The notes under the pieces: model-generated
The model's database searches: none
The model's input: only the letters and a program-made list of their open reading frames with translations
What the model was told of the DNA's origin: nothing
Program-made: the position numbers and the translations under genes
Shown here: in pieces, positions 1 to 32,000 of the stretch
Layout of the letters: each line of letters opens with the position of its first letter
Numbering within the stretch: position 1 is the stretch's first letter
From: a bacterium
Lineage (GTDB): Bacteria; Chloroflexota; Anaerolineae; Aggregatilineales; Phototrophicaceae
Direction of reading: 5' to 3'
Length of the DNA stretch: 32,000 bases
Assembly (NCBI GenBank): GCA_033762735.1
Contig: JANRLJ010000084.1
Coordinates: 61,158 to 93,157, forward strand

Positions 1-744
1 GACGCGGCTCTCGCCGTCTTCCAGCGCCTGCATCGCCAGGATATGGGCTGACGCTAAATCCATCACATGCACATAATCACGGATAGCCGTGCCGTCGGGC
101 GTGTCGTAATCGTTCCCATAGACCAGCACCCTTTCCCGCTGGCCGAGCGCCACTTGCAGCACAATCGGGACGAGGTGCGTTTCGGGGTCGTGCGCCTCGC
201 CGATATGCCCGTTGGGGTGCGCACCGCTGGCGTTGAAATAGCGCAGGCAGCAGTATTTCAGCCCGTAGATGCGATCCATCCAGGCCAGCAGGCGTTCCCC
301 GGCGTATTTCGTCTCGCCGTAGATGCTGCCGGGGATGAGGGGTTCGTCCTCGCGGATGGGGATGCGTTCGGGCTTGTCGTAGAGGTTGGCGGTGGAGGAC
401 AGGATAAAGCGCTGGATTCCGTTCCCAGTGACGTGTTCCAGCAGGTTAATCATGCCGGTGATGTTGTCGCGCAGGTACTTGAACGGCTTCTGCATACTCT
501 CGCCCACCTGAATGTGTGAGGCGAAGTGCATCACGCCGTCGAACCCGGTGTGCTGCGCGAACAAGGCGGCCAGTTCGTCCTGGTTCATCAGGTCGCCCTG
601 CACGAAGACCGCATCCTTATGCACGGCTTCCCGGTGTCCTGCCACCAGATTGTCATACACCACGACCTGATGCCCCTGGTGAATCAGCAGTTCAACCACA
701 TGGCTGCCGATGTAGCCCGCGCCCCCTGTGACCAGAATTTTCAT
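1..744 (-). CDS. galE: UDP-glucose 4-epimerase / extended SDR NAD-dependent epimerase (C-terminus cut by the window edge)
   Basis: Absent from the ORF track because the frame runs off the left edge. My reverse-complement translation from ATG 744..742 gives [20 protein letters not shown] (Rossmann GxxGxxG), later [11 protein letters not shown] (YxxxK) and [15 protein letters not shown]. These are typical GalE motifs. Confidence 0.85.
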
Positions 745-925
745 ACCGTTTCCCTTTTGTGCGACGGATATACCGCGAATTATACACGGCAGCGTTGTGG
801 AAAGATCAGCGGTGACTCGCAAGCAGCGTAGGCTGAGCGTGGGAAATTCGGCGGAAACGCAGCGGGCAGCGGTGTTACAATCGGTTCAACTGATTTTCAC
901 ACCATTCAACAGAAGGAGATGTCCT

Positions 926-2614
926 ATGCTGCGTCGATTATGGATTGTCGTGCTGCTGTTCGTCCTGGTGACGGTCGCGGCGGCTCAGGGTGCGCCCGAC
1001 CAGATCAATCTGGCGCTGGCCGATCTTAGCACCCGGCTCGGTTTTCCCGTTACGCTGGAGATTCTCGATAACTGGAACTGGTCACAGGACGATTATCCCG
1101 ACACCAGCCTCGGCTGTCCCCAGGCCGGGCAGGCTTATAACCCGCTCATCACCGTCGGCTATCGCTTCGAGCTGACTTACGGCGGCAGCATTTATGACTA
1201 TCGCGTGGCCGCTGATCGCAGTATTGTCCTCCTGTGCAGTGTGACGCCGCTGGGCGAAACCACACCCGAAGCCACGACCCCTCTCGAAGAGGCGGTCAGC
1301 AATCCGCTGTGTCCGGTGCCGCCCGCTGGCATTGTCTATCCCGTGACTCGTCTGACCGTCGAAATTCAGGGGCGCGTGGTGCCCGGTTTGCCCAATAACG
1401 TCCGCGCCGAACCGAACACGAGCGCGGCACTGGTAGGGGAAATTCCCGGCGGCGGTGTGTTCACCGTCGTGGCAGGGCCTCAGTGCGACGCGACCGGGCT
1501 GGTGTGGTGGCAGGTCGATTTTGATGGGCTGATCGGCTGGACGGCGGAAGGCGCGAATGGGCAGTACTTCATCGAACCTGCTCCTGGTGCGCTGCTGCCC
1601 ACTGACCGCGCCGTGATTGCCCTTGAAAACGCCGCACAGTTGAACGAACTCTCGCGTTTGCAGGGCAATTTTGCGCCTGCGCTGGCCTGGGTGCAGGAAG
1701 CCGCCCCTGATGGCACAACGCCCACGCCTGCACAGTTGATTGCGCTGGGCGACCTCGGCGCAAACGGCGCATGGATTTATGACACAGCGGCACTCGAACA
1801 GGCTCCCCGCATCCTTGACACAGAAACGCGCCTGACCCAAATCGCGGTTGGGCCAGATGCCATCCTGCCTCTGTTTGGCGCGAATGACGGCACGATTCGC
1901 CTTTGGGACATCCGCACCACTGCGCCGCTGCTGGAACGCGCCCAGCTTCAAAGCCAGGCTGATCCGGTGACAGCGGTGGCTTTTAGCGCGGATGGGACGA
2001 CGCTGGCCGCCGCTGGTGGTCGCGCCATTTTGCAGCAGGACGTGCCGGAAAATCAGTACGCGATTGCGACCTGGGATGTGGAAACCGTGTCGCTGCGTCC
2101 GGTCGCGCTGCGCGGGCACACCAACGAGGTCATGGTGCTGGCGTTCGGCATCGATAATACGACGCTCTATTCCGCCAGCCTGGACGGAACCGTTCGCACA
2201 TGGAATGTACAGACGGGGGAATCGACGGTGCTGTATGACGGCGGCGTTTCCATCAATGACATAGCCTTGAGCGCAGATGGTGCGCAGATTGCACTGGCGA
2301 CGGTCGGGCAGGTCGTGCTGCTGAATGCGACCAGTGGTGAAGCGCTGGCGACGATTGCGACTCCGGCAGCTGCCAACAGCGTGAGCTTTAGTCCGGAGGG
2401 AACGCTGCTTGCAGTGGCAGGTGCGGATGGCCTTGTGTCGGTGCTTGATGCCGCTGCAATGGCCGAAGGCAGCGACCAACCGCTGATTACCACCCTGAGC
2501 GGGCACGACGGTGCGGTTGAAGCGGTGGCCTTCAGCCCGGATGGGTCATTAATCGCGACGCTGGGCGAGGATAACACCCTCCGTCTGTGGGGCGTGGTGG
2601 AAAGCGTGGGCTAA
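926..2614 (+). CDS. Secreted protein with an SH3b-like domain followed by WD40 repeats
   Basis: Track ORF is 728..2614. I prefer ATG 926, preceded by aaggaga, which gives the signal-like N-terminus MLRRLWIVVLLFVLVTVAAAQG. SH3b-like segment: NVRAEPNTSAALVGEI...GPQCDATGLVWWQVDFDGLIGWTAEG. WD40-type repeats: GHTNEVMVLAF...DGTVRTWNV and GHDGAVEAVAFSPDGSLIATLGEDNTLRLWGV. Confidence 0.8.
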   Translation: MLRRLWIVVLLFVLVTVAAAQGAPDQINLALADLSTRLGFPVTLEILDNWNWSQDDYPDTSLGCPQAGQAYNPLITVGYRFELTYGGSIYDYRVAADRSIVLLCSVTPLGETTPEATTPLEEAVSNPLCPVPPAGIVYPVTRLTVEIQGRVVPGLPNNVRAEPNTSAALVGEIPGGGVFTVVAGPQCDATGLVWWQVDFDGLIGWTAEGANGQYFIEPAPGALLPTDRAVIALENAAQLNELSRLQGNFAPALAWVQEAAPDGTTPTPAQLIALGDLGANGAWIYDTAALEQAPRILDTETRLTQIAVGPDAILPLFGANDGTIRLWDIRTTAPLLERAQLQSQADPVTAVAFSADGTTLAAAGGRAILQQDVPENQYAIATWDVETVSLRPVALRGHTNEVMVLAFGIDNTTLYSASLDGTVRTWNVQTGESTVLYDGGVSINDIALSADGAQIALATVGQVVLLNATSGEALATIATPAAANSVSFSPEGTLLAVAGADGLVSVLDAAAMAEGSDQPLITTLSGHDGAVEAVAFSPDGSLIATLGEDNTLRLWGVVESVG

Positions 2615-2638
2615 GCGCTTTCTCCATTTTCATCATCA

Positions 2639-2683
2639 GAGGGGCGAAGCGTTCACAGCAGTTCGCCCCTCTTTTGTTGTTTC
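2639..2683 (+). terminator. Rho-independent terminator after the WD40 gene
   Basis: 10-bp stem gaggggcgaa / ttcgcccctc with a 13-nt loop, followed by ttttgttgtttc. Confidence 0.65.
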
Positions 2684-2760
2684 TTCTTTGTATCTGGCGC
2701 AGCTTTATGGTTCAATCAGGAATGGTGCAGGCGTTGGTTGATAAATCCCGGACTGATTGA

Positions 2761-3957
2761 ATGACGGCCAAATCCCCAAGCAAGCTCACCTCCGGTGATA
2801 ATCCGATGGAGGACAACCTCGTTCACAGGCTGCTGGTCATCTCTGAACGGATGCAAAAGCTGCCGCCGCTGGTGGTCGTTCTGGAAATTACCGCGTTCGC
2901 CCTGATGCTTTATGGGCTGTTCGTGCTGAGGCGCAACACTACAGAAGGCATTGTCATCGGCATCAGTTTTGCCCTGTTCAGCCTGCTCGACTGGTTCGCG
3001 CTGTGGCGGCTACCCCGTGCTGGACTGAGCTATGGGCCAGACCGTCCTCCGGCGATGGCGCTGGCGGCGCTGCGGGCGTTTCTGCTGCTGATCGTCGGCA
3101 TTGCAGGCCTGTCGTGGTTTGTGGCGCTGCTGGTCAATATCACCCTTTCCGCTGTAGCTTTTTACGCCACCTGGATTGCCCCGTTTCGTCTGGGCGTGAC
3201 CTATCAGGAAAAGGTGACTCACGACCTCCCCTCCGGGACGAAAATCCGTGTGCTGCATATTGCCGATCTGCATGTGGAGCGGCTGACCAAACGCGAACAC
3301 CGCCTGAACGCGCAGATCACAATGCTCAAACCCGATGTAATCGTCTTCTCCGGTGATTTCGTCAATATCTCCTACAAGGACGATCCCTATGCCGAGGCCG
3401 CGATCCGCAACCTGATCGGCGCGTGGAGTGCTCCTCTGGGAGTCTATTGTGTACCGGGGACGTACACGGTCGAACCGCTGGAACGGGTACAGGCCTTTGT
3501 GCGGGGACTGGACAATATCCGCCTGCTGCTGGATGAGTGGGTGCGGTTGCCTCTCACGGGCGCGGGCGAGTTCTGGCTGCTGGGGATGGTCACGACCCAT
3601 TATCTGGACGTTGACCGGGAAAAGCCCTATGCCCTGATCCGCGACCTTCCCGCCGAGGGCCGTGATGGATTCCGCCTGATGCTCACCCATTCCCCCGATG
3701 TTGCGCCAGAAGCCGATAGCGCCGGGTATGACCTGTACCTGTGCGGGCATACACACGGCGGTCAACTGCGTCTGCCGTTCATCGGCCCGCTGCTGACCGG
3801 GAGCCACGTGGGGCGGCGCTTTGTTATGGGGCGTTACGACCTGCAAAATCTGACGCTCTACACCTCGCGTGGGGTGGGTATGGAGGGCTGGGGAGCGCCA
3901 CGCGCACGGTTCCTCTGCCCGCCGGAAGTGATCCTGTGGGAAATCAAAGGTGTGTAA
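2761..3957 (+). CDS. Membrane-anchored calcineurin-like metallophosphoesterase (YkuE/YaeI-like)
   Basis: Several N-terminal hydrophobic helices, then metallophosphoesterase motifs VLHIADLHVE, FSGDFVN and CGHTHGGQ. Confidence 0.8.
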   Translation: MTAKSPSKLTSGDNPMEDNLVHRLLVISERMQKLPPLVVVLEITAFALMLYGLFVLRRNTTEGIVIGISFALFSLLDWFALWRLPRAGLSYGPDRPPAMALAALRAFLLLIVGIAGLSWFVALLVNITLSAVAFYATWIAPFRLGVTYQEKVTHDLPSGTKIRVLHIADLHVERLTKREHRLNAQITMLKPDVIVFSGDFVNISYKDDPYAEAAIRNLIGAWSAPLGVYCVPGTYTVEPLERVQAFVRGLDNIRLLLDEWVRLPLTGAGEFWLLGMVTTHYLDVDREKPYALIRDLPAEGRDGFRLMLTHSPDVAPEADSAGYDLYLCGHTHGGQLRLPFIGPLLTGSHVGRRFVMGRYDLQNLTLYTSRGVGMEGWGAPRARFLCPPEVILWEIKGV

Positions 3958-4012
3958 GGCGCATCCGGTCAAAACGGGGTAGACTCTTATCCAGCACAGG
4001 AAAGGGACTTTC

Positions 4013-4540
4013 ATGCGTCGTTGGGTTTTGGTCGTCGTGGCACTGCTGATGATGGCAGGGATAGGCGCATGTGATCTGCGCCCACCGCCGCCCACACGAA
4101 CCCGCCTGATCGTCAATACCCTGCCGCCTTCTCTCACACCAGAACGCACCGCGACTGCCGTCGCCCAAATCAGCTCCATTCCCAGAAGAACACCTTCACG
4201 CACTCCTGTTCCTCCTGCCACACGAACACGCGCCGTCACCCAATCAGTGCGTCCACAGCCGACTCCGGTCTGCAACGATGCCCCGCCCACCCGTCTGATC
4301 CTGGGTGAACGCGGTCGGGTGCTGGCAGAAGACCCACGTCCACTGAATGTCCGTTCCGGCCCGGGGACGGATTACCGTATTTTCGGACGGCTGGAGGTGA
4401 TGGAAGTGTTCGTCGTCGTGGATGGGCCGATGTGCGGCGACGGCTATGCCTGGTTCAAAATTCAGCGCGGCATCTTAGAGGGATGGATTGCTGAAGGCGA
4501 CCTGGGGATTTATTACGTAGAACCCTTCCTGCCGGGTTGA
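4013..4540 (+). CDS. Putative lipoprotein with a Pro/Thr-rich linker and a C-terminal SH3b-like domain
   Basis: N-terminus MRRWVLVVVALLMMAGIGAC is lipobox-like. C-terminus LNVRSGPGTDYRIFGRLEV...GPMCGDGYAWFKIQRGILEGWIAEGDLGIYYVEP matches the SH3_3 pattern. Confidence 0.7.
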   Translation: MRRWVLVVVALLMMAGIGACDLRPPPPTRTRLIVNTLPPSLTPERTATAVAQISSIPRRTPSRTPVPPATRTRAVTQSVRPQPTPVCNDAPPTRLILGERGRVLAEDPRPLNVRSGPGTDYRIFGRLEVMEVFVVVDGPMCGDGYAWFKIQRGILEGWIAEGDLGIYYVEPFLPG

Positions 4541-4576
4541 CGCAAGGGGAGAATTTCAGTAGACTACAAACAATGA

Positions 4577-4658
4577 GGGGCAGTGGCGCAACCGGCTGAC
4601 GCGGCCGACTTAAAATCGGCTTCCTTCGGGAATGTGGGTTCGAATCCCACCTGCCTCA
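4577..4658 (+). tRNA. tRNA-Leu (anticodon TAA), type II with a long variable arm; no encoded CCA
   Basis: Folded by hand. Acceptor stem is ggggcag / ctgcctc (one G-U). Anticodon stem is gccga/tcggc with loop c-t-TAA-a-a. The variable arm is 13 nt (ttcc-ttcg-ggaa). T arm is gtggg-ttcgaat-cccac and the discriminator is a. The pieces sum to 82 nt. Confidence 0.9.
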
Positions 4659-4735
4659 CTTAATCAGACGACCGCTGTTTTGATCTCCCTGCTGCTTCCT
4701 AGCTGAACATCGCATCCAACGCGGCTGCATTGCGT

Positions 4736-7177
4736 TTACCGGGCGTTTGCAGAACGCAGCAAAATCAGTCCGCTGTACGGCGGCAGATTAATTTGTGTCC
4801 CCGGTTCTGTATTCAGACCACTCAGACTCGTTGTAAAGCCGTATGGGCGTGTCACCACGGCTGGGTTTGCAGTTGTATTCACCACAAGCTGTGCGAACTC
4901 TTCCAACCTGAGAGGCACTGCATCCACTGGCTGCACCGCAAGCGTATGGAGCCACACCTCAGGCACGTCTTCTGCCCCTTCAAATTGCAGCGTTAGCCGC
5001 TGCTCTCCTTCTGTAACCAGTGCCGTCAGGTAGCCCGTGTAAATGCCTTGCTGAACAGATAACCAAAACCGCACAGGCTCGGTTGTCGTTTCCCAGGGGT
5101 CGTTGATCTGCTGGAGGTAAACCATCACAGGGATGCTTCTGCTGGCCTGAGCGTGGAACGAAACGCGCAATATCTGCCCCTCGGTTGTTTCCCCAGCATC
5201 GGTATAGATCAGGGCGGATGCAGTGGTATCCGGCAACCGAGCGCGAAGGGTGCCACCGTTCTGCACATCCCATGCAACCTCGAGGGGCTGTTCCGACCAC
5301 CAACCCCAATCTTCAATCCCTTCATTCACGATGCGGTTGGCTCCGGGCTGGCCCACCTCGACATAGGGTAAAAGACGAATACCGCAGTCCTCGCTGTTGG
5401 CATCATGACCATACGCCGTCTGCCATTGGTCGAGTGTCAGTTGCAGATCGGTATCCTCAGGTTGATACCCCAGCATCACCGGGCGGTCGCGCAGGGGATT
5501 GCAGTAACGATTGTCCTCAAGCGCCCCCAGGCGGCTGAACCATTCCACACCGGCAAGACTTGTCGCCACATGCAAGGGCGGCGCAATCGGGCTAAAGTTC
5601 AAAATCTGATTACGGCGAATGACGCTGTCCGTCGAGTCAAGATCGCCTAAGGCATCATCGATCACGTAAATGCCCGCTTCCCCTGCGTCAAAGATGAGAT
5701 TATCTTCGACACGAATAGAGCGAGTGTTGTGCAGCACAATGCCGTTTGCACCCACATACCCGATCACATTGCCCTGCACCTCGATGTTGAAGGAGTCATC
5801 GTCCAGATAAATGCCGTTTACCGCTGGCGTCCCCCAGGGAATAGCGGCAGTACTTCCCAGTCCATACATCACAATATTGCCGACGATGCGGCTGTTCCCG
5901 CTGTCAAAGGTGTAAATGCCGCCACCATCGACTTTGACCAGCGCGAAATGGCGAACAATATTGTTCTGGACAACGACGCCGGAAACGCGCACCCCGTTGT
6001 AGCCGATATATTCCACAAGGTTTCGCTCAAAGCGCGAGTCCTGCCCGTTAAACTCCACCCCAAGATACTGCCCATCCCCGCCGCGTCCCATCCCCGCCAG
6101 CAATCCGATGTTGGCGATAATGCTGTCCGAAATGGTGCAGGTCAGACAGTCATGGATCATGATGCCATTGGAGAGATGGTCGAGGACGTGGCTTTCGGAA
6201 ATCGCGAGCTGAGCACAATCCGTAGCACGGAGGCCGTTTTGCGCACTATAGGCAATCTGTAGATTGATGAGTTCGATATGATCGCACTGTGCCACGTCAA
6301 CGGTGGTATCCGTGCCGCCTTCGATGGCAACATCCTGGATACGAATATGCTGTACATCCGCGATACGCAGCACACTTTCGACACTACTCGTCTGAAGTAG
6401 GCGCAGGTTCGGATCCGTCGTTAAATAGAGGGTGATCTGCTGGGTAGCTGCATCGTAGACCCATTCGCCATCCTGATCGAGCGCGGCAGGATGATTTTGC
6501 AGGAAGTACCCATGCCCCACTTCAAAATTATAACTGGTGTCATCCAGCGGTGTTCCCAGCAGGAGCGTATCGTCCGCGTGGGAAATGATCGGATAACGAT
6601 CCAGCACCCACGCGATGCTGCGAATCACCAGTTCACCACCCGTCCAGTTCGTACCATTGTTCAGTGCATCATCGCTGATGTGTGAACGTCCGCCAGCACG
6701 ATCAAAGTACAGATAGCCCTCATCCCCTTCATTCAGGTTCGGGTAACGAGCTTTGCCCTGGAGCCGTCCGTCCAGCAGCAGGATGTCCGTGTGACTGGCA
6801 CAAGATGGGCAGGTGGACTGCCATCGATTACCTCCAATATTGACCCACCCGGTCAGTGTCGTTAATCCGCTTAACACGGGTGCGTTGCCTGTGCCGTAGG
6901 CTCCCAGCACGAGGGGTTGTTCCGCGGTGCCAGATCTACTGAATGAGAGACTTCCGGGATAAGTACCGCCTCGCTCAAACAGGATTTGCCCACCCGGCGG
7001 TAATTGATCGATGATGGATTGAACCTGCTGCAAAGTACGCCAGGGTTGTTCCTGTGTTCCTGGCGCATGGTCATCTCCATTGGGTGAAACGTAATAGGCT
7101 GCCTCCTGGGCGCGGACGAGGGAGGTGCTGAGCAGCAGAGCGATTGTGAGCAGCAAACCATAACGCCAACGTTTCAT
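4736..7177 (-). CDS. Secreted right-handed parallel beta-helix repeat protein (pectate-lyase-fold / glycan-active or adhesin-like)
   Basis: Signal peptide MKRWRYGLLLTIALLLSTSLVRAQEA. There are many short repeats of the NGI/NGV-x-hydrophobic type (NGIMIHD, NGVRVSG, NGIVLHN, GGIYTFD) typical of PbH1 repeats. Confidence 0.7.
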   Translation of the reverse strand: MKRWRYGLLLTIALLLSTSLVRAQEAAYYVSPNGDDHAPGTQEQPWRTLQQVQSIIDQLPPGGQILFERGGTYPGSLSFSRSGTAEQPLVLGAYGTGNAPVLSGLTTLTGWVNIGGNRWQSTCPSCASHTDILLLDGRLQGKARYPNLNEGDEGYLYFDRAGGRSHISDDALNNGTNWTGGELVIRSIAWVLDRYPIISHADDTLLLGTPLDDTSYNFEVGHGYFLQNHPAALDQDGEWVYDAATQQITLYLTTDPNLRLLQTSSVESVLRIADVQHIRIQDVAIEGGTDTTVDVAQCDHIELINLQIAYSAQNGLRATDCAQLAISESHVLDHLSNGIMIHDCLTCTISDSIIANIGLLAGMGRGGDGQYLGVEFNGQDSRFERNLVEYIGYNGVRVSGVVVQNNIVRHFALVKVDGGGIYTFDSGNSRIVGNIVMYGLGSTAAIPWGTPAVNGIYLDDDSFNIEVQGNVIGYVGANGIVLHNTRSIRVEDNLIFDAGEAGIYVIDDALGDLDSTDSVIRRNQILNFSPIAPPLHVATSLAGVEWFSRLGALEDNRYCNPLRDRPVMLGYQPEDTDLQLTLDQWQTAYGHDANSEDCGIRLLPYVEVGQPGANRIVNEGIEDWGWWSEQPLEVAWDVQNGGTLRARLPDTTASALIYTDAGETTEGQILRVSFHAQASRSIPVMVYLQQINDPWETTTEPVRFWLSVQQGIYTGYLTALVTEGEQRLTLQFEGAEDVPEVWLHTLAVQPVDAVPLRLEEFAQLVVNTTANPAVVTRPYGFTTSLSGLNTEPGTQINLPPYSGLILLRSANAR

Positions 7178-7213
7178 CCAGAGCCTCCCCTGTCTTCGGC
7201 AGATTGCACGTTA

Positions 7214-7660
7214 TCAGCTTACGGCTTTTTTCACCAGCTCGATGATTTTTGCCTCTTCGGCGGGCGTCAGCGCGGTCAGCGCGAAGGCGGTCGGCCACAT
7301 GGTGCCGTCGTCGAGGTTGGCCGTGTCGTTAAAGCCCAGCGTCCCGTACCTTGCGCCAAACTTCGCCGCGCTCTGAAAGAAGCAGACGATTTTGCCGTCT
7401 CTGGCATAGGCGGGCATCCCGTACCAGGTTTTCGGAAAGAGGTCTGGCGCGGTGACTTTGATGATCTCGTGCAGCCGGGTGGCGATGCTGCGATCTGGTT
7501 CCGGCATCTCAGCGATCTTCTCTAAAACATCCTGTTCGCCCGCCGCCTTATCCTTCTCTGCACGTGCTTCCGCCTTCAGCTCTTTGGCACGCTCCTTCAT
7601 TGCAGCGCGTTCTTCGTCCGTAAAGCCATCCGCCTTCTGTTTGCTTTTCCTCGTAGTCAT
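7214..7660 (-). CDS. DUF1801 / YdhG-like domain protein
   Basis: Track ORF extends to 7705. I prefer ATG 7660, preceded by aaggggg. A Lys/Glu-rich N-terminus is followed by [26 protein letters not shown], a pattern I associate with DUF1801. Confidence 0.6.
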
Positions 7661-8032
7661 GAAAACCCCCTTAATCTTCGCTCGTGCAGTTGACAGGCAC
7701 TTCAACGCTGCGTTGTCGGGCGCAGGAACGTCACGCTTTCATTCTGAGCGATGACGTGAATCCTTGCAACCGAACTACTGATGATTCAGCTTTGTTTTTT
7801 CGTTAAAGTTATGCTCAATCATAAAACATTTGTCCTGAATCGGCTTCTCGAAAATTGCTCTGTTTCAACTGGCGACAAGCGCTATCGGCTGAAATTGAGC
7901 ATTGCTGAATCGATGTGTTCCAGAATGAGGCGTTGAGAAAACCGCGTTTGGTGAATTCCGGGAAGCTGTGTTAGGCTGTAGTTGGAATATTTCGTTCAAA
8001 CGGGCAACACCCAGACAAAACTCCTAAATCAA

Positions 8033-8875
8033 ATGACCATCACATCGCAGTCCTTCATCAATCAGGGTGAGCGCCTTCATTACCGCACTGCGGGCGACTC
8101 TCAGAATCCGCCCCTGGTGATGGTGCATGGCTGGACATCCTATTCCGGCTACTGGTGGCCGATCTTCGAGGCATTGGCGGATACCCATTACTGCATCGCC
8201 ATTGATCTGCTGGGGCACGGCAGCAGTGACAAACCCCGCGACGGCAATTACAGCATCACCACCAACACACGCCGGGTCCTCGCGCTGGCGGATCATCTGG
8301 GTCTGGACACGTTTACCTTCATCGGACATTCGATGGGCGGGCAGATTGGCTACAACATCGCCCTGCTGCACCCCGAACGGCTGGAACGGCTGATTACCAT
8401 TTCGGGCGTCGCCAGCGGCAGATTGTCGCGCTACATCCGCTGGGTGCATCTGCCCGTGTTTTATGTCGGGGCGATGCTGCCGTCAATCTACGAATTCAGC
8501 CGCCTCGCTGTACGGCGTAACTGGCGCTGGTACATGAACATCTTCGATCCGCCCATTGTGTACGACCCTTCCGCCTATCCGGTGGCTTCGATGGATCACC
8601 AGATGGCGCTTGTGCCGGGCGGCGAGATGGCCTTCTATCGTGAACTGGTGGAAATCCCTCGTCACGATTTAAGCGACCGCCTGCACGAAATTACCACGCC
8701 AACGCTCGTCATCTTCGGGCGACAGGACGGCACTGTTCCGCTGATGGATGCTTACCTAGCGGGCGGCTGCATCCCCAACGCTGAACTGGTGCTGATCGAC
8801 CGCTGCGGTCACAGTCCACTCACCGAACAACCCACGCAGGTGGTGGAAGCCGTGCGGCGCTTTCTGTACAGGTAA
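8033..8875 (+). CDS. Alpha/beta-fold hydrolase
   Basis: Oxyanion motif HGWTSY and nucleophile elbow GHSMGG, with late D and H (GRQDG, CGHSP). The track start at 7982 is TTG; ATG 8033 (MTITSQSF) is more plausible. Confidence 0.85.
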   Translation: MTITSQSFINQGERLHYRTAGDSQNPPLVMVHGWTSYSGYWWPIFEALADTHYCIAIDLLGHGSSDKPRDGNYSITTNTRRVLALADHLGLDTFTFIGHSMGGQIGYNIALLHPERLERLITISGVASGRLSRYIRWVHLPVFYVGAMLPSIYEFSRLAVRRNWRWYMNIFDPPIVYDPSAYPVASMDHQMALVPGGEMAFYRELVEIPRHDLSDRLHEITTPTLVIFGRQDGTVPLMDAYLAGGCIPNAELVLIDRCGHSPLTEQPTQVVEAVRRFLYR

Positions 8876-8881
8876 ACCAAA

Positions 8882-8901
8882 AGACACGGCTGACCGTGTC
8901 T
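8882..8901. terminator. Hairpin between convergent genes; possible terminator of the arl operon
   Basis: agacacgg-ctga-ccgtgtct: 8-bp perfect stem with a 4-nt loop. On the minus strand it is followed by tttggttt. There is no strong U tract on the plus strand. Confidence 0.4.
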
Positions 8902-8929
8902 CTGCACAAACGGCATTATCTGATAAACG

Positions 8930-10063
8930 TTACCCGGCACACTCCGGGTTATCCAGCGGACAGAGCCAGGGGTCTTCGGTCGTCCCCTCACCCACCCAAC
9001 CGCGCTTGCCTTCCCGATCTACATACCAGTGCCAGATATTGTACTCGCTCCACGTCCCGCAAACCGGCCCGGCCAGAATTTGCACCAGTTGACCATCGTA
9101 GACCTGCACCTGTGTATAGGCCGCGCCACCGTCGATTCGATCCATCAGCCGCAGCGCCCCCTCACCGTTAAAATCCACCACGACCCAGTCCCCGACCGCA
9201 AAGCGAATCGGGGGAGCGCCTTCACAGCTTAAAGCAGGGGGCGTCGGGCTGGGGATAACGTCAGGCGCAGCGACAGCCCCATCCACTTCTGCACCCGCCG
9301 CAGAGGGAATCGACTGATCGACGGTCACAGCAGGCGCCGTCATTACCGGAAAGGTAGCGGTCGGCGTGGGAAGTTCAACCCATCCGACGGCTGTCGTTGC
9401 TTCCGGTATGGACAGCGCAGGTGCGGCAGCGACCACGACCGACACAGGTGTCAGCGTCGCCAGCGGTACAGTATCGACCAGGGCTTCACCATTGGCTAAC
9501 GGCGACACGTAAGCGCGGATATCCATCGTCAGCGTATCCCCGTCCTGCCCCTCTCCCAGATTCAGCGTGTCGATCATCACACCCGGCACGGTCGCCTCGC
9601 GGATCTGAACCACGAAGCGCATCAGATCAGCCGCGTCACCGTTCACCTGTAAACGGAACAACCGCGTCTCATAAGGCAGCGTCTCGCTGGTCTGGACGCT
9701 CTGCTGCGTTTGCAGATTGGCAATCATGACGTGGTTGGCCTCGGCATAGGCATACAGCCGATCAAACAGGTCATCGACCTGATCGCTGGTCAAAAAGCTG
9801 CTGGCAGCCTGTGCCAGTTCGGTGCTGGCATTGTCAATACGTGCCGCGTACAGGGTGAGGTCGTCCTCATTCGCCGCCTCGGTATTGGTCGCGTTAAGCT
9901 GTGCCTGCTGTGACTCGCGCATCTGTGTCAGGCGGTCATAAGCCATCCAGTTCGGCAGGACAGAAGCCGCGCAAAACAGCGCATTCCCCACCACCAGCAT
10001 CAACACCAGCAGCAGCGGCAGCCGCCCCCGCCAGCGGGCAATCAGATCACTGACAGCGTTCAT
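8930..10063 (-). CDS. PilO-like type IV pilus assembly protein with a long Pro/Ala/Thr/Val linker and a C-terminal Cys-containing SH3b-like domain
   Basis: N-terminal TM (LPLLLVLMLVVGNALFCAA), then a coiled coil. PilO-type core: LPYETRLFRLQVNGDAADLMRFVVQIREATVPGVMIDTLNL...LTMDIRAYV. C-terminal domain: GPVCGTWSEYNIWHWYVDREGKRGWVGEG. Its ATG overlaps the stop of the upstream gene (ATGA). Confidence 0.6.
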   Translation of the reverse strand: MNAVSDLIARWRGRLPLLLVLMLVVGNALFCAASVLPNWMAYDRLTQMRESQQAQLNATNTEAANEDDLTLYAARIDNASTELAQAASSFLTSDQVDDLFDRLYAYAEANHVMIANLQTQQSVQTSETLPYETRLFRLQVNGDAADLMRFVVQIREATVPGVMIDTLNLGEGQDGDTLTMDIRAYVSPLANGEALVDTVPLATLTPVSVVVAAAPALSIPEATTAVGWVELPTPTATFPVMTAPAVTVDQSIPSAAGAEVDGAVAAPDVIPSPTPPALSCEGAPPIRFAVGDWVVVDFNGEGALRLMDRIDGGAAYTQVQVYDGQLVQILAGPVCGTWSEYNIWHWYVDREGKRGWVGEGTTEDPWLCPLDNPECAG

Positions 10064-10707
10064 ACGCGCTCCAGAATGAGGACAAACTCGACAAAATAGG
10101 CTTCGGTCAGCGGCTCGGACGGTGATCCGGTCACACCCTGCGGTGCGTCCTGTGCTGCGACAAGCGGCGGTGTCGGCGTCGGCACCGCCCGCAGCGCAAT
10201 CGACTGAACCGTCACCCGCGCGAACAGGCCACAGGTCTTGAGCGCATCCGCATACGCGGTGACAACTGCTTCGTCGCTGGCCTGACCATTGAGCGTGATG
10301 CGATTTTCCGCCTGAGCAATGCTGTGCAGTGTCAGTAACGCCGGATCATAATTCGAGATGTGCTGCATGGCGGTCGGCCAGTCCAGATGATCGGCGGCCA
10401 GTTCGGTCTGCACAGGCTGCAAGCCGACGATCTGTTCCTGAATGGCGACCAGCGTTGAGGAAAGTGCCTGTTCCTGGTCGGAAGGCGGCAGTGTCACCAG
10501 CAGTTGTTCTTCCATCTGCGCCATTTCGGCCTCTAGCGGCATGTTCAGGTCACGGATGGTCATGGAGACGATATTGAGCGCGGCGAACACCATGACCAGG
10601 CTGAGCGCGACAATCCAGATAATCCACCTTCCAAACCCGCCCTGACGCGGCGCAACGGGGATACTCACGTCTTGTTCTTCTGGAAAAGCAGGGTTTATTG
10701 GCTGCAT
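10060..10707 (-). CDS. PilN-like fimbrial assembly protein
   Basis: Short cytoplasmic N-terminus (MQPINPAFP), one TM (WIIWIVALSLVMVFAALNIV) and a coiled coil. PilN-type C-terminus: LTLHSIAQAENRITLNGQASDEAVVTAYADALKTCGLFARVTVQSI. SD aaggaaag lies upstream. Confidence 0.6.
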   Translation of the reverse strand: MQPINPAFPEEQDVSIPVAPRQGGFGRWIIWIVALSLVMVFAALNIVSMTIRDLNMPLEAEMAQMEEQLLVTLPPSDQEQALSSTLVAIQEQIVGLQPVQTELAADHLDWPTAMQHISNYDPALLTLHSIAQAENRITLNGQASDEAVVTAYADALKTCGLFARVTVQSIALRAVPTPTPPLVAAQDAPQGVTGSPSEPLTEAYFVEFVLILERV

Positions 10708-10722
10708 CGAGAGCTTTCCTTA

Positions 10723-11358
10723 TCACAGAGTCAAAAACGGATTGAAGACCAGCGCGATCATCGCTCCCAGGCAGAGGCACGGCGCATAGGGAAAGGTGAT
10801 CGAGCGCGACCGATGGCGCAGCAGCAGTCCCACCGCCAGCACACCGCCCATCCCCACACCGACAATCAGCGCCCACAGCACACCGGGAAATCCGAGCATC
10901 AGGCCGATCAGCAGCGCCAGCTTCACGTCGCCCATGCCCAGCCCGCCGGGTGAGATGAAGGCCGCGCCCATGAAGATCGTCAGGGCAAACCCACCGCCGA
11001 CCAGCACAAACAGGATCGGATGACCGAGCAGCACATGCGCCGTGAGCGTCAGCAGCAGCGCGGGGTAGATCATCAGGTTGAGCACCAGACGATAGCGCAG
11101 GTCGATCAGCGTGATAAGCAGGAAGAACATAAACAGCCCGGCCAGCAGAGCGAACTGTGCGGTTAACCCGTAAGCAGTAAACAGCAGGCCAAAGCTGGCC
11201 GCACCTGCAAGCATCACCGCATACAGCGGGATTACAACCCCCTGAACCGGTTCATCATACTGGTCGGTCGGCAGCAGCTTCCACTGTGGCAGCCGTTCAG
11301 TCACAAGCGCCGTCAAAGTGCCGCAAACTGCACCAAGCGCCGTTATCAGCACGATCAT
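10723..11358 (-). CDS. A24-family prepilin/prearchaellin peptidase (PibD/ArlK/TadV-like; no methyltransferase domain)
   Basis: Polytopic membrane protein carrying both aspartate motifs: LITLIDLRYRLV and GGLGMGDVKLALLIG (GxGDxK). Its ATG overlaps the upstream stop (ATGA at 11355-11358). Confidence 0.85.
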   Translation of the reverse strand: MIVLITALGAVCGTLTALVTERLPQWKLLPTDQYDEPVQGVVIPLYAVMLAGAASFGLLFTAYGLTAQFALLAGLFMFFLLITLIDLRYRLVLNLMIYPALLLTLTAHVLLGHPILFVLVGGGFALTIFMGAAFISPGGLGMGDVKLALLIGLMLGFPGVLWALIVGVGMGGVLAVGLLLRHRSRSITFPYAPCLCLGAMIALVFNPFLTL

Positions 11359-11885
11359 GCCTGCGCCTTTCCACCGAACGCGGCAGCGGTTTTGCTACAG
11401 AGAGCGGCCAGGTCGTGAATGTCGATCTGCGGCAGATCGCGGATCAGCACCGCCCGCTTTTCAGCATTATTGTCTTCGACAAACACACTCAGCAGATCGA
11501 GCATCGACTCCGACGCTGGCTTTGCGTCGGTCGTCGTTTCAGTCGACGTGACCGGGGTTGATGCGGCCTCTGGTTGGGCACTTGGGGCAGCGGACGCGGA
11601 CGTGCTTGCAGGCGCAGCGGAGGGACTCGTCGTTGTTGAGGCAGCCTTGGATGATGTATCGCGCAGTGTTATCACTGGTTCACTTTCTTCCAGCACTTCG
11701 CGTTCGGCCATTTCCCGTGCTGCCTGCTCCGCCGTTTCCTGCATTCTTCGCACAGCACGACGGGCGCGTATGGCTTTGAACATCGACAGCACACCAAGCA
11801 GCAGCGCCAGCAGCAGCAGCAGCCCCGCGCCGCCCAGCGTCAGCAGGACGAGCCTTTGATTGAGGAGTGCTTCAATCAGTGACAT
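11355..11885 (-). CDS. Single-pass membrane protein with a coiled coil and a Ser/Thr/Ala/Pro-rich linker; function unknown (ArlX-like topology only)
   Basis: TM helix LVLLTLGGAGLLLLLALLLGVL, a charged helix RRMQETAEQAAREMAEREVLEE, then a low-complexity region. It sits inside the operon, 25 nt after arlJ. I recognise no diagnostic motif. Confidence 0.5.
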   Translation of the reverse strand: MSLIEALLNQRLVLLTLGGAGLLLLLALLLGVLSMFKAIRARRAVRRMQETAEQAAREMAEREVLEESEPVITLRDTSSKAASTTTSPSAAPASTSASAAPSAQPEAASTPVTSTETTTDAKPASESMLDLLSVFVEDNNAEKRAVLIRDLPQIDIHDLAALCSKTAAAFGGKAQA

Positions 11886-11910
11886 GCGATTGCCTCTCGT
11901 ATGCGCCCGC

Positions 11911-13398
11911 TTAGAGCGTCAGAATTCCAGCCACCATCGGCGGCACGACCAGGAAGGAAATACCCGAAATGAACACCGTCAGCGCCAGATAGAACGCCAT
12001 CTTGACCCTGAAGCCGCCATCACACACGATAATGGCTGCCGCGCTGACCAGCGCCAGCAGCAGGATCATGCCTACGGTGATGGTGTGCAGAAATTGCAGA
12101 TCAGCGGCGGAAAACTCGGCCATGCCCAGGCTCATGTTGACCTGCCCGTTGGCGGCCTCCGTGTTCTGTGGCATCAGCGTGGCGACCAGCGCGGCGAAGT
12201 TGTTGATGATAGACAATACGAACACCATCAGTCCGGCGACCACGGCCTGCATGACGGTCGTCAGACCCGAAAATGTCCCGGCGGTCAGGCGGCGTTTGGC
12301 ACGGAGCTGAGTGGTTTTAGCGGCGAACAGCGAACACAGATAGCCCACGCGCTCCGGGTCACCACCGATTTTGACCGCGCCGTAGAAGATGTCGGTCACG
12401 GCGCTGATGAGCTTGCTGCCTGTGTCCTCCCCGAACTTGCGCCAGCACACCTCCGGCTCGACCAGCGCCTGCAAACGCTTGCTCAGGCGGTCGATGTCCG
12501 GTGCTAACGCCGGGAAGGAGGTTAAATCCATGCGGGTGAGCGCCTGCTTAAGCGTCGTCCCGGTCGAATTTGCCATACCGCCGACCGAACGCAGAAAGGT
12601 ACTGAACTCGGCATCGCGTTTAATGCGCTTCTTCTCGCTTGCCAGCGCGGCAATCCCGATGGGCAGCAGCAGCACCGCCACCCACATCAGCAGCCAACCC
12701 AGCGGCACACCCAGCAAATTCATCAGGGCGGCGCTGGCGAAGCATACCGGGATGAGCGTGCGAAACAACCGCATTGCCCGCTGCTGTTCAGGCGAGCCAT
12801 GAGATGGTTTGTTGGTCATTTTTTCACGCGGGGCGGAACGGTAAATAATCCAGGCCCCCATCACCGCCATCATGAAGCCCGTCATCACCAGACCGCCCAT
12901 GACCGTCACATCCATCGAATAAATCATGGAAGAGATCATCTGAATAATGACGATCAGCGCGACCGAGATCACAATCGAGGAAAAGGCATTCGACCACTGC
13001 TTCATCGCTTCCAGATCGCGCTCGTAGCGGTTTTCGTAGTCCTCGGCCTGTACCTCCGCCTCACGCGCCAAAAAATCCGCCAGCGGCTCGCCAGAGCGCA
13101 GCGCATCCGACAGGCGCAGCAGGAAGCTTTTCATGTTTTCTGATTTCGCCTTGCTCCCCACGCGGCGGCAGGCTTCGGGATAGTCATAGCGGAACTCATC
13201 CACCAGCGTGTTCACAGCAGCGAAATAGACCGCCGCGCCAGACGATGACTGTGCCGCGATCTGAAAAATCTTCCCCCGTGACAACCCGGCGGAGGCCATC
13301 GCGGAGAGATACGTCATCTGGTAGAACATATCGAAGGGCGAGACTGGCTTAAAGGAGTTTTTGTCTTCGCGCTTCGGCGAGGACGCCAAAGAGTTCAT
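11911..13398 (-). CDS. arlJ: Archaellum polytopic membrane platform protein ArlJ (FlaJ; T2SS-F/TadBC-like)
   Basis: 495 aa with many TM helices, the two-half architecture typical of FlaJ/TadBC, and a position directly after arlI. The start is uncertain. Start 13398 overlaps arlI by 50 nt. The alternative ATG at 13329 (MFYQMTYLSAMASAG) leaves a 19-nt gap. Confidence 0.8.
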   Translation of the reverse strand: MNSLASSPKREDKNSFKPVSPFDMFYQMTYLSAMASAGLSRGKIFQIAAQSSSGAAVYFAAVNTLVDEFRYDYPEACRRVGSKAKSENMKSFLLRLSDALRSGEPLADFLAREAEVQAEDYENRYERDLEAMKQWSNAFSSIVISVALIVIIQMISSMIYSMDVTVMGGLVMTGFMMAVMGAWIIYRSAPREKMTNKPSHGSPEQQRAMRLFRTLIPVCFASAALMNLLGVPLGWLLMWVAVLLLPIGIAALASEKKRIKRDAEFSTFLRSVGGMANSTGTTLKQALTRMDLTSFPALAPDIDRLSKRLQALVEPEVCWRKFGEDTGSKLISAVTDIFYGAVKIGGDPERVGYLCSLFAAKTTQLRAKRRLTAGTFSGLTTVMQAVVAGLMVFVLSIINNFAALVATLMPQNTEAANGQVNMSLGMAEFSAADLQFLHTITVGMILLLALVSAAAIIVCDGGFRVKMAFYLALTVFISGISFLVVPPMVAGILTL

Positions 13399-15043
13399 GA
13401 AAGTCCGTTACCCCTTTCTCTTTATGCAGCTTTTCCAGAATTTTGGCGCGGCGCTTCACCTCGTCGTAGATGTCCTTGCGACGATGCGGCGGGATCCCGC
13501 GCTTGATGGCGATGATCTGCTCCAGCAGGTAGCTGTTCATGTAACCGGGGAACTCAAACGTGTCGTTGGCCGGGTTCCAGCGGAAGGCCTCCAGGAACGA
13601 AAAGCTCTCCGTCAACGGGTCATAGCCGATGATTTCGTTGATGCTCAGCACACGACGCGCCGAACGGCCATCCGCCAGGCGCACGGCTGACTGAATCACC
13701 GCCAGGTTCAGATTGTCGATATAGGTCTTGGGGATGTTGATCGGATCGCCCGTGAGACGCTGGATGAGCTTTTCGACCGATGCCGCGTGAAAGGTGGACA
13801 TCACGCCGTGCCCGGTCTGCATTGCCTGGAACGCGACGACGGCTTCCATACTGCGGATTTCACCGACGATAATCATTTCAGGGCGCTGGCGCAGCGCGGC
13901 TTTGAGCAGTTCAAACATGCCTACGTCGCTGCCCTTCTTCTCTCCCCCGCCGTGCCGCGTGGATTCCTGCACCCAGTTCTTGTGCGGCACCTGCACTTCA
14001 GGCGTGTCCTCAATGGTCACGATTTTCGCATCAGGGCGGATAAAGGTGGTGATGGCGTTGAGCAGCGTGGTCTTGCCGGAAGCGGTCGCGCCCACCACAA
14101 AGCAGTTCATCCCGGCTTCCAGCATCAGCGAGAGATAGGCCGCCATCGTATAGTTGAGGCTGCCGAACTCGATCAGTTCGAGCACACTGGTTGGTGTGCC
14201 GGAAAACTTACGAATAGTGAAGTTGCTGCCTCGCTTGCTGATCTCCCGCCCATACACGATGTTGATACGCGAACCATCGGGCAGCACCGCATCCACCAGC
14301 GGATTGCGCACCGTCACCGGGCTTTTGATCCACTCCCCCAGCCACACGGCGAATTCGTCCACGTCGTCATAATCGACAAATTCAATGGACGACTGCACAC
14401 TCTTAAAAATCTTGTGTTCGATGAAGATATGGCCGACGCCGCTGCAACTGATGTCTTCGATATAGGGATCAAGCAGCAGCGGTTGCAGCACGCCCAGACC
14501 AATCTTGTCGCGCAGTACGCGATATCGAACCGCTTCAAGCTCACCCGGCGAGACATACACCAGCGGTTTGCGGAAGTTAATCGTCGCGTTTTTGTCCGTC
14601 GTGCAGATCGTATCCAGCAGATTAAGCAGCAGTGCCCGCTTTTCTTCCTTGTCTTCCACACGCCCGATTTGCTCAGCATAGATCACCAGCCGTTCCTCAA
14701 TCTGCGGCATCAGGTGGTCGATGTTGACGACCGAGGTCGGTTCAATCGGGATGTAATGATCGCGGGCGCCGGTAAAATCCGGGTAGATGTGGACGAACAG
14801 GCCTTCCTTGATCGGATAGATCAGGTTTTTCACGGGCAGATCGCTCAGGCTGCGCGCCACCTTCGGATAAAAGGCGGGTATGCCGATCTCGTCAATAGGA
14901 AGCCGCTGCACATAAGCGGCCAGGAAGGACGACTCTGCACAGGCCTTTTGCAGCGCTTCGGAAAGCTGGGGTTGCAGGCGTGCCCAGGCTTCACGGCTGG
15001 GCTGGAGGGCCTGACCATCAAACGGAAGTGTCGTTCTCGCCAT
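13349..15043 (-). CDS. arlI: Archaellum motor ATPase ArlI (FlaI; secretion ATPase superfamily)
   Basis: Walker A VVGATASGKTTLLNA, Asp box IVTIEDTPEV, Walker B RQRPEMIIVGEIR and His box GHGVMSTFHA. The N-terminal region DISCSGVGHIFIEH is typical of FlaI/VirB11-type ATPases. Confidence 0.9.
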   Translation of the reverse strand: MARTTLPFDGQALQPSREAWARLQPQLSEALQKACAESSFLAAYVQRLPIDEIGIPAFYPKVARSLSDLPVKNLIYPIKEGLFVHIYPDFTGARDHYIPIEPTSVVNIDHLMPQIEERLVIYAEQIGRVEDKEEKRALLLNLLDTICTTDKNATINFRKPLVYVSPGELEAVRYRVLRDKIGLGVLQPLLLDPYIEDISCSGVGHIFIEHKIFKSVQSSIEFVDYDDVDEFAVWLGEWIKSPVTVRNPLVDAVLPDGSRINIVYGREISKRGSNFTIRKFSGTPTSVLELIEFGSLNYTMAAYLSLMLEAGMNCFVVGATASGKTTLLNAITTFIRPDAKIVTIEDTPEVQVPHKNWVQESTRHGGGEKKGSDVGMFELLKAALRQRPEMIIVGEIRSMEAVVAFQAMQTGHGVMSTFHAASVEKLIQRLTGDPINIPKTYIDNLNLAVIQSAVRLADGRSARRVLSINEIIGYDPLTESFSFLEAFRWNPANDTFEFPGYMNSYLLEQIIAIKRGIPPHRRKDIYDEVKRRAKILEKLHKEKGVTDFHELFGVLAEARRQKLL

Positions 15044-15053
15044 AGGACTTTGC

Positions 15054-15764
15054 TTAACCTCGTGCCTTACTAATGGGGATCACACGCATCCCCCAGCCCG
15101 GTTCCACTTCAAAACCGACAATCGCGCCTGTCACGCTGCCCGCACCGCGCACCTTTGCCACTTCCAGCGTTTTGACGAGCCGCTGCCCATCCTGCTCTGA
15201 ACGCAGTTTTAAGTGCGCGTCACACATCGACCGCAGCGGCGCGATCAGTTCCTCGTCAAACGCCTTCGGATGCAGCGTGAGGATCACCGTCTGCCCGGTG
15301 GCGCAAAGCTGCTTGCACTGCTCGAAGAAGCTCAGGATTTGCCAGTCGGCGGATTTTTTCCCGGTCGCGGCGGTGAATGAGTCCACGATAATGACATCAC
15401 GATCCGGGTGCTGTTTAAGTGCATCGATGAGCGCGAACGGTGCTTTGTCTCCCAGCCGCGCCAGTGCCATGGGGTACACGCGCAGCTTGCGCAGCAGCAG
15501 AAAATCAAGCACATCCAGGTCGATGCTCTCCATCTGGCTCAGCAGGCTTTTGACCGTGTTCTCGCTGGTGAAGACGGCAGCGCTGAAGCCCTCCCGCAGC
15601 GCCCCGCTCAGGATTTGCTGGGAAAGGACAGACTTGCCTGCGCCGGAGGTGCCTTCGATCAGCGTCAGCGACCCGGCAGGCAGACCGCCGCCCATTTTGC
15701 TGTCCAGTTCGACGTTACCAGAGGAAATCGTCCGTTTTTTCGGACTATCAGGTGCGTTCTTCAT
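15054..15764 (-). CDS. arlH: KaiC/RecA-like ATP-binding protein ArlH (FlaH)
   Basis: 236 aa. Motifs VELDSKMGGGLPAGSLTLIEGTSGAGKSVLSQQ (Walker A) and DVIIVDSF (Walker B-like). It lies immediately upstream of arlI, as in archaeal arl operons. Confidence 0.8.
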   Translation of the reverse strand: MKNAPDSPKKRTISSGNVELDSKMGGGLPAGSLTLIEGTSGAGKSVLSQQILSGALREGFSAAVFTSENTVKSLLSQMESIDLDVLDFLLLRKLRVYPMALARLGDKAPFALIDALKQHPDRDVIIVDSFTAATGKKSADWQILSFFEQCKQLCATGQTVILTLHPKAFDEELIAPLRSMCDAHLKLRSEQDGQRLVKTLEVAKVRGAGSVTGAIVGFEVEPGWGMRVIPISKARG

Positions 15765-15788
15765 TGCGTCGGTCGCTTTCTTCGGCTG

Positions 15789-16925
15789 TCAGGGCATCGC
15801 CAGGTAGAACGTGAACGGGCCAATCGTCGCTTCGCCATCCGTGATGGTGAACTGGAAGCTGTCCAGGCCTGCCGCCAGACGGCTGTAGCCGACGGCGCCC
15901 GCGTCCAGATCAGCCTGGGTAAAGGTCGTCCCCGGCGTAAGCGTACCCAGGGTTGGCCCGCTGATGATGGTGTAGACCAGTTCGGCAGGCAGGTTATCCA
16001 CATCGGTTGCGGTCAGCGCCGCCGCCGGGATGCTCCCGCTGGCGCCTTCGGGCACAGTGATGATGGAATTGGTCGCCAGCACAGGCGCAGCGTTGGTCGT
16101 CATGATGGTAAAGGTATAGAGGCCGATCACGTCCTCGCCGTCGCTTACCTGGAACACGAAGCTGTCATTACCGTCGCCGGTGTGCGTGTATTCCAGCGCA
16201 TCCTCGTCGATCTGTGTCTGTGTGAACGTCGTCGGCAGGTTGAGTTCACCCTGTTCCGGCGGTGTCATCACGGTGAAAACCAGGTCTTCCGGCAGGTCAT
16301 CCAGATCAACGGCCTGCAAATGCGTAACGAGAATGTCAGCAGACGTGCGGCTTTCCAGCGTCAGCCCGGTATTGACCACCAGCACAGGCGGGACGTTGCG
16401 TATGGCCTGGACGGACACACCCGCGCCGTTGCCCGCAATCACCAGCGCGAGCAGGGTTTGACCATGCCCCACACCTGGCGCGACCTGAATTTGAATCACG
16501 ATTTCCTCGCCGGGATTGAGGATGCCGTTCTCAAACACTTCCGGCTGCGCTTTGGCCGCGTCCTGATAAATCCCGCTGACCTTCCAGGTATTGTCGAGCG
16601 CGCCGCCCCTATTGATGGGCACCCAGCGCACATGATATTCCGCGGCGTCCTGGGTATAGTACTGGACGATGATGTCCCACTGGTCGAAATTCACCAGTCG
16701 GTTTTCGCCCGTGTTGCGATAGGTCACCTCTGCCACCGTCCCACCGCCTGCGATGCGGGCGGCAACGGGCGTAAGGCTGGTGCGGCTTTGGTCATCAAGA
16801 CGGCTTTCCATCGTCTGCCATGCTTCCTGCACTTCGTTCTGAGCCTCGAAGAAGCGCGTCGTCAGCGTGAACGTCGCCAGCAGGAACAGGAGCAGAACAA
16901 CCAGACCAGACAGCACAGAGTCCAT
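15789..16925 (-). CDS. ArlF/ArlG-family protein (N-terminal TM plus beta-sandwich) with two C-terminal cadherin-like repeats
   Basis: N-terminus MDSVLSGLVVLLLFLLATFTL. The first 170 aa or so resemble FlaF/FlaG-type proteins. Residues about 177-376 are two units of about 95 aa sharing N-x-P/A-PVL...D-x-D-x-LP-x-x-LV-F/Y-T...TFTQ...D...DSF-x-F...DGE...IG...TF. Confidence 0.6.
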   Translation of the reverse strand: MDSVLSGLVVLLLFLLATFTLTTRFFEAQNEVQEAWQTMESRLDDQSRTSLTPVAARIAGGGTVAEVTYRNTGENRLVNFDQWDIIVQYYTQDAAEYHVRWVPINRGGALDNTWKVSGIYQDAAKAQPEVFENGILNPGEEIVIQIQVAPGVGHGQTLLALVIAGNGAGVSVQAIRNVPPVLVVNTGLTLESRTSADILVTHLQAVDLDDLPEDLVFTVMTPPEQGELNLPTTFTQTQIDEDALEYTHTGDGNDSFVFQVSDGEDVIGLYTFTIMTTNAAPVLATNSIITVPEGASGSIPAAALTATDVDNLPAELVYTIISGPTLGTLTPGTTFTQADLDAGAVGYSRLAAGLDSFQFTITDGEATIGPFTFYLAMP

Positions 16926-16928
16926 CGC

Positions 16929-17441
16929 TTACAGCCCCATAAAGGTTTCGTCTTCGACCCCGCTGGGAGTCACGACTTTGGCGAAGTAGCGCCCGCTGGT
17001 CAGGGGCAGCGAAAAACGGATGGTAATGCGCAGAGTGGCGGTCGGCGTCCATTCTGCTGCGTTTTCCACGGTCCATGTCCACGAAGGCAGGCTGCCGTTC
17101 GCAGCGCTTTCGTGCGGAATTCGCGCGAAATTGCCTTCCGGCCCAAAGAACACATCGAGCTGATCGACAGCGGTGATGCGGCTGTCGCCGATGTTCTTTA
17201 CCCATAAAAGGACATCAAACTGACCGTTGCCGTTGGTATCCTGCCACCAACCGGCGCTGTCCAGTTCACCCGTCGCGTGAATCAGGCGAATCTGCGTGCG
17301 CATCTGATCCTGGGTGCGCCCGGCCATGCTGGTGATGGCATCACCGCCCTCGACCACCGCCGGATAGGCAACGTTAAAAAGCATCACCGCCAGGATCATG
17401 CTGATGACAATGAGGAGCGCTGTGGTGATCGCTTTATCCAT
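16929..17441 (-). CDS. ArlF/ArlG-family protein (small; uncleaved archaellin-like N-terminal helix)
   Basis: I prefer ATG 17441 (MDKAITTALLIVISMILAVMLFNVAYPAV). It is preceded by ggaga and overlaps the upstream stop by 8 nt; the track start is 17483. The beta-rich remainder contains VLLWVKNIGDSRI. Synteny places it between the arlCDE-like gene and arlH. Confidence 0.6.
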   Translation of the reverse strand: MDKAITTALLIVISMILAVMLFNVAYPAVVEGGDAITSMAGRTQDQMRTQIRLIHATGELDSAGWWQDTNGNGQFDVLLWVKNIGDSRITAVDQLDVFFGPEGNFARIPHESAANGSLPSWTWTVENAAEWTPTATLRITIRFSLPLTSGRYFAKVVTPSGVEDETFMGL

Positions 17442-18234
17442 TGCGCTTTCTCCACTGGACACCGGCGCTGGCGTTGTGGACACCCGCGATCAACCGCAGC
17501 ACCATCTGGGAGCGCCCTTCAACCTTTTCCACTTCGGCAGTGGTGCGGGCAGGGGTTTTAGGAGTGGGCTTCTGTGGCGCGGGTGTGATCTGCACCGGAA
17601 CAGCGGCCCCTGACTTCTTCGCAGTTGGTTGTTCAGGGGCAGTCTTCGTCCTGGCGCTGACGACCGCCGTCTCGCGGCTGTCCCGCTCGGCAATCACTTC
17701 CTCATAAGTGGCAACCAGACGCAGAAGATCATCGCGCACCTTGCGGTTAAAGCGGCCTTCCTCGGCGTAGCGCCTGATAAGTTCACGTGTGCGCCTGGCA
17801 CCAATCCGCCCCACCTGTTCGCTCGCCCACCCTTCCAGCGCGGCCAGTGTCGTCCAATCGACTTCCTTCGAGGCAGGCGCAGCGCTTGATTTGCGAGCGG
17901 TTTTGGGCGCGGCAGGCGTGGGGGCAAGGCTGGTTTCCTCCTGCCAGCCTGTGCCGAGCTGGTCAACGCTCGTCACTTTTCTGACACTGGGCAGCGGTGC
18001 TTCGGGTGCGGGGTTGCTGGCCGCAGTCGCTTCCACTGGAGTGGTCGTGAAGGAGACGACGGACGGGCGATGCTGCGGAGCCGGATCGTCGGGATTGTCG
18101 CTGTTGCTCGTGCGCAGGGTGGGATGCGCACCGTTGAGCAGTTGTTCCTGAATATCGAGCAGGCTGGCTTGAATCTGCCCTTTCAGGATTTGGATTTCTT
18201 CTTCCAGTACCTTAACGCGCTGTTCGAGATCCAT
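17434..18234 (-). CDS. Coiled-coil protein, possibly ArlC/D/E-like archaellum accessory protein
   Basis: N-terminal coiled coil MDLEQRVKVLEEEIQILKGQIQASLLDIQEQL, then Pro/Ala/Thr-rich linkers. The segment VDWTTLAALEGWASEQVGRIGARRTRELIRRYAEEGRFNRKVRDDLLRL resembles, from memory, the FlaD/E-domain pattern (W..fL...vG..g....L.yY...G.i...v...L). It occupies the arlCDE/arlX position right after arlB. Coding status is more certain than the family call. Confidence 0.45.
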   Translation of the reverse strand: MDLEQRVKVLEEEIQILKGQIQASLLDIQEQLLNGAHPTLRTSNSDNPDDPAPQHRPSVVSFTTTPVEATAASNPAPEAPLPSVRKVTSVDQLGTGWQEETSLAPTPAAPKTARKSSAAPASKEVDWTTLAALEGWASEQVGRIGARRTRELIRRYAEEGRFNRKVRDDLLRLVATYEEVIAERDSRETAVVSARTKTAPEQPTAKKSGAAVPVQITPAPQKPTPKTPARTTAEVEKVEGRSQMVLRLIAGVHNASAGVQWRKRNG

Positions 18235-18329
18235 AACGCACCTGAGAGTGTTTCGCTTGTCGTACTGTCGGGAGATTGAAAGGTATTTTTGATGCGCTTT
18301 TGAAAATTAATTTTTTATAGTTTGAGGCC

Positions 18330-18358
18330 GGGGCGGCACTTTTTTGAAGAACCGCCCC
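18330..18358 (-). other. Stem-loop just downstream of the archaellin stop codon
   Basis: ggggcgg / ccgcccc 7-bp GC stem with a 15-nt loop, 37 nt after the arlB stop. No U tract follows on the minus strand, so I do not call it a canonical terminator. Confidence 0.3.
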
Positions 18359-18394
18359 TCCTTGCCAGACGAATTCGCTGTACAGACCGGGAGA

Positions 18395-18964
18395 TTAGAA
18401 TTCGTTGACCGCTTCAATCGCCGGGGGCGTGGTGCGGGCGAAGGTCAGAACCGCGCCCGTCGGGGGTTTCACTTCCAGCGTGAATTCGGTGTTCGGGCCG
18501 AGGTTGGCAGCGGCCAGCGGCACGGTGATTTCCACCAGTTCGCCTTCTTCCAGCAGATCGTCAGCATCCGCCGTGCCAGCAGCGCCATCGACATCCACGA
18601 TCCAGGTCGCAGTCCAGTTCAGCCCCGTCAGAATTTGCGTGTTGTCGCGATAGTCGATCACCACCACACGGTTGGCATCATTCATGTTGACCGGTTCGCC
18701 ACCTGCGACGAGCTGCAGCGAGAAGCGCACGTTGGTCACTTCGTTGGTCGCACCTTCGGCGAGGATGGAACCCTTGACCTGCATCGAGGACTGAACGCCT
18801 TCCAGACCAGCAGCAATCGCCTGTTCGCCGCGTTCCGTAGAGGCTGTACCAGCAGACAGGATGGTGAAGGCGAAGACCGACGCGACGACGACGAAAGCGA
18901 TGAGGATGATGGCGGTTTCCAGGGCAGTCTGACCACGCTGTTCTTTGTTGAAGTTGTTGAACAT
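18395..18964 (-). CDS. arlB: Archaellin (archaeal flagellin) ArlB with a class III signal peptide
   Basis: I prefer ATG 18964 (track start 19066). N-terminus [39 protein letters not shown] has a short basic leader ending in RG, followed by the hydrophobic helix. The body has archaellin-like features: [16 protein letters not shown]...[29 protein letters not shown]. Confidence 0.85.
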
Positions 18965-19612
18965 GATGTTTGCTTTTCCTTTTGGTATGTTGTTTGGCTT
19001 CGGATGGTTGATTGGTCTTGTATTGCTCAAGGGCTTCGGATACTTATGCTTATCAGACGTACTCAATGGTGCTAGGTCAAGTTGGTTGGCTCTATGCGAA
19101 GTCGTCTGTGTACTCCCTTCTTCATCGTGCAGTTTCCATGGAGAAATACCCGGCGGACAACGTTGTCAACCAGCAGTGACCGGGCTTCCCATGAAGGCGT
19201 TCGTTGGTGAGGAGAATTTCAAAGTATGTGGCAGAACTACGCAGGTCTAACGGTGATTCGGCTGGGCTGCGATGTAGAGTTCGTTGTGCCTGGTACTTGA
19301 ATACTGCTCTCCGTCATTGATTTCATCCTATTGCCAGAATTGAGATGTGTCAATAGAGCAACAATTAATTTTTCCGTCGTTAATTGTTTTTTCAGAAATT
19401 AGTCATCGACTTTTCCGACAAATGTCACATTCCTGCTTTAATTTGATGATTCTTTCTTGATAAAGGGCGAAAAATTGAGAAATTGTGTTCCTTAAATTCA
19501 ATAATTGACGGCTGCGGATGGCATTTTTACGCATGTATCACAATTCTAACGCACCAGATTCAAGCAGACAAAGCATTAAGGTTTTCTATTAGTTTCTTCA
19601 ATTGAAGGCCAT

Positions 19613-19641
19613 TTGCTTTTTGGCTCGATGCTCCCTATACT
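19613..19641 (+). promoter_or_regulatory. Candidate sigma70-type promoter for the glycosyltransferase gene
   Basis: TTGCTT (19613-19618), a 17-nt spacer, then TATACT (19636-19641), 40 nt upstream of ATG 19682. Confidence 0.35.
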
Positions 19642-19681
19642 GCGTTCAATCAGCAATGCATAGTATTAAGAAAAGATAACG

Positions 19682-20881
19682 ATGCGGATACTTTTATCGT
19701 TTATGGGCGGCAGCGGGCATTTTCTGCCGCTGGTTTCGATTGCCCATGCAGCACAGGACACCGGACATGAAGTAGCCTTTGTCAGTGGTGGGTCGATGCA
19801 ACCGACCGTCGAGACAATGGGCTTTTCGGTGGTGAATAACGCTGTTGAAAGGCCAGAAGCACAACCCCCTCAGCGCCTTTCCTTGCAAACGGTGAATGTA
19901 AAACGCGAGGAAGACGACCTGCGGGAGAAATTCGCCCGTCATGCTGCCCGTTCACGCGCCGCGGAAATGCTTGAGGTGTGTGCCAGATGGATGCCTGATG
20001 TCATCGTCTGCGATGAGGTCGATTTTGGCAGTATGATCGCCGGGGAAAAGCTCGGAATCCCTTATGCCAGCGTGGTCGTGATCGCATCGGGTTCGTTCAT
20101 TCGTCTGGAGGTGGTCGGTGAAGCGCTAAACGAGGTTCGAGCAGGATACCATCTTCCGCCCGATTCTGAGCTGAAGATGCTCTCGCGCGATCTCGTCCTG
20201 ACTCCTGTCCCACGCAGCTTTCGCGACCCGGCCTTTCCCCTGCCCCCGACCGCCCATCTCATCCGACCGGAGATGCCAGAGGCGCAACCATCAGCACTGT
20301 CGATCTCGTTTCCGGAGCCAGACCGCCCACTCGTCTATTTCACGCTGGGCACGATCTTCAATCTGGAGTCGGGCGATCTGTTCACCCGCGTTCTGGAAGG
20401 GCTGCGCGATCTGCCGATCAACGTTGTGATGACGGTCGGCCCGCACATCCAGCCAGCAGAATTCGGCGCACAGCCCGACCATATCCATATCGCACAGTAC
20501 ATCCCGCAGGCCAGCATCCTGCCACACTGTGCGGCGGTCATCTCGCACGGCGGTTCTGGCAGCGTGATCGCAGCGCTGGCGCATGGCCTGCCGATGGTGC
20601 TGCTGCCAATGGGGGCAGATCAGCCGCACAACGCCGCCCGGTGCGAAGCGCTTGGTGTCGCCCGTGTGCTGGATGTGGTGGCGGCAGCGCCAACCCTGAT
20701 TCGGGATGCGCTCAAGGCCGTCTTGAGTGAACCGTCCTACCGTGCCGCCGCCAAAGGCCTGCGCGATGAAATCGCCGCGATGCCGCATCCCTCATCCGCC
20801 GTGCCGCTGCTGGAACGTCTTGCGACAGACAAATCAGCGTTTCGTAGTATGAGACACACATGTCAAGTATACCGGACATGA
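19682..20881 (+). CDS. GT1-family (GT-B fold, MGT/UDP-glycosyltransferase-like) glycosyltransferase
   Basis: N-terminus MRILLSFMGGSGHFLPLVSIA. C-terminal nucleotide-sugar motif HGGSGSVIAALAHGLPMVLLPMGADQPHNA, typical of macrolide/sterol-type GT1 enzymes. Confidence 0.85.
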   Translation: MRILLSFMGGSGHFLPLVSIAHAAQDTGHEVAFVSGGSMQPTVETMGFSVVNNAVERPEAQPPQRLSLQTVNVKREEDDLREKFARHAARSRAAEMLEVCARWMPDVIVCDEVDFGSMIAGEKLGIPYASVVVIASGSFIRLEVVGEALNEVRAGYHLPPDSELKMLSRDLVLTPVPRSFRDPAFPLPPTAHLIRPEMPEAQPSALSISFPEPDRPLVYFTLGTIFNLESGDLFTRVLEGLRDLPINVVMTVGPHIQPAEFGAQPDHIHIAQYIPQASILPHCAAVISHGGSGSVIAALAHGLPMVLLPMGADQPHNAARCEALGVARVLDVVAAAPTLIRDALKAVLSEPSYRAAAKGLRDEIAAMPHPSSAVPLLERLATDKSAFRSMRHTCQVYRT

Positions 20882-20890
20882 AACGGCAAC

Positions 20891-20920
20891 AAAAAACCGC
20901 CAGCGGGTGTGCTGACGGTT
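20891..20920. repeat. Left copy of a perfect 30-bp direct repeat (terminator hairpin copy)
   Basis: aaaaaaccgccagcgggtgtgctgacggtt is identical base for base to 23047-23076. It contains the hairpin ccgccagc-gggtgt-gctgacgg. On the minus strand the hairpin is followed by T6. Confidence 0.9.
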
Positions 20921-20979
20921 CAATAAGCATTACAAGTTACTACGTTGCCCACCTTCAATGCTGCAACATATTTAAATTT

Positions 20980-21618
20980 CTAACGTATAAGAAGCTTGTT
21001 CTGCCTCCGTGCTTCACTTATCGCTGTTCGATTTGCTGTAAAAACTTTGATACCTCTAACTGTTACAAAATCAGAGTCATCAGTAATAATTGATGTTATT
21101 CCGCTTTGAAGCATAGCATCTGCCATAAGTAGATCATATACATCAAGTTGCGTTGATTTGATGAGGTTTAGAGAGTTGCCTATAGCTACATCTGTAACAA
21201 AAACTTCTAGTGACCGACTAGCATACTGTTCTATTTGCAGCCAAGCTAGTTCTATTTCTCCAACTACGTTTGCCCTCTCAGTTACATGGTTATGTCTAAA
21301 TTCTTTCATAGTTAGGTCTTGTGAAGATGACTTACGAAAAATATCATGTTCATTGCTTTCAATACGATTCCCTATTTCAGAAAGCGAAAGTCCACATTTA
21401 AAAATTTCAGCATTTACGCTTAGTGCTGATTTCACGTAATTTGGGTAGGTTGTCGTTTGATAAGGACGTGGAGCACGGCTACTGCTTCCCAAGTTTGACC
21501 TTGTATAAGTCATCCAATACCATACGTTTGAGTCGACAAGAAACTTATCACTATTATGAGGTGTATCTGTCCCTATATCAATTACATCAGCATTGACGAT
21601 AACAGATAAACCTGGCAT
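20980..21618 (-). CDS. PIN-like nuclease domain protein
   Basis: Acidic residues are spaced as in PIN domains: FLVDSNVW (Asp near residue 29), SLSEIGNRIE, VYDLLMADAML (Asp near residue 162) and SIITDDSDF (Asp near residue 180). Its start is 7 nt after the upstream stop. Confidence 0.55.
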   Translation of the reverse strand: MPGLSVIVNADVIDIGTDTPHNSDKFLVDSNVWYWMTYTRSNLGSSSRAPRPYQTTTYPNYVKSALSVNAEIFKCGLSLSEIGNRIESNEHDIFRKSSSQDLTMKEFRHNHVTERANVVGEIELAWLQIEQYASRSLEVFVTDVAIGNSLNLIKSTQLDVYDLLMADAMLQSGITSIITDDSDFVTVRGIKVFTANRTAISEARRQNKLLIR

Positions 21619-21625
21619 AAATCAA

Positions 21626-21988
21626 TCACTCCTGCGTTTCTTTAGCAAGCACTTCATCAATTGCTTGACTTACTTCATTATTGGAATAGTAAGCTTTAGC
21701 ATTTTCGATCACACGTCTGAGTACAGCAAGTCCAACTGGTGTCATCTTTGTTCGATCAACAATTAAATAGCGATTTAAATCATCAGCTGATATGTCTTTA
21801 AGTAATTGACCTATTGCTGCATTCATAAATGGAGACGCGAAAATACGCACTCCAGAGAAGTCCAACTCTACTGTATCTTTTACACTAATTTTTGGATAAA
21901 TTAAATTGTACAATTTCTGACCGTCATCAAGTGTAATGCAATTCTCACCGACGAGTTGGATCACATGTATGATAGTCTTTGGGGACAT
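21626..21988 (-). CDS. STAS-like domain protein (DUF4325-like)
   Basis: TVELDFSGVRIFASPFMNAAIGQLL matches the lDF.gV....ssF pattern I associate with DUF4325/STAS-like partners of GHKL ATPases. 120 aa. Confidence 0.6.
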   Translation of the reverse strand: MSPKTIIHVIQLVGENCITLDDGQKLYNLIYPKISVKDTVELDFSGVRIFASPFMNAAIGQLLKDISADDLNRYLIVDRTKMTPVGLAVLRRVIENAKAYYSNNEVSQAIDEVLAKETQE

Positions 21989-22012
21989 AATTTGGTTTCT
22001 CCCTAGAAAACA

Positions 22013-22918
22013 TTAGAATAGTGGGCTATCGTCTGATTGCTTTAAAACTTCCTCTAATGAGTAATGGTGTTGATCGCACTTTAGGGTCACTTGAATAACA
22101 GTTCCACCAAAAGTTTTTTGACGATCAATTATCTGTTCGCCAGACCGGTCTACTTTAATATATCCGTTTTCACTATATATTTCTAGCTTTCCGTTGTTCT
22201 GCTGGATAAATTGTTTCAACTGTTTCAAGCCAAGTCCTCTACTAATTACTCCCTTTTTAGTAGTGTTACCAGGTTGAAATGCCCACCTAAGAGCCTCAGA
22301 GGCTTTGATATTAGGTTTATTGAGGAACGTTCGAACATTGTGAGGTATACCAACGCCAAAATCTACTAAAGTGATATCCAAATCTCTATTGTTAGGGAAA
22401 TGTTGTCCACAACTAGTTACTCCAACAGGAGAGGAAGCATGGTCAAAAACATTTATGTATACCTCTAATATAGTCGAAACAATTACATCTTTAAGTAGAG
22501 GATCGAGATCGATTCGAAGTTCATTTAGCCACAGTTCTCTAAGATAAAACGCAAAGTCATTAGTATCTATAGTTGTATCGATTCTAAATGGAACAGCTGT
22601 ATCCTTTATTACTCGATTATTACTACCAATTTTAAAAGCATTTAGAAAACCATTTTTATCTATATGTTGCCGTACTTGGGAAGACATACCTTCAAGAAGA
22701 TAATAAACTTGGTTCCCTTTGTTTTGGGCTAACGTGGTCAAACCACCAATGAATGCAATTGCATTTTGTGCTAGAAAATGACAGTTATTAAAATCAAACA
22801 CTATATCATAAGAAGATGTACGAACTGTGTGAGACATATCAAAAAGTCGATCAAAGTCGTTTGGGTAGTCATTTAAACGACCGTGAACGGGAATTACTGT
22901 GTTTTGAGATGTATTCAT
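22013..22918 (-). CDS. RsbW/SpoIIAB-like GHKL (HATPase_c) ATPase/kinase with an N-terminal STAS-like region
   Basis: N box LEVYINVFDHAS, G1 box LVDFGVGIP and G2 box RGLGLKQLKQF. The N-terminal 100 aa or so (IVFDFNNCHFLAQNAIAFIGGLTTLAQNKGNQVYYLLEGMSSQVRQHIDKNGFLNAF) look STAS-like. I chose ATG 22918 because the track TTG at 22939 lies inside the predicted -10 box. Confidence 0.7.
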   Translation of the reverse strand: MNTSQNTVIPVHGRLNDYPNDFDRLFDMSHTVRTSSYDIVFDFNNCHFLAQNAIAFIGGLTTLAQNKGNQVYYLLEGMSSQVRQHIDKNGFLNAFKIGSNNRVIKDTAVPFRIDTTIDTNDFAFYLRELWLNELRIDLDPLLKDVIVSTILEVYINVFDHASSPVGVTSCGQHFPNNRDLDITLVDFGVGIPHNVRTFLNKPNIKASEALRWAFQPGNTTKKGVISRGLGLKQLKQFIQQNNGKLEIYSENGYIKVDRSGEQIIDRQKTFGGTVIQVTLKCDQHHYSLEEVLKQSDDSPLF

Positions 22919-22938
22919 TCGTTTTACCTTTCTCAACA

Positions 22939-22967
22939 ATTATAGAACTTATTTTCTAAAATTGCAA
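22939..22967 (-). promoter_or_regulatory. Near-consensus sigma70-type promoter of the islet operon
   Basis: Read on the minus strand: TTGCAA (22967-22962), a 17-nt spacer, then TATAAT (22944-22939). Next come gaaagg (SD) and ATG 22918. Confidence 0.55.
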
Positions 22968-23045
22968 GAACGAGTTACGTTTTTACTGATAAAAGTATAC
23001 ACAATTATGACTGCTGTAGACGAGTTAATCACTTAAAGATTGAAT

Positions 23046-23079
23046 AAAAAAACCGCCAGCGGGTGTGCTGACGGTTTTT
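23046..23079. terminator. Bidirectional intrinsic terminator (lon terminator); includes the right copy of the 30-bp repeat (23047-23076)
   Basis: A7, then hairpin ccgccagc-gggtgt-gctgacgg (7 of 8 pairs), then T5. It lies 26 nt downstream of the lon stop on the minus strand. Confidence 0.7.
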
Positions 23080-23104
23080 CGATTCAATCTGACTGATTCA
23101 GGCA

Positions 23105-25540
<2,436 letters not shown>

Positions 25541-25865
25541 TCAGTTGCTCCTCGTTACGGTAAAAGGGATACCACGTTTGACAGTGCTATCCCGCTTGAT
25601 TTCAAGGATAGTTCATGCCTGTAGGAACCATATCAGTTGAACGTCAGCGCGGTATTAGAAAAGCCCCGCCCGAACGGGTGGGTGTAAAAGAGGGAGCAAC
25701 AAGTGATGAGTAACGAGTCGAAAGTACCGAGTGGTGAGTGCTGAGTGTGTTGTATCTCTGAGTTCTCCGCGCCTCTGCGGTTCAAGCTTTTTCTTTTTCC
25801 CCTCAGTTGTCCGATTCGCAAATTTGTGCTACGGTGAAAGGGTTTAGCCTGCGAGGAAATGCCCG

Positions 25866-27734
25866 GTGCAGCTTGCCCTTTTCCCCGAAACGCATACTCC
25901 GGATTCCGATGCCCTTGAGCGCTGCCTGAAAGCAGAGGTTCTCGCCGTTGACGTGGAAACCGAGACGCGCTGGCCGGGGCATGGGCCGCGCCTGGATTAT
26001 GGCCTGAGCTACCCTGCCGCTGTGACCGTGATCGGGCTGGCGTGGCAGGACGCTGGGACGCTGCAATCCACCGCCCTCGCCGCGCCGTTCGATGCGTCGG
26101 CCTGCGATTTTCTGGTGAAGCTGTTTCAGAAAGTGTCCTGCCTGATCGCGCACAACGCCGTGTTTGATCTGCGCCAGCTCAGCCGCCTCACCAATGGGCT
26201 GATTCCCACCCACATCTGGGACACGCAGACGATGGCCCGGCTGCTCTCACCGCGCGTGGATGCCCGCTACAGCCTGATCGGGGTGGCGCAGATGCTCGGT
26301 CTGCCCATCCCAGAGCGCCAGCAGTCGCTTAAAGGGCAGCGCGGCAAGCTGCATCTGCTCCCGCTCGATCTGGTGGTGCAGTACGCGCAGGATGACGCGA
26401 AGCTGGCCTATGAGATTTATCTGCGACAGCGGCAGCTTCCGCACGATGCCGACCTGGTCGATTGGGAATGCCGCGCCGTCTACGAATACGCGCTGATGTC
26501 GGTGCGCGGGATGCGGCTGAATGCGTCCTTTGTCGAGCGTCGCCTGGAGGAACTCCGTCAGCAGCGGGCGGTGGTGGCCGAACGGCTGCGCAAGGACGGG
26601 CTGAAATCGCCGCGTAACGCCAAAGCACGGGCGCAGTATCTCTATCAGACCAAAGGGCTTCCGCTCCCCGAATGGCCGGGGCAGCGCCGCTTCTTCACCT
26701 GGGCAGGACGCAAGCGGCTGGGCGCGACTCCCGACTCGCCCGTGACCTTCGCCGACCTCAGCACCAATTCGTATGTCATCGAAACCTATCTTGAAGCAGA
26801 GAATGCTCATGCGCCCGCGCTGCGCGATCTCGCCGCCTTTCAGGAGGTCGATTGGCTGATCTCCACGCTGGAAGGCCTGCTGGAACATGCGGTCGTGGAT
26901 GGTCGTCTGCACAGCCTCATCACTATCGCGATTGAAACCGGGCGGCGCGCGTCCAGCAATCCCCACATGCAAAACTGGAAAATGCCGGAAATGGCCGGGG
27001 TCGCGGTCGGGGATGATGGCTTCACGCTGGTGGAGATCGACTTTCGCAATGCCGAAAACATCATGGCGGCGCTCATCAGCAGCGATAACAGTCTCGCGGC
27101 GGCCTGCGCTACACCGGATTTCCATAGCGCGATGGCCGCCGAGTATTTCGGTGAGGCCTGGGACGAAGCGGACGCGGAAACGCGCAAGCGGCTGCGCACA
27201 TGGTCGAAGAAGATCACCTACGGCACCAATTACGGCATGGGGGCGGATGCGCTGGGGCGAAGTCTGGGTGTGTCTCAGGACGAAGCGCGGCGCTGGATCC
27301 GTGCGAAAGACCGGGCGTTCCCGGCGGTGACTCGCGCCCGCGCCGCCGCTCAGCGCCAGGTGGAACAGACCCACTTGCTGCATCTGTGGACGGGGCGGCC
27401 TGTCGCGGTGCCAACGCCGTTTGTAGCCTGGAATTATCTGTGCCAGGGCGGCGTGAGCGAGGTCGTTAAGCGGGCGATTGTGGTCACGGCGGAGACCTAC
27501 CGCGAGCGGGGGATGCGCTCACGGGTGGCGCTGGATATGCACGACGCGCTGATTCTGGAAGTGGCGCACGACGAATGGGACGAGGCGATCAACCTTGCCA
27601 GCCAGATCATGAGCAGCGTTACCCCCGCCAGCCTGACCGAGCGCACCACGCCGCCCATCCGCTGGACAGCGCAGCCCAACCTGCGCGAGAATCAGCAAAA
27701 ATGGGGCGCGGAACAGTGGCACCCCGGCGGTTGA
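25866..27734 (+). CDS. Family-A DNA polymerase, Klenow-like (3'-5' exonuclease plus polymerase domains; no 5' nuclease domain)
   Basis: GTG start. Exo motifs are LAVDVETET, AHNAVFDLRQL and YAQDDAKLAYEIY. Polymerase motif A is VEIDFRNAENIMAA, motif B is RTWSKKITYGTNYGMG and motif C is LDMHDALILEV. Confidence 0.8.
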   Translation: MQLALFPETHTPDSDALERCLKAEVLAVDVETETRWPGHGPRLDYGLSYPAAVTVIGLAWQDAGTLQSTALAAPFDASACDFLVKLFQKVSCLIAHNAVFDLRQLSRLTNGLIPTHIWDTQTMARLLSPRVDARYSLIGVAQMLGLPIPERQQSLKGQRGKLHLLPLDLVVQYAQDDAKLAYEIYLRQRQLPHDADLVDWECRAVYEYALMSVRGMRLNASFVERRLEELRQQRAVVAERLRKDGLKSPRNAKARAQYLYQTKGLPLPEWPGQRRFFTWAGRKRLGATPDSPVTFADLSTNSYVIETYLEAENAHAPALRDLAAFQEVDWLISTLEGLLEHAVVDGRLHSLITIAIETGRRASSNPHMQNWKMPEMAGVAVGDDGFTLVEIDFRNAENIMAALISSDNSLAAACATPDFHSAMAAEYFGEAWDEADAETRKRLRTWSKKITYGTNYGMGADALGRSLGVSQDEARRWIRAKDRAFPAVTRARAAAQRQVEQTHLLHLWTGRPVAVPTPFVAWNYLCQGGVSEVVKRAIVVTAETYRERGMRSRVALDMHDALILEVAHDEWDEAINLASQIMSSVTPASLTERTTPPIRWTAQPNLRENQQKWGAEQWHPGG

Positions 27735-27811
27735 TCCGCTTGTAGCCGCTTGCCGCTTGGACTATCCTTAACCATAATCATCAACATCAAAACTGAAACT
27801 GGATTGTCATC

Positions 27812-28936
27812 ATGGGACTGGATGATTTGCGTTCATGGGTTCAACAGCGGCTCGGCGGGCTGCCTGCGGGCAGCGTTGTCCCGCTGATGCTTGCGCCGGG
27901 GCTGGCGCTGCTGGGGGTGTTCGTGCTGTTCCCGGTAGGGAAAGCGGTCGCGCTGGCGGCGTGGATTCTGCTGCTGCTCGGTACGCTGGTGCTGTGGCTG
28001 GAACATTCGGTAAAGCCGCGCTCTGCCTCTCCCCTCTCCACCCAGCAGATGATGACGCTGGAAGAAATCGAAGACCTGTCCACGCGCATCCACGTCACGG
28101 CGGATGGGGTGGTACGCACCGCACAGGCCATCAATGAAGTGACGGCGCAGCAGTCCACCGCCGCGCACGAACAGGCCGAAGTCATCCACATGACCAACGA
28201 GATGATGGACGAGTTCGTGGAGATGACCAGCAAGGTCAGCGATCAGGTACGCATGATGACGCAGACGGCGCAGCAGGTGGCCGAAATCTCCGAAGATGGG
28301 CAGGTCGCTATTCAGCAGGCGATTCAGGGCATGGCGCAGATTCGGCGGCAGGTATCGGCGATTGCAACCACCATCACCCGGCTGGCACAGCTCACCCGCC
28401 GCATTGACGAGATTATCACGTCTGTGAGCGAGGTCGCCACGCAGTCGAACCTGCTGGCGCTGAATGCCTCCATCGAAGCTGCCCGCGCAGGCACACAGGG
28501 ACGCGGCTTCGCGGTGGTGGCTGATGAAGTGCGCTCACTGGCACAGCAGTCCAGCGGGGCATCGCGCCAGGTGCGGCAAATTCTGGCAGAGATCCAGAGC
28601 GCGGTGAAGGAGACGATTCAGGCCATCGAGATCGGGATGCAGGGCGTGGAATCGGGGCTGAATATGACTCAGCAGGCCGATCACGTCATGCAGCAGTTGG
28701 TGGAGAGCGTGTCGTCCTCCAATCGGGCGGTGCGGGCGATTTACGACATTATCCGCCAGCAGGCCGATGGGCTGGATGGCATCGCGATTCACATGGAGCG
28801 CATCAGCCGCATCAACCAGCAGAATCTCACCAGCACACGCCTGGTGGAAACCGTGACGACCAATCTCAACCGCCTGGCCGACGAGTTGCAGCAGTCGCTC
28901 CAGTTGGGTCAGGAAGTCGGGACGCTCGTCAAATGA
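27812..28936 (+). CDS. Methyl-accepting chemotaxis protein (short; TM hairpin, no obvious sensor domain)
   Basis: Highly conserved MCP signalling hairpin [41 protein letters not shown]. The two N-terminal hydrophobic helices are joined by a very short loop. Confidence 0.9.
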
Positions 28937-29586
28937 CAGTTTTCACAGGAAAGACTTTAACTTTCCCCCAAAAACTGATTTTTCCCATAACCTGGATCAT
29001 CATTACGGTTGGCCTGGTTTTGGCCGTGAAGTGGGTTTTCACATTCTGGGTATCCTTCCATATCACGGTAGTCGTCGTCATCGTGCTGTTTGTCGCAACG
29101 ACTGTATACCGTCCCTGGAAAAGCTATACGAAAAAATCGACCTATCTCATCCTGGTATTGTTTCTTTCAGTCACGCCGCCTGCACTTGCTTTCGCTGGCG
29201 AATCCGCCATCGAACGTGCGGTGTGTCTGCTGCATGGAGTGAGCAGTTTTCACCACTTCATCACAACGCCTGTCAATCAAAGCGTAAGCGTATGTGGTTA
29301 CATAGACGGATGCAGTTCTGCTTACTTTGGAGAGGAGCAGCATGTCTGGGAAGTGTGTCGATTTGTCGATGTCACCAACCCTGACCAATCCGTGTTGGTT
29401 TATACCGTTGACATCACGATTAATATAGATAACCAATTTGTTTTCACATCGTTAACCGTTTATCCCAAAGGTACGTTGCTGGCAGGGCGAGGAAAGCTGG
29501 TTGGGTCATTAAATTGGGGAATCTGCACCGTTGATGCTTTCTGTCATGAAGAAACACTGCCCATCGCGGCAATCGTGCTGAATTAG
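28933..29586 (+). CDS. Hypothetical membrane protein with a Cys-containing C-terminal domain
   Basis: Its ATG overlaps the MCP stop (ATGA at 28933-28936). There are about three N-terminal TM helices. G+C is visibly lower than in the neighbours. No motif recognised. Confidence 0.5.
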
Positions 29587-29660
29587 TACATCAACCACAT
29601 GAGAAGGCACGGGAGGGTATGCCGCCTAGCGGTCTTAGTCTTCTCCAAAATCAATTGCTT

Positions 29661-29966
29661 CTACCGCCCCCGCAGCAGCCGCAGCGGGAACAGCAGAATA
29701 CGCTTCCACAGCGGCATCGGGTCGTCTTCGCCGCGCACCCAGACGGTTTTCACCAGCCACTTTTTCTCGTCCGTCTCGTAGTGGGCCACGACGTGCACCG
29801 GGCGCCGCTGAATCGTCTTGATGAATTTGGTGTCGCCGTCGGCTTCTTTCTCCCGTGCATCCGGCGCCTGCACTGCACTGGCGATCATCGCCTGCGAGAT
29901 GCGCCGCAGCCGCATTCGTTCGAGCGCGTGGTCGGTGAAGATCAGGTTTTTGTAGGTTCGGCTCAT
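29661..29966 (-). CDS. DUF4258-like small protein (toxin-like fold)
   Basis: I prefer ATG 29966 (MSRTYKNLIFTDHALERMRLRRIS), because the track ORF to 30173 would overlap rfbC. The F/Y-x-x-HALERM-x-x-R pattern is what I associate with DUF4258. Confidence 0.55.
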   Translation of the reverse strand: MSRTYKNLIFTDHALERMRLRRISQAMIASAVQAPDAREKEADGDTKFIKTIQRRPVHVVAHYETDEKKWLVKTVWVRGEDDPMPLWKRILLFPLRLLRGR

Positions 29967-30003
29967 GATGGTATCGTTCGTGCGTGTTTTTAAGAGGACG
30001 GTA

Positions 30004-30026
30004 GGGGCGACTCGGCGAGTCGCCCT
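30004..30026. repeat. Perfect GC-rich palindromic hairpin (REP-like element or terminator stem) downstream of rfbC
   Basis: gggcgactc-ggc-gagtcgccc: 9-bp perfect stem with a 3-nt loop, extendable by a closing G-U pair. No U tract on either strand. It is the only copy in this window. Confidence 0.5.
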
Positions 30027-30036
30027 TACAAGTCGC

Positions 30037-30603
30037 CTATCTGGGTAAATGATTAGGCGCGATGGCGCTGAGCGGCGGATTGGCGAGATCACGGGGGGAG
30101 AGCTTCGCCTCAGCTTCGTGAATACCCCAGTCAAGGCCGATCTGCGGGTCGTTCCAGGCGATTCCAAACTCATCCTTGCCGCCGTCGTAGTAGTTGTTCA
30201 CCAGGTACATCAGGGTGCAGTCGGTCAGCGCGGCGAAACCATGTGCGACTCCCACCGGGATAAACAGGCCGACGTTGTTGCCCTCGCCGATTTCGAGCGT
30301 GGACGCCGCGAGATACGTCGGTGAGTTCGGACGCAGATCGACCAGACCAGCGCGTACCCGTCCCTGGGTCACGTACCAGTAATCCACCTGGTGATGATGA
30401 TAATGCAGCCCGCGCACCACCCCGGCGCGGCTGTCTGAGCGGTTCGTCTGGATTTTCGTCCAATCGACTTCCGGGAACCACTCGCGCCGGAAGGTTTCCA
30501 TAAAACGCCCGCGTTCGTCCTCGAAGACGCGAATTTCAGCAATAAAGACCCCCTGGATCGTTTCCAGTGGACGGACGGGAGCAGCGGTGTTGACCTGTGC
30601 CAT
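30037..30603 (-). CDS. rfbC: dTDP-4-dehydrorhamnose 3,5-epimerase
   Basis: Cupin-fold RmlC motifs: FEDERGRFMETFR, VRGLHYHHHQVDYWYV, GVAHGFAAL and GIAWNDP. Confidence 0.9.
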   Translation of the reverse strand: MAQVNTAAPVRPLETIQGVFIAEIRVFEDERGRFMETFRREWFPEVDWTKIQTNRSDSRAGVVRGLHYHHHQVDYWYVTQGRVRAGLVDLRPNSPTYLAASTLEIGEGNNVGLFIPVGVAHGFAALTDCTLMYLVNNYYDGGKDEFGIAWNDPQIGLDWGIHEAEAKLSPRDLANPPLSAIAPNHLPR

Positions 30604-30633
30604 GCGTTAGCCTCGTGTGGGAAGAACAGCGGC

Positions 30634-31428
30634 CTATTGTACACCGCCGCCCGCGTTGCGCCATGTCCGGCGCATCAGGGCATGGGCAGACCACGCCGCA
30701 TAGCGCGTCAGCCAGTGGACGACGCGCACCCGCCACGTGGGATAGATCATGAAGTCGCGCCGCCGCAGACCCCGCAGAATGGCCTTTGCGATCAGGTCTG
30801 CCGACGAGGTTTCCATCAGGGGAGACTTGCTGCTCATCAGGTGCGCGTTCTCTCGCACTTCCTTAGAAAGCATGGGCGTATCCACCAGATTTGGCGTGAC
30901 CACGCCGACATGCACCCCGGCGCTTTCCACTTCGATGCGAATTGCCTGCGCGAAGTTGAGCACCCCCGCTTTGGTAGCGGCGTAAGAGGCATATTCCGGC
31001 GGGCCATAAAAGCCCGACACCGACCCCATCATCACCAGCGACCCTTTCGACTCGCGCAGGAAGGGCAGGGCGGCATGGGCGACGGCCAGCGTTCCGCCCA
31101 GGTTGACCTCCACCATCCGCTGATGGCGTTCGCGGTCGATCTGCTCGAACAGCCCGGTATGCAGAATGCCCGCGCAGTGGATGACGCCGTCCAGTCCGCC
31201 CATCTCCTCGCGCACCTGGCGCATGGCGGGTTCGACTTCGTGCCGTGTTACGTCTACCCAGGCGGGGAAGGCCACCAGCTCCCCCGCCGCTTCTTCCAGC
31301 GCGGGCGCGTTCACATCCCATAACGCGAGCTGCGCTCCTCGCTTAAAGAGCGCCTGTGCTGTTGCCAGCCCGATTCCGCTGGCACCCCCCGTCACCAGAT
31401 ATTTTTTCCCGGCGAAACGATCCGCCAT
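30634..31428 (-). CDS. Short-chain dehydrogenase/reductase (classical SDR)
   Basis: KKYLVTGGASGIGLATA (TGxxxGxG), the NAG-like segment CAGI, and catalytic YAATKAGV (YxxxK). Confidence 0.85.
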   Translation of the reverse strand: MADRFAGKKYLVTGGASGIGLATAQALFKRGAQLALWDVNAPALEEAAGELVAFPAWVDVTRHEVEPAMRQVREEMGGLDGVIHCAGILHTGLFEQIDRERHQRMVEVNLGGTLAVAHAALPFLRESKGSLVMMGSVSGFYGPPEYASYAATKAGVLNFAQAIRIEVESAGVHVGVVTPNLVDTPMLSKEVRENAHLMSSKSPLMETSSADLIAKAILRGLRRRDFMIYPTWRVRVVHWLTRYAAWSAHALMRRTWRNAGGGVQ

Positions 31429-31509
31429 TGATTCATTCCCCCAAGCGCCTGCTTCCTGCGCTTTTTAACCGTAAACCTGCCGCAGACGTTGCCGAATTGC
31501 GGTCCGTCT

Positions 31510-31989
31510 CTACTCGTTTTCTAACCCAAGCCGCAAGAATAACACAGGTTCCTGCCCTTCCCCCAGGTTGAGCATCAGTGTGTGGCTGTCCACGAACCCC
31601 AGGCGGCGGTAGAGCGCCAGCGCACCGGGGTTGCTGAGCGCGACGCCGATTTCCACACACTCGGCTTCCATCTGCTGCGCCGCCCGCGTCAGATATTGAA
31701 TGATCGCTGTGCCAAATCCTCTGCCGCGAAAGTCCTCTGCCACGATCAGATCGCTGATCTCGGCACAGCGCGGCCACAGCATCACCTGCCCATAGCCCCG
31801 CAGCGGCCCCTCCCTGCTGTCCATCACGACCACGCCCAGGCCGCGCCCCTGCCGCCCGACCTGAATGGCGCGGGTAATCAGCTGATAGACCGCCGCCGGG
31901 GGACGATCCGGCCAGCAGACCGTCTGGATCAGCGTGGCATCAGCGAGCTGCACCGGGCGAATCGTGAAGCGGAGGTCGGGCGGCTGCAA
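31510..31989 (-). CDS. GNAT-family N-acetyltransferase
   Basis: Acetyl-CoA binding motif VAEDFRGRGFGTAIIQYL (R/Q-x-x-G-x-G/A); 159 aa. Confidence 0.8.
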   Translation of the reverse strand: MQPPDLRFTIRPVQLADATLIQTVCWPDRPPAAVYQLITRAIQVGRQGRGLGVVVMDSREGPLRGYGQVMLWPRCAEISDLIVAEDFRGRGFGTAIIQYLTRAAQQMEAECVEIGVALSNPGALALYRRLGFVDSHTLMLNLGEGQEPVLFLRLGLENE

Positions 31990-32000
31990 GGCAAGCCGTG

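Follow-up and report, generated by a model that had tools for sequence, protein, structure and literature searches.

Organization of the gene cluster

The window analysed here is a 32,000-nucleotide stretch of DNA in which eleven co-directional open reading frames, all on the minus strand, occupy positions 8930-19066. They encode the archaellin ArlB, an ArlC/D/E-like protein, ArlG, ArlF, ArlH, ArlI, ArlJ, a small membrane protein, an A24 peptidase, and PilN-like and PilO-like proteins (Table 1); a preliminary description had given the same count and orientation. That description had also reported gaps of at most 25 nt, ATGA-type overlaps and a 160-nt gap after the archaellin gene. We indeed find gaps of 3-25 nt, 4-nt overlaps and the 160-nt gap, but this account overlooks two 50-nt overlaps: one between the arlI and arlJ ORFs, which recurs identically in a related locus (L002), and one between the arlG ORF and its upstream gene, which exists only when a GTG start is used. 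The MDKAITT with which relatives of arlG begin sets its start at 17441, with a gap of 2 nt. This compact spacing is consistent with a single operon.

Table 1. Features of the arl cluster and its leader region, in the order of transcription (positions in the window).
Feature	ORF	Adopted coordinates	Strand	Evidence
Sigma-70-like promoter candidate, TTGACA-17-TAGGAT		19325..19353	-	Consensus scan, 10/12 matches
arlB, archaellin with class III signal peptide	18395-19066	18395..18964	-	Arch_flagellin, 9i5h, homologue-based start
arlB-distal 160-nt spacer, G+C-rich hairpin (GGGGCGGU...GCCGCCCC)		18235..18394	-	RNA fold
ArlC/D/E-like protein, 266 aa	17434-18234	17434..18234	-	Synteny and architecture
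arlG, stator filament protein	16929-17483	16929..17441	-	NCBIfam ArlG, PDB 5tug/6pbk, Pfam
arlF, stator cap protein with two C-terminal cadherin-like domains	15789-16925	15789..16925	-	AF2 model, Foldseek, Pfam Cadherin_3
arlH, KaiC/RecA-like regulator of ArlI	15054-15764	15054..15764	-	NF004723, PDB 4yds, Walker motifs
arlI, motor and assembly ATPase	13349-15043	13349..15043	-	NF058587, PDB 4ii7, ATPase motifs
arlJ, membrane platform protein	11911-13398	11911..13398	-	NF004703, Pfam T2SSF
Small single-pass membrane protein	11355-11885	11355..11885	-	Recurrence and architecture
Class III / prepilin signal peptidase (A24 aspartic protease)	10723-11358	10723..11358	-	Pfam Peptidase_A24, GMGDVK motif
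PilN-like bitopic membrane protein	10060-10707	10060..10707	-	Pfam PilN 24.2 bits, cut-off 22.8
PilO-like protein, Cys-containing beta-rich C-terminal domain (~280-377)	8930-10063	8930..10063	-	Pfam PilO, sub-threshold; syntenic homologues

Filament, motor and stator proteins

The filament subunit is, as had been supposed, an archaellin and not a Flp or type IV pilin: it scores 99.7 bits against Pfam Arch_flagellin (cut-off 29.5) and matches the cryo-EM structure of a bacterial archaellin (PDB 9i5h, 'Flagellin') with an E-value of 1.2e-51 and a near-identical N-terminal helix. Its N-terminus, predicted to read QTALETAI... after cleavage, is the only archaellin-like one in the window. Homologues, like the mature N-terminus in 9i5h, point to the ATG at 18964 as the start codon; the earlier end at 19066, a TTG, was over-extended. 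About 40 nt past the arlB stop codon, the spacer folds into a hairpin with an 8-bp GC stem, although the region as a whole has a z-score of only -1.15 and the hairpin is not followed by a canonical U-tract. It is possibly a partial terminator, a candidate for setting the ratio of filament to motor expression.

The assignment of the KaiC-like gene to ArlH holds, with 243.7 bits against the FlaH subfamily model NF004723 (cut-off 194), 210.4 bits against the equivalog model (under its cut-off of 215), 123 bits against the FlaH structure, and intact Walker A (GTSGAGKS) and Walker B (VIIVD) motifs. ArlI reaches 640 bits on the FlaI equivalog model (cut-off 550) as opposed to 162 on TadA and 70 on PilB; among solved structures, the match to FlaI reaches 439 bits and that to CpaF 152, and the protein carries Walker A (GATASGKTT), Walker B (MIIVGE) and TGH motifs. 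ArlJ scores 386.8 bits on the ArlJ/FlaJ model, under the equivalog cut-off of 570; its only three NCBIfam matches are all ArlJ models, and Pfam T2SSF matches it in two stretches.

If generic components were the sole guide, the cluster could be taken for a Tad/Flp or type IVa pilus locus: T2SSE, T2SSF, Peptidase_A24, PilN and PilO are common to all type IV filament systems, and GenBank names ArlJ a 'type II secretion system F family protein'. That the cluster is such a pilus locus is, however, scarcely conceivable given the scores of ArlI and ArlJ, which had rightly been set apart from the Tad/Flp type, and the presence of ArlH, ArlG and ArlF together with a subunit of Arch_flagellin type matching the solved structure of an archaellum filament. 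Neither Flp, a TadB/C pair, PilM, PilQ nor PilT was found among the ORFs or by profile searches. Tad/Flp systems (CpaF/TadA, TadB/C, Flp, TadV) share a T2SSE ATPase, a T2SSF platform and an A24 peptidase with the window locus but lack ArlH, the ArlF/G stator and an Arch_flagellin subunit, and TadA/CpaF give the window ATPase far lower scores than FlaI does. Extension and retraction, not rotation, are the movements of Tad pili. They belong to the same type IV filament superfamily and derive from an archaeal ancestor (PMC12488501).

ArlG matches the NCBIfam ArlG model at 32.6 bits, in the same range as the ArlG proteins of archaeal arl2 loci (33-47 bits), the soluble domain of FlaG in PDB at E 3.6e-8, and Pfam Arch_flagellin at 28 bits. 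Both ArlG and ArlF fall under the NCBIfam equivalog cut-offs, as do their archaeal arl2 counterparts. The AF2 model of the 378-aa ArlF (pLDDT 94.2) consists of a helix (2-47), a beta-sandwich (51-175) and two Ig/cadherin-like domains (181-277 and 282-376). Foldseek aligns this model with Sulfolobus acidocaldarius FlaF (4p94/4zbh; target TM 0.77-0.85, rmsd 2.4-2.6 A) and, beyond the FlaF-like part, with cadherin ectodomains, in agreement with Pfam Cadherin_3 (3e-38). The ArlF-cadherin fusion family comprises at least 58 protein clusters.

The protein encoded between arlB and arlG found no family match of its own in Pfam and NCBIfam profile searches. Its N-terminal coiled coil is followed by a linker of low complexity and, at the C-terminus, by a helical domain that contains an invariant Trp; both this architecture and its position are those of the intervening gene in Chloroflexota and Methanosarcinales/Methanoxibalbensis loci. 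The four archaeal counterparts tested match Pfam Arch_fla_DE weakly (13.6-17 bits; cut-off 21), and one further member of the alignment does so at E 5.8e-4. Synteny, shared architecture and these sub-threshold matches in homologues indicate that it is likely an ArlC/D/E-like protein.

Genes downstream of arlJ

The small membrane protein combines a TM helix, a basic stretch, an Ala/Pro/Ser/Thr-rich linker and a conserved C-terminal motif, (M)xDLLxSVFxxE..., and Pfam and NCBIfam profile searches gave no significant family match. At least 12 Anaerolineae loci, but no archaeal locus compared, encode a protein with the same architecture and motif directly 3' of arlJ. The A24 peptidase (Pfam Peptidase_A24, 39.5 bits; cut-off 26.5) should process ArlB; 35 related loci contain a copy of its gene, which in 30 of them lies downstream of arlJ in the same orientation.

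The synteny of the PilN-like gene is kept in about 33 loci. Its PilO-like neighbour scores 17.3 bits on Pfam PilO, under the cut-off of 22, and nine of 26 syntenic homologues match PilO (best E 1.9e-7). The AF2 model of this protein is unusable (pLDDT 42.6). Its C-terminal domain occurs also in loci L003, L008, L009, L011, L014 and L015 and bears weak similarity to domains in the window proteins at 4013-4540 and 728-2614; across loci, the C-terminal modules of PilO-like proteins are interchangeable. We found no description of these modules, of the ArlF-cadherin fusion or of the post-arlJ membrane protein in the papers on bacterial archaella that we consulted.

Genomic context and origin

Both flanks are bacterial, as first thought, with a LonA of Chloroflexota type: it has 100% identity to MDX1992617.1, followed among named relatives by sequences from Chloroflexota, Anaerolineae and Caldilineae. 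The flanking family-A polymerase-like and RmlC genes were also named correctly, but the supposed GalE is a generic SDR oxidoreductase, and the PilN/O-like genes that had been counted as flank are members of the co-directional cluster. G+C content is, as stated previously, the same in the operon (0.59) as in the flanks (0.58 and 0.61).

Because the source is a MAG, and because we found no independent assembly with the same flank junctions, one might suspect that an archaeal fragment was joined onto bacterial DNA during assembly or binning. Several lines of evidence make this highly improbable, in keeping with the original view of the contig. Besides the matching G+C, tetranucleotide usage of the operon correlates with that of the flanks at 0.89 and 0.91 (flank against flank, 0.85), whereas operon and flanks both differ from archaeal loci (r 0.15-0.63). 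ArlJ, ArlH and Lon have near-consecutive accessions (MDX1992606, 608, 617) on one 102,233-bp contig. A bacterial-type A24 peptidase, PilN and PilO lie inside the cluster, and about 35 independent Anaerolineae MAG loci, from unrelated studies, repeat the gene order including peptidase-pilN-pilO. In a neighbor-joining tree of ArlI, the window sequence falls inside the Chloroflexota clade, nesting with Aggregatilineales/Anaerolineae MAGs (L002, L001, L004-L006), and not among the archaeal sequences, which, though few were sampled, are the most distant.

The locus was most likely passed on vertically inside its Anaerolineae lineage. The bacterial flanks, shared composition, recurrence in some 35 loci and nesting of ArlI support, as the preliminary description had it, an old and by now domesticated cross-domain transfer rather than contamination. 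Published phylogenies place the original source in Methanotecta-type Euryarchaeota, and the order arlB-(arlCDE-like)-arlG-arlF-arlH-arlI-arlJ agrees with that published for arl2 loci (PMC12488501). The Methanotecta arl2 loci (Methanosarcinales, Ca. Methanoxibalbensis, Archaeoglobus) share this core order and an archaellin N-terminus of the type G|xTxLE(A/T)AI, and the first ArlI relatives outside Chloroflexota, from Methanoxibalbensis and Methanosarcinales, are 51-54% identical. These loci have neither the A24 peptidase-PilN-PilO tail of the window locus nor its post-arlJ membrane protein, and their ArlF (~170 aa) has no cadherin-like domains.

Comparison with other bacterial archaella

The nearest relatives are Aggregatilineales/Anaerolineae loci (e.g., MAGs JBGAGR01, JALHNT01 and JBGAHG01), with identities of 80-82% for ArlI, 68-70% for ArlJ and 63-69% for ArlH. 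They share the gene order, including the ArlF-cadherin fusion, the post-arlJ membrane protein and peptidase-pilN-pilO (except L001, whose contig stops about 1 kb past arlJ), but they have no flanking genes in common with the window. In several of them a further gene of about 560 aa, absent from the window, separates the gene for the small membrane protein from that for the peptidase, and the PilO C-terminal module varies by locus.

Sivabalasarma et al. (Nat Microbiol 2025; PMC12488501) reported on 243 Chloroflexota genomes and showed that Litorilinea aerophila (Caldilineales), the source of the 9i5h filament, assembles an archaellum and swims. Its locus, likewise of arl2 type, resembles that of the window in having an arlCDE-like gene, arlG before arlF, arlHIJ and PilN/PilO-like genes nearby, and its archaellin (E 1e-51) has the same N-terminal helix and acidic LLExGELxEITV stretch. 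There are also differences. The window ArlI shares only about 56% identity with that of L047, an L. aerophila-like locus in which ArlF has 175 aa, the gene for the A24 peptidase is placed between arlF and arlH, and pilN is found upstream; in the window, peptidase-pilN-pilO is directly downstream of arlJ. The L. aerophila-type PilO ends in LysM rather than a Cys-containing beta domain, and the post-arlJ membrane protein further distinguishes the window locus. Within Aggregatilineales, Aggregatilinea lenta is arl-positive (Lim et al. 2023, PMC10444878; preprint 10.64898/2026.05.11.724246). The initial caveat that arl-like loci had been reported in Chloroflexota was therefore apt: since bacterial archaella were described and shown to work in 2023-2025 (Lim 2023; Sivabalasarma 2025), with follow-ups in 2026, the window locus is a further example, not a discovery.

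Function of the locus

The identities and order of the genes, their uninterrupted ORFs, the intact ATPase motifs, the fold of ArlF, the kinship with other loci and the bacterial setting are established directly, and the claim of a complete archaellum operon in a bacterial chromosome is confirmed by family and structure matches and by the flanks. We consider it very probable that this is a bona fide arl2-type archaellum locus of an uncultured Aggregatilineales-like member of the Anaerolineae (Chloroflexota), vertically inherited and, by homology, driving a rotating filament.

Expression, filament assembly, rotation and swimming in the source organism, and the roles of the bacterial additions, we infer as follows. 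The in-cluster A24 peptidase would cleave pre-ArlB after Gly11; on the ArlJ platform, a hexamer of ArlI under modulation by ArlH would spend ATP first on assembling the ArlB filament and then on its rotation; a stator of ArlG and ArlF would hold the motor against the cell envelope; and the ArlC/D/E-like protein may provide a cytoplasmic ring or switch interface. The Methanotecta hosts have an S-layer and no peptidoglycan. The ArlF cadherin-like domains, the PilN/PilO-like pair, whose PilO-like C-terminal domain is putatively wall-binding, and the post-arlJ membrane protein appear to suit the apparatus to an envelope that contains peptidoglycan. The adaptor that connects archaella to chemotaxis in archaea, CheF, is reported to be absent in Chloroflexota.

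A different use of the same parts would be a non-rotating adhesive filament or pilus, with the ArlF extension and PilN/PilO serving attachment instead of torque anchoring. Cadherin-like domains are of a kind typical of adhesins, PilN and PilO belong to the pilus alignment complex, and many Chloroflexota are filamentous and described as non-motile (PMC12488501). We nevertheless regard this as unlikely: every rotation-specific part (ArlH, the stator pair ArlG/ArlF and the gene of ArlCDE type) is kept intact, the cluster has no retraction ATPase, the cadherin-like domains sit on a stator protein and not on the filament subunit, and the related L. aerophila system drives swimming.

An archaellum locus could also look intact and yet be a silent or decaying relic that is functionless at present. 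The only promoter candidates are sigma-70-like, including the one in Table 1 in an AT-rich stretch upstream of arlB, and a consensus scan found such sites no more often there than in shuffles; moreover, the L. aerophila locus is expressed only in particular conditions (PMC12488501). Decay is nonetheless quite improbable for eleven uninterrupted, compactly spaced ORFs with intact ATPase motifs, whose order and sequence are conserved over dozens of lineages (ArlI identity 60-82%) and whose ArlF alignment contains many invariant columns.

Archaellum identity of the operon

Eleven co-directional open reading frames on the minus strand fill window positions 8930-19066, as the preliminary description had stated, and the operon that they form is an archaellum locus of the arl2 type (published order arlB-(arlCDE)-arlG-arlF-arlH-arlI-arlJ), i.e., a further member of the bacterial archaella already described. 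Archaellum clusters were reported in 2023 from SAR202, Litorilinea aerophila and Aggregatilinea lenta; in 2025, archaellum clusters were recorded in 243 Chloroflexota genomes out of 3,780, the filament of L. aerophila was resolved at 2.7 Å and swimming was demonstrated (PMC12488501), and follow-ups in 2026 dealt with the envelope and with chemosensory coupling. The general phenomenon, a complete archaeal rotary motor moved to bacteria and working there, is important and has been established by that work of 2023-2025. The early caveat that arl loci might already have been reported from Chloroflexota was therefore sound, and what goes beyond the literature here might be limited to observations on accessory genes.

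The claim of an archaellin with a class III signal peptide is upheld by several matches. ArlB scores 99.7 bits on Pfam Arch_flagellin (cut-off 29.5) and 22.3 bits on the TIGR02537 N-terminal domain model (cut-off 20), it matches the bacterial archaellum filament PDB 9i5h at E 1.2e-51 with an identical 28-residue N-terminal helix, and it carries the cleavage motif KEQRG/QTALE (cleavage at the slash), with a predicted leader of 11 residues. The frame as first drawn, running up to a TTG at 19066, was over-extended: in homologues the signal-peptide motif follows a few residues after the start, and Q12 of the shorter protein aligns with the first residue of the solved subunit, which places the true start at the ATG at 18964.

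Both nucleotide-binding proteins, whose Walker A and B motifs are intact, proved to be of the archaellum kind. ArlI is the archaellum ATPase and is distinct from pilus ATPases, with 640 bits on the FlaI equivalog NF058587 (cut-off 550) and 439 bits against FlaI in the PDB (4ii7) vs. 152 for CpaF and about 50 for PilT. The KaiC-like gene encodes ArlH, a type of protein absent from pili: it passes the cut-off of the FlaH subfamily model NF004723 (243.7 bits vs. 194) and matches FlaH (PDB 4yds) at E 1e-34, with 210.4 bits on the equivalog model, below its cut-off of 215. A Tad/Flp pilus was rejected on the low TadA score of ArlI (161.8 bits, cut-off 373), far below that on FlaI, on the single platform gene of ArlJ type, and on the Arch_flagellin-type subunit. 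A type IVa pilus was rejected in turn, since ArlI reaches about 70 bits on PilB/PilT models (cut-offs 319-676) and the only pilus-like genes are the PilN-like one (24.2 bits, cut-off 22.8) and the PilO-like one (17.3 bits, cut-off 22); scans of the window detected no PilM, PilP, PilQ or PilT.

The remaining components of this archaellum score lower on existing models. ArlJ matches only ArlJ/FlaJ models, at 386.8, 261 and 223.5 bits, each below its equivalog cut-off (570, 400 and 550, respectively), and it is syntenic with archaeal ArlJ at 29-36% identity. ArlG reaches 32.6 bits on the NCBIfam ArlG model and matches PDB FlaG (5tug) at E 3.6e-8; ArlF reaches 19.7 bits on the NCBIfam ArlF model, in its N-terminal domain; and the coordinates give the order arlG, then arlF. 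Together with the structural model of ArlF described below, these matches indicate that the operon includes the stator pair. Low scores on these models are not peculiar to bacteria, since ArlG and ArlF of archaeal arl2 loci (Methanosarcinales, Methanoxibalbensis and an uncultured archaeon) also reach only 29-47 bits; those of L047, an L. aerophila-like Caldilineaceae locus, reach 26-29 bits. The signal peptidase in the gene run, of class III (PibD/FlaK/PilD type), passes Peptidase_A24 (39.5 bits, cut-off 26.5); no NCBIfam or PDB match assigned it to an archaeal or a bacterial subtype, and PDB sequence searches with ArlJ, ArlF and the peptidase returned no matches.

Between arlB and arlG lies a gene for a 266-aa protein with an N-terminal coiled coil (LExExxxLKxxIQxxLLDIQE), a low-complexity linker and a C-terminal helical domain containing an invariant Trp. 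The protein has no family match of its own, and its three parts recur in the products of genes at this position in archaeal arl2 loci and other Chloroflexota loci. Each of the four archaeal counterparts tested gives a sub-threshold Arch_fla_DE match in the C-terminal domain (13.6-17 bits, cut-off 21), and one other member of the family alignment reaches E 5.8e-4. A profile search with the C-terminal domain retrieved eight short proteins with no Pfam label and, as all were unannotated, added no support for ArlD/E. On the basis of the common position and architecture and of the sub-threshold matches in homologues, we name the gene putatively ArlC/D/E-like, in agreement with the report that most Chloroflexota arl loci encode arlCDE homologues (PMC12488501). 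The cytoplasmic accessory proteins are ArlC/D/E in euryarchaeal archaella and ArlX in thermoproteotal ones.

Gene layout

The packing was first described as gaps of 25 nt or less, or short overlaps, apart from a 160-nt gap after the archaellin gene. The coordinates bear out most of this: 4-nt overlaps join pilO to pilN and the peptidase gene to orf176, the gaps measure 15 nt (pilN/peptidase), 25 nt (orf176/arlJ), 10 nt (arlI/arlH), 24 nt (arlH/arlF) and 3 nt (arlF/arlG), and the 160-nt gap follows arlB. What departs from the description is a 50-nt overlap of arlI and arlJ, which is probably real because L002, one of the closest related loci, shows the same 50-nt overlap. A pattern scan of the arlB-distal spacer yielded no terminator; the hairpin that it contains, which has no U-tract, could possibly serve as one.

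Features of the operon, relatives of orf176 in other loci, and genes of the low-G+C island
Feature	Position	Strand	Basis
arlB	18395-18964	minus	Arch_flagellin, 9i5h
ArlC/D/E-like gene (putative), 266 aa	17434-18234	minus	position and architecture; no family match of its own
arlG	16929-17441	minus	NCBIfam ArlG, PDB FlaG
arlF	15789-16925	minus	NCBIfam ArlF, Cadherin_3, AF2/Foldseek
arlH	15054-15764	minus	FlaH subfamily model, PDB 4yds
arlI	13349-15043	minus	FlaI equivalog, PDB FlaI
arlJ	11911-13398	minus	ArlJ/FlaJ models only
orf176, 176-aa membrane protein	11355-11885	minus	no family match
A24 signal peptidase	10723-11358	minus	Peptidase_A24
PilN-like	10060-10707	minus	Pfam PilN
PilO-like	8930-10063	minus	sub-threshold PilO
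orf176 relative	L001:13151-13678
orf176 relative	L002:12613-13161
orf176 relative	L004:13152-13763
Island gene	22013-22939	minus	weak HATPase_c/STAS, weak DrmA match
Island gene	21626-21988	minus	DUF4325, STAS-like
Island gene	20980-21618	minus	weak PIN

Relatives, host and flanking genes

A scan with one genome per species returned 588 relatives of ArlI. The best were from Aggregatilineales and Anaerolineae MAGs (80-82% identity), followed by other Anaerolineae, Caldilineae and Dehalococcoidia, and the first archaeal relatives, from Ca. Methanoxibalbensis and Methanosarcinales, shared 51-54% identity. In an NJ tree of 80 sequences, five of them archaeal (four in the printed tree) and with no pilus ATPase as outgroup, the ArlI of the window groups with L002, L001 and L004-L006 (Aggregatilineales/Anaerolineae MAGs), and the four archaeal sequences of the printed tree form the most distant group; within that sampling ArlI belongs with Chloroflexota and apart from Archaea. 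Its placement matches the published picture of a single arl2 transfer from Methanotecta-like Euryarchaeota to the ancestor of archaellated Dehalococcoidia and Anaerolineae, followed by vertical descent (Sivabalasarma 2025).

Archaeal contamination was rejected on the following grounds. First, composition is shared: G+C is 0.59 in the operon and 0.58 and 0.61 in the flanks, confirming the likeness noted at the outset, and tetranucleotide correlations are 0.89 and 0.91 between operon and flanks, 0.85 between the two flanks, and 0.82-0.88 between flanks and Aggregatilineales loci vs. 0.15-0.63 against archaeal loci. Second, genes of bacterial type (the A24 peptidase, PilN and PilO) stand inside the co-directional cluster. 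Third, about 35 MAG loci, recovered in unrelated studies, show this entire arrangement.

The right flank holds LonA (TIGR00763, 936 bits), a family-A polymerase-like gene, an MCP gene, RmlC and an SDR. Of the bacterial genes originally named there, LonA, the polymerase-like gene and RmlC stand, and the supposed GalE at 30634-31428 is a generic SDR by NCBIfam. The polymerase-like protein (25866-27734, 622 aa) scores 109 bits against a PolA cut-off of 720 and resembles 'bifunctional 3'-5' exonuclease/DNA polymerase' models; by these profile matches it is not a canonical PolA. Lon is 100% identical to MDX1992617.1 (endopeptidase La), ArlH is MDX1992608.1 and ArlJ is MDX1992606.1, near-consecutive accessions that are each recorded on a 102,233-bp contig. 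The next named relatives of Lon are all from Chloroflexota (Anaerolineae or Caldilineae, 63-77% identity), and the source MAG is Aggregatilineales-like. The only Rfam match was a tRNA, tRNA-Leu(TAA), in the left flank at 4577-4659.

Flank genes are rarely shared with related loci: lon and the glycosyltransferase, hydrolase and polymerase genes have relatives in none of 80, and the MCP gene is the exception among those tested, with relatives in 7 of 80. In the metagenome scan, relatives of the flanking glycosyltransferase shared at most 59% identity and did not adjoin arl genes, and neither that scan nor the related loci yielded an independent assembly in which the flank junctions recur; the evidence for contiguity at both operon borders consists of composition and the deposited contig.

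The glycosyltransferase gene (19682-20881, GT1-family, MGT/UDP-glycosyltransferase-like) and arlB are divergently oriented, with an AT-rich region of 700 bp between them. Since the L. aerophila archaellin is O-glycosylated, its product could, by analogy, modify the archaellin; the gene is not conserved beside arl loci in relatives.

Between this gene and lon lies a 2.1-kb island (20891-23076) with a G+C of 0.36 vs. about 0.59 and a tetranucleotide correlation with the rest of 0.15-0.25. A perfect direct repeat of 30 nt, AAAAAACCGCCAGCGGGTGTGCTGACGGTT, marks its two ends (20891-20920 and 23047-23076); the repeat is itself a bidirectional terminator-like hairpin. The island looks like a recent insertion with target-site duplication; among its genes, PADLOC found only a weak DrmA-like match (1.3e-5).

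Accessory features of the Aggregatilineales-type loci

The C-terminal half of ArlF matches Pfam Cadherin_3 at 3e-38. An AF2 model built from an alignment of 41 homologues (pLDDT 94.2) comprises a helix (residues 2-47), a beta-sandwich (51-175) and two Ig/cadherin-like domains (181-277 and 282-376). In Foldseek, the sandwich superposes on the soluble domain of S. acidocaldarius FlaF (4p94/4zbh; target TM 0.77-0.85, rmsd 2.4-2.6 Å), and for the rest the matches are to ectodomains of cadherins and protocadherins and to repeats of bacterial adhesins or S-layers. The extension of about 200 residues that forms the two cadherin-like domains occurs only in the closest, Aggregatilineales-like clade of related loci (L001-L014, L036); the ArlF of other Chloroflexota and of Archaea has about 165-175 aa. 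The fusion family includes at least 58 cluster representatives, most of about 377 aa, named 'hypothetical', 'cadherin-like' or, twice, 'FlaF'. The archaellum papers PMC12488501 and PMC13319060 make no mention of cadherin, and a literature search returned no paper pairing 'ArlF' with 'cadherin'. GenBank names for the operon proteins are similarly generic ('cadherin-like domain-containing protein', 'type II secretion system F family protein', 'ATPase domain-containing protein'), and surveys based on taxonomy labels or product names can miss such loci.

At least 12 Anaerolineae loci have a gene of the orf176 type directly 3' of arlJ, and no archaeal locus has one there. These proteins are small and single-pass and share a conserved motif at the C-terminus (MQDLLSSVFxDE...); the basic stretch that follows the N-terminal TM helix suggests that the remainder is cytoplasmic. 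This topology recalls ArlX, and the likeness is limited to topology. In L002 and L004, an extra gene of about 560 aa, absent from the window, lies between the orf176-type gene and the peptidase (L002:13171-14844, L004:13760-15442).

The A24 peptidase gene is just downstream of arlJ in about 30 Anaerolineae loci, in contrast to L047, where a homologue (7912-8619) falls between arlF and arlH; the N-terminus of ArlB from this Caldilineaceae MAG matches the 9i5h chain. The L. aerophila peptidase was placed outside the arl locus (PMC12488501).

PilO was matched by 9 of 26 syntenic homologues of the PilO-like protein (best 1.9e-7), and their C-terminal modules differ between loci (L002-L041): 11 of the 26 proteins examined have LysM, the window protein and six relatives have a Cys-containing (Cys-rich) beta domain, and lectin-like, TPR or other domains occur elsewhere. 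A 2026 Frontiers paper (PMC13319060), using BLASTP with L. aerophila queries, counted only 3 genomes out of 244 with PilO-LysM near the locus and 34 with pilN/pilO; given the source of those queries and the 11 of 26 found here, the association of PilO-LysM with arl may have been under-counted. For the C-terminal domain of the window protein, the AF2 model, based on three aligned window sequences, was unusable (pLDDT 42.6), and we do not assert the label 'SH3-like', the sole basis of which was a match with an E-value of 0.17. The Cys-containing domain (...V.AGP.C....W.V...G..GW.AEG...) is common to three otherwise unrelated window proteins (728-2614, 4013-4540 and the PilO-like protein, 8930-10063), with weak similarity (pairwise E 2e-4 to 8e-4), a hint that the module came from among the host's own proteins.

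It is possible, although we would put it a little short of even, that Aggregatilineales-type loci carry a set of adaptations to the bacterial envelope that has yet to be described: ArlF with its two cadherin-like domains, the lineage-specific membrane protein after arlJ, the A24 peptidase, PilN and PilO brought into the operon, and an interchangeable wall-binding C-terminus of PilO (LysM, Cys-rich beta, lectin-like or TPR). Because archaeal ArlF binds the S-layer and stator anchoring is essential for torque, adaptation to the bacterial wall is a plausible hypothesis for these features. If true, it would account for the anchoring of an archaeal rotary stator in a monoderm wall that contains peptidoglycan. 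Stator anchoring in the bacterial envelope is an open question of the 2025-2026 papers, for which the ArlF-cadherin fusion, the swapped PilO modules and orf176 are three testable candidates.

Probable mechanism and chemosensory context

The analysis itself shows what the genes are, that the motifs are intact and how ArlF folds; from homology with archaeal systems and L. aerophila we infer how the parts would act together. The A24 peptidase would remove the 11-residue leader of ArlB; an ArlI hexamer on ArlJ, regulated by ArlH, would couple ATP hydrolysis to filament assembly and then to rotation; ArlG filaments capped by ArlF would form the stator; and the ArlC/D/E-like protein would provide the cytoplasmic interface. 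Among bacteria, an ATP-driven rotating filament that gives swimming is known from L. aerophila only (PMC12488501).

Within the 32-kb window there are no flagellar genes and no cheA, cheW or cheY, and CheF has been reported absent from Chloroflexota. On the published pattern, an Aggregatilineales genome would be expected to have an ACF-type chemosensory system and to lack flagellar genes. The MCP gene (27812-28936) is about 9 kb from arlB, and MCP homologues lie upstream of arl in several related loci (L022, L026, L028, L029, L031 and L032). In L017, from an Ardenticatenaceae MAG, several open reading frames that resemble response regulators in their N-terminal sequences lie between arlF and arlI (7565-9988), which suggests that signalling genes may have been inserted into the arl locus in some lineages.

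Follow-up and report, generated by a model that had tools for sequence, protein, structure and literature searches.

A bacterial PilN/PilO-like gene module at the 3' end of an archaellum operon in Anaerolineae and its possible role in anchoring the motor

We analysed a 32-kb stretch of DNA (here called the window, at its full length) from an Anaerolineae (Chloroflexota) bacterium, in which an arl2-type archaellum operon ends with four minus-strand genes downstream of arlJ that encode a 176-aa membrane protein, an A24 peptidase, a PilN-like protein and a PilO-like protein. We favour, with moderate confidence, a reading in which these four genes make up a bacterial adaptor module of a horizontally acquired archaellum. 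Judging from their sequences and predicted structures, the PilN- and PilO-like proteins are the probable link between the motor and the bacterial cell wall.

No clearer example is known of an entire motility machine having passed from Archaea to Bacteria than the Chloroflexota archaellum, which raises the question of how a motor made for envelopes with an S-layer can operate behind peptidoglycan. PilN and PilO encoded beside Chloroflexota archaellum genes have been proposed to be exapted as an envelope scaffold (Sivabalasarma et al. 2025, PMC12488501; Front Microbiol 2026, PMC13319060), an answer drawn mainly from a BLASTP survey and from where the genes lie in a single cultivated species. The comparisons described below put the scaffold hypothesis on firmer ground and make it easier to test: in every adequately sampled relative of the window clade the cassette is an integral part of the operon and under selection, and it brings with it a processing peptidase, a further conserved membrane protein and an interchangeable, putatively wall-binding PilO head.

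The archaellum operon and its last four genes

The features of the operon, from its 5' to its 3' end, are as follows.

19325..19353, minus strand: sigma-70-like promoter match TTGACA-17-TAGGAT, 5' of arlB (consensus match only)
13349..18964, minus strand: remaining arl2-type archaellum operon (Pfam and NCBIfam; same order in relatives)
18395..18964, minus strand: arlB (Arch_flagellin, E 3e-28)
17434..18234, minus strand: 266-aa protein without assignment, in the arl operon
16929..17483, minus strand: ArlG-like (weak profile match)
15789..16925, minus strand: ArlF-like with cadherin-like domains (weak profile match to ArlF)
15054..15764, minus strand: arlH (ArlH/FlaH, 243.7 bits, above cut-off)
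13349..15043, minus strand: arlI (ArlI, 640 bits, above cut-off)
11911..13398, minus strand: arlJ, archaellum platform protein, directly 5' of the module (NCBIfam ArlJ/FlaJ, E 1e-115)
11355..11885, minus strand: 176-aa single-pass membrane protein (translation; no credible Pfam or NCBIfam family)
10723..11358, minus strand: A24 peptidase, 211 aa, short type (Pfam Peptidase_A24)
10060..10707, minus strand: PilN-like bitopic protein, 215 aa (Pfam PilN, AF2 model, Foldseek)
8930..10063 (stop codon included), minus strand: PilO-like protein, 377 aa (Foldseek; Pfam PilO below cut-off)
8874..8903, minus strand: intrinsic-terminator-like hairpin, 10-bp stem and 4-nt loop, then UUUUGGUUU (folding)

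The presence of arlB, arlG, arlF, arlH, arlI and arlJ together in one locus identifies the archaellum as arl2-type, and the archaellin encoded by arlB begins with a class III signal peptide. The module follows arlJ closely: the arlJ stop is separated from the ATG of the 176-aa gene by a 25-nt gap that contains GAGAGG, that gene and the peptidase gene share an ATGA overlap, a 15-nt gap with AAGGAAAG leads to the PilN-like gene, and a further ATGA overlap joins the PilN-like and PilO-like genes. These positions and junctions bear out the original prediction, which had described four genes after arlJ linked by ATGA overlaps or gaps of 15–25 nt. The hairpin (8903..8874) lies directly 3' of the PilO-like stop, with a dG of −18.4 kcal/mol and a z of −2.2; it is absent from the list of a consensus scan.

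We place the four genes in the arl operon because their junctions are too tight to hold a promoter of their own and a terminator-like hairpin stands behind the last of them. The objection that they might form an operon of their own is thereby countered from sequence alone, by which the four genes are coupled translationally to arl, form the 3' part of its operon and are closed by a predicted terminator.

The four encoded proteins

The 215-aa protein passes the Pfam cut-off for PilN (PF05137; 24.2 bits against 22.8, E 3.4e-5, residues 117–173), and a precomputed match to the same family is present in 8 of 14 members of its protein family. Its AlphaFold model (pLDDT 73.3) consists of a helix at residues 25–70, comprising a transmembrane segment and a coiled coil, followed by a beta-beta-alpha-beta...beta arrangement that is ferredoxin-like, with a Pro-rich loop inserted in the domain. 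The best Foldseek matches are the ferredoxin-like periplasmic domains of PulM, XcpY/GspL, PulL, EpsL and PilO (E 2e-3 to 2e-2, TM 0.56–0.72), and a sequence-profile search of the PDB returned Myxococcus xanthus PilN (3jc8, E 0.028). On the evidence of profile and modelled fold, as had been predicted, this protein is a PilN homologue.

The predicted topology of the PilN-like protein is N-in and bitopic, with a cytoplasmic N-terminus of ~27 aa, acidic and variable, that reads MQPINPAFPEEQD. The prediction had pointed to the missing INLLP-type motif, through which PilM is bound; none of the 54 PilN-like sequences examined has this motif, and the only conserved element near their N-terminus is a membrane-boundary motif, S/G-R-L-x-x-W-L. 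The accompanying claim that the locus carries no PilM gene also holds, with PilM, PilP and the secretin PilQ giving no Pfam match in the other plausible ORFs of the 32-kb window and none being found within ±10 kb in five relatives. All three genes are reported to be absent from the genome of Litorilinea aerophila (PMC13319060).

The 377-aa protein can be divided into three parts.

9494..10063, minus strand: PilO-like module, residues 1–190 (Foldseek; Pfam PilO below cut-off)
9233..9493, minus strand: Pro/Thr/Ala-rich disordered linker, residues ~191–277 (low pLDDT, variable in alignment)
8930..9232 (stop codon included), minus strand: C-terminal all-beta domain, ~100 aa (AF2 model, conserved Cys)

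The PilO-like module comprises a short N-terminus, a transmembrane helix, coiled-coil helices and a ferredoxin-like domain. Its Pfam PilO score (PF04350, 17.3 bits) lies below the cut-off of 22, as do those of the 10 of 19 homologues that match the family (best E 1e-4). The top PDB match of the AlphaFold model (pLDDT 76.9) in Foldseek is Pseudomonas aeruginosa PilO (2rjz_A/B, E 6e-5, TM 0.57–0.62), followed by M. xanthus PilO (3jc8_O, E 7e-4) and 5uvr. Counterparts of both proteins in a second, more distant arl clade (a LysM-type PilO and a long PilN) match HMMs built from the window clade with E 1e-36 to 1e-54, as found for the LysM-type loci L069, L071 and L080, and score above the Pfam cut-offs for both PilN (29.9–36.1 bits) and PilO (24.6 and 28.6 bits). 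From these structural matches and LysM-type relatives, the 377-aa protein is, as predicted, a PilO homologue.

Could the two instead be bitopic proteins of no particular family, with a ferredoxin-like fold that is widespread and Pfam matches that arose by chance? The sub-threshold PilO score, the PDB profile search that returned an E-value of only 0.028 for the PilN-like protein and no match for the PilO-like one, the modest Foldseek E-values of the PilN-like model and a non-significant hhalign comparison between the two families would all be compatible with this. We nevertheless consider it very improbable, since Foldseek ranks PilO, GspM and GspL specifically at the top, in matches that span the combined coiled-coil and ferredoxin architecture, the PilN-like protein and the second-clade counterparts of both exceed their cut-offs, and the adjacent pairing and N-in bitopic topology are those of the PilN/PilO family.

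The linker of the PilO-like protein, modelled with a pLDDT of ~40 over residues 201–270, varies in length and sequence among homologues. The C-terminal domain that follows is modelled confidently (pLDDT >90) as a small beta-barrel-like structure of seven strands, in which Cys335, Cys368 and Cys375 are invariant and Cys280 is present in at least 90% of the aligned sequences. Weak matches to SH3 domains (PDB 2ega, E 0.037; in a few members, Pfam SH3_3, E 0.009, and SH3_2, E 0.018) lead us to call this domain SH3-like, tentatively. In relatives it is swapped for a LysM, ConA-like or CBM-like (CE2_N-like) domain while the PilO module and Pro/Thr linker are kept, and in the second arl clade the C-terminus is a bona fide peptidoglycan-binding LysM. 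A C-terminus that varies by lineage in this manner fits a putative anchor to the cell wall or cell envelope.

The peptidase scores well above the cut-off for Pfam Peptidase_A24 (39.5 bits against 26.5), and its catalytic D86 and G141-x-G143-D144 (GxGD) residues are invariant in 14 relatives. Its first cytoplasmic loop is short and without CxxC pairs, and Pfam gave no match to a bacterial PilD-type N-terminal Cys-rich/N-methyltransferase domain. Searches for a closer affinity to the bacterial or the archaeal A24 clades returned nothing. By score and by both catalytic aspartates, the assignment first made for this gene is upheld: the protein is predicted to be a short-type prepilin/prearchaellin peptidase of the A24 (GxGD aspartyl) family with an intact active site.

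The 176-aa protein had been described as a single-pass coiled-coil membrane protein, of which the single pass stands, whereas a coiled coil is not clearly recognisable. A conserved MSLxDxIL N-terminus is followed by one transmembrane helix, a basic patch, a long low-complexity stretch rich in Ser, Thr, Ala and Pro, and a conserved C-terminal LLSVFxDE...helix motif; the protein also has a short charged helix. The positive-inside rule places the part beyond the transmembrane helix, by prediction, in the cytoplasm. Neither Pfam nor NCBIfam holds a credible family for this protein, which is a lineage-specific single-pass membrane protein.

Conservation and linkage of the module

Among species-level Anaerolineae genomes (GTDB species representatives with sufficient DNA 3' of arlJ), 48 of 48 carry the module behind arlJ, with differing flanking genes, and its order is the same in 5 of 5 genomic contexts of protein homologues. 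ArlJ is 58–73% identical in 56 relatives. The gene for the 176-aa protein stands immediately after arlJ in all relatives examined, and an FHA-GAF histidine kinase belongs to the module in 30 of the 48. All four genes are under purifying selection, with dN/dS values of 0.07–0.29 (0.08–0.29 for the 176-aa protein and 0.10–0.19 for the peptidase) against 0.04–0.11 for ArlJ. In the second clade the module likewise follows arlJ in most loci, with the same order in L071, L074, L080 and L087, so that the expectation that arl loci of relatives carry the four genes was confirmed throughout the window clade and in most of the other. In at least two second-clade loci (L084 and L076) the small protein and the peptidase are encoded, but nothing recognisable as PilN/PilO comes next, and archaellated Dehalococcoidia are without PilN and PilO in the published BLASTP survey (Table S4); not every bacterial archaellum, therefore, needs the pair.

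This pattern bears on a quite different explanation, by which a bacterial type IV pilus operon (pilD...pilMNO) that chanced to lie beside the inserted arl locus left behind the genes for the peptidase and the PilN-like and PilO-like proteins, and these serve another filament (Tad or other pili) or nothing. The order pilD-pilM-pilN-pilO is typical of bacterial type IV pilus loci. Moreover, pilN/pilO transcripts are low in L. aerophila (PMC12488501), which counts against a role in the archaellum, and the same organism also makes Tad-like pili (PMC13319060). A remnant would nonetheless hardly keep its order and 4-nt overlaps after arlJ in 48 of 48 relatives despite their differing flanks, and again in a second clade, nor be held by purifying selection in all its genes, and in the window and five relatives no pilin, pilus ATPase, pilus platform or PilM gene lies nearby. 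We regard this explanation as improbable.

A candidate wall anchor and its relation to known systems

In the adaptor reading that we favour, the A24 peptidase would process ArlB at its class III signal peptide, and ArlF and ArlG may be substrates as well. Both the PilN-like and the PilO-like protein, which are predicted to be N-in and bitopic, would be expected from their homology to the PilN/PilO and GspL/GspM pairs of type IVa pili and type II secretion to heterodimerise via their coiled coils and ferredoxin-like domains, and the heterodimers could then surround the ArlJ platform at the outer side of the membrane. From there, the PilO-like protein would extend on its ~85-residue Pro/Thr-rich linker and grip the wall with its C-terminal domain, which would keep the motor aligned with the layers of peptidoglycan or polysaccharide and contribute a static anchor against which the rotor turns. 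In archaea, the static anchor comes from ArlF/ArlG bound to the S-layer. PilM would play no role, the cytoplasmic tail of PilN being short, acidic and unconserved.

The original prediction spoke of bacterial envelope-spanning parts recruited to fit an archaeal motor into a bacterial envelope. The homology to PilN and PilO and the linkage stand, but the term 'envelope-spanning' does not, as PilN and PilO are membrane-anchored periplasmic scaffold proteins. We infer that such recruitment took place, an interpretation strengthened by the swappable, putatively wall-binding C-terminus of the PilO-like protein.

A further alternative is that the PilN/PilO-like pair acts in assembly and not as an anchor, stabilising the ArlJ platform and helping to extract processed archaellins out of the membrane into the growing filament, with the C-terminal domain merely localising the complex. 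This alternative is modelled on what has been proposed for the assembly of pili by PilN/PilO and of pseudopili by GspL/GspM, and the two roles are not mutually exclusive. It would agree with the best structural matches of the PilN-like protein, which are the type II secretion assembly-platform proteins GspM and GspL, with the adjoining peptidase and platform genes, and with the PilO–PilC interaction and PilO-dependent PilC localisation in literature cited by PMC13319060; yet archaeal archaella assemble without such proteins, as do some Chloroflexota arl loci (L084; Dehalococcoidia), and a long linker with a swappable glycan- or wall-binding domain is easier to explain by anchoring. We think a role in assembly in place of anchoring unlikely.

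The anchoring reading can be extended to a more ambitious proposal, to which we give somewhat less than even credence: the archaellum of Anaerolineae may work only with a co-transcribed bacterial cassette whose PilO is a modular stator anchor that replaces S-layer anchoring, its C-terminal domain (LysM, SH3-like, ConA-like or CBM-like) being exchanged to match the wall chemistry of the lineage. The cassette so conceived combines an A24 peptidase, a PilN that acts independently of PilM and a PilO with a small, tail-anchored protein of the membrane and, in some cases, with a histidine kinase of FHA-GAF type. If this is true, the cassette would be the key innovation that let an archaeal rotary motor function across the domain boundary, and the anchor domain would predict envelope composition in uncultured Chloroflexota.

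Among known systems, the PilMNOPQ complex of type IVa pili (P. aeruginosa, M. xanthus; 2rjz, 3jc8) has, like the pair described here, adjacent bitopic proteins with coiled-coil and ferredoxin-like regions. Unlike that complex, the module is without PilM, PilP and PilQ, its PilN N-terminus carries no INLLP motif, its PilO-like protein adds a long linker and an extra C-terminal domain, and its partner machine is a rotary archaellum (ArlHIJ) and not PilBCT. GspL/GspM of type II secretion (PulL/PulM, XcpY/XcpZ) share the ferredoxin-like periplasmic fold with the pair, and weak T2SSM and GspM profile matches were seen, whereas the ATPase-binding cytoplasmic domain of GspL is missing here, as are other type II secretion genes. 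The ArlF/ArlG stator of archaeal archaella is analogous in its proposed role, as a static periplasmic anchor to the outermost wall layer, but unrelated in sequence and fold; with ArlF-like and ArlG-like genes also in this operon, the PilN/PilO-like pair would be an extra anchor of bacterial type.

The closest counterparts are the archaella of L. aerophila and other Anaerolineae (PMC12488501, PMC13319060), which are likewise arl2-type, have homologues of PilN and PilO encoded close by and lack pilM, pilP and pilQ, and for L. aerophila the published proposal is the same, namely that PilN/PilO were exapted as an alignment or anchoring scaffold through a peptidoglycan-containing envelope. The L. 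aerophila type of PilO ends in a LysM domain, whereas that of the window ends in a Cys-rich, tentatively SH3-like one; the published PilN/PilO genes are described as 'nearby' or 'upstream', whereas here they belong to the arl operon itself, at its 3' end and in translational coupling; and the A24 peptidase, outside the arl locus according to the published L. aerophila paper, is here inside the operon. The published BLASTP screen found PilN and PilO in 34 of 235 genomes (PMC13319060), compared with 48 of 48 loci of this clade by HMM and synteny, and the module adds to the published picture a conserved small membrane protein, together with the histidine kinase in those relatives that carry it. 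The concept of PilN/PilO as an envelope scaffold is already in the literature and is unchanged by our analysis; what is new is that the genes belong strictly to the operon, that the peptidase gene lies within it, that a small protein goes with them and that the putative anchor domain can be swapped.

The arl operon and the genes at its 3' end

The arl operon of the window contains the following genes.

18964-18395, minus strand: arlB (true start ATG 18964), encoding a class III signal peptide at the N-terminus
17434-18234, minus strand: 266-aa protein between arlB and arlG, no Pfam or NCBIfam match
same operon, after the 266-aa gene, minus strand: ArlG-like protein (family match)
15789-16925, minus strand: ArlF-like protein with two C-terminal cadherin-like/Big_9 domains
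same operon, minus strand: ArlH (NCBIfam FlaH, 243.7 bits)
same operon, minus strand: ArlI (640 bits)
same operon, minus strand: ArlJ (E 1e-115)

Four ORFs read from the window sequence after arlJ, encoding a 176-aa small protein, an A24 peptidase (211 aa), a PilN-like protein (215 aa) and a PilO-like protein (377 aa), lie exactly where the original prediction had placed them, and the ATGA overlaps and 15-25 nt gaps that it described between them are seen in the sequence. A 25-nt gap with a Shine-Dalgarno-like element inside (GAGAGG) separates arlJ from the 176-aa gene, which is joined to the peptidase gene by an ATGA overlap; a 15-nt gap containing AAGGAAAG leads to the 215-aa gene, which is joined to the 377-aa gene by a further ATGA overlap. 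Directly past the PilO-like stop is a GC-rich hairpin with a 10-bp stem, followed by UUUUGGUUU (8903..8874, minus strand; folding dG -18.4 kcal/mol, z -2.2), that was not listed by a consensus terminator scan; the gene beyond it, for an alpha/beta hydrolase, is convergent to the operon. SF029_09445 and SF029_09440, locus tags for this DNA at NCBI, are both annotated as hypothetical proteins.

Within the operon, arlI and arlJ share 50 nt (13349-13398). Relatives keep the same 50-nt overlap, together with the ArlJ N-terminus encoded in it (MNSxxSSPKREDKNSFKPVSPFDMFYQ), so it looks genuine and not like a product of start calling. Just past the arlB stop lies a GC-rich inverted repeat without a T-run (GGGGCGG...CCGCCCC, ~18325-18360, minus strand), with 160 nt of AT-rich spacer between it and the next gene; the ratio of archaellin to motor proteins may be set by this repeat, acting as an attenuator or as an RNA-stability element. 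The 266-aa protein has an N-terminal coiled coil and a low-complexity middle, and its HMM (X266) finds matches in all relatives; in arl2 loci, arlX or arlCDE stand between arlB and arlG. The ArlF-like protein matches Pfam Cadherin_3 (E 3e-38), and this cadherin fusion, which is not mentioned in a 2025 description of a bacterial archaellum (PMC12488501), is conserved in relatives. The cadherin-like domains could be a further means by which the stator has adapted to bind the envelope.

Upstream of arlB and divergent from it, a gene for a GT1-family glycosyltransferase (EryCIII-like/UDPGT; 19682-20881, plus strand) encodes an enzyme that could glycosylate archaellin. A low-GC island (20980-22939; GC 0.35-0.37, against ~0.60 around it) carries three minus-strand genes, encoding a PIN-like, a DUF4325 STAS-like and a HATPase_c protein; it was probably horizontally acquired and is possibly defence-related, and PADLOC returned only a weak partial DrmA match, to the HATPase_c protein. 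About 9 kb from the arl operon is a methyl-accepting chemotaxis protein gene (27812-28936, plus strand; MCPsignal, E 1e-35), which bears on the reported chemosensory-archaellum coupling and is followed by two ORFs without a family match.

Family assignment of the four proteins

The 215-aa protein, predicted to be PilN-like, passes the Pfam PilN cut-off (24.2 bits, cut-off 22.8). In its AlphaFold model (pLDDT 73.3, input of 14 sequences), one long helix, part transmembrane (TM) and part coiled coil, leads into a beta-beta-alpha-beta...beta domain. The PDB structures closest to this model are periplasmic ferredoxin-like domains, those of PulM, XcpY (GspL), PulL, EpsL and PilO (TM-scores 0.56-0.72); among PDB sequences the profile of the protein weakly matched M. 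xanthus PilN (E 0.028). The 377-aa protein scores 17.3 bits against Pfam PilO, under the 22-bit cut-off, and PilO matches were obtained in 10 of its 19 homologues. The closest PDB structures to its model (pLDDT 76.9, input of 19 sequences) are the PilO proteins of P. aeruginosa (2rjz, E 6e-5, TM 0.62) and M. xanthus (3jc8_O), which bears out its description as PilO-like. A search of PDB sequences with the PilO-like profile gave chance coiled-coil matches only, and a profile-profile comparison of the two families gave no significant match, a result with no bearing either way. The PilN-like protein by profile and predicted fold, and the PilO-like protein by predicted fold and the profile scores of its relatives, are members of the PilN/PilO family.

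The PilO-like protein is divided in the model as follows; its Cys-rich head gave only weak SH3-type matches.

residues 1-190: PilO module
residues ~191-277: Pro/Thr/Ala-rich disordered linker (pLDDT ~40)
C-terminal ~100 residues: all-beta head, confidently modelled, with four (near-)invariant Cys

The absence of a PilM gene had been pointed out in the original prediction, as had a PilN-like N-terminus without an INLLP-type motif. Genes for PilM, PilP and a secretin were found neither among the window ORFs nor within 10 kb in five relatives, and the motif is missing from all 54 PilN-like sequences. The cytoplasmic N-terminus of these proteins is acidic and unconserved throughout (54/54), which fits the absence of PilM. 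With three of five parts and the PilM-binding motif missing, the system does not qualify as a PilMNOPQ alignment complex.

The 211-aa protein scores above the cut-off for Pfam Peptidase_A24 (39.5 bits). Its catalytic aspartates, D86 and D144 (the latter in G-x-G-D), are invariant in an alignment of 14 relatives, and a Cys-rich domain such as bacterial PilD carries is missing from the N-terminus; against PDB sequences, neither the single sequence nor the profile gave a match. The 176-aa protein begins with a conserved MSLxDxIL motif and contains a single TM helix, a basic patch and, beyond a variable low-complexity stretch, a conserved C-terminal helical motif; the positive-inside rule predicts that its bulk is cytoplasmic. 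Pfam and NCBIfam searches gave it no credible family match. We considered ArlX as a candidate identity, given the single TM helix and cytoplasmic part, and rejected it: profiles do not support it, and the place of arlX, from arlB to arlG, is already taken by the 266-aa protein.

Conservation of the module and exchange of the PilO-like head

Among 5.8 billion proteins, the PilO-like protein has only about 20 clusters of homologues. The gene order was identical in all five genomic contexts of homologues: arlB, the counterpart of the 266-aa gene, arlG, arlF, arlH, arlI, arlJ, small protein, peptidase, PilN-like and PilO-like, with flanking genes that are unrelated between loci. That this family always lies in an arl operon is a statement about those five contexts only. 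For metagenome scans, the full PilO-like alignment held no stretch conserved enough to serve as a query, and a five-sequence alignment gave 94 pattern matches and zero confirmed relatives.

An ArlJ alignment scan of one genome per GTDB species retrieved 58 loci, nearly all labelled Chloroflexota/Anaerolineae (one, L038, is labelled Pleurocapsa); the window ArlJ is 58-73% similar to, and groups with, those of Anaerolineae/Aggregatilineales MAGs. Searched with HMMs built in this analysis, all 48 loci with enough downstream DNA carry the complete module directly 3' of arlJ, the remaining ten being truncated contigs. Two apparent exceptions, L021 and L038, proved to be artefacts of longest-ORF start calling, and both contain a small-protein match. 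A histidine kinase with FHA and GAF domains (~560 aa), absent from the window, stands between the small protein and peptidase in two of the five homologue contexts. It occurs in 30 of the 48 loci (L009-L013, for example), and may be a dedicated archaellum regulator. Its positions in two relatives are:

L004, 6944-8629: FHA-GAF kinase between small protein and peptidase
L005, 7673-9358: FHA-GAF kinase between small protein and peptidase

A second scan recovered a clade with an ArlJ type 43-46% identical to that of the window. The module order is the same in four of its loci (L071, L074, L080 and L087) and partial on truncated contigs. Pfam PilN gives 29.9-36.1 bits for the PilN-like proteins of this clade; for its PilO-like proteins, which have LysM at the C-terminus (E 1e-17 to 5e-19), Pfam PilO gives 24.6-28.6 bits, above the cut-off. 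HMMs of the window clade match both (E 1e-36 to 1e-54), and these results together connect the window proteins with genuine members of the PilN/PilO family and with the PilO-LysM type already in print. Two further loci of this clade, L084 and L076, contain the small protein and peptidase with no recognisable PilN/PilO adjoining. The expectation that related arl loci always carry all four genes thus held for the window clade (48/48) and failed in these two, and the association of the module with arl is strong, not absolute.

Pairwise dN/dS was 0.07-0.29 for the four module genes, against 0.04-0.11 for ArlJ, and PilN/PilO identity falls to 26-37% where ArlJ identity is 64-72%. These comparisons indicate that the module genes are functional and evolving faster than the motor core. 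It is improbable that the module is left over from a pilus operon and a mere bystander here, and highly improbable that the 215-aa and 377-aa proteins lack true PilN/PilO homology; the results on synteny, selection and profiles fit poorly with either reading.

While the PilO module and its Pro/Thr-rich linker are kept, the head differs between lineages. The Cys-rich SH3-like form is found in 25 of the 48 loci, including the window; others carry a ConA/LamG-like jelly roll or a CE2_N/CBM-like head, two (L039, L043) have other beta-rich domains, two (L018, L023) end in a Pro/Thr tail only, and the second clade has LysM. In some relatives (L004, 10001-12241; L033, 15080-17373; L091, 7871-10198) a pair of PilO-like paralogues stands in tandem, of which one has the Cys-rich SH3-like head and the other the ConA-like head. 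LysM is well established as a module that binds peptidoglycan, and the simplest reading of this swapping is therefore a membrane-proximal scaffold that stays constant, to which each lineage adds its own wall or glycan anchor.

Proteins encoded away from arl loci can also contain the Cys-rich SH3-like domain: it is present in one of 229 aa (L007, 8001-8690; P0023) and one of 511 aa (L025, 25-1560) without other Pfam domains, and is therefore a mobile module. Elsewhere in the window, an SH3_3 domain is fused to WD40 repeats (728-2614, plus strand) and another is found in a 175-aa protein (4013-4540, plus strand); wall-binding modules of the SH3 type seem to be frequent in this genome.

Proposed role and relation to described archaella

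We propose that the peptidase would process ArlB, and that the PilN-like and PilO-like proteins, by analogy with their T4aP and T2SS homologues, would build heterodimers and higher oligomers around ArlJ at the external side of the membrane. The PilO-like protein would span to the wall by its linker and bind it with its head; this grip would hold the motor aligned with the exit site and supply extra static anchoring for torque, alongside ArlF/ArlG. The C-terminal motif of the small protein may couple the complex to cytoplasmic motor parts. A role of the PilN/PilO-like pair in assembly only is, in our estimate, unlikely. The original interpretation, in which bacterial envelope-spanning parts were recruited to fit an archaeal motor into a bacterial envelope, holds to the extent that computation can judge it.

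The central idea of PilN/PilO exaptation is not new, having been published in 2025-2026. The archaellum of Litorilinea aerophila is functional (Sivabalasarma et al., Nat Microbiol 2025, PMC12488501), and pilN and a pilO-LysM gene near its archaellum genes were suggested to be co-opted for anchoring (PMC12488501). A 2026 study (PMC13319060) explicitly proposed PilN/PilO as an alternative alignment scaffold, noted that pilM, pilP and pilQ are absent, and tabulated the presence of pilN/pilO. The entries of its Table S4 include at least 35 genomes with both genes, those 35 all of class Anaerolineae and many of them Aggregatilineales; entries of its BLASTP table give the Aggregatilinea lenta genome as 'no' under GCA and 'yes' under GCF. 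This patchy table probably underestimates the spread of the cassette, which HMMs and synteny find in 48 of 48 window-clade loci.

The locus adds another example, with some variations, to the kind described in those papers; it is useful for comparison and suggests specific experiments. It adds to, or differs from, the 2025-2026 descriptions in that its module genes are the 3' part of the arl operon, to which they are translationally coupled. The A24 peptidase lies inside that operon, whereas the 2025 paper places it outside the arl locus (PMC12488501), and a conserved small membrane protein, often with the FHA-GAF kinase, also belongs to the cassette. The PilO head, generally interchangeable, is SH3-like in the window and LysM in the published type.

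Follow-up and report, generated by a model that had tools for sequence, protein, structure and literature searches.

A low-G+C vapKSC cassette between two copies of a host terminator, with a footprint that fits insertion with target duplication

The window analysed here, a 32-kb stretch of DNA, contains an islet between two convergent host genes, an EryCIII/UDPGT-like glycosyltransferase gene and the lon protease gene, whose best relatives are in Chloroflexota/Aggregatilineales metagenome-assembled genomes at 69–77% identity (Table 1). The islet is bounded by the direct repeat AAAAAACCGCCAGCGGGTGTGCTGACGGTT, which occurs exactly twice in the window, on the + strand and with 30 of 30 positions identical, just as an earlier note on this DNA had claimed. 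No further copy with up to three mismatches was found in the window, none appeared in 100 shuffles, and a search of JGI metagenome contigs for the 30-mer, suggested in the same note, gave no exact match; the uniqueness of the repeat refers to the window rather than to the whole source genome. The repeat (57% G+C) contains the hairpin CCGCCAGC-GGGTGT-GCTGACGG preceded by A6 and lies between the two convergent genes, which agrees with its earlier description as the hairpin of their bidirectional terminator. The accompanying claim that only the right copy keeps a T tract holds for the + strand but not for the - strand, on which the A6 run of the repeat gives each copy the T6-7 of a complete terminator. 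On that strand lon is terminated by the right copy and the islet operon by the left, where a terminator-like site runs from 20921 to 20894.

Table 1. Positions of the islet, its genes and its flanking features in the window
Feature	Position	Strand	Evidence or remark
Host glycosyltransferase, left flank	19682..20881	+	Pfam EryCIII-like_C 2.8e-27, UDPGT 9e-19; GC3 0.64; NCBI MDX1992613.1
Left 30-bp repeat copy	20891..20920		Exact match; - strand intrinsic terminator of the vapKSC operon (stem plus TTTTTTGTT)
Inserted foreign DNA	20921..23046		2,126 bp, 35.9% G+C
vapC, predicted PIN-domain toxin nuclease, 212 aa	20980..21618	-	PDB 9z7o_C; weak Pfam PIN match
vapS, predicted STAS-like (DUF4325) antitoxin, 120 aa	21626..21988	-	Pfam DUF4325 4.4e-14; PDB 9z7o_A
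vapK, predicted STAS + GHKL kinase, 301 aa	22013..22918	-	ATG at 22918; weak Pfam HATPase_c, GHKL and STAS matches
Promoter-like site TTGCAA-17-TATAAT, in islet upstream of vapK	22939..22967	-	10/12 consensus; consensus match only
AGATTGAAT, right edge of islet	23037..23045		9/9 in-register complement of host ATTCAATCT (23082-23090)
Right 30-bp repeat copy	23047..23076		Exact match; lon terminator on - strand; + strand T tract kept
Host lon protease, right flank	23105..25540	-	Pfam Lon_C 1.4e-90, LON_substr_bdg, AAA

Between the repeat copies the G+C content is 0.359, compared with 0.590 in the rest of the window, bearing out the reported drop of roughly 20–25 points; other windows of 2,126 bp averaged 0.586 (sd 0.025, minimum 0.512). 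The GC3 values of the three islet genes (0.25–0.29) are likewise far from those of the glycosyltransferase gene and of lon (0.81). Neither the islet nor the 27 window ORFs scanned with Pfam contained an integrase or transposase, confirming an earlier observation. The two ends of the islet do not form an inverted repeat, and a tRNA target and a known RNA family within the islet were checked and not supported. Together, composition and repeat support the view that foreign DNA was inserted recently and that its insertion duplicated the glycosyltransferase/lon terminator, and we infer that the 30-mer was single-copy before it. The local effect is a rewiring of termination, in which one copy of the lon terminator now serves the operon and the glycosyltransferase gene has been left with a + strand terminator that lacks a T tract. 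To this extent the original proposal of an insertion with terminator duplication stands; its attL/attR-style, site-specific reading fares less well, since the repeats flanking related cassettes at three other loci (L086, L089 and L098) are unrelated to this one.

Judged by homology, the cargo, which the earlier note did not identify, is a complete vapKSC operon (VapK, VapS and VapC). The vapKSC family was described as a three-gene toxin–antitoxin and anti-phage system (Chambers, Rani, Min, Villa and Corbett, EMBO J 2026, PMC13373217; PDB 9z7o). In this family, VapS combines a STAS domain, in which one Ser/Thr (S48) is absolutely conserved, with a short C-terminal inhibitory region, VapC is a PIN nuclease of ~200 aa with a catalytic Asp (D28), and VapK joins an N-terminal STAS-like domain to a GHKL kinase domain and uses a conserved aromatic residue, F54 in Escherichia sp. 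E4736, for single-stranded DNA binding; movement of the operon is not discussed (PMC13373217). The three islet genes follow the order K-S-C, also found in 75 loci, with gaps of 24 and 7 bp. VapC aligned with 'Escherichia VapC' (PDB 9z7o_C) at E=2.8e-42, residues 5–210 against 4–202, with an identity of roughly 45% as judged by eye from the alignment, and its Asp29 in KFLVD aligns with the catalytic D28, also in KFLVD. VapS matched 'Escherichia VapS' (PDB 9z7o_A, E=2.4e-20) over residues 9–119, the C-terminal region included, and its Ser52 in FASPF aligns with chain residue S66, which would be the phospho-acceptor S48 assuming an 18-residue tag offset (134-residue chain versus 116 native). The vapK product is 100% identical to NCBI MDX1992616.1 (301 aa); a longer ORF starting with TTG at 22939 is probably not used. 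Its Pfam matches to STAS (residues 43–106, E 0.02) and HATPase_c (156–287, E 5e-4) both lie below the curated cut-off, and the N-box and G-box motifs of GHKL kinases (E152/N156/H160, D186-G-x-G-I-P and G228-x-G230) are invariant in 29 homologues. VapK is 41% identical to E. coli VapK over its full length, and an invariant Phe, F48 in C-x-F-L-x-x-N-A here and position 49 in the E. coli homologue, is likely the equivalent of the single-stranded DNA-binding F54, a residue numbered as in E4736. PADLOC-DB 2023 gave no match to the cargo apart from a weak one to DrmA, as expected for a family published only in 2026.

By homology to the published family model, the STAS protein VapS would bind the PIN nuclease VapC and block it. 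Single-stranded DNA arising from DNA damage or infection would activate VapK, and the active kinase would phosphorylate VapS, here at Ser52, freeing VapC and arresting the cell. The operon shares with the published system its genes and their order, the full-length alignment of VapC and VapS, the catalytic Asp and phospho-acceptor Ser, and the STAS and GHKL domains of VapK. It differs in being a distant member, carried by a Chloroflexota metagenome-assembled genome, and in standing alone between housekeeping genes, whereas other members lie at a prophage end or beside restriction-modification genes; in several loci vapKSC is directly downstream of type I restriction-modification genes.

Flanking direct repeats of 15–31 bp were found at four of ~40 independent metagenome vapKSC loci (only ~10%), namely in the present window (30 bp) and at L086 (31 bp), L089 (15(+5) bp) and L098 (15 bp). 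Repeats longer than 14 bp were seen in none of 946–1,064 shifted windows and in none of 3,000 cross-locus permutations. The four repeats have no mutual relation, are host-derived and cover the start or stop codon of a host gene or a terminator: the L086 repeat is the last 12 codons of a LacI-family gene, that of L089 covers the region around a thioesterase start codon, and that of L098 the stop codon of a Usp gene. At L086 the second copy continues into sequence that plausibly encodes the C-terminus which the LacI-family protein had originally, and the insert has no base beyond the vapC stop codon. Among cassettes in different contexts, homology starts at most ~75 bp from the vapK start codon (at L089, 15 bp inside the repeat) and stops by the vapC stop. 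Cassette homology is thus confined to the three genes and a short vapK leader, which leaves no conserved ends or terminal inverted repeats; at the repeat-flanked loci we found neither inverted ends, conserved end sequences nor a nearby recombinase, and all 10 flanking ORFs scanned were housekeeping genes. Other solitary cassettes showed no flanking repeat of at least 12 bp, as at L081, which sits tightly between two genes with a G+C of 0.46 versus 0.60. Two further candidates were discarded. At L133, the 69-bp, 87%-identical (60/69) repeat comes from the tails of two copies of a small repeated ORF, the second of which lies in an extra 1.1-kb segment that is missing from sister contigs, and at L142 the repeat is an 11-mer with its first copy inside the vapK start region. 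Long target duplication is one vapKSC route among several.

We consider it probable that the vapKSC cassette was joined illegitimately at a staggered break and that fill-in duplicated the 30-bp host terminator. Low-GC foreign DNA, linear or circular and with little beyond the three genes and a short leader, would have entered the chromosome by joining that is not site-specific, at a staggered break across the terminator common to the glycosyltransferase gene and lon, and fill-in of the two single-stranded ends would have doubled 30 bp of host sequence. As the duplicated segment is the lon terminator, lon would retain its terminator and the incoming operon would acquire one; the position at a gene boundary would follow from the persistence of only those insertions that spare neighbouring genes. 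By analogy, the footprint fits variable-length target duplication at insertion, a class known for restriction-modification cassettes and one whose mechanism, to our knowledge, has never been demonstrated experimentally. Such 'insertion with long target duplication' was described for low-GC restriction-modification inserts with repeats across start and stop sites (Nobusato et al., Gene 2000; Furuta, Abe and Kobayashi, NAR 2010, PMC2853133). The vapKSC cassettes resemble them as small defence cassettes without a mobility gene and with a G+C below that of the host, flanked by long, variable, host-derived repeats over the start or stop of a gene or over an intergenic signal and by intact neighbours. 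They differ in cargo, which is a kinase-controlled toxin–antitoxin system, and in repeat length: the 15–31 bp of the vapKSC repeats is mostly at or below the working cut-off of >30 bp used in 2010 (30 bp here, 31 at L086), and the published cases are mostly 46 to about 400 bp (PMC2853133). That cut-off served to keep att cores out and does not mark a change of mechanism. Those authors also suggested that DNA breaks made by the restriction enzyme itself drive insertion (PMC2853133), an idea without an obvious vapKSC counterpart because VapC is thought to cut RNA.

Both vapKSC and insertion with long target duplication were thus already known, and the present cassette is a further example, adding a Chloroflexota case to a recently published defence family. 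For the spread of small defence systems off a phage, plasmid or transposon, long target duplication is the only pattern described, and it has been tied to restriction-modification. Here a different type of defence has the same footprint in four unrelated lineages; if this footprint holds up, it would represent a general entry mode of foreign cassettes into chromosomes and not a property of restriction enzymes. The four loci supply concrete junctions from which empty-site and circle-junction sequences are predicted.

At the right junction, the repeat copy lies inside a 54-bp near-palindrome (23037–23090), in whose 9-bp outer stem the islet-side AGATTGAAT pairs with the host-side ATTCAATCT. The junction folds into a 23-pair interrupted stem (24-nt arms; dG -31.7, z -8.2), and by our own calculation the in-register complementarity at nine of nine positions would arise by chance with a probability of ~4e-6. 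The nonamer is either the ancestral outer stem or a snap-back templated patch from junction formation. In the latter case, a single-stranded terminator end may have folded back and self-primed, copying the nonamer from the host flank, which requires one mis-incorporated base. An ancestral 54-bp palindrome would separate the insert from the right repeat copy by 10 bases of host sequence and is therefore at odds with a simple target duplication. Targeting of hairpins was rejected, as only one of the four reconstructed empty sites, the present one, folds significantly (z -3.5 to -3.8; the other three gave -1.8/-0.8, -1.0/-2.3 and +1.2/+0.9). The hairpin at the present site is probably incidental.

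An unlikely but still arguable alternative is site-specific, Campbell-type integration, in which an islet circle bearing one 30-mer recombined with the chromosomal 30-mer to give attL and attR. This would need either a tyrosine or serine recombinase provided in trans, the islet then being CIME-like and not autonomous, or RecA-dependent recombination, for which the 30 bp of identity is close to the minimum length. Perfect direct repeats of about 30 bp are within the range of att cores, the L086 repeat over the 3' end of a host gene is in a classic att position, and CIMEs and integrase islands share with the cassettes direct repeats at both ends, one over a host gene end, and the lack of a recombinase of their own. 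However, a site-specific system would reuse a related core at each site, and the repeats of the four loci, 15 to 31 bp long, share no sequence, which counts against attL/attR. The cassettes also lack conserved arms or ends, with the L086 insert flush with the vapC stop, and the scans of window ORFs and of ORFs flanking the other cassettes turned up no recombinase. Moreover, a circle already bearing the host 30-mer presupposes an earlier duplicating insertion, so that this model leaves the origin of the duplication unexplained.

We give little credence to a dedicated, unrecognised mechanism that would move vapKSC cassettes standing alone, and perhaps minimal cassettes of other defence systems too, with staggers of ~15 or 30 bp at gene boundaries and with no specific ends. 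Candidates may include a Cas1- or casposase-like integrase, a structure-specific nuclease, or target-primed reverse transcription of the operon transcript, and the cassette's own single-stranded DNA-sensing kinase and PIN nuclease may contribute; the patch at the right edge of the islet would then be the footprint of a single-stranded intermediate.

Transposition in trans by a transposase that makes long, variable duplications, of the IS1630 or IS1634 type, appears improbable. The cassette itself would need to carry no transposase, and the 15–31 bp duplications overlap the 19–26 bp reported for IS1630 in a figure legend (Figure 1 of PMC2853133), so that long, variable target duplications are common to both. 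Unlike that group, the cassettes have no terminal inverted repeats at the islet or the other cassette ends, no transposase and no shared end sequences; L086 leaves no room for a right end, and the hosts belong to unrelated lineages. Integron cassettes, which often hold toxin–antitoxin or defence genes, resemble the islet in being small, recombinase-free and bounded by hairpin-forming repeats. An attC site was nevertheless rejected, as the 30-mer, read from the sequence, has no RYYYAAC or GTTRRRY boxes and no intI was found among the window ORFs scanned. The hairpin is that of a 30-bp host terminator and not attC, coding sequence is duplicated at the other loci, and the vapKSC cassette has its own promoter-like site.

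It is highly improbable that the repeat came first, with identical terminators behind the glycosyltransferase gene and lon, or a dispersed REP-like 30-mer, and with the islet landing between the copies. 'Chance insertions between repeated sequences' form a class listed by Furuta et al. (PMC2853133), and the rejected L133 locus, with its repeat from a repeated small ORF, is such a case. Yet the presence of only two copies in the 32-kb window and the absence of the exact 30-mer from the JGI contigs speak against a dispersed element, identical tandem terminators placed exactly around a foreign insert would be unparsimonious, and the other three loci duplicate unique coding sequence rather than repeats. 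Least probable, and unlikely also as a de Bruijn-graph artefact at k=31, is the insertion of a foreign fragment of 2.1 kb, or of a small circle, into the contig during assembly by way of a 30-mer common to both: the source is a metagenome-assembled genome, the G+C jump is abrupt, 30 equals k-1 and the repeat lengths of 30 and 31 are near a common k-mer size, but a low-GC foreign molecule would have to hold the exact 57%-G+C host 30-mer, final k values in current assemblers are well above 31, the deposited annotation gives the genes for the glycosyltransferase, VapC, VapS and VapK consecutive accessions on one 102-kb contig, the same architecture occurs with repeats of 15–20 bp in independent JGI assemblies where the second copy sensibly completes a host ORF, and L089, L090 and L092 agree across three different samples.

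For the preferred reading, a joining at a staggered break, an empty site would hold one copy of the 30-mer; none was recovered in the collections searched, because the host has no close relative in any of them. A scan for Lon with one genome per species gave a best match of 77% identity, and none of 80 related lon loci had the glycosyltransferase gene, the PolA-like gene or the islet genes near lon. The search for glycosyltransferase homologues returned the protein itself and a next best match at 64% identity, and exact-protein look-ups with the glycosyltransferase, Lon, VapS and P0001 matched no record. As to possible vectors, neither 72,556 plasmids nor 50,697 phage genomes contained a tblastn match to VapC, and only four complete vapKSC operons were found in 2.9 million viral contigs. 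In the E. coli pan-genome, two of 5,426 complete genomes have vapKSC. There, a P2-like prophage beside mntR carries it at its end as cargo, and no repeat flanks it; the case bears on vectors and not on the repeat. In a related prophage, two other genes occupy the position of vapKSC.

The 30-mer AAAAAACCGCCAGCGGGTGTGCTGACGGTT occurs exactly twice in the window, at 20891-20920 and 23047-23076, with no third copy there at up to three mismatches and no 30-mer repeat in 100 shuffles, confirming the perfect direct repeat described in the earlier note. The 2,126-bp islet between the copies has a G+C of 0.359 compared with 0.590 in the remainder of the window, where the lowest value for any window of this length is 0.512; the reported compositional drop is thus evident, and GC3 is 0.25-0.29 in the three islet genes, 0.64 in the glycosyltransferase gene and 0.81 in lon. 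The 30-mer contains the hairpin CCGCCAGC/GCTGACGG and is flanked by the stop codons of the glycosyltransferase and lon genes, which converge on it, as anticipated from the proposal that the repeat is their shared terminator hairpin. The further claim that only the right copy keeps its T tract holds for the + strand, and transcripts from the glycosyltransferase gene may run on antisense into the islet. On the - strand each copy forms a complete terminator, since the repeat includes the A6 run; there, the right copy terminates lon and the left copy terminates the islet operon. The scanned ORFs of the window include no integrase or transposase, again in agreement with the earlier note, and the observation it reported is real.

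Coordinates of genes and sites in the window
Feature	Position	Strand	Remark
Glycosyltransferase	19682-20881	+	Host gene left of the islet, convergent with lon
lon	23105-25540	-	Host gene right of the islet
Promoter-like site TTGCAA-17-TATAAT	22967->22939	-	Within the islet, upstream of vapK
A24 prepilin peptidase	10723-11358		Filament cluster
T2SSF/FlaJ-like protein	11911-13398		Filament cluster
T2SSE/FlaI-like ATPase	13349-15043		Filament cluster
KaiC/FlaH-like ATPase	15054-15764		Filament cluster
Archaeal-type flagellins (two)	16929-17483, 18395-19066		Filament cluster

All three islet genes lie on the - strand. The 212-aa product matched 'Escherichia VapC' (PDB 9z7o, chain C) over its full length (E=2.8e-42), with Asp29 (KFLVD) aligned to the catalytic D28 of that toxin. 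The 120-aa product belongs to the STAS-like DUF4325 proteins (Pfam 4.4e-14), and its alignment with 'Escherichia VapS' (9z7o, chain A; E=2.4e-20) extends through the C-terminal region and places Ser52 (FASPF) at the phospho-acceptor S48 if the crystallised chain has an 18-residue tag offset. STAS and GHKL matches of the 301-aa product were weak; the GHKL N-box and G-boxes of VapK are invariant in 29 homologues, and the islet VapK is 41% identical to that of E. coli. The cargo is therefore almost certainly vapKSC, a known and recently described defence system (Chambers et al., EMBO J 2026, PMC13373217). In the model of Chambers et al., VapS inhibits the PIN toxin VapC until VapK phosphorylates VapS and VapC is freed; single-stranded DNA was proposed as the VapK activator, and protection was about 2 logs against one phage (PMC13373217). 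Matelska et al. 2017 had earlier drawn attention to a subgroup of PIN proteins whose genes are coupled to DUF4325 genes (PMC5499597).

vapKSC loci number 289 in IMG; the comparison set comprised 75 with K-S-C order, of which about 40 independent loci had enough flank for repeat comparison. At each locus the analysis took the longest exact direct repeat bracketing the operon, its copies lying upstream of vapK and downstream of vapC, respectively. Four of the roughly 40 were outliers: locus L086 (31 bp), the window (30 bp), L089 (15 bp, 19/20 when extended) and L098 (15 bp). The identifiers are Ga0163147 for L086, Ga0209591, Ga0209181 and Ga0163144 for L089/L090/L092, and Ga0335395 and Ga0209591 for L098/L107. 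Controls peaked at 13 for exact-repeat shifted windows (n=946) and at 14 for cross-locus permutations (n=3,000), and ungapped-alignment controls (n=1,064) reached a maximum score of 14. The four repeats have no common sequence, and all of them are host sequence at a gene boundary: the terminator common to glycosyltransferase and lon in the window, the final 12 codons of a LacI-family gene at L086, the beginning of a thioesterase gene at L089, from its ribosome-binding site through the start codon into the first codons, and the closing codons of a Usp gene at L098, stop codon included. The second L086 copy abuts the vapC stop codon and continues into the apparent original C-terminus of the LacI-family gene, expected to read ...GSSGAKIKTS*. 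All 10 flanking ORFs scanned at the repeat-flanked loci are housekeeping genes. In three of the four cases the cassette is much poorer in G+C than its host, with differences of 0.14-0.22 in the window, L086 and L089; at L098 the difference is 0.06. Cassettes from different contexts share homology only in the three genes plus a short leader, beginning no more than about 75 bp from the vapK start codon and not passing the vapC stop (at L089, it starts 15 bp inside the repeat); the cassettes therefore lack conserved ends, and no inverted terminal repeats were seen at them. The L086 vapK (5986-6903) has an in-frame stop (…RSHL*SIGF…), reflecting either a pseudogene or a sequencing error. At another locus, L133, vapKSC is flanked by a 69-bp direct repeat that is 87% identical (60/69; 1981-2049 and 4308-4376), whose copies are both tails of a small ORF (…KRDKYFQKEIEVLR…). 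An extra 1.1-kb segment with a phosphoribosyltransferase gene, missing from the sister contigs L109, L131, L122 and L136, contains the second of these copies.

We consider it reasonably likely that the islet arrived by non-site-specific insertion with a 30-bp target duplication, in which fill-in at a staggered break would duplicate 30 bp of host target. The predicted empty site would read ...CATGAAACGGCAAC-AAAAAACCGCCAGCGGGTGTGCTGACGGTT-TTTCGATTCAATCT..., and excision through the repeats would give a circle junction ...AAGATTGAATA-[30-mer]-CAATAAGCATTAC.... The vapKSC cases conform to the pattern of 'insertion with long target duplication' described for restriction-modification cassettes, where restriction-enzyme double-strand breakage was suggested as involved and the mechanism was left open (Nobusato et al. 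2000; Furuta, Abe and Kobayashi 2010, PMC2853133). They differ from those cassettes in that the vapKSC repeats are shorter, at or below the 30-bp working cut-off (PMC2853133), and the cargo nuclease is thought to act on RNA. The attL/attR-style site-specific integration favoured by the earlier note is a minority alternative: it predicts a related core sequence at each site, a nearby recombinase and retained arm sequences, whereas the repeats at the four loci are unrelated and neither a recombinase among the scanned ORFs nor arms were seen. A Campbell-type crossover of a circle already carrying the host 30-mer merely pushes the origin of the duplication back to the first insertion. With no reused core, recombinase or arms and a regressing Campbell model, fill-in target duplication is therefore favoured. 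The long-target-duplication class is already described and mechanistically unexplained; extending it to a defence system other than restriction-modification, found in four lineages, is a new but incremental step.

Of the four reconstructed empty sites, that of the window is the only one much more stably folded than its shuffled counterparts (z -3.5 to -3.8); the L086 fold is marginal, and the L089 and L098 sites are unstructured. The terminator hairpin is thus probably incidental to insertion, and the factor common to the four sites is gene-boundary position, which is explained by selection against disruptive insertions with no need for structure-specific targeting. The right 30-mer copy lies within a 54-bp near-palindrome (23037-23090) that folds into a 23-pair interrupted stem with 24-nt arms (dG -31.7 kcal/mol, z -8.2). 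Its outer 9 bp, islet-side AGATTGAAT and host-flank ATTCAATCT, pair exactly symmetrically about the hairpin centre, with a chance of 9/9 in-register pairing of about 4e-6 by our own calculation. We lean towards AGATTGAAT being a snap-back templated patch: a single-stranded lon-side end would fold on its own terminator, extend along its own flank and then join. Such a patch agrees with a single-stranded, fill-in intermediate, although it requires one wrong base (T opposite C). Inspection of the left junction revealed no matching patch. An ancestral 54-bp palindrome is less favoured, since it puts ten host bases between the insert and the right copy where simple target duplication predicts none.

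Only 2 of 5,426 complete E. coli genomes carry vapKSC, which lies there between mntR and P2-like prophage tail genes. In a related prophage of strain EcPF15, beside ybjL, two unrelated small genes occupy the vapKSC position, suggesting that this prophage end is a variable cargo slot (loci L166-L173, about 6516-8810, and L180). At L084 (1-5907) and L142 (3274-5977), vapKSC directly follows type I restriction-modification genes, starting 3-95 bp from the hsdS stop codon and echoing the restriction-modification association reported for capK-capS. The system was not found in the collections of plasmids and phage genomes and occurs in few viral contigs, and the flanking repeat is absent at some solitary cassettes, such as L081. 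Given the prophage, hsdS-adjacent and repeat-less loci, vapKSC reaches its sites by several routes, of which long target duplication is one.

The window consists of ordinary chromosomal DNA from a Chloroflexota (Aggregatilineales-like) organism; besides lon, it carries an archaellum-like/type IV filament cluster and genes for a family-A DNA polymerase, a chemoreceptor and sugar metabolism. NCBI records place the glycosyltransferase (MDX1992613.1) and VapK (MDX1992616.1) on one 102,233-bp contig, the accession spacing being consistent with gene order in the window; exact look-ups of four window proteins returned no record. Lon proteins of the closest genomes are 69-77% identical, with no synteny around lon in those genomes, the 30-mer was absent from JGI metagenome contigs, and after the glycosyltransferase itself the best match to it in 5.8 billion proteins has 64% identity. 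The host has no close relative in the collections searched.

The filament cluster, in a bacterial genome, spans 8930-19066 and also encodes a PilN-like and a cadherin-like protein. The 615-bp intergenic region at 19067-19681, between the divergent archaellin and glycosyltransferase genes, is the window's second-lowest G+C stretch (as low as 0.37); it has no Rfam match and is probably a divergent promoter region. The window's only tRNA gene, tRNA-Leu (anticodon taa, 4577-4659), is 16 kb from the islet and unconnected to it. A weak Rfam match to the archaeal snoRNA sR3 in the lon/polymerase intergenic region (25699-25763; 22 bits, gathering score 41, E 0.02) is most likely due to chance. A toxin-like DUF4258 ORF (29661-30173) adjoins both a lower-G+C stretch (0.48; dip at 29001-29500) and a 217-aa ORF (28933-29586) that matches nothing in Pfam, and this region may be another small acquired module.
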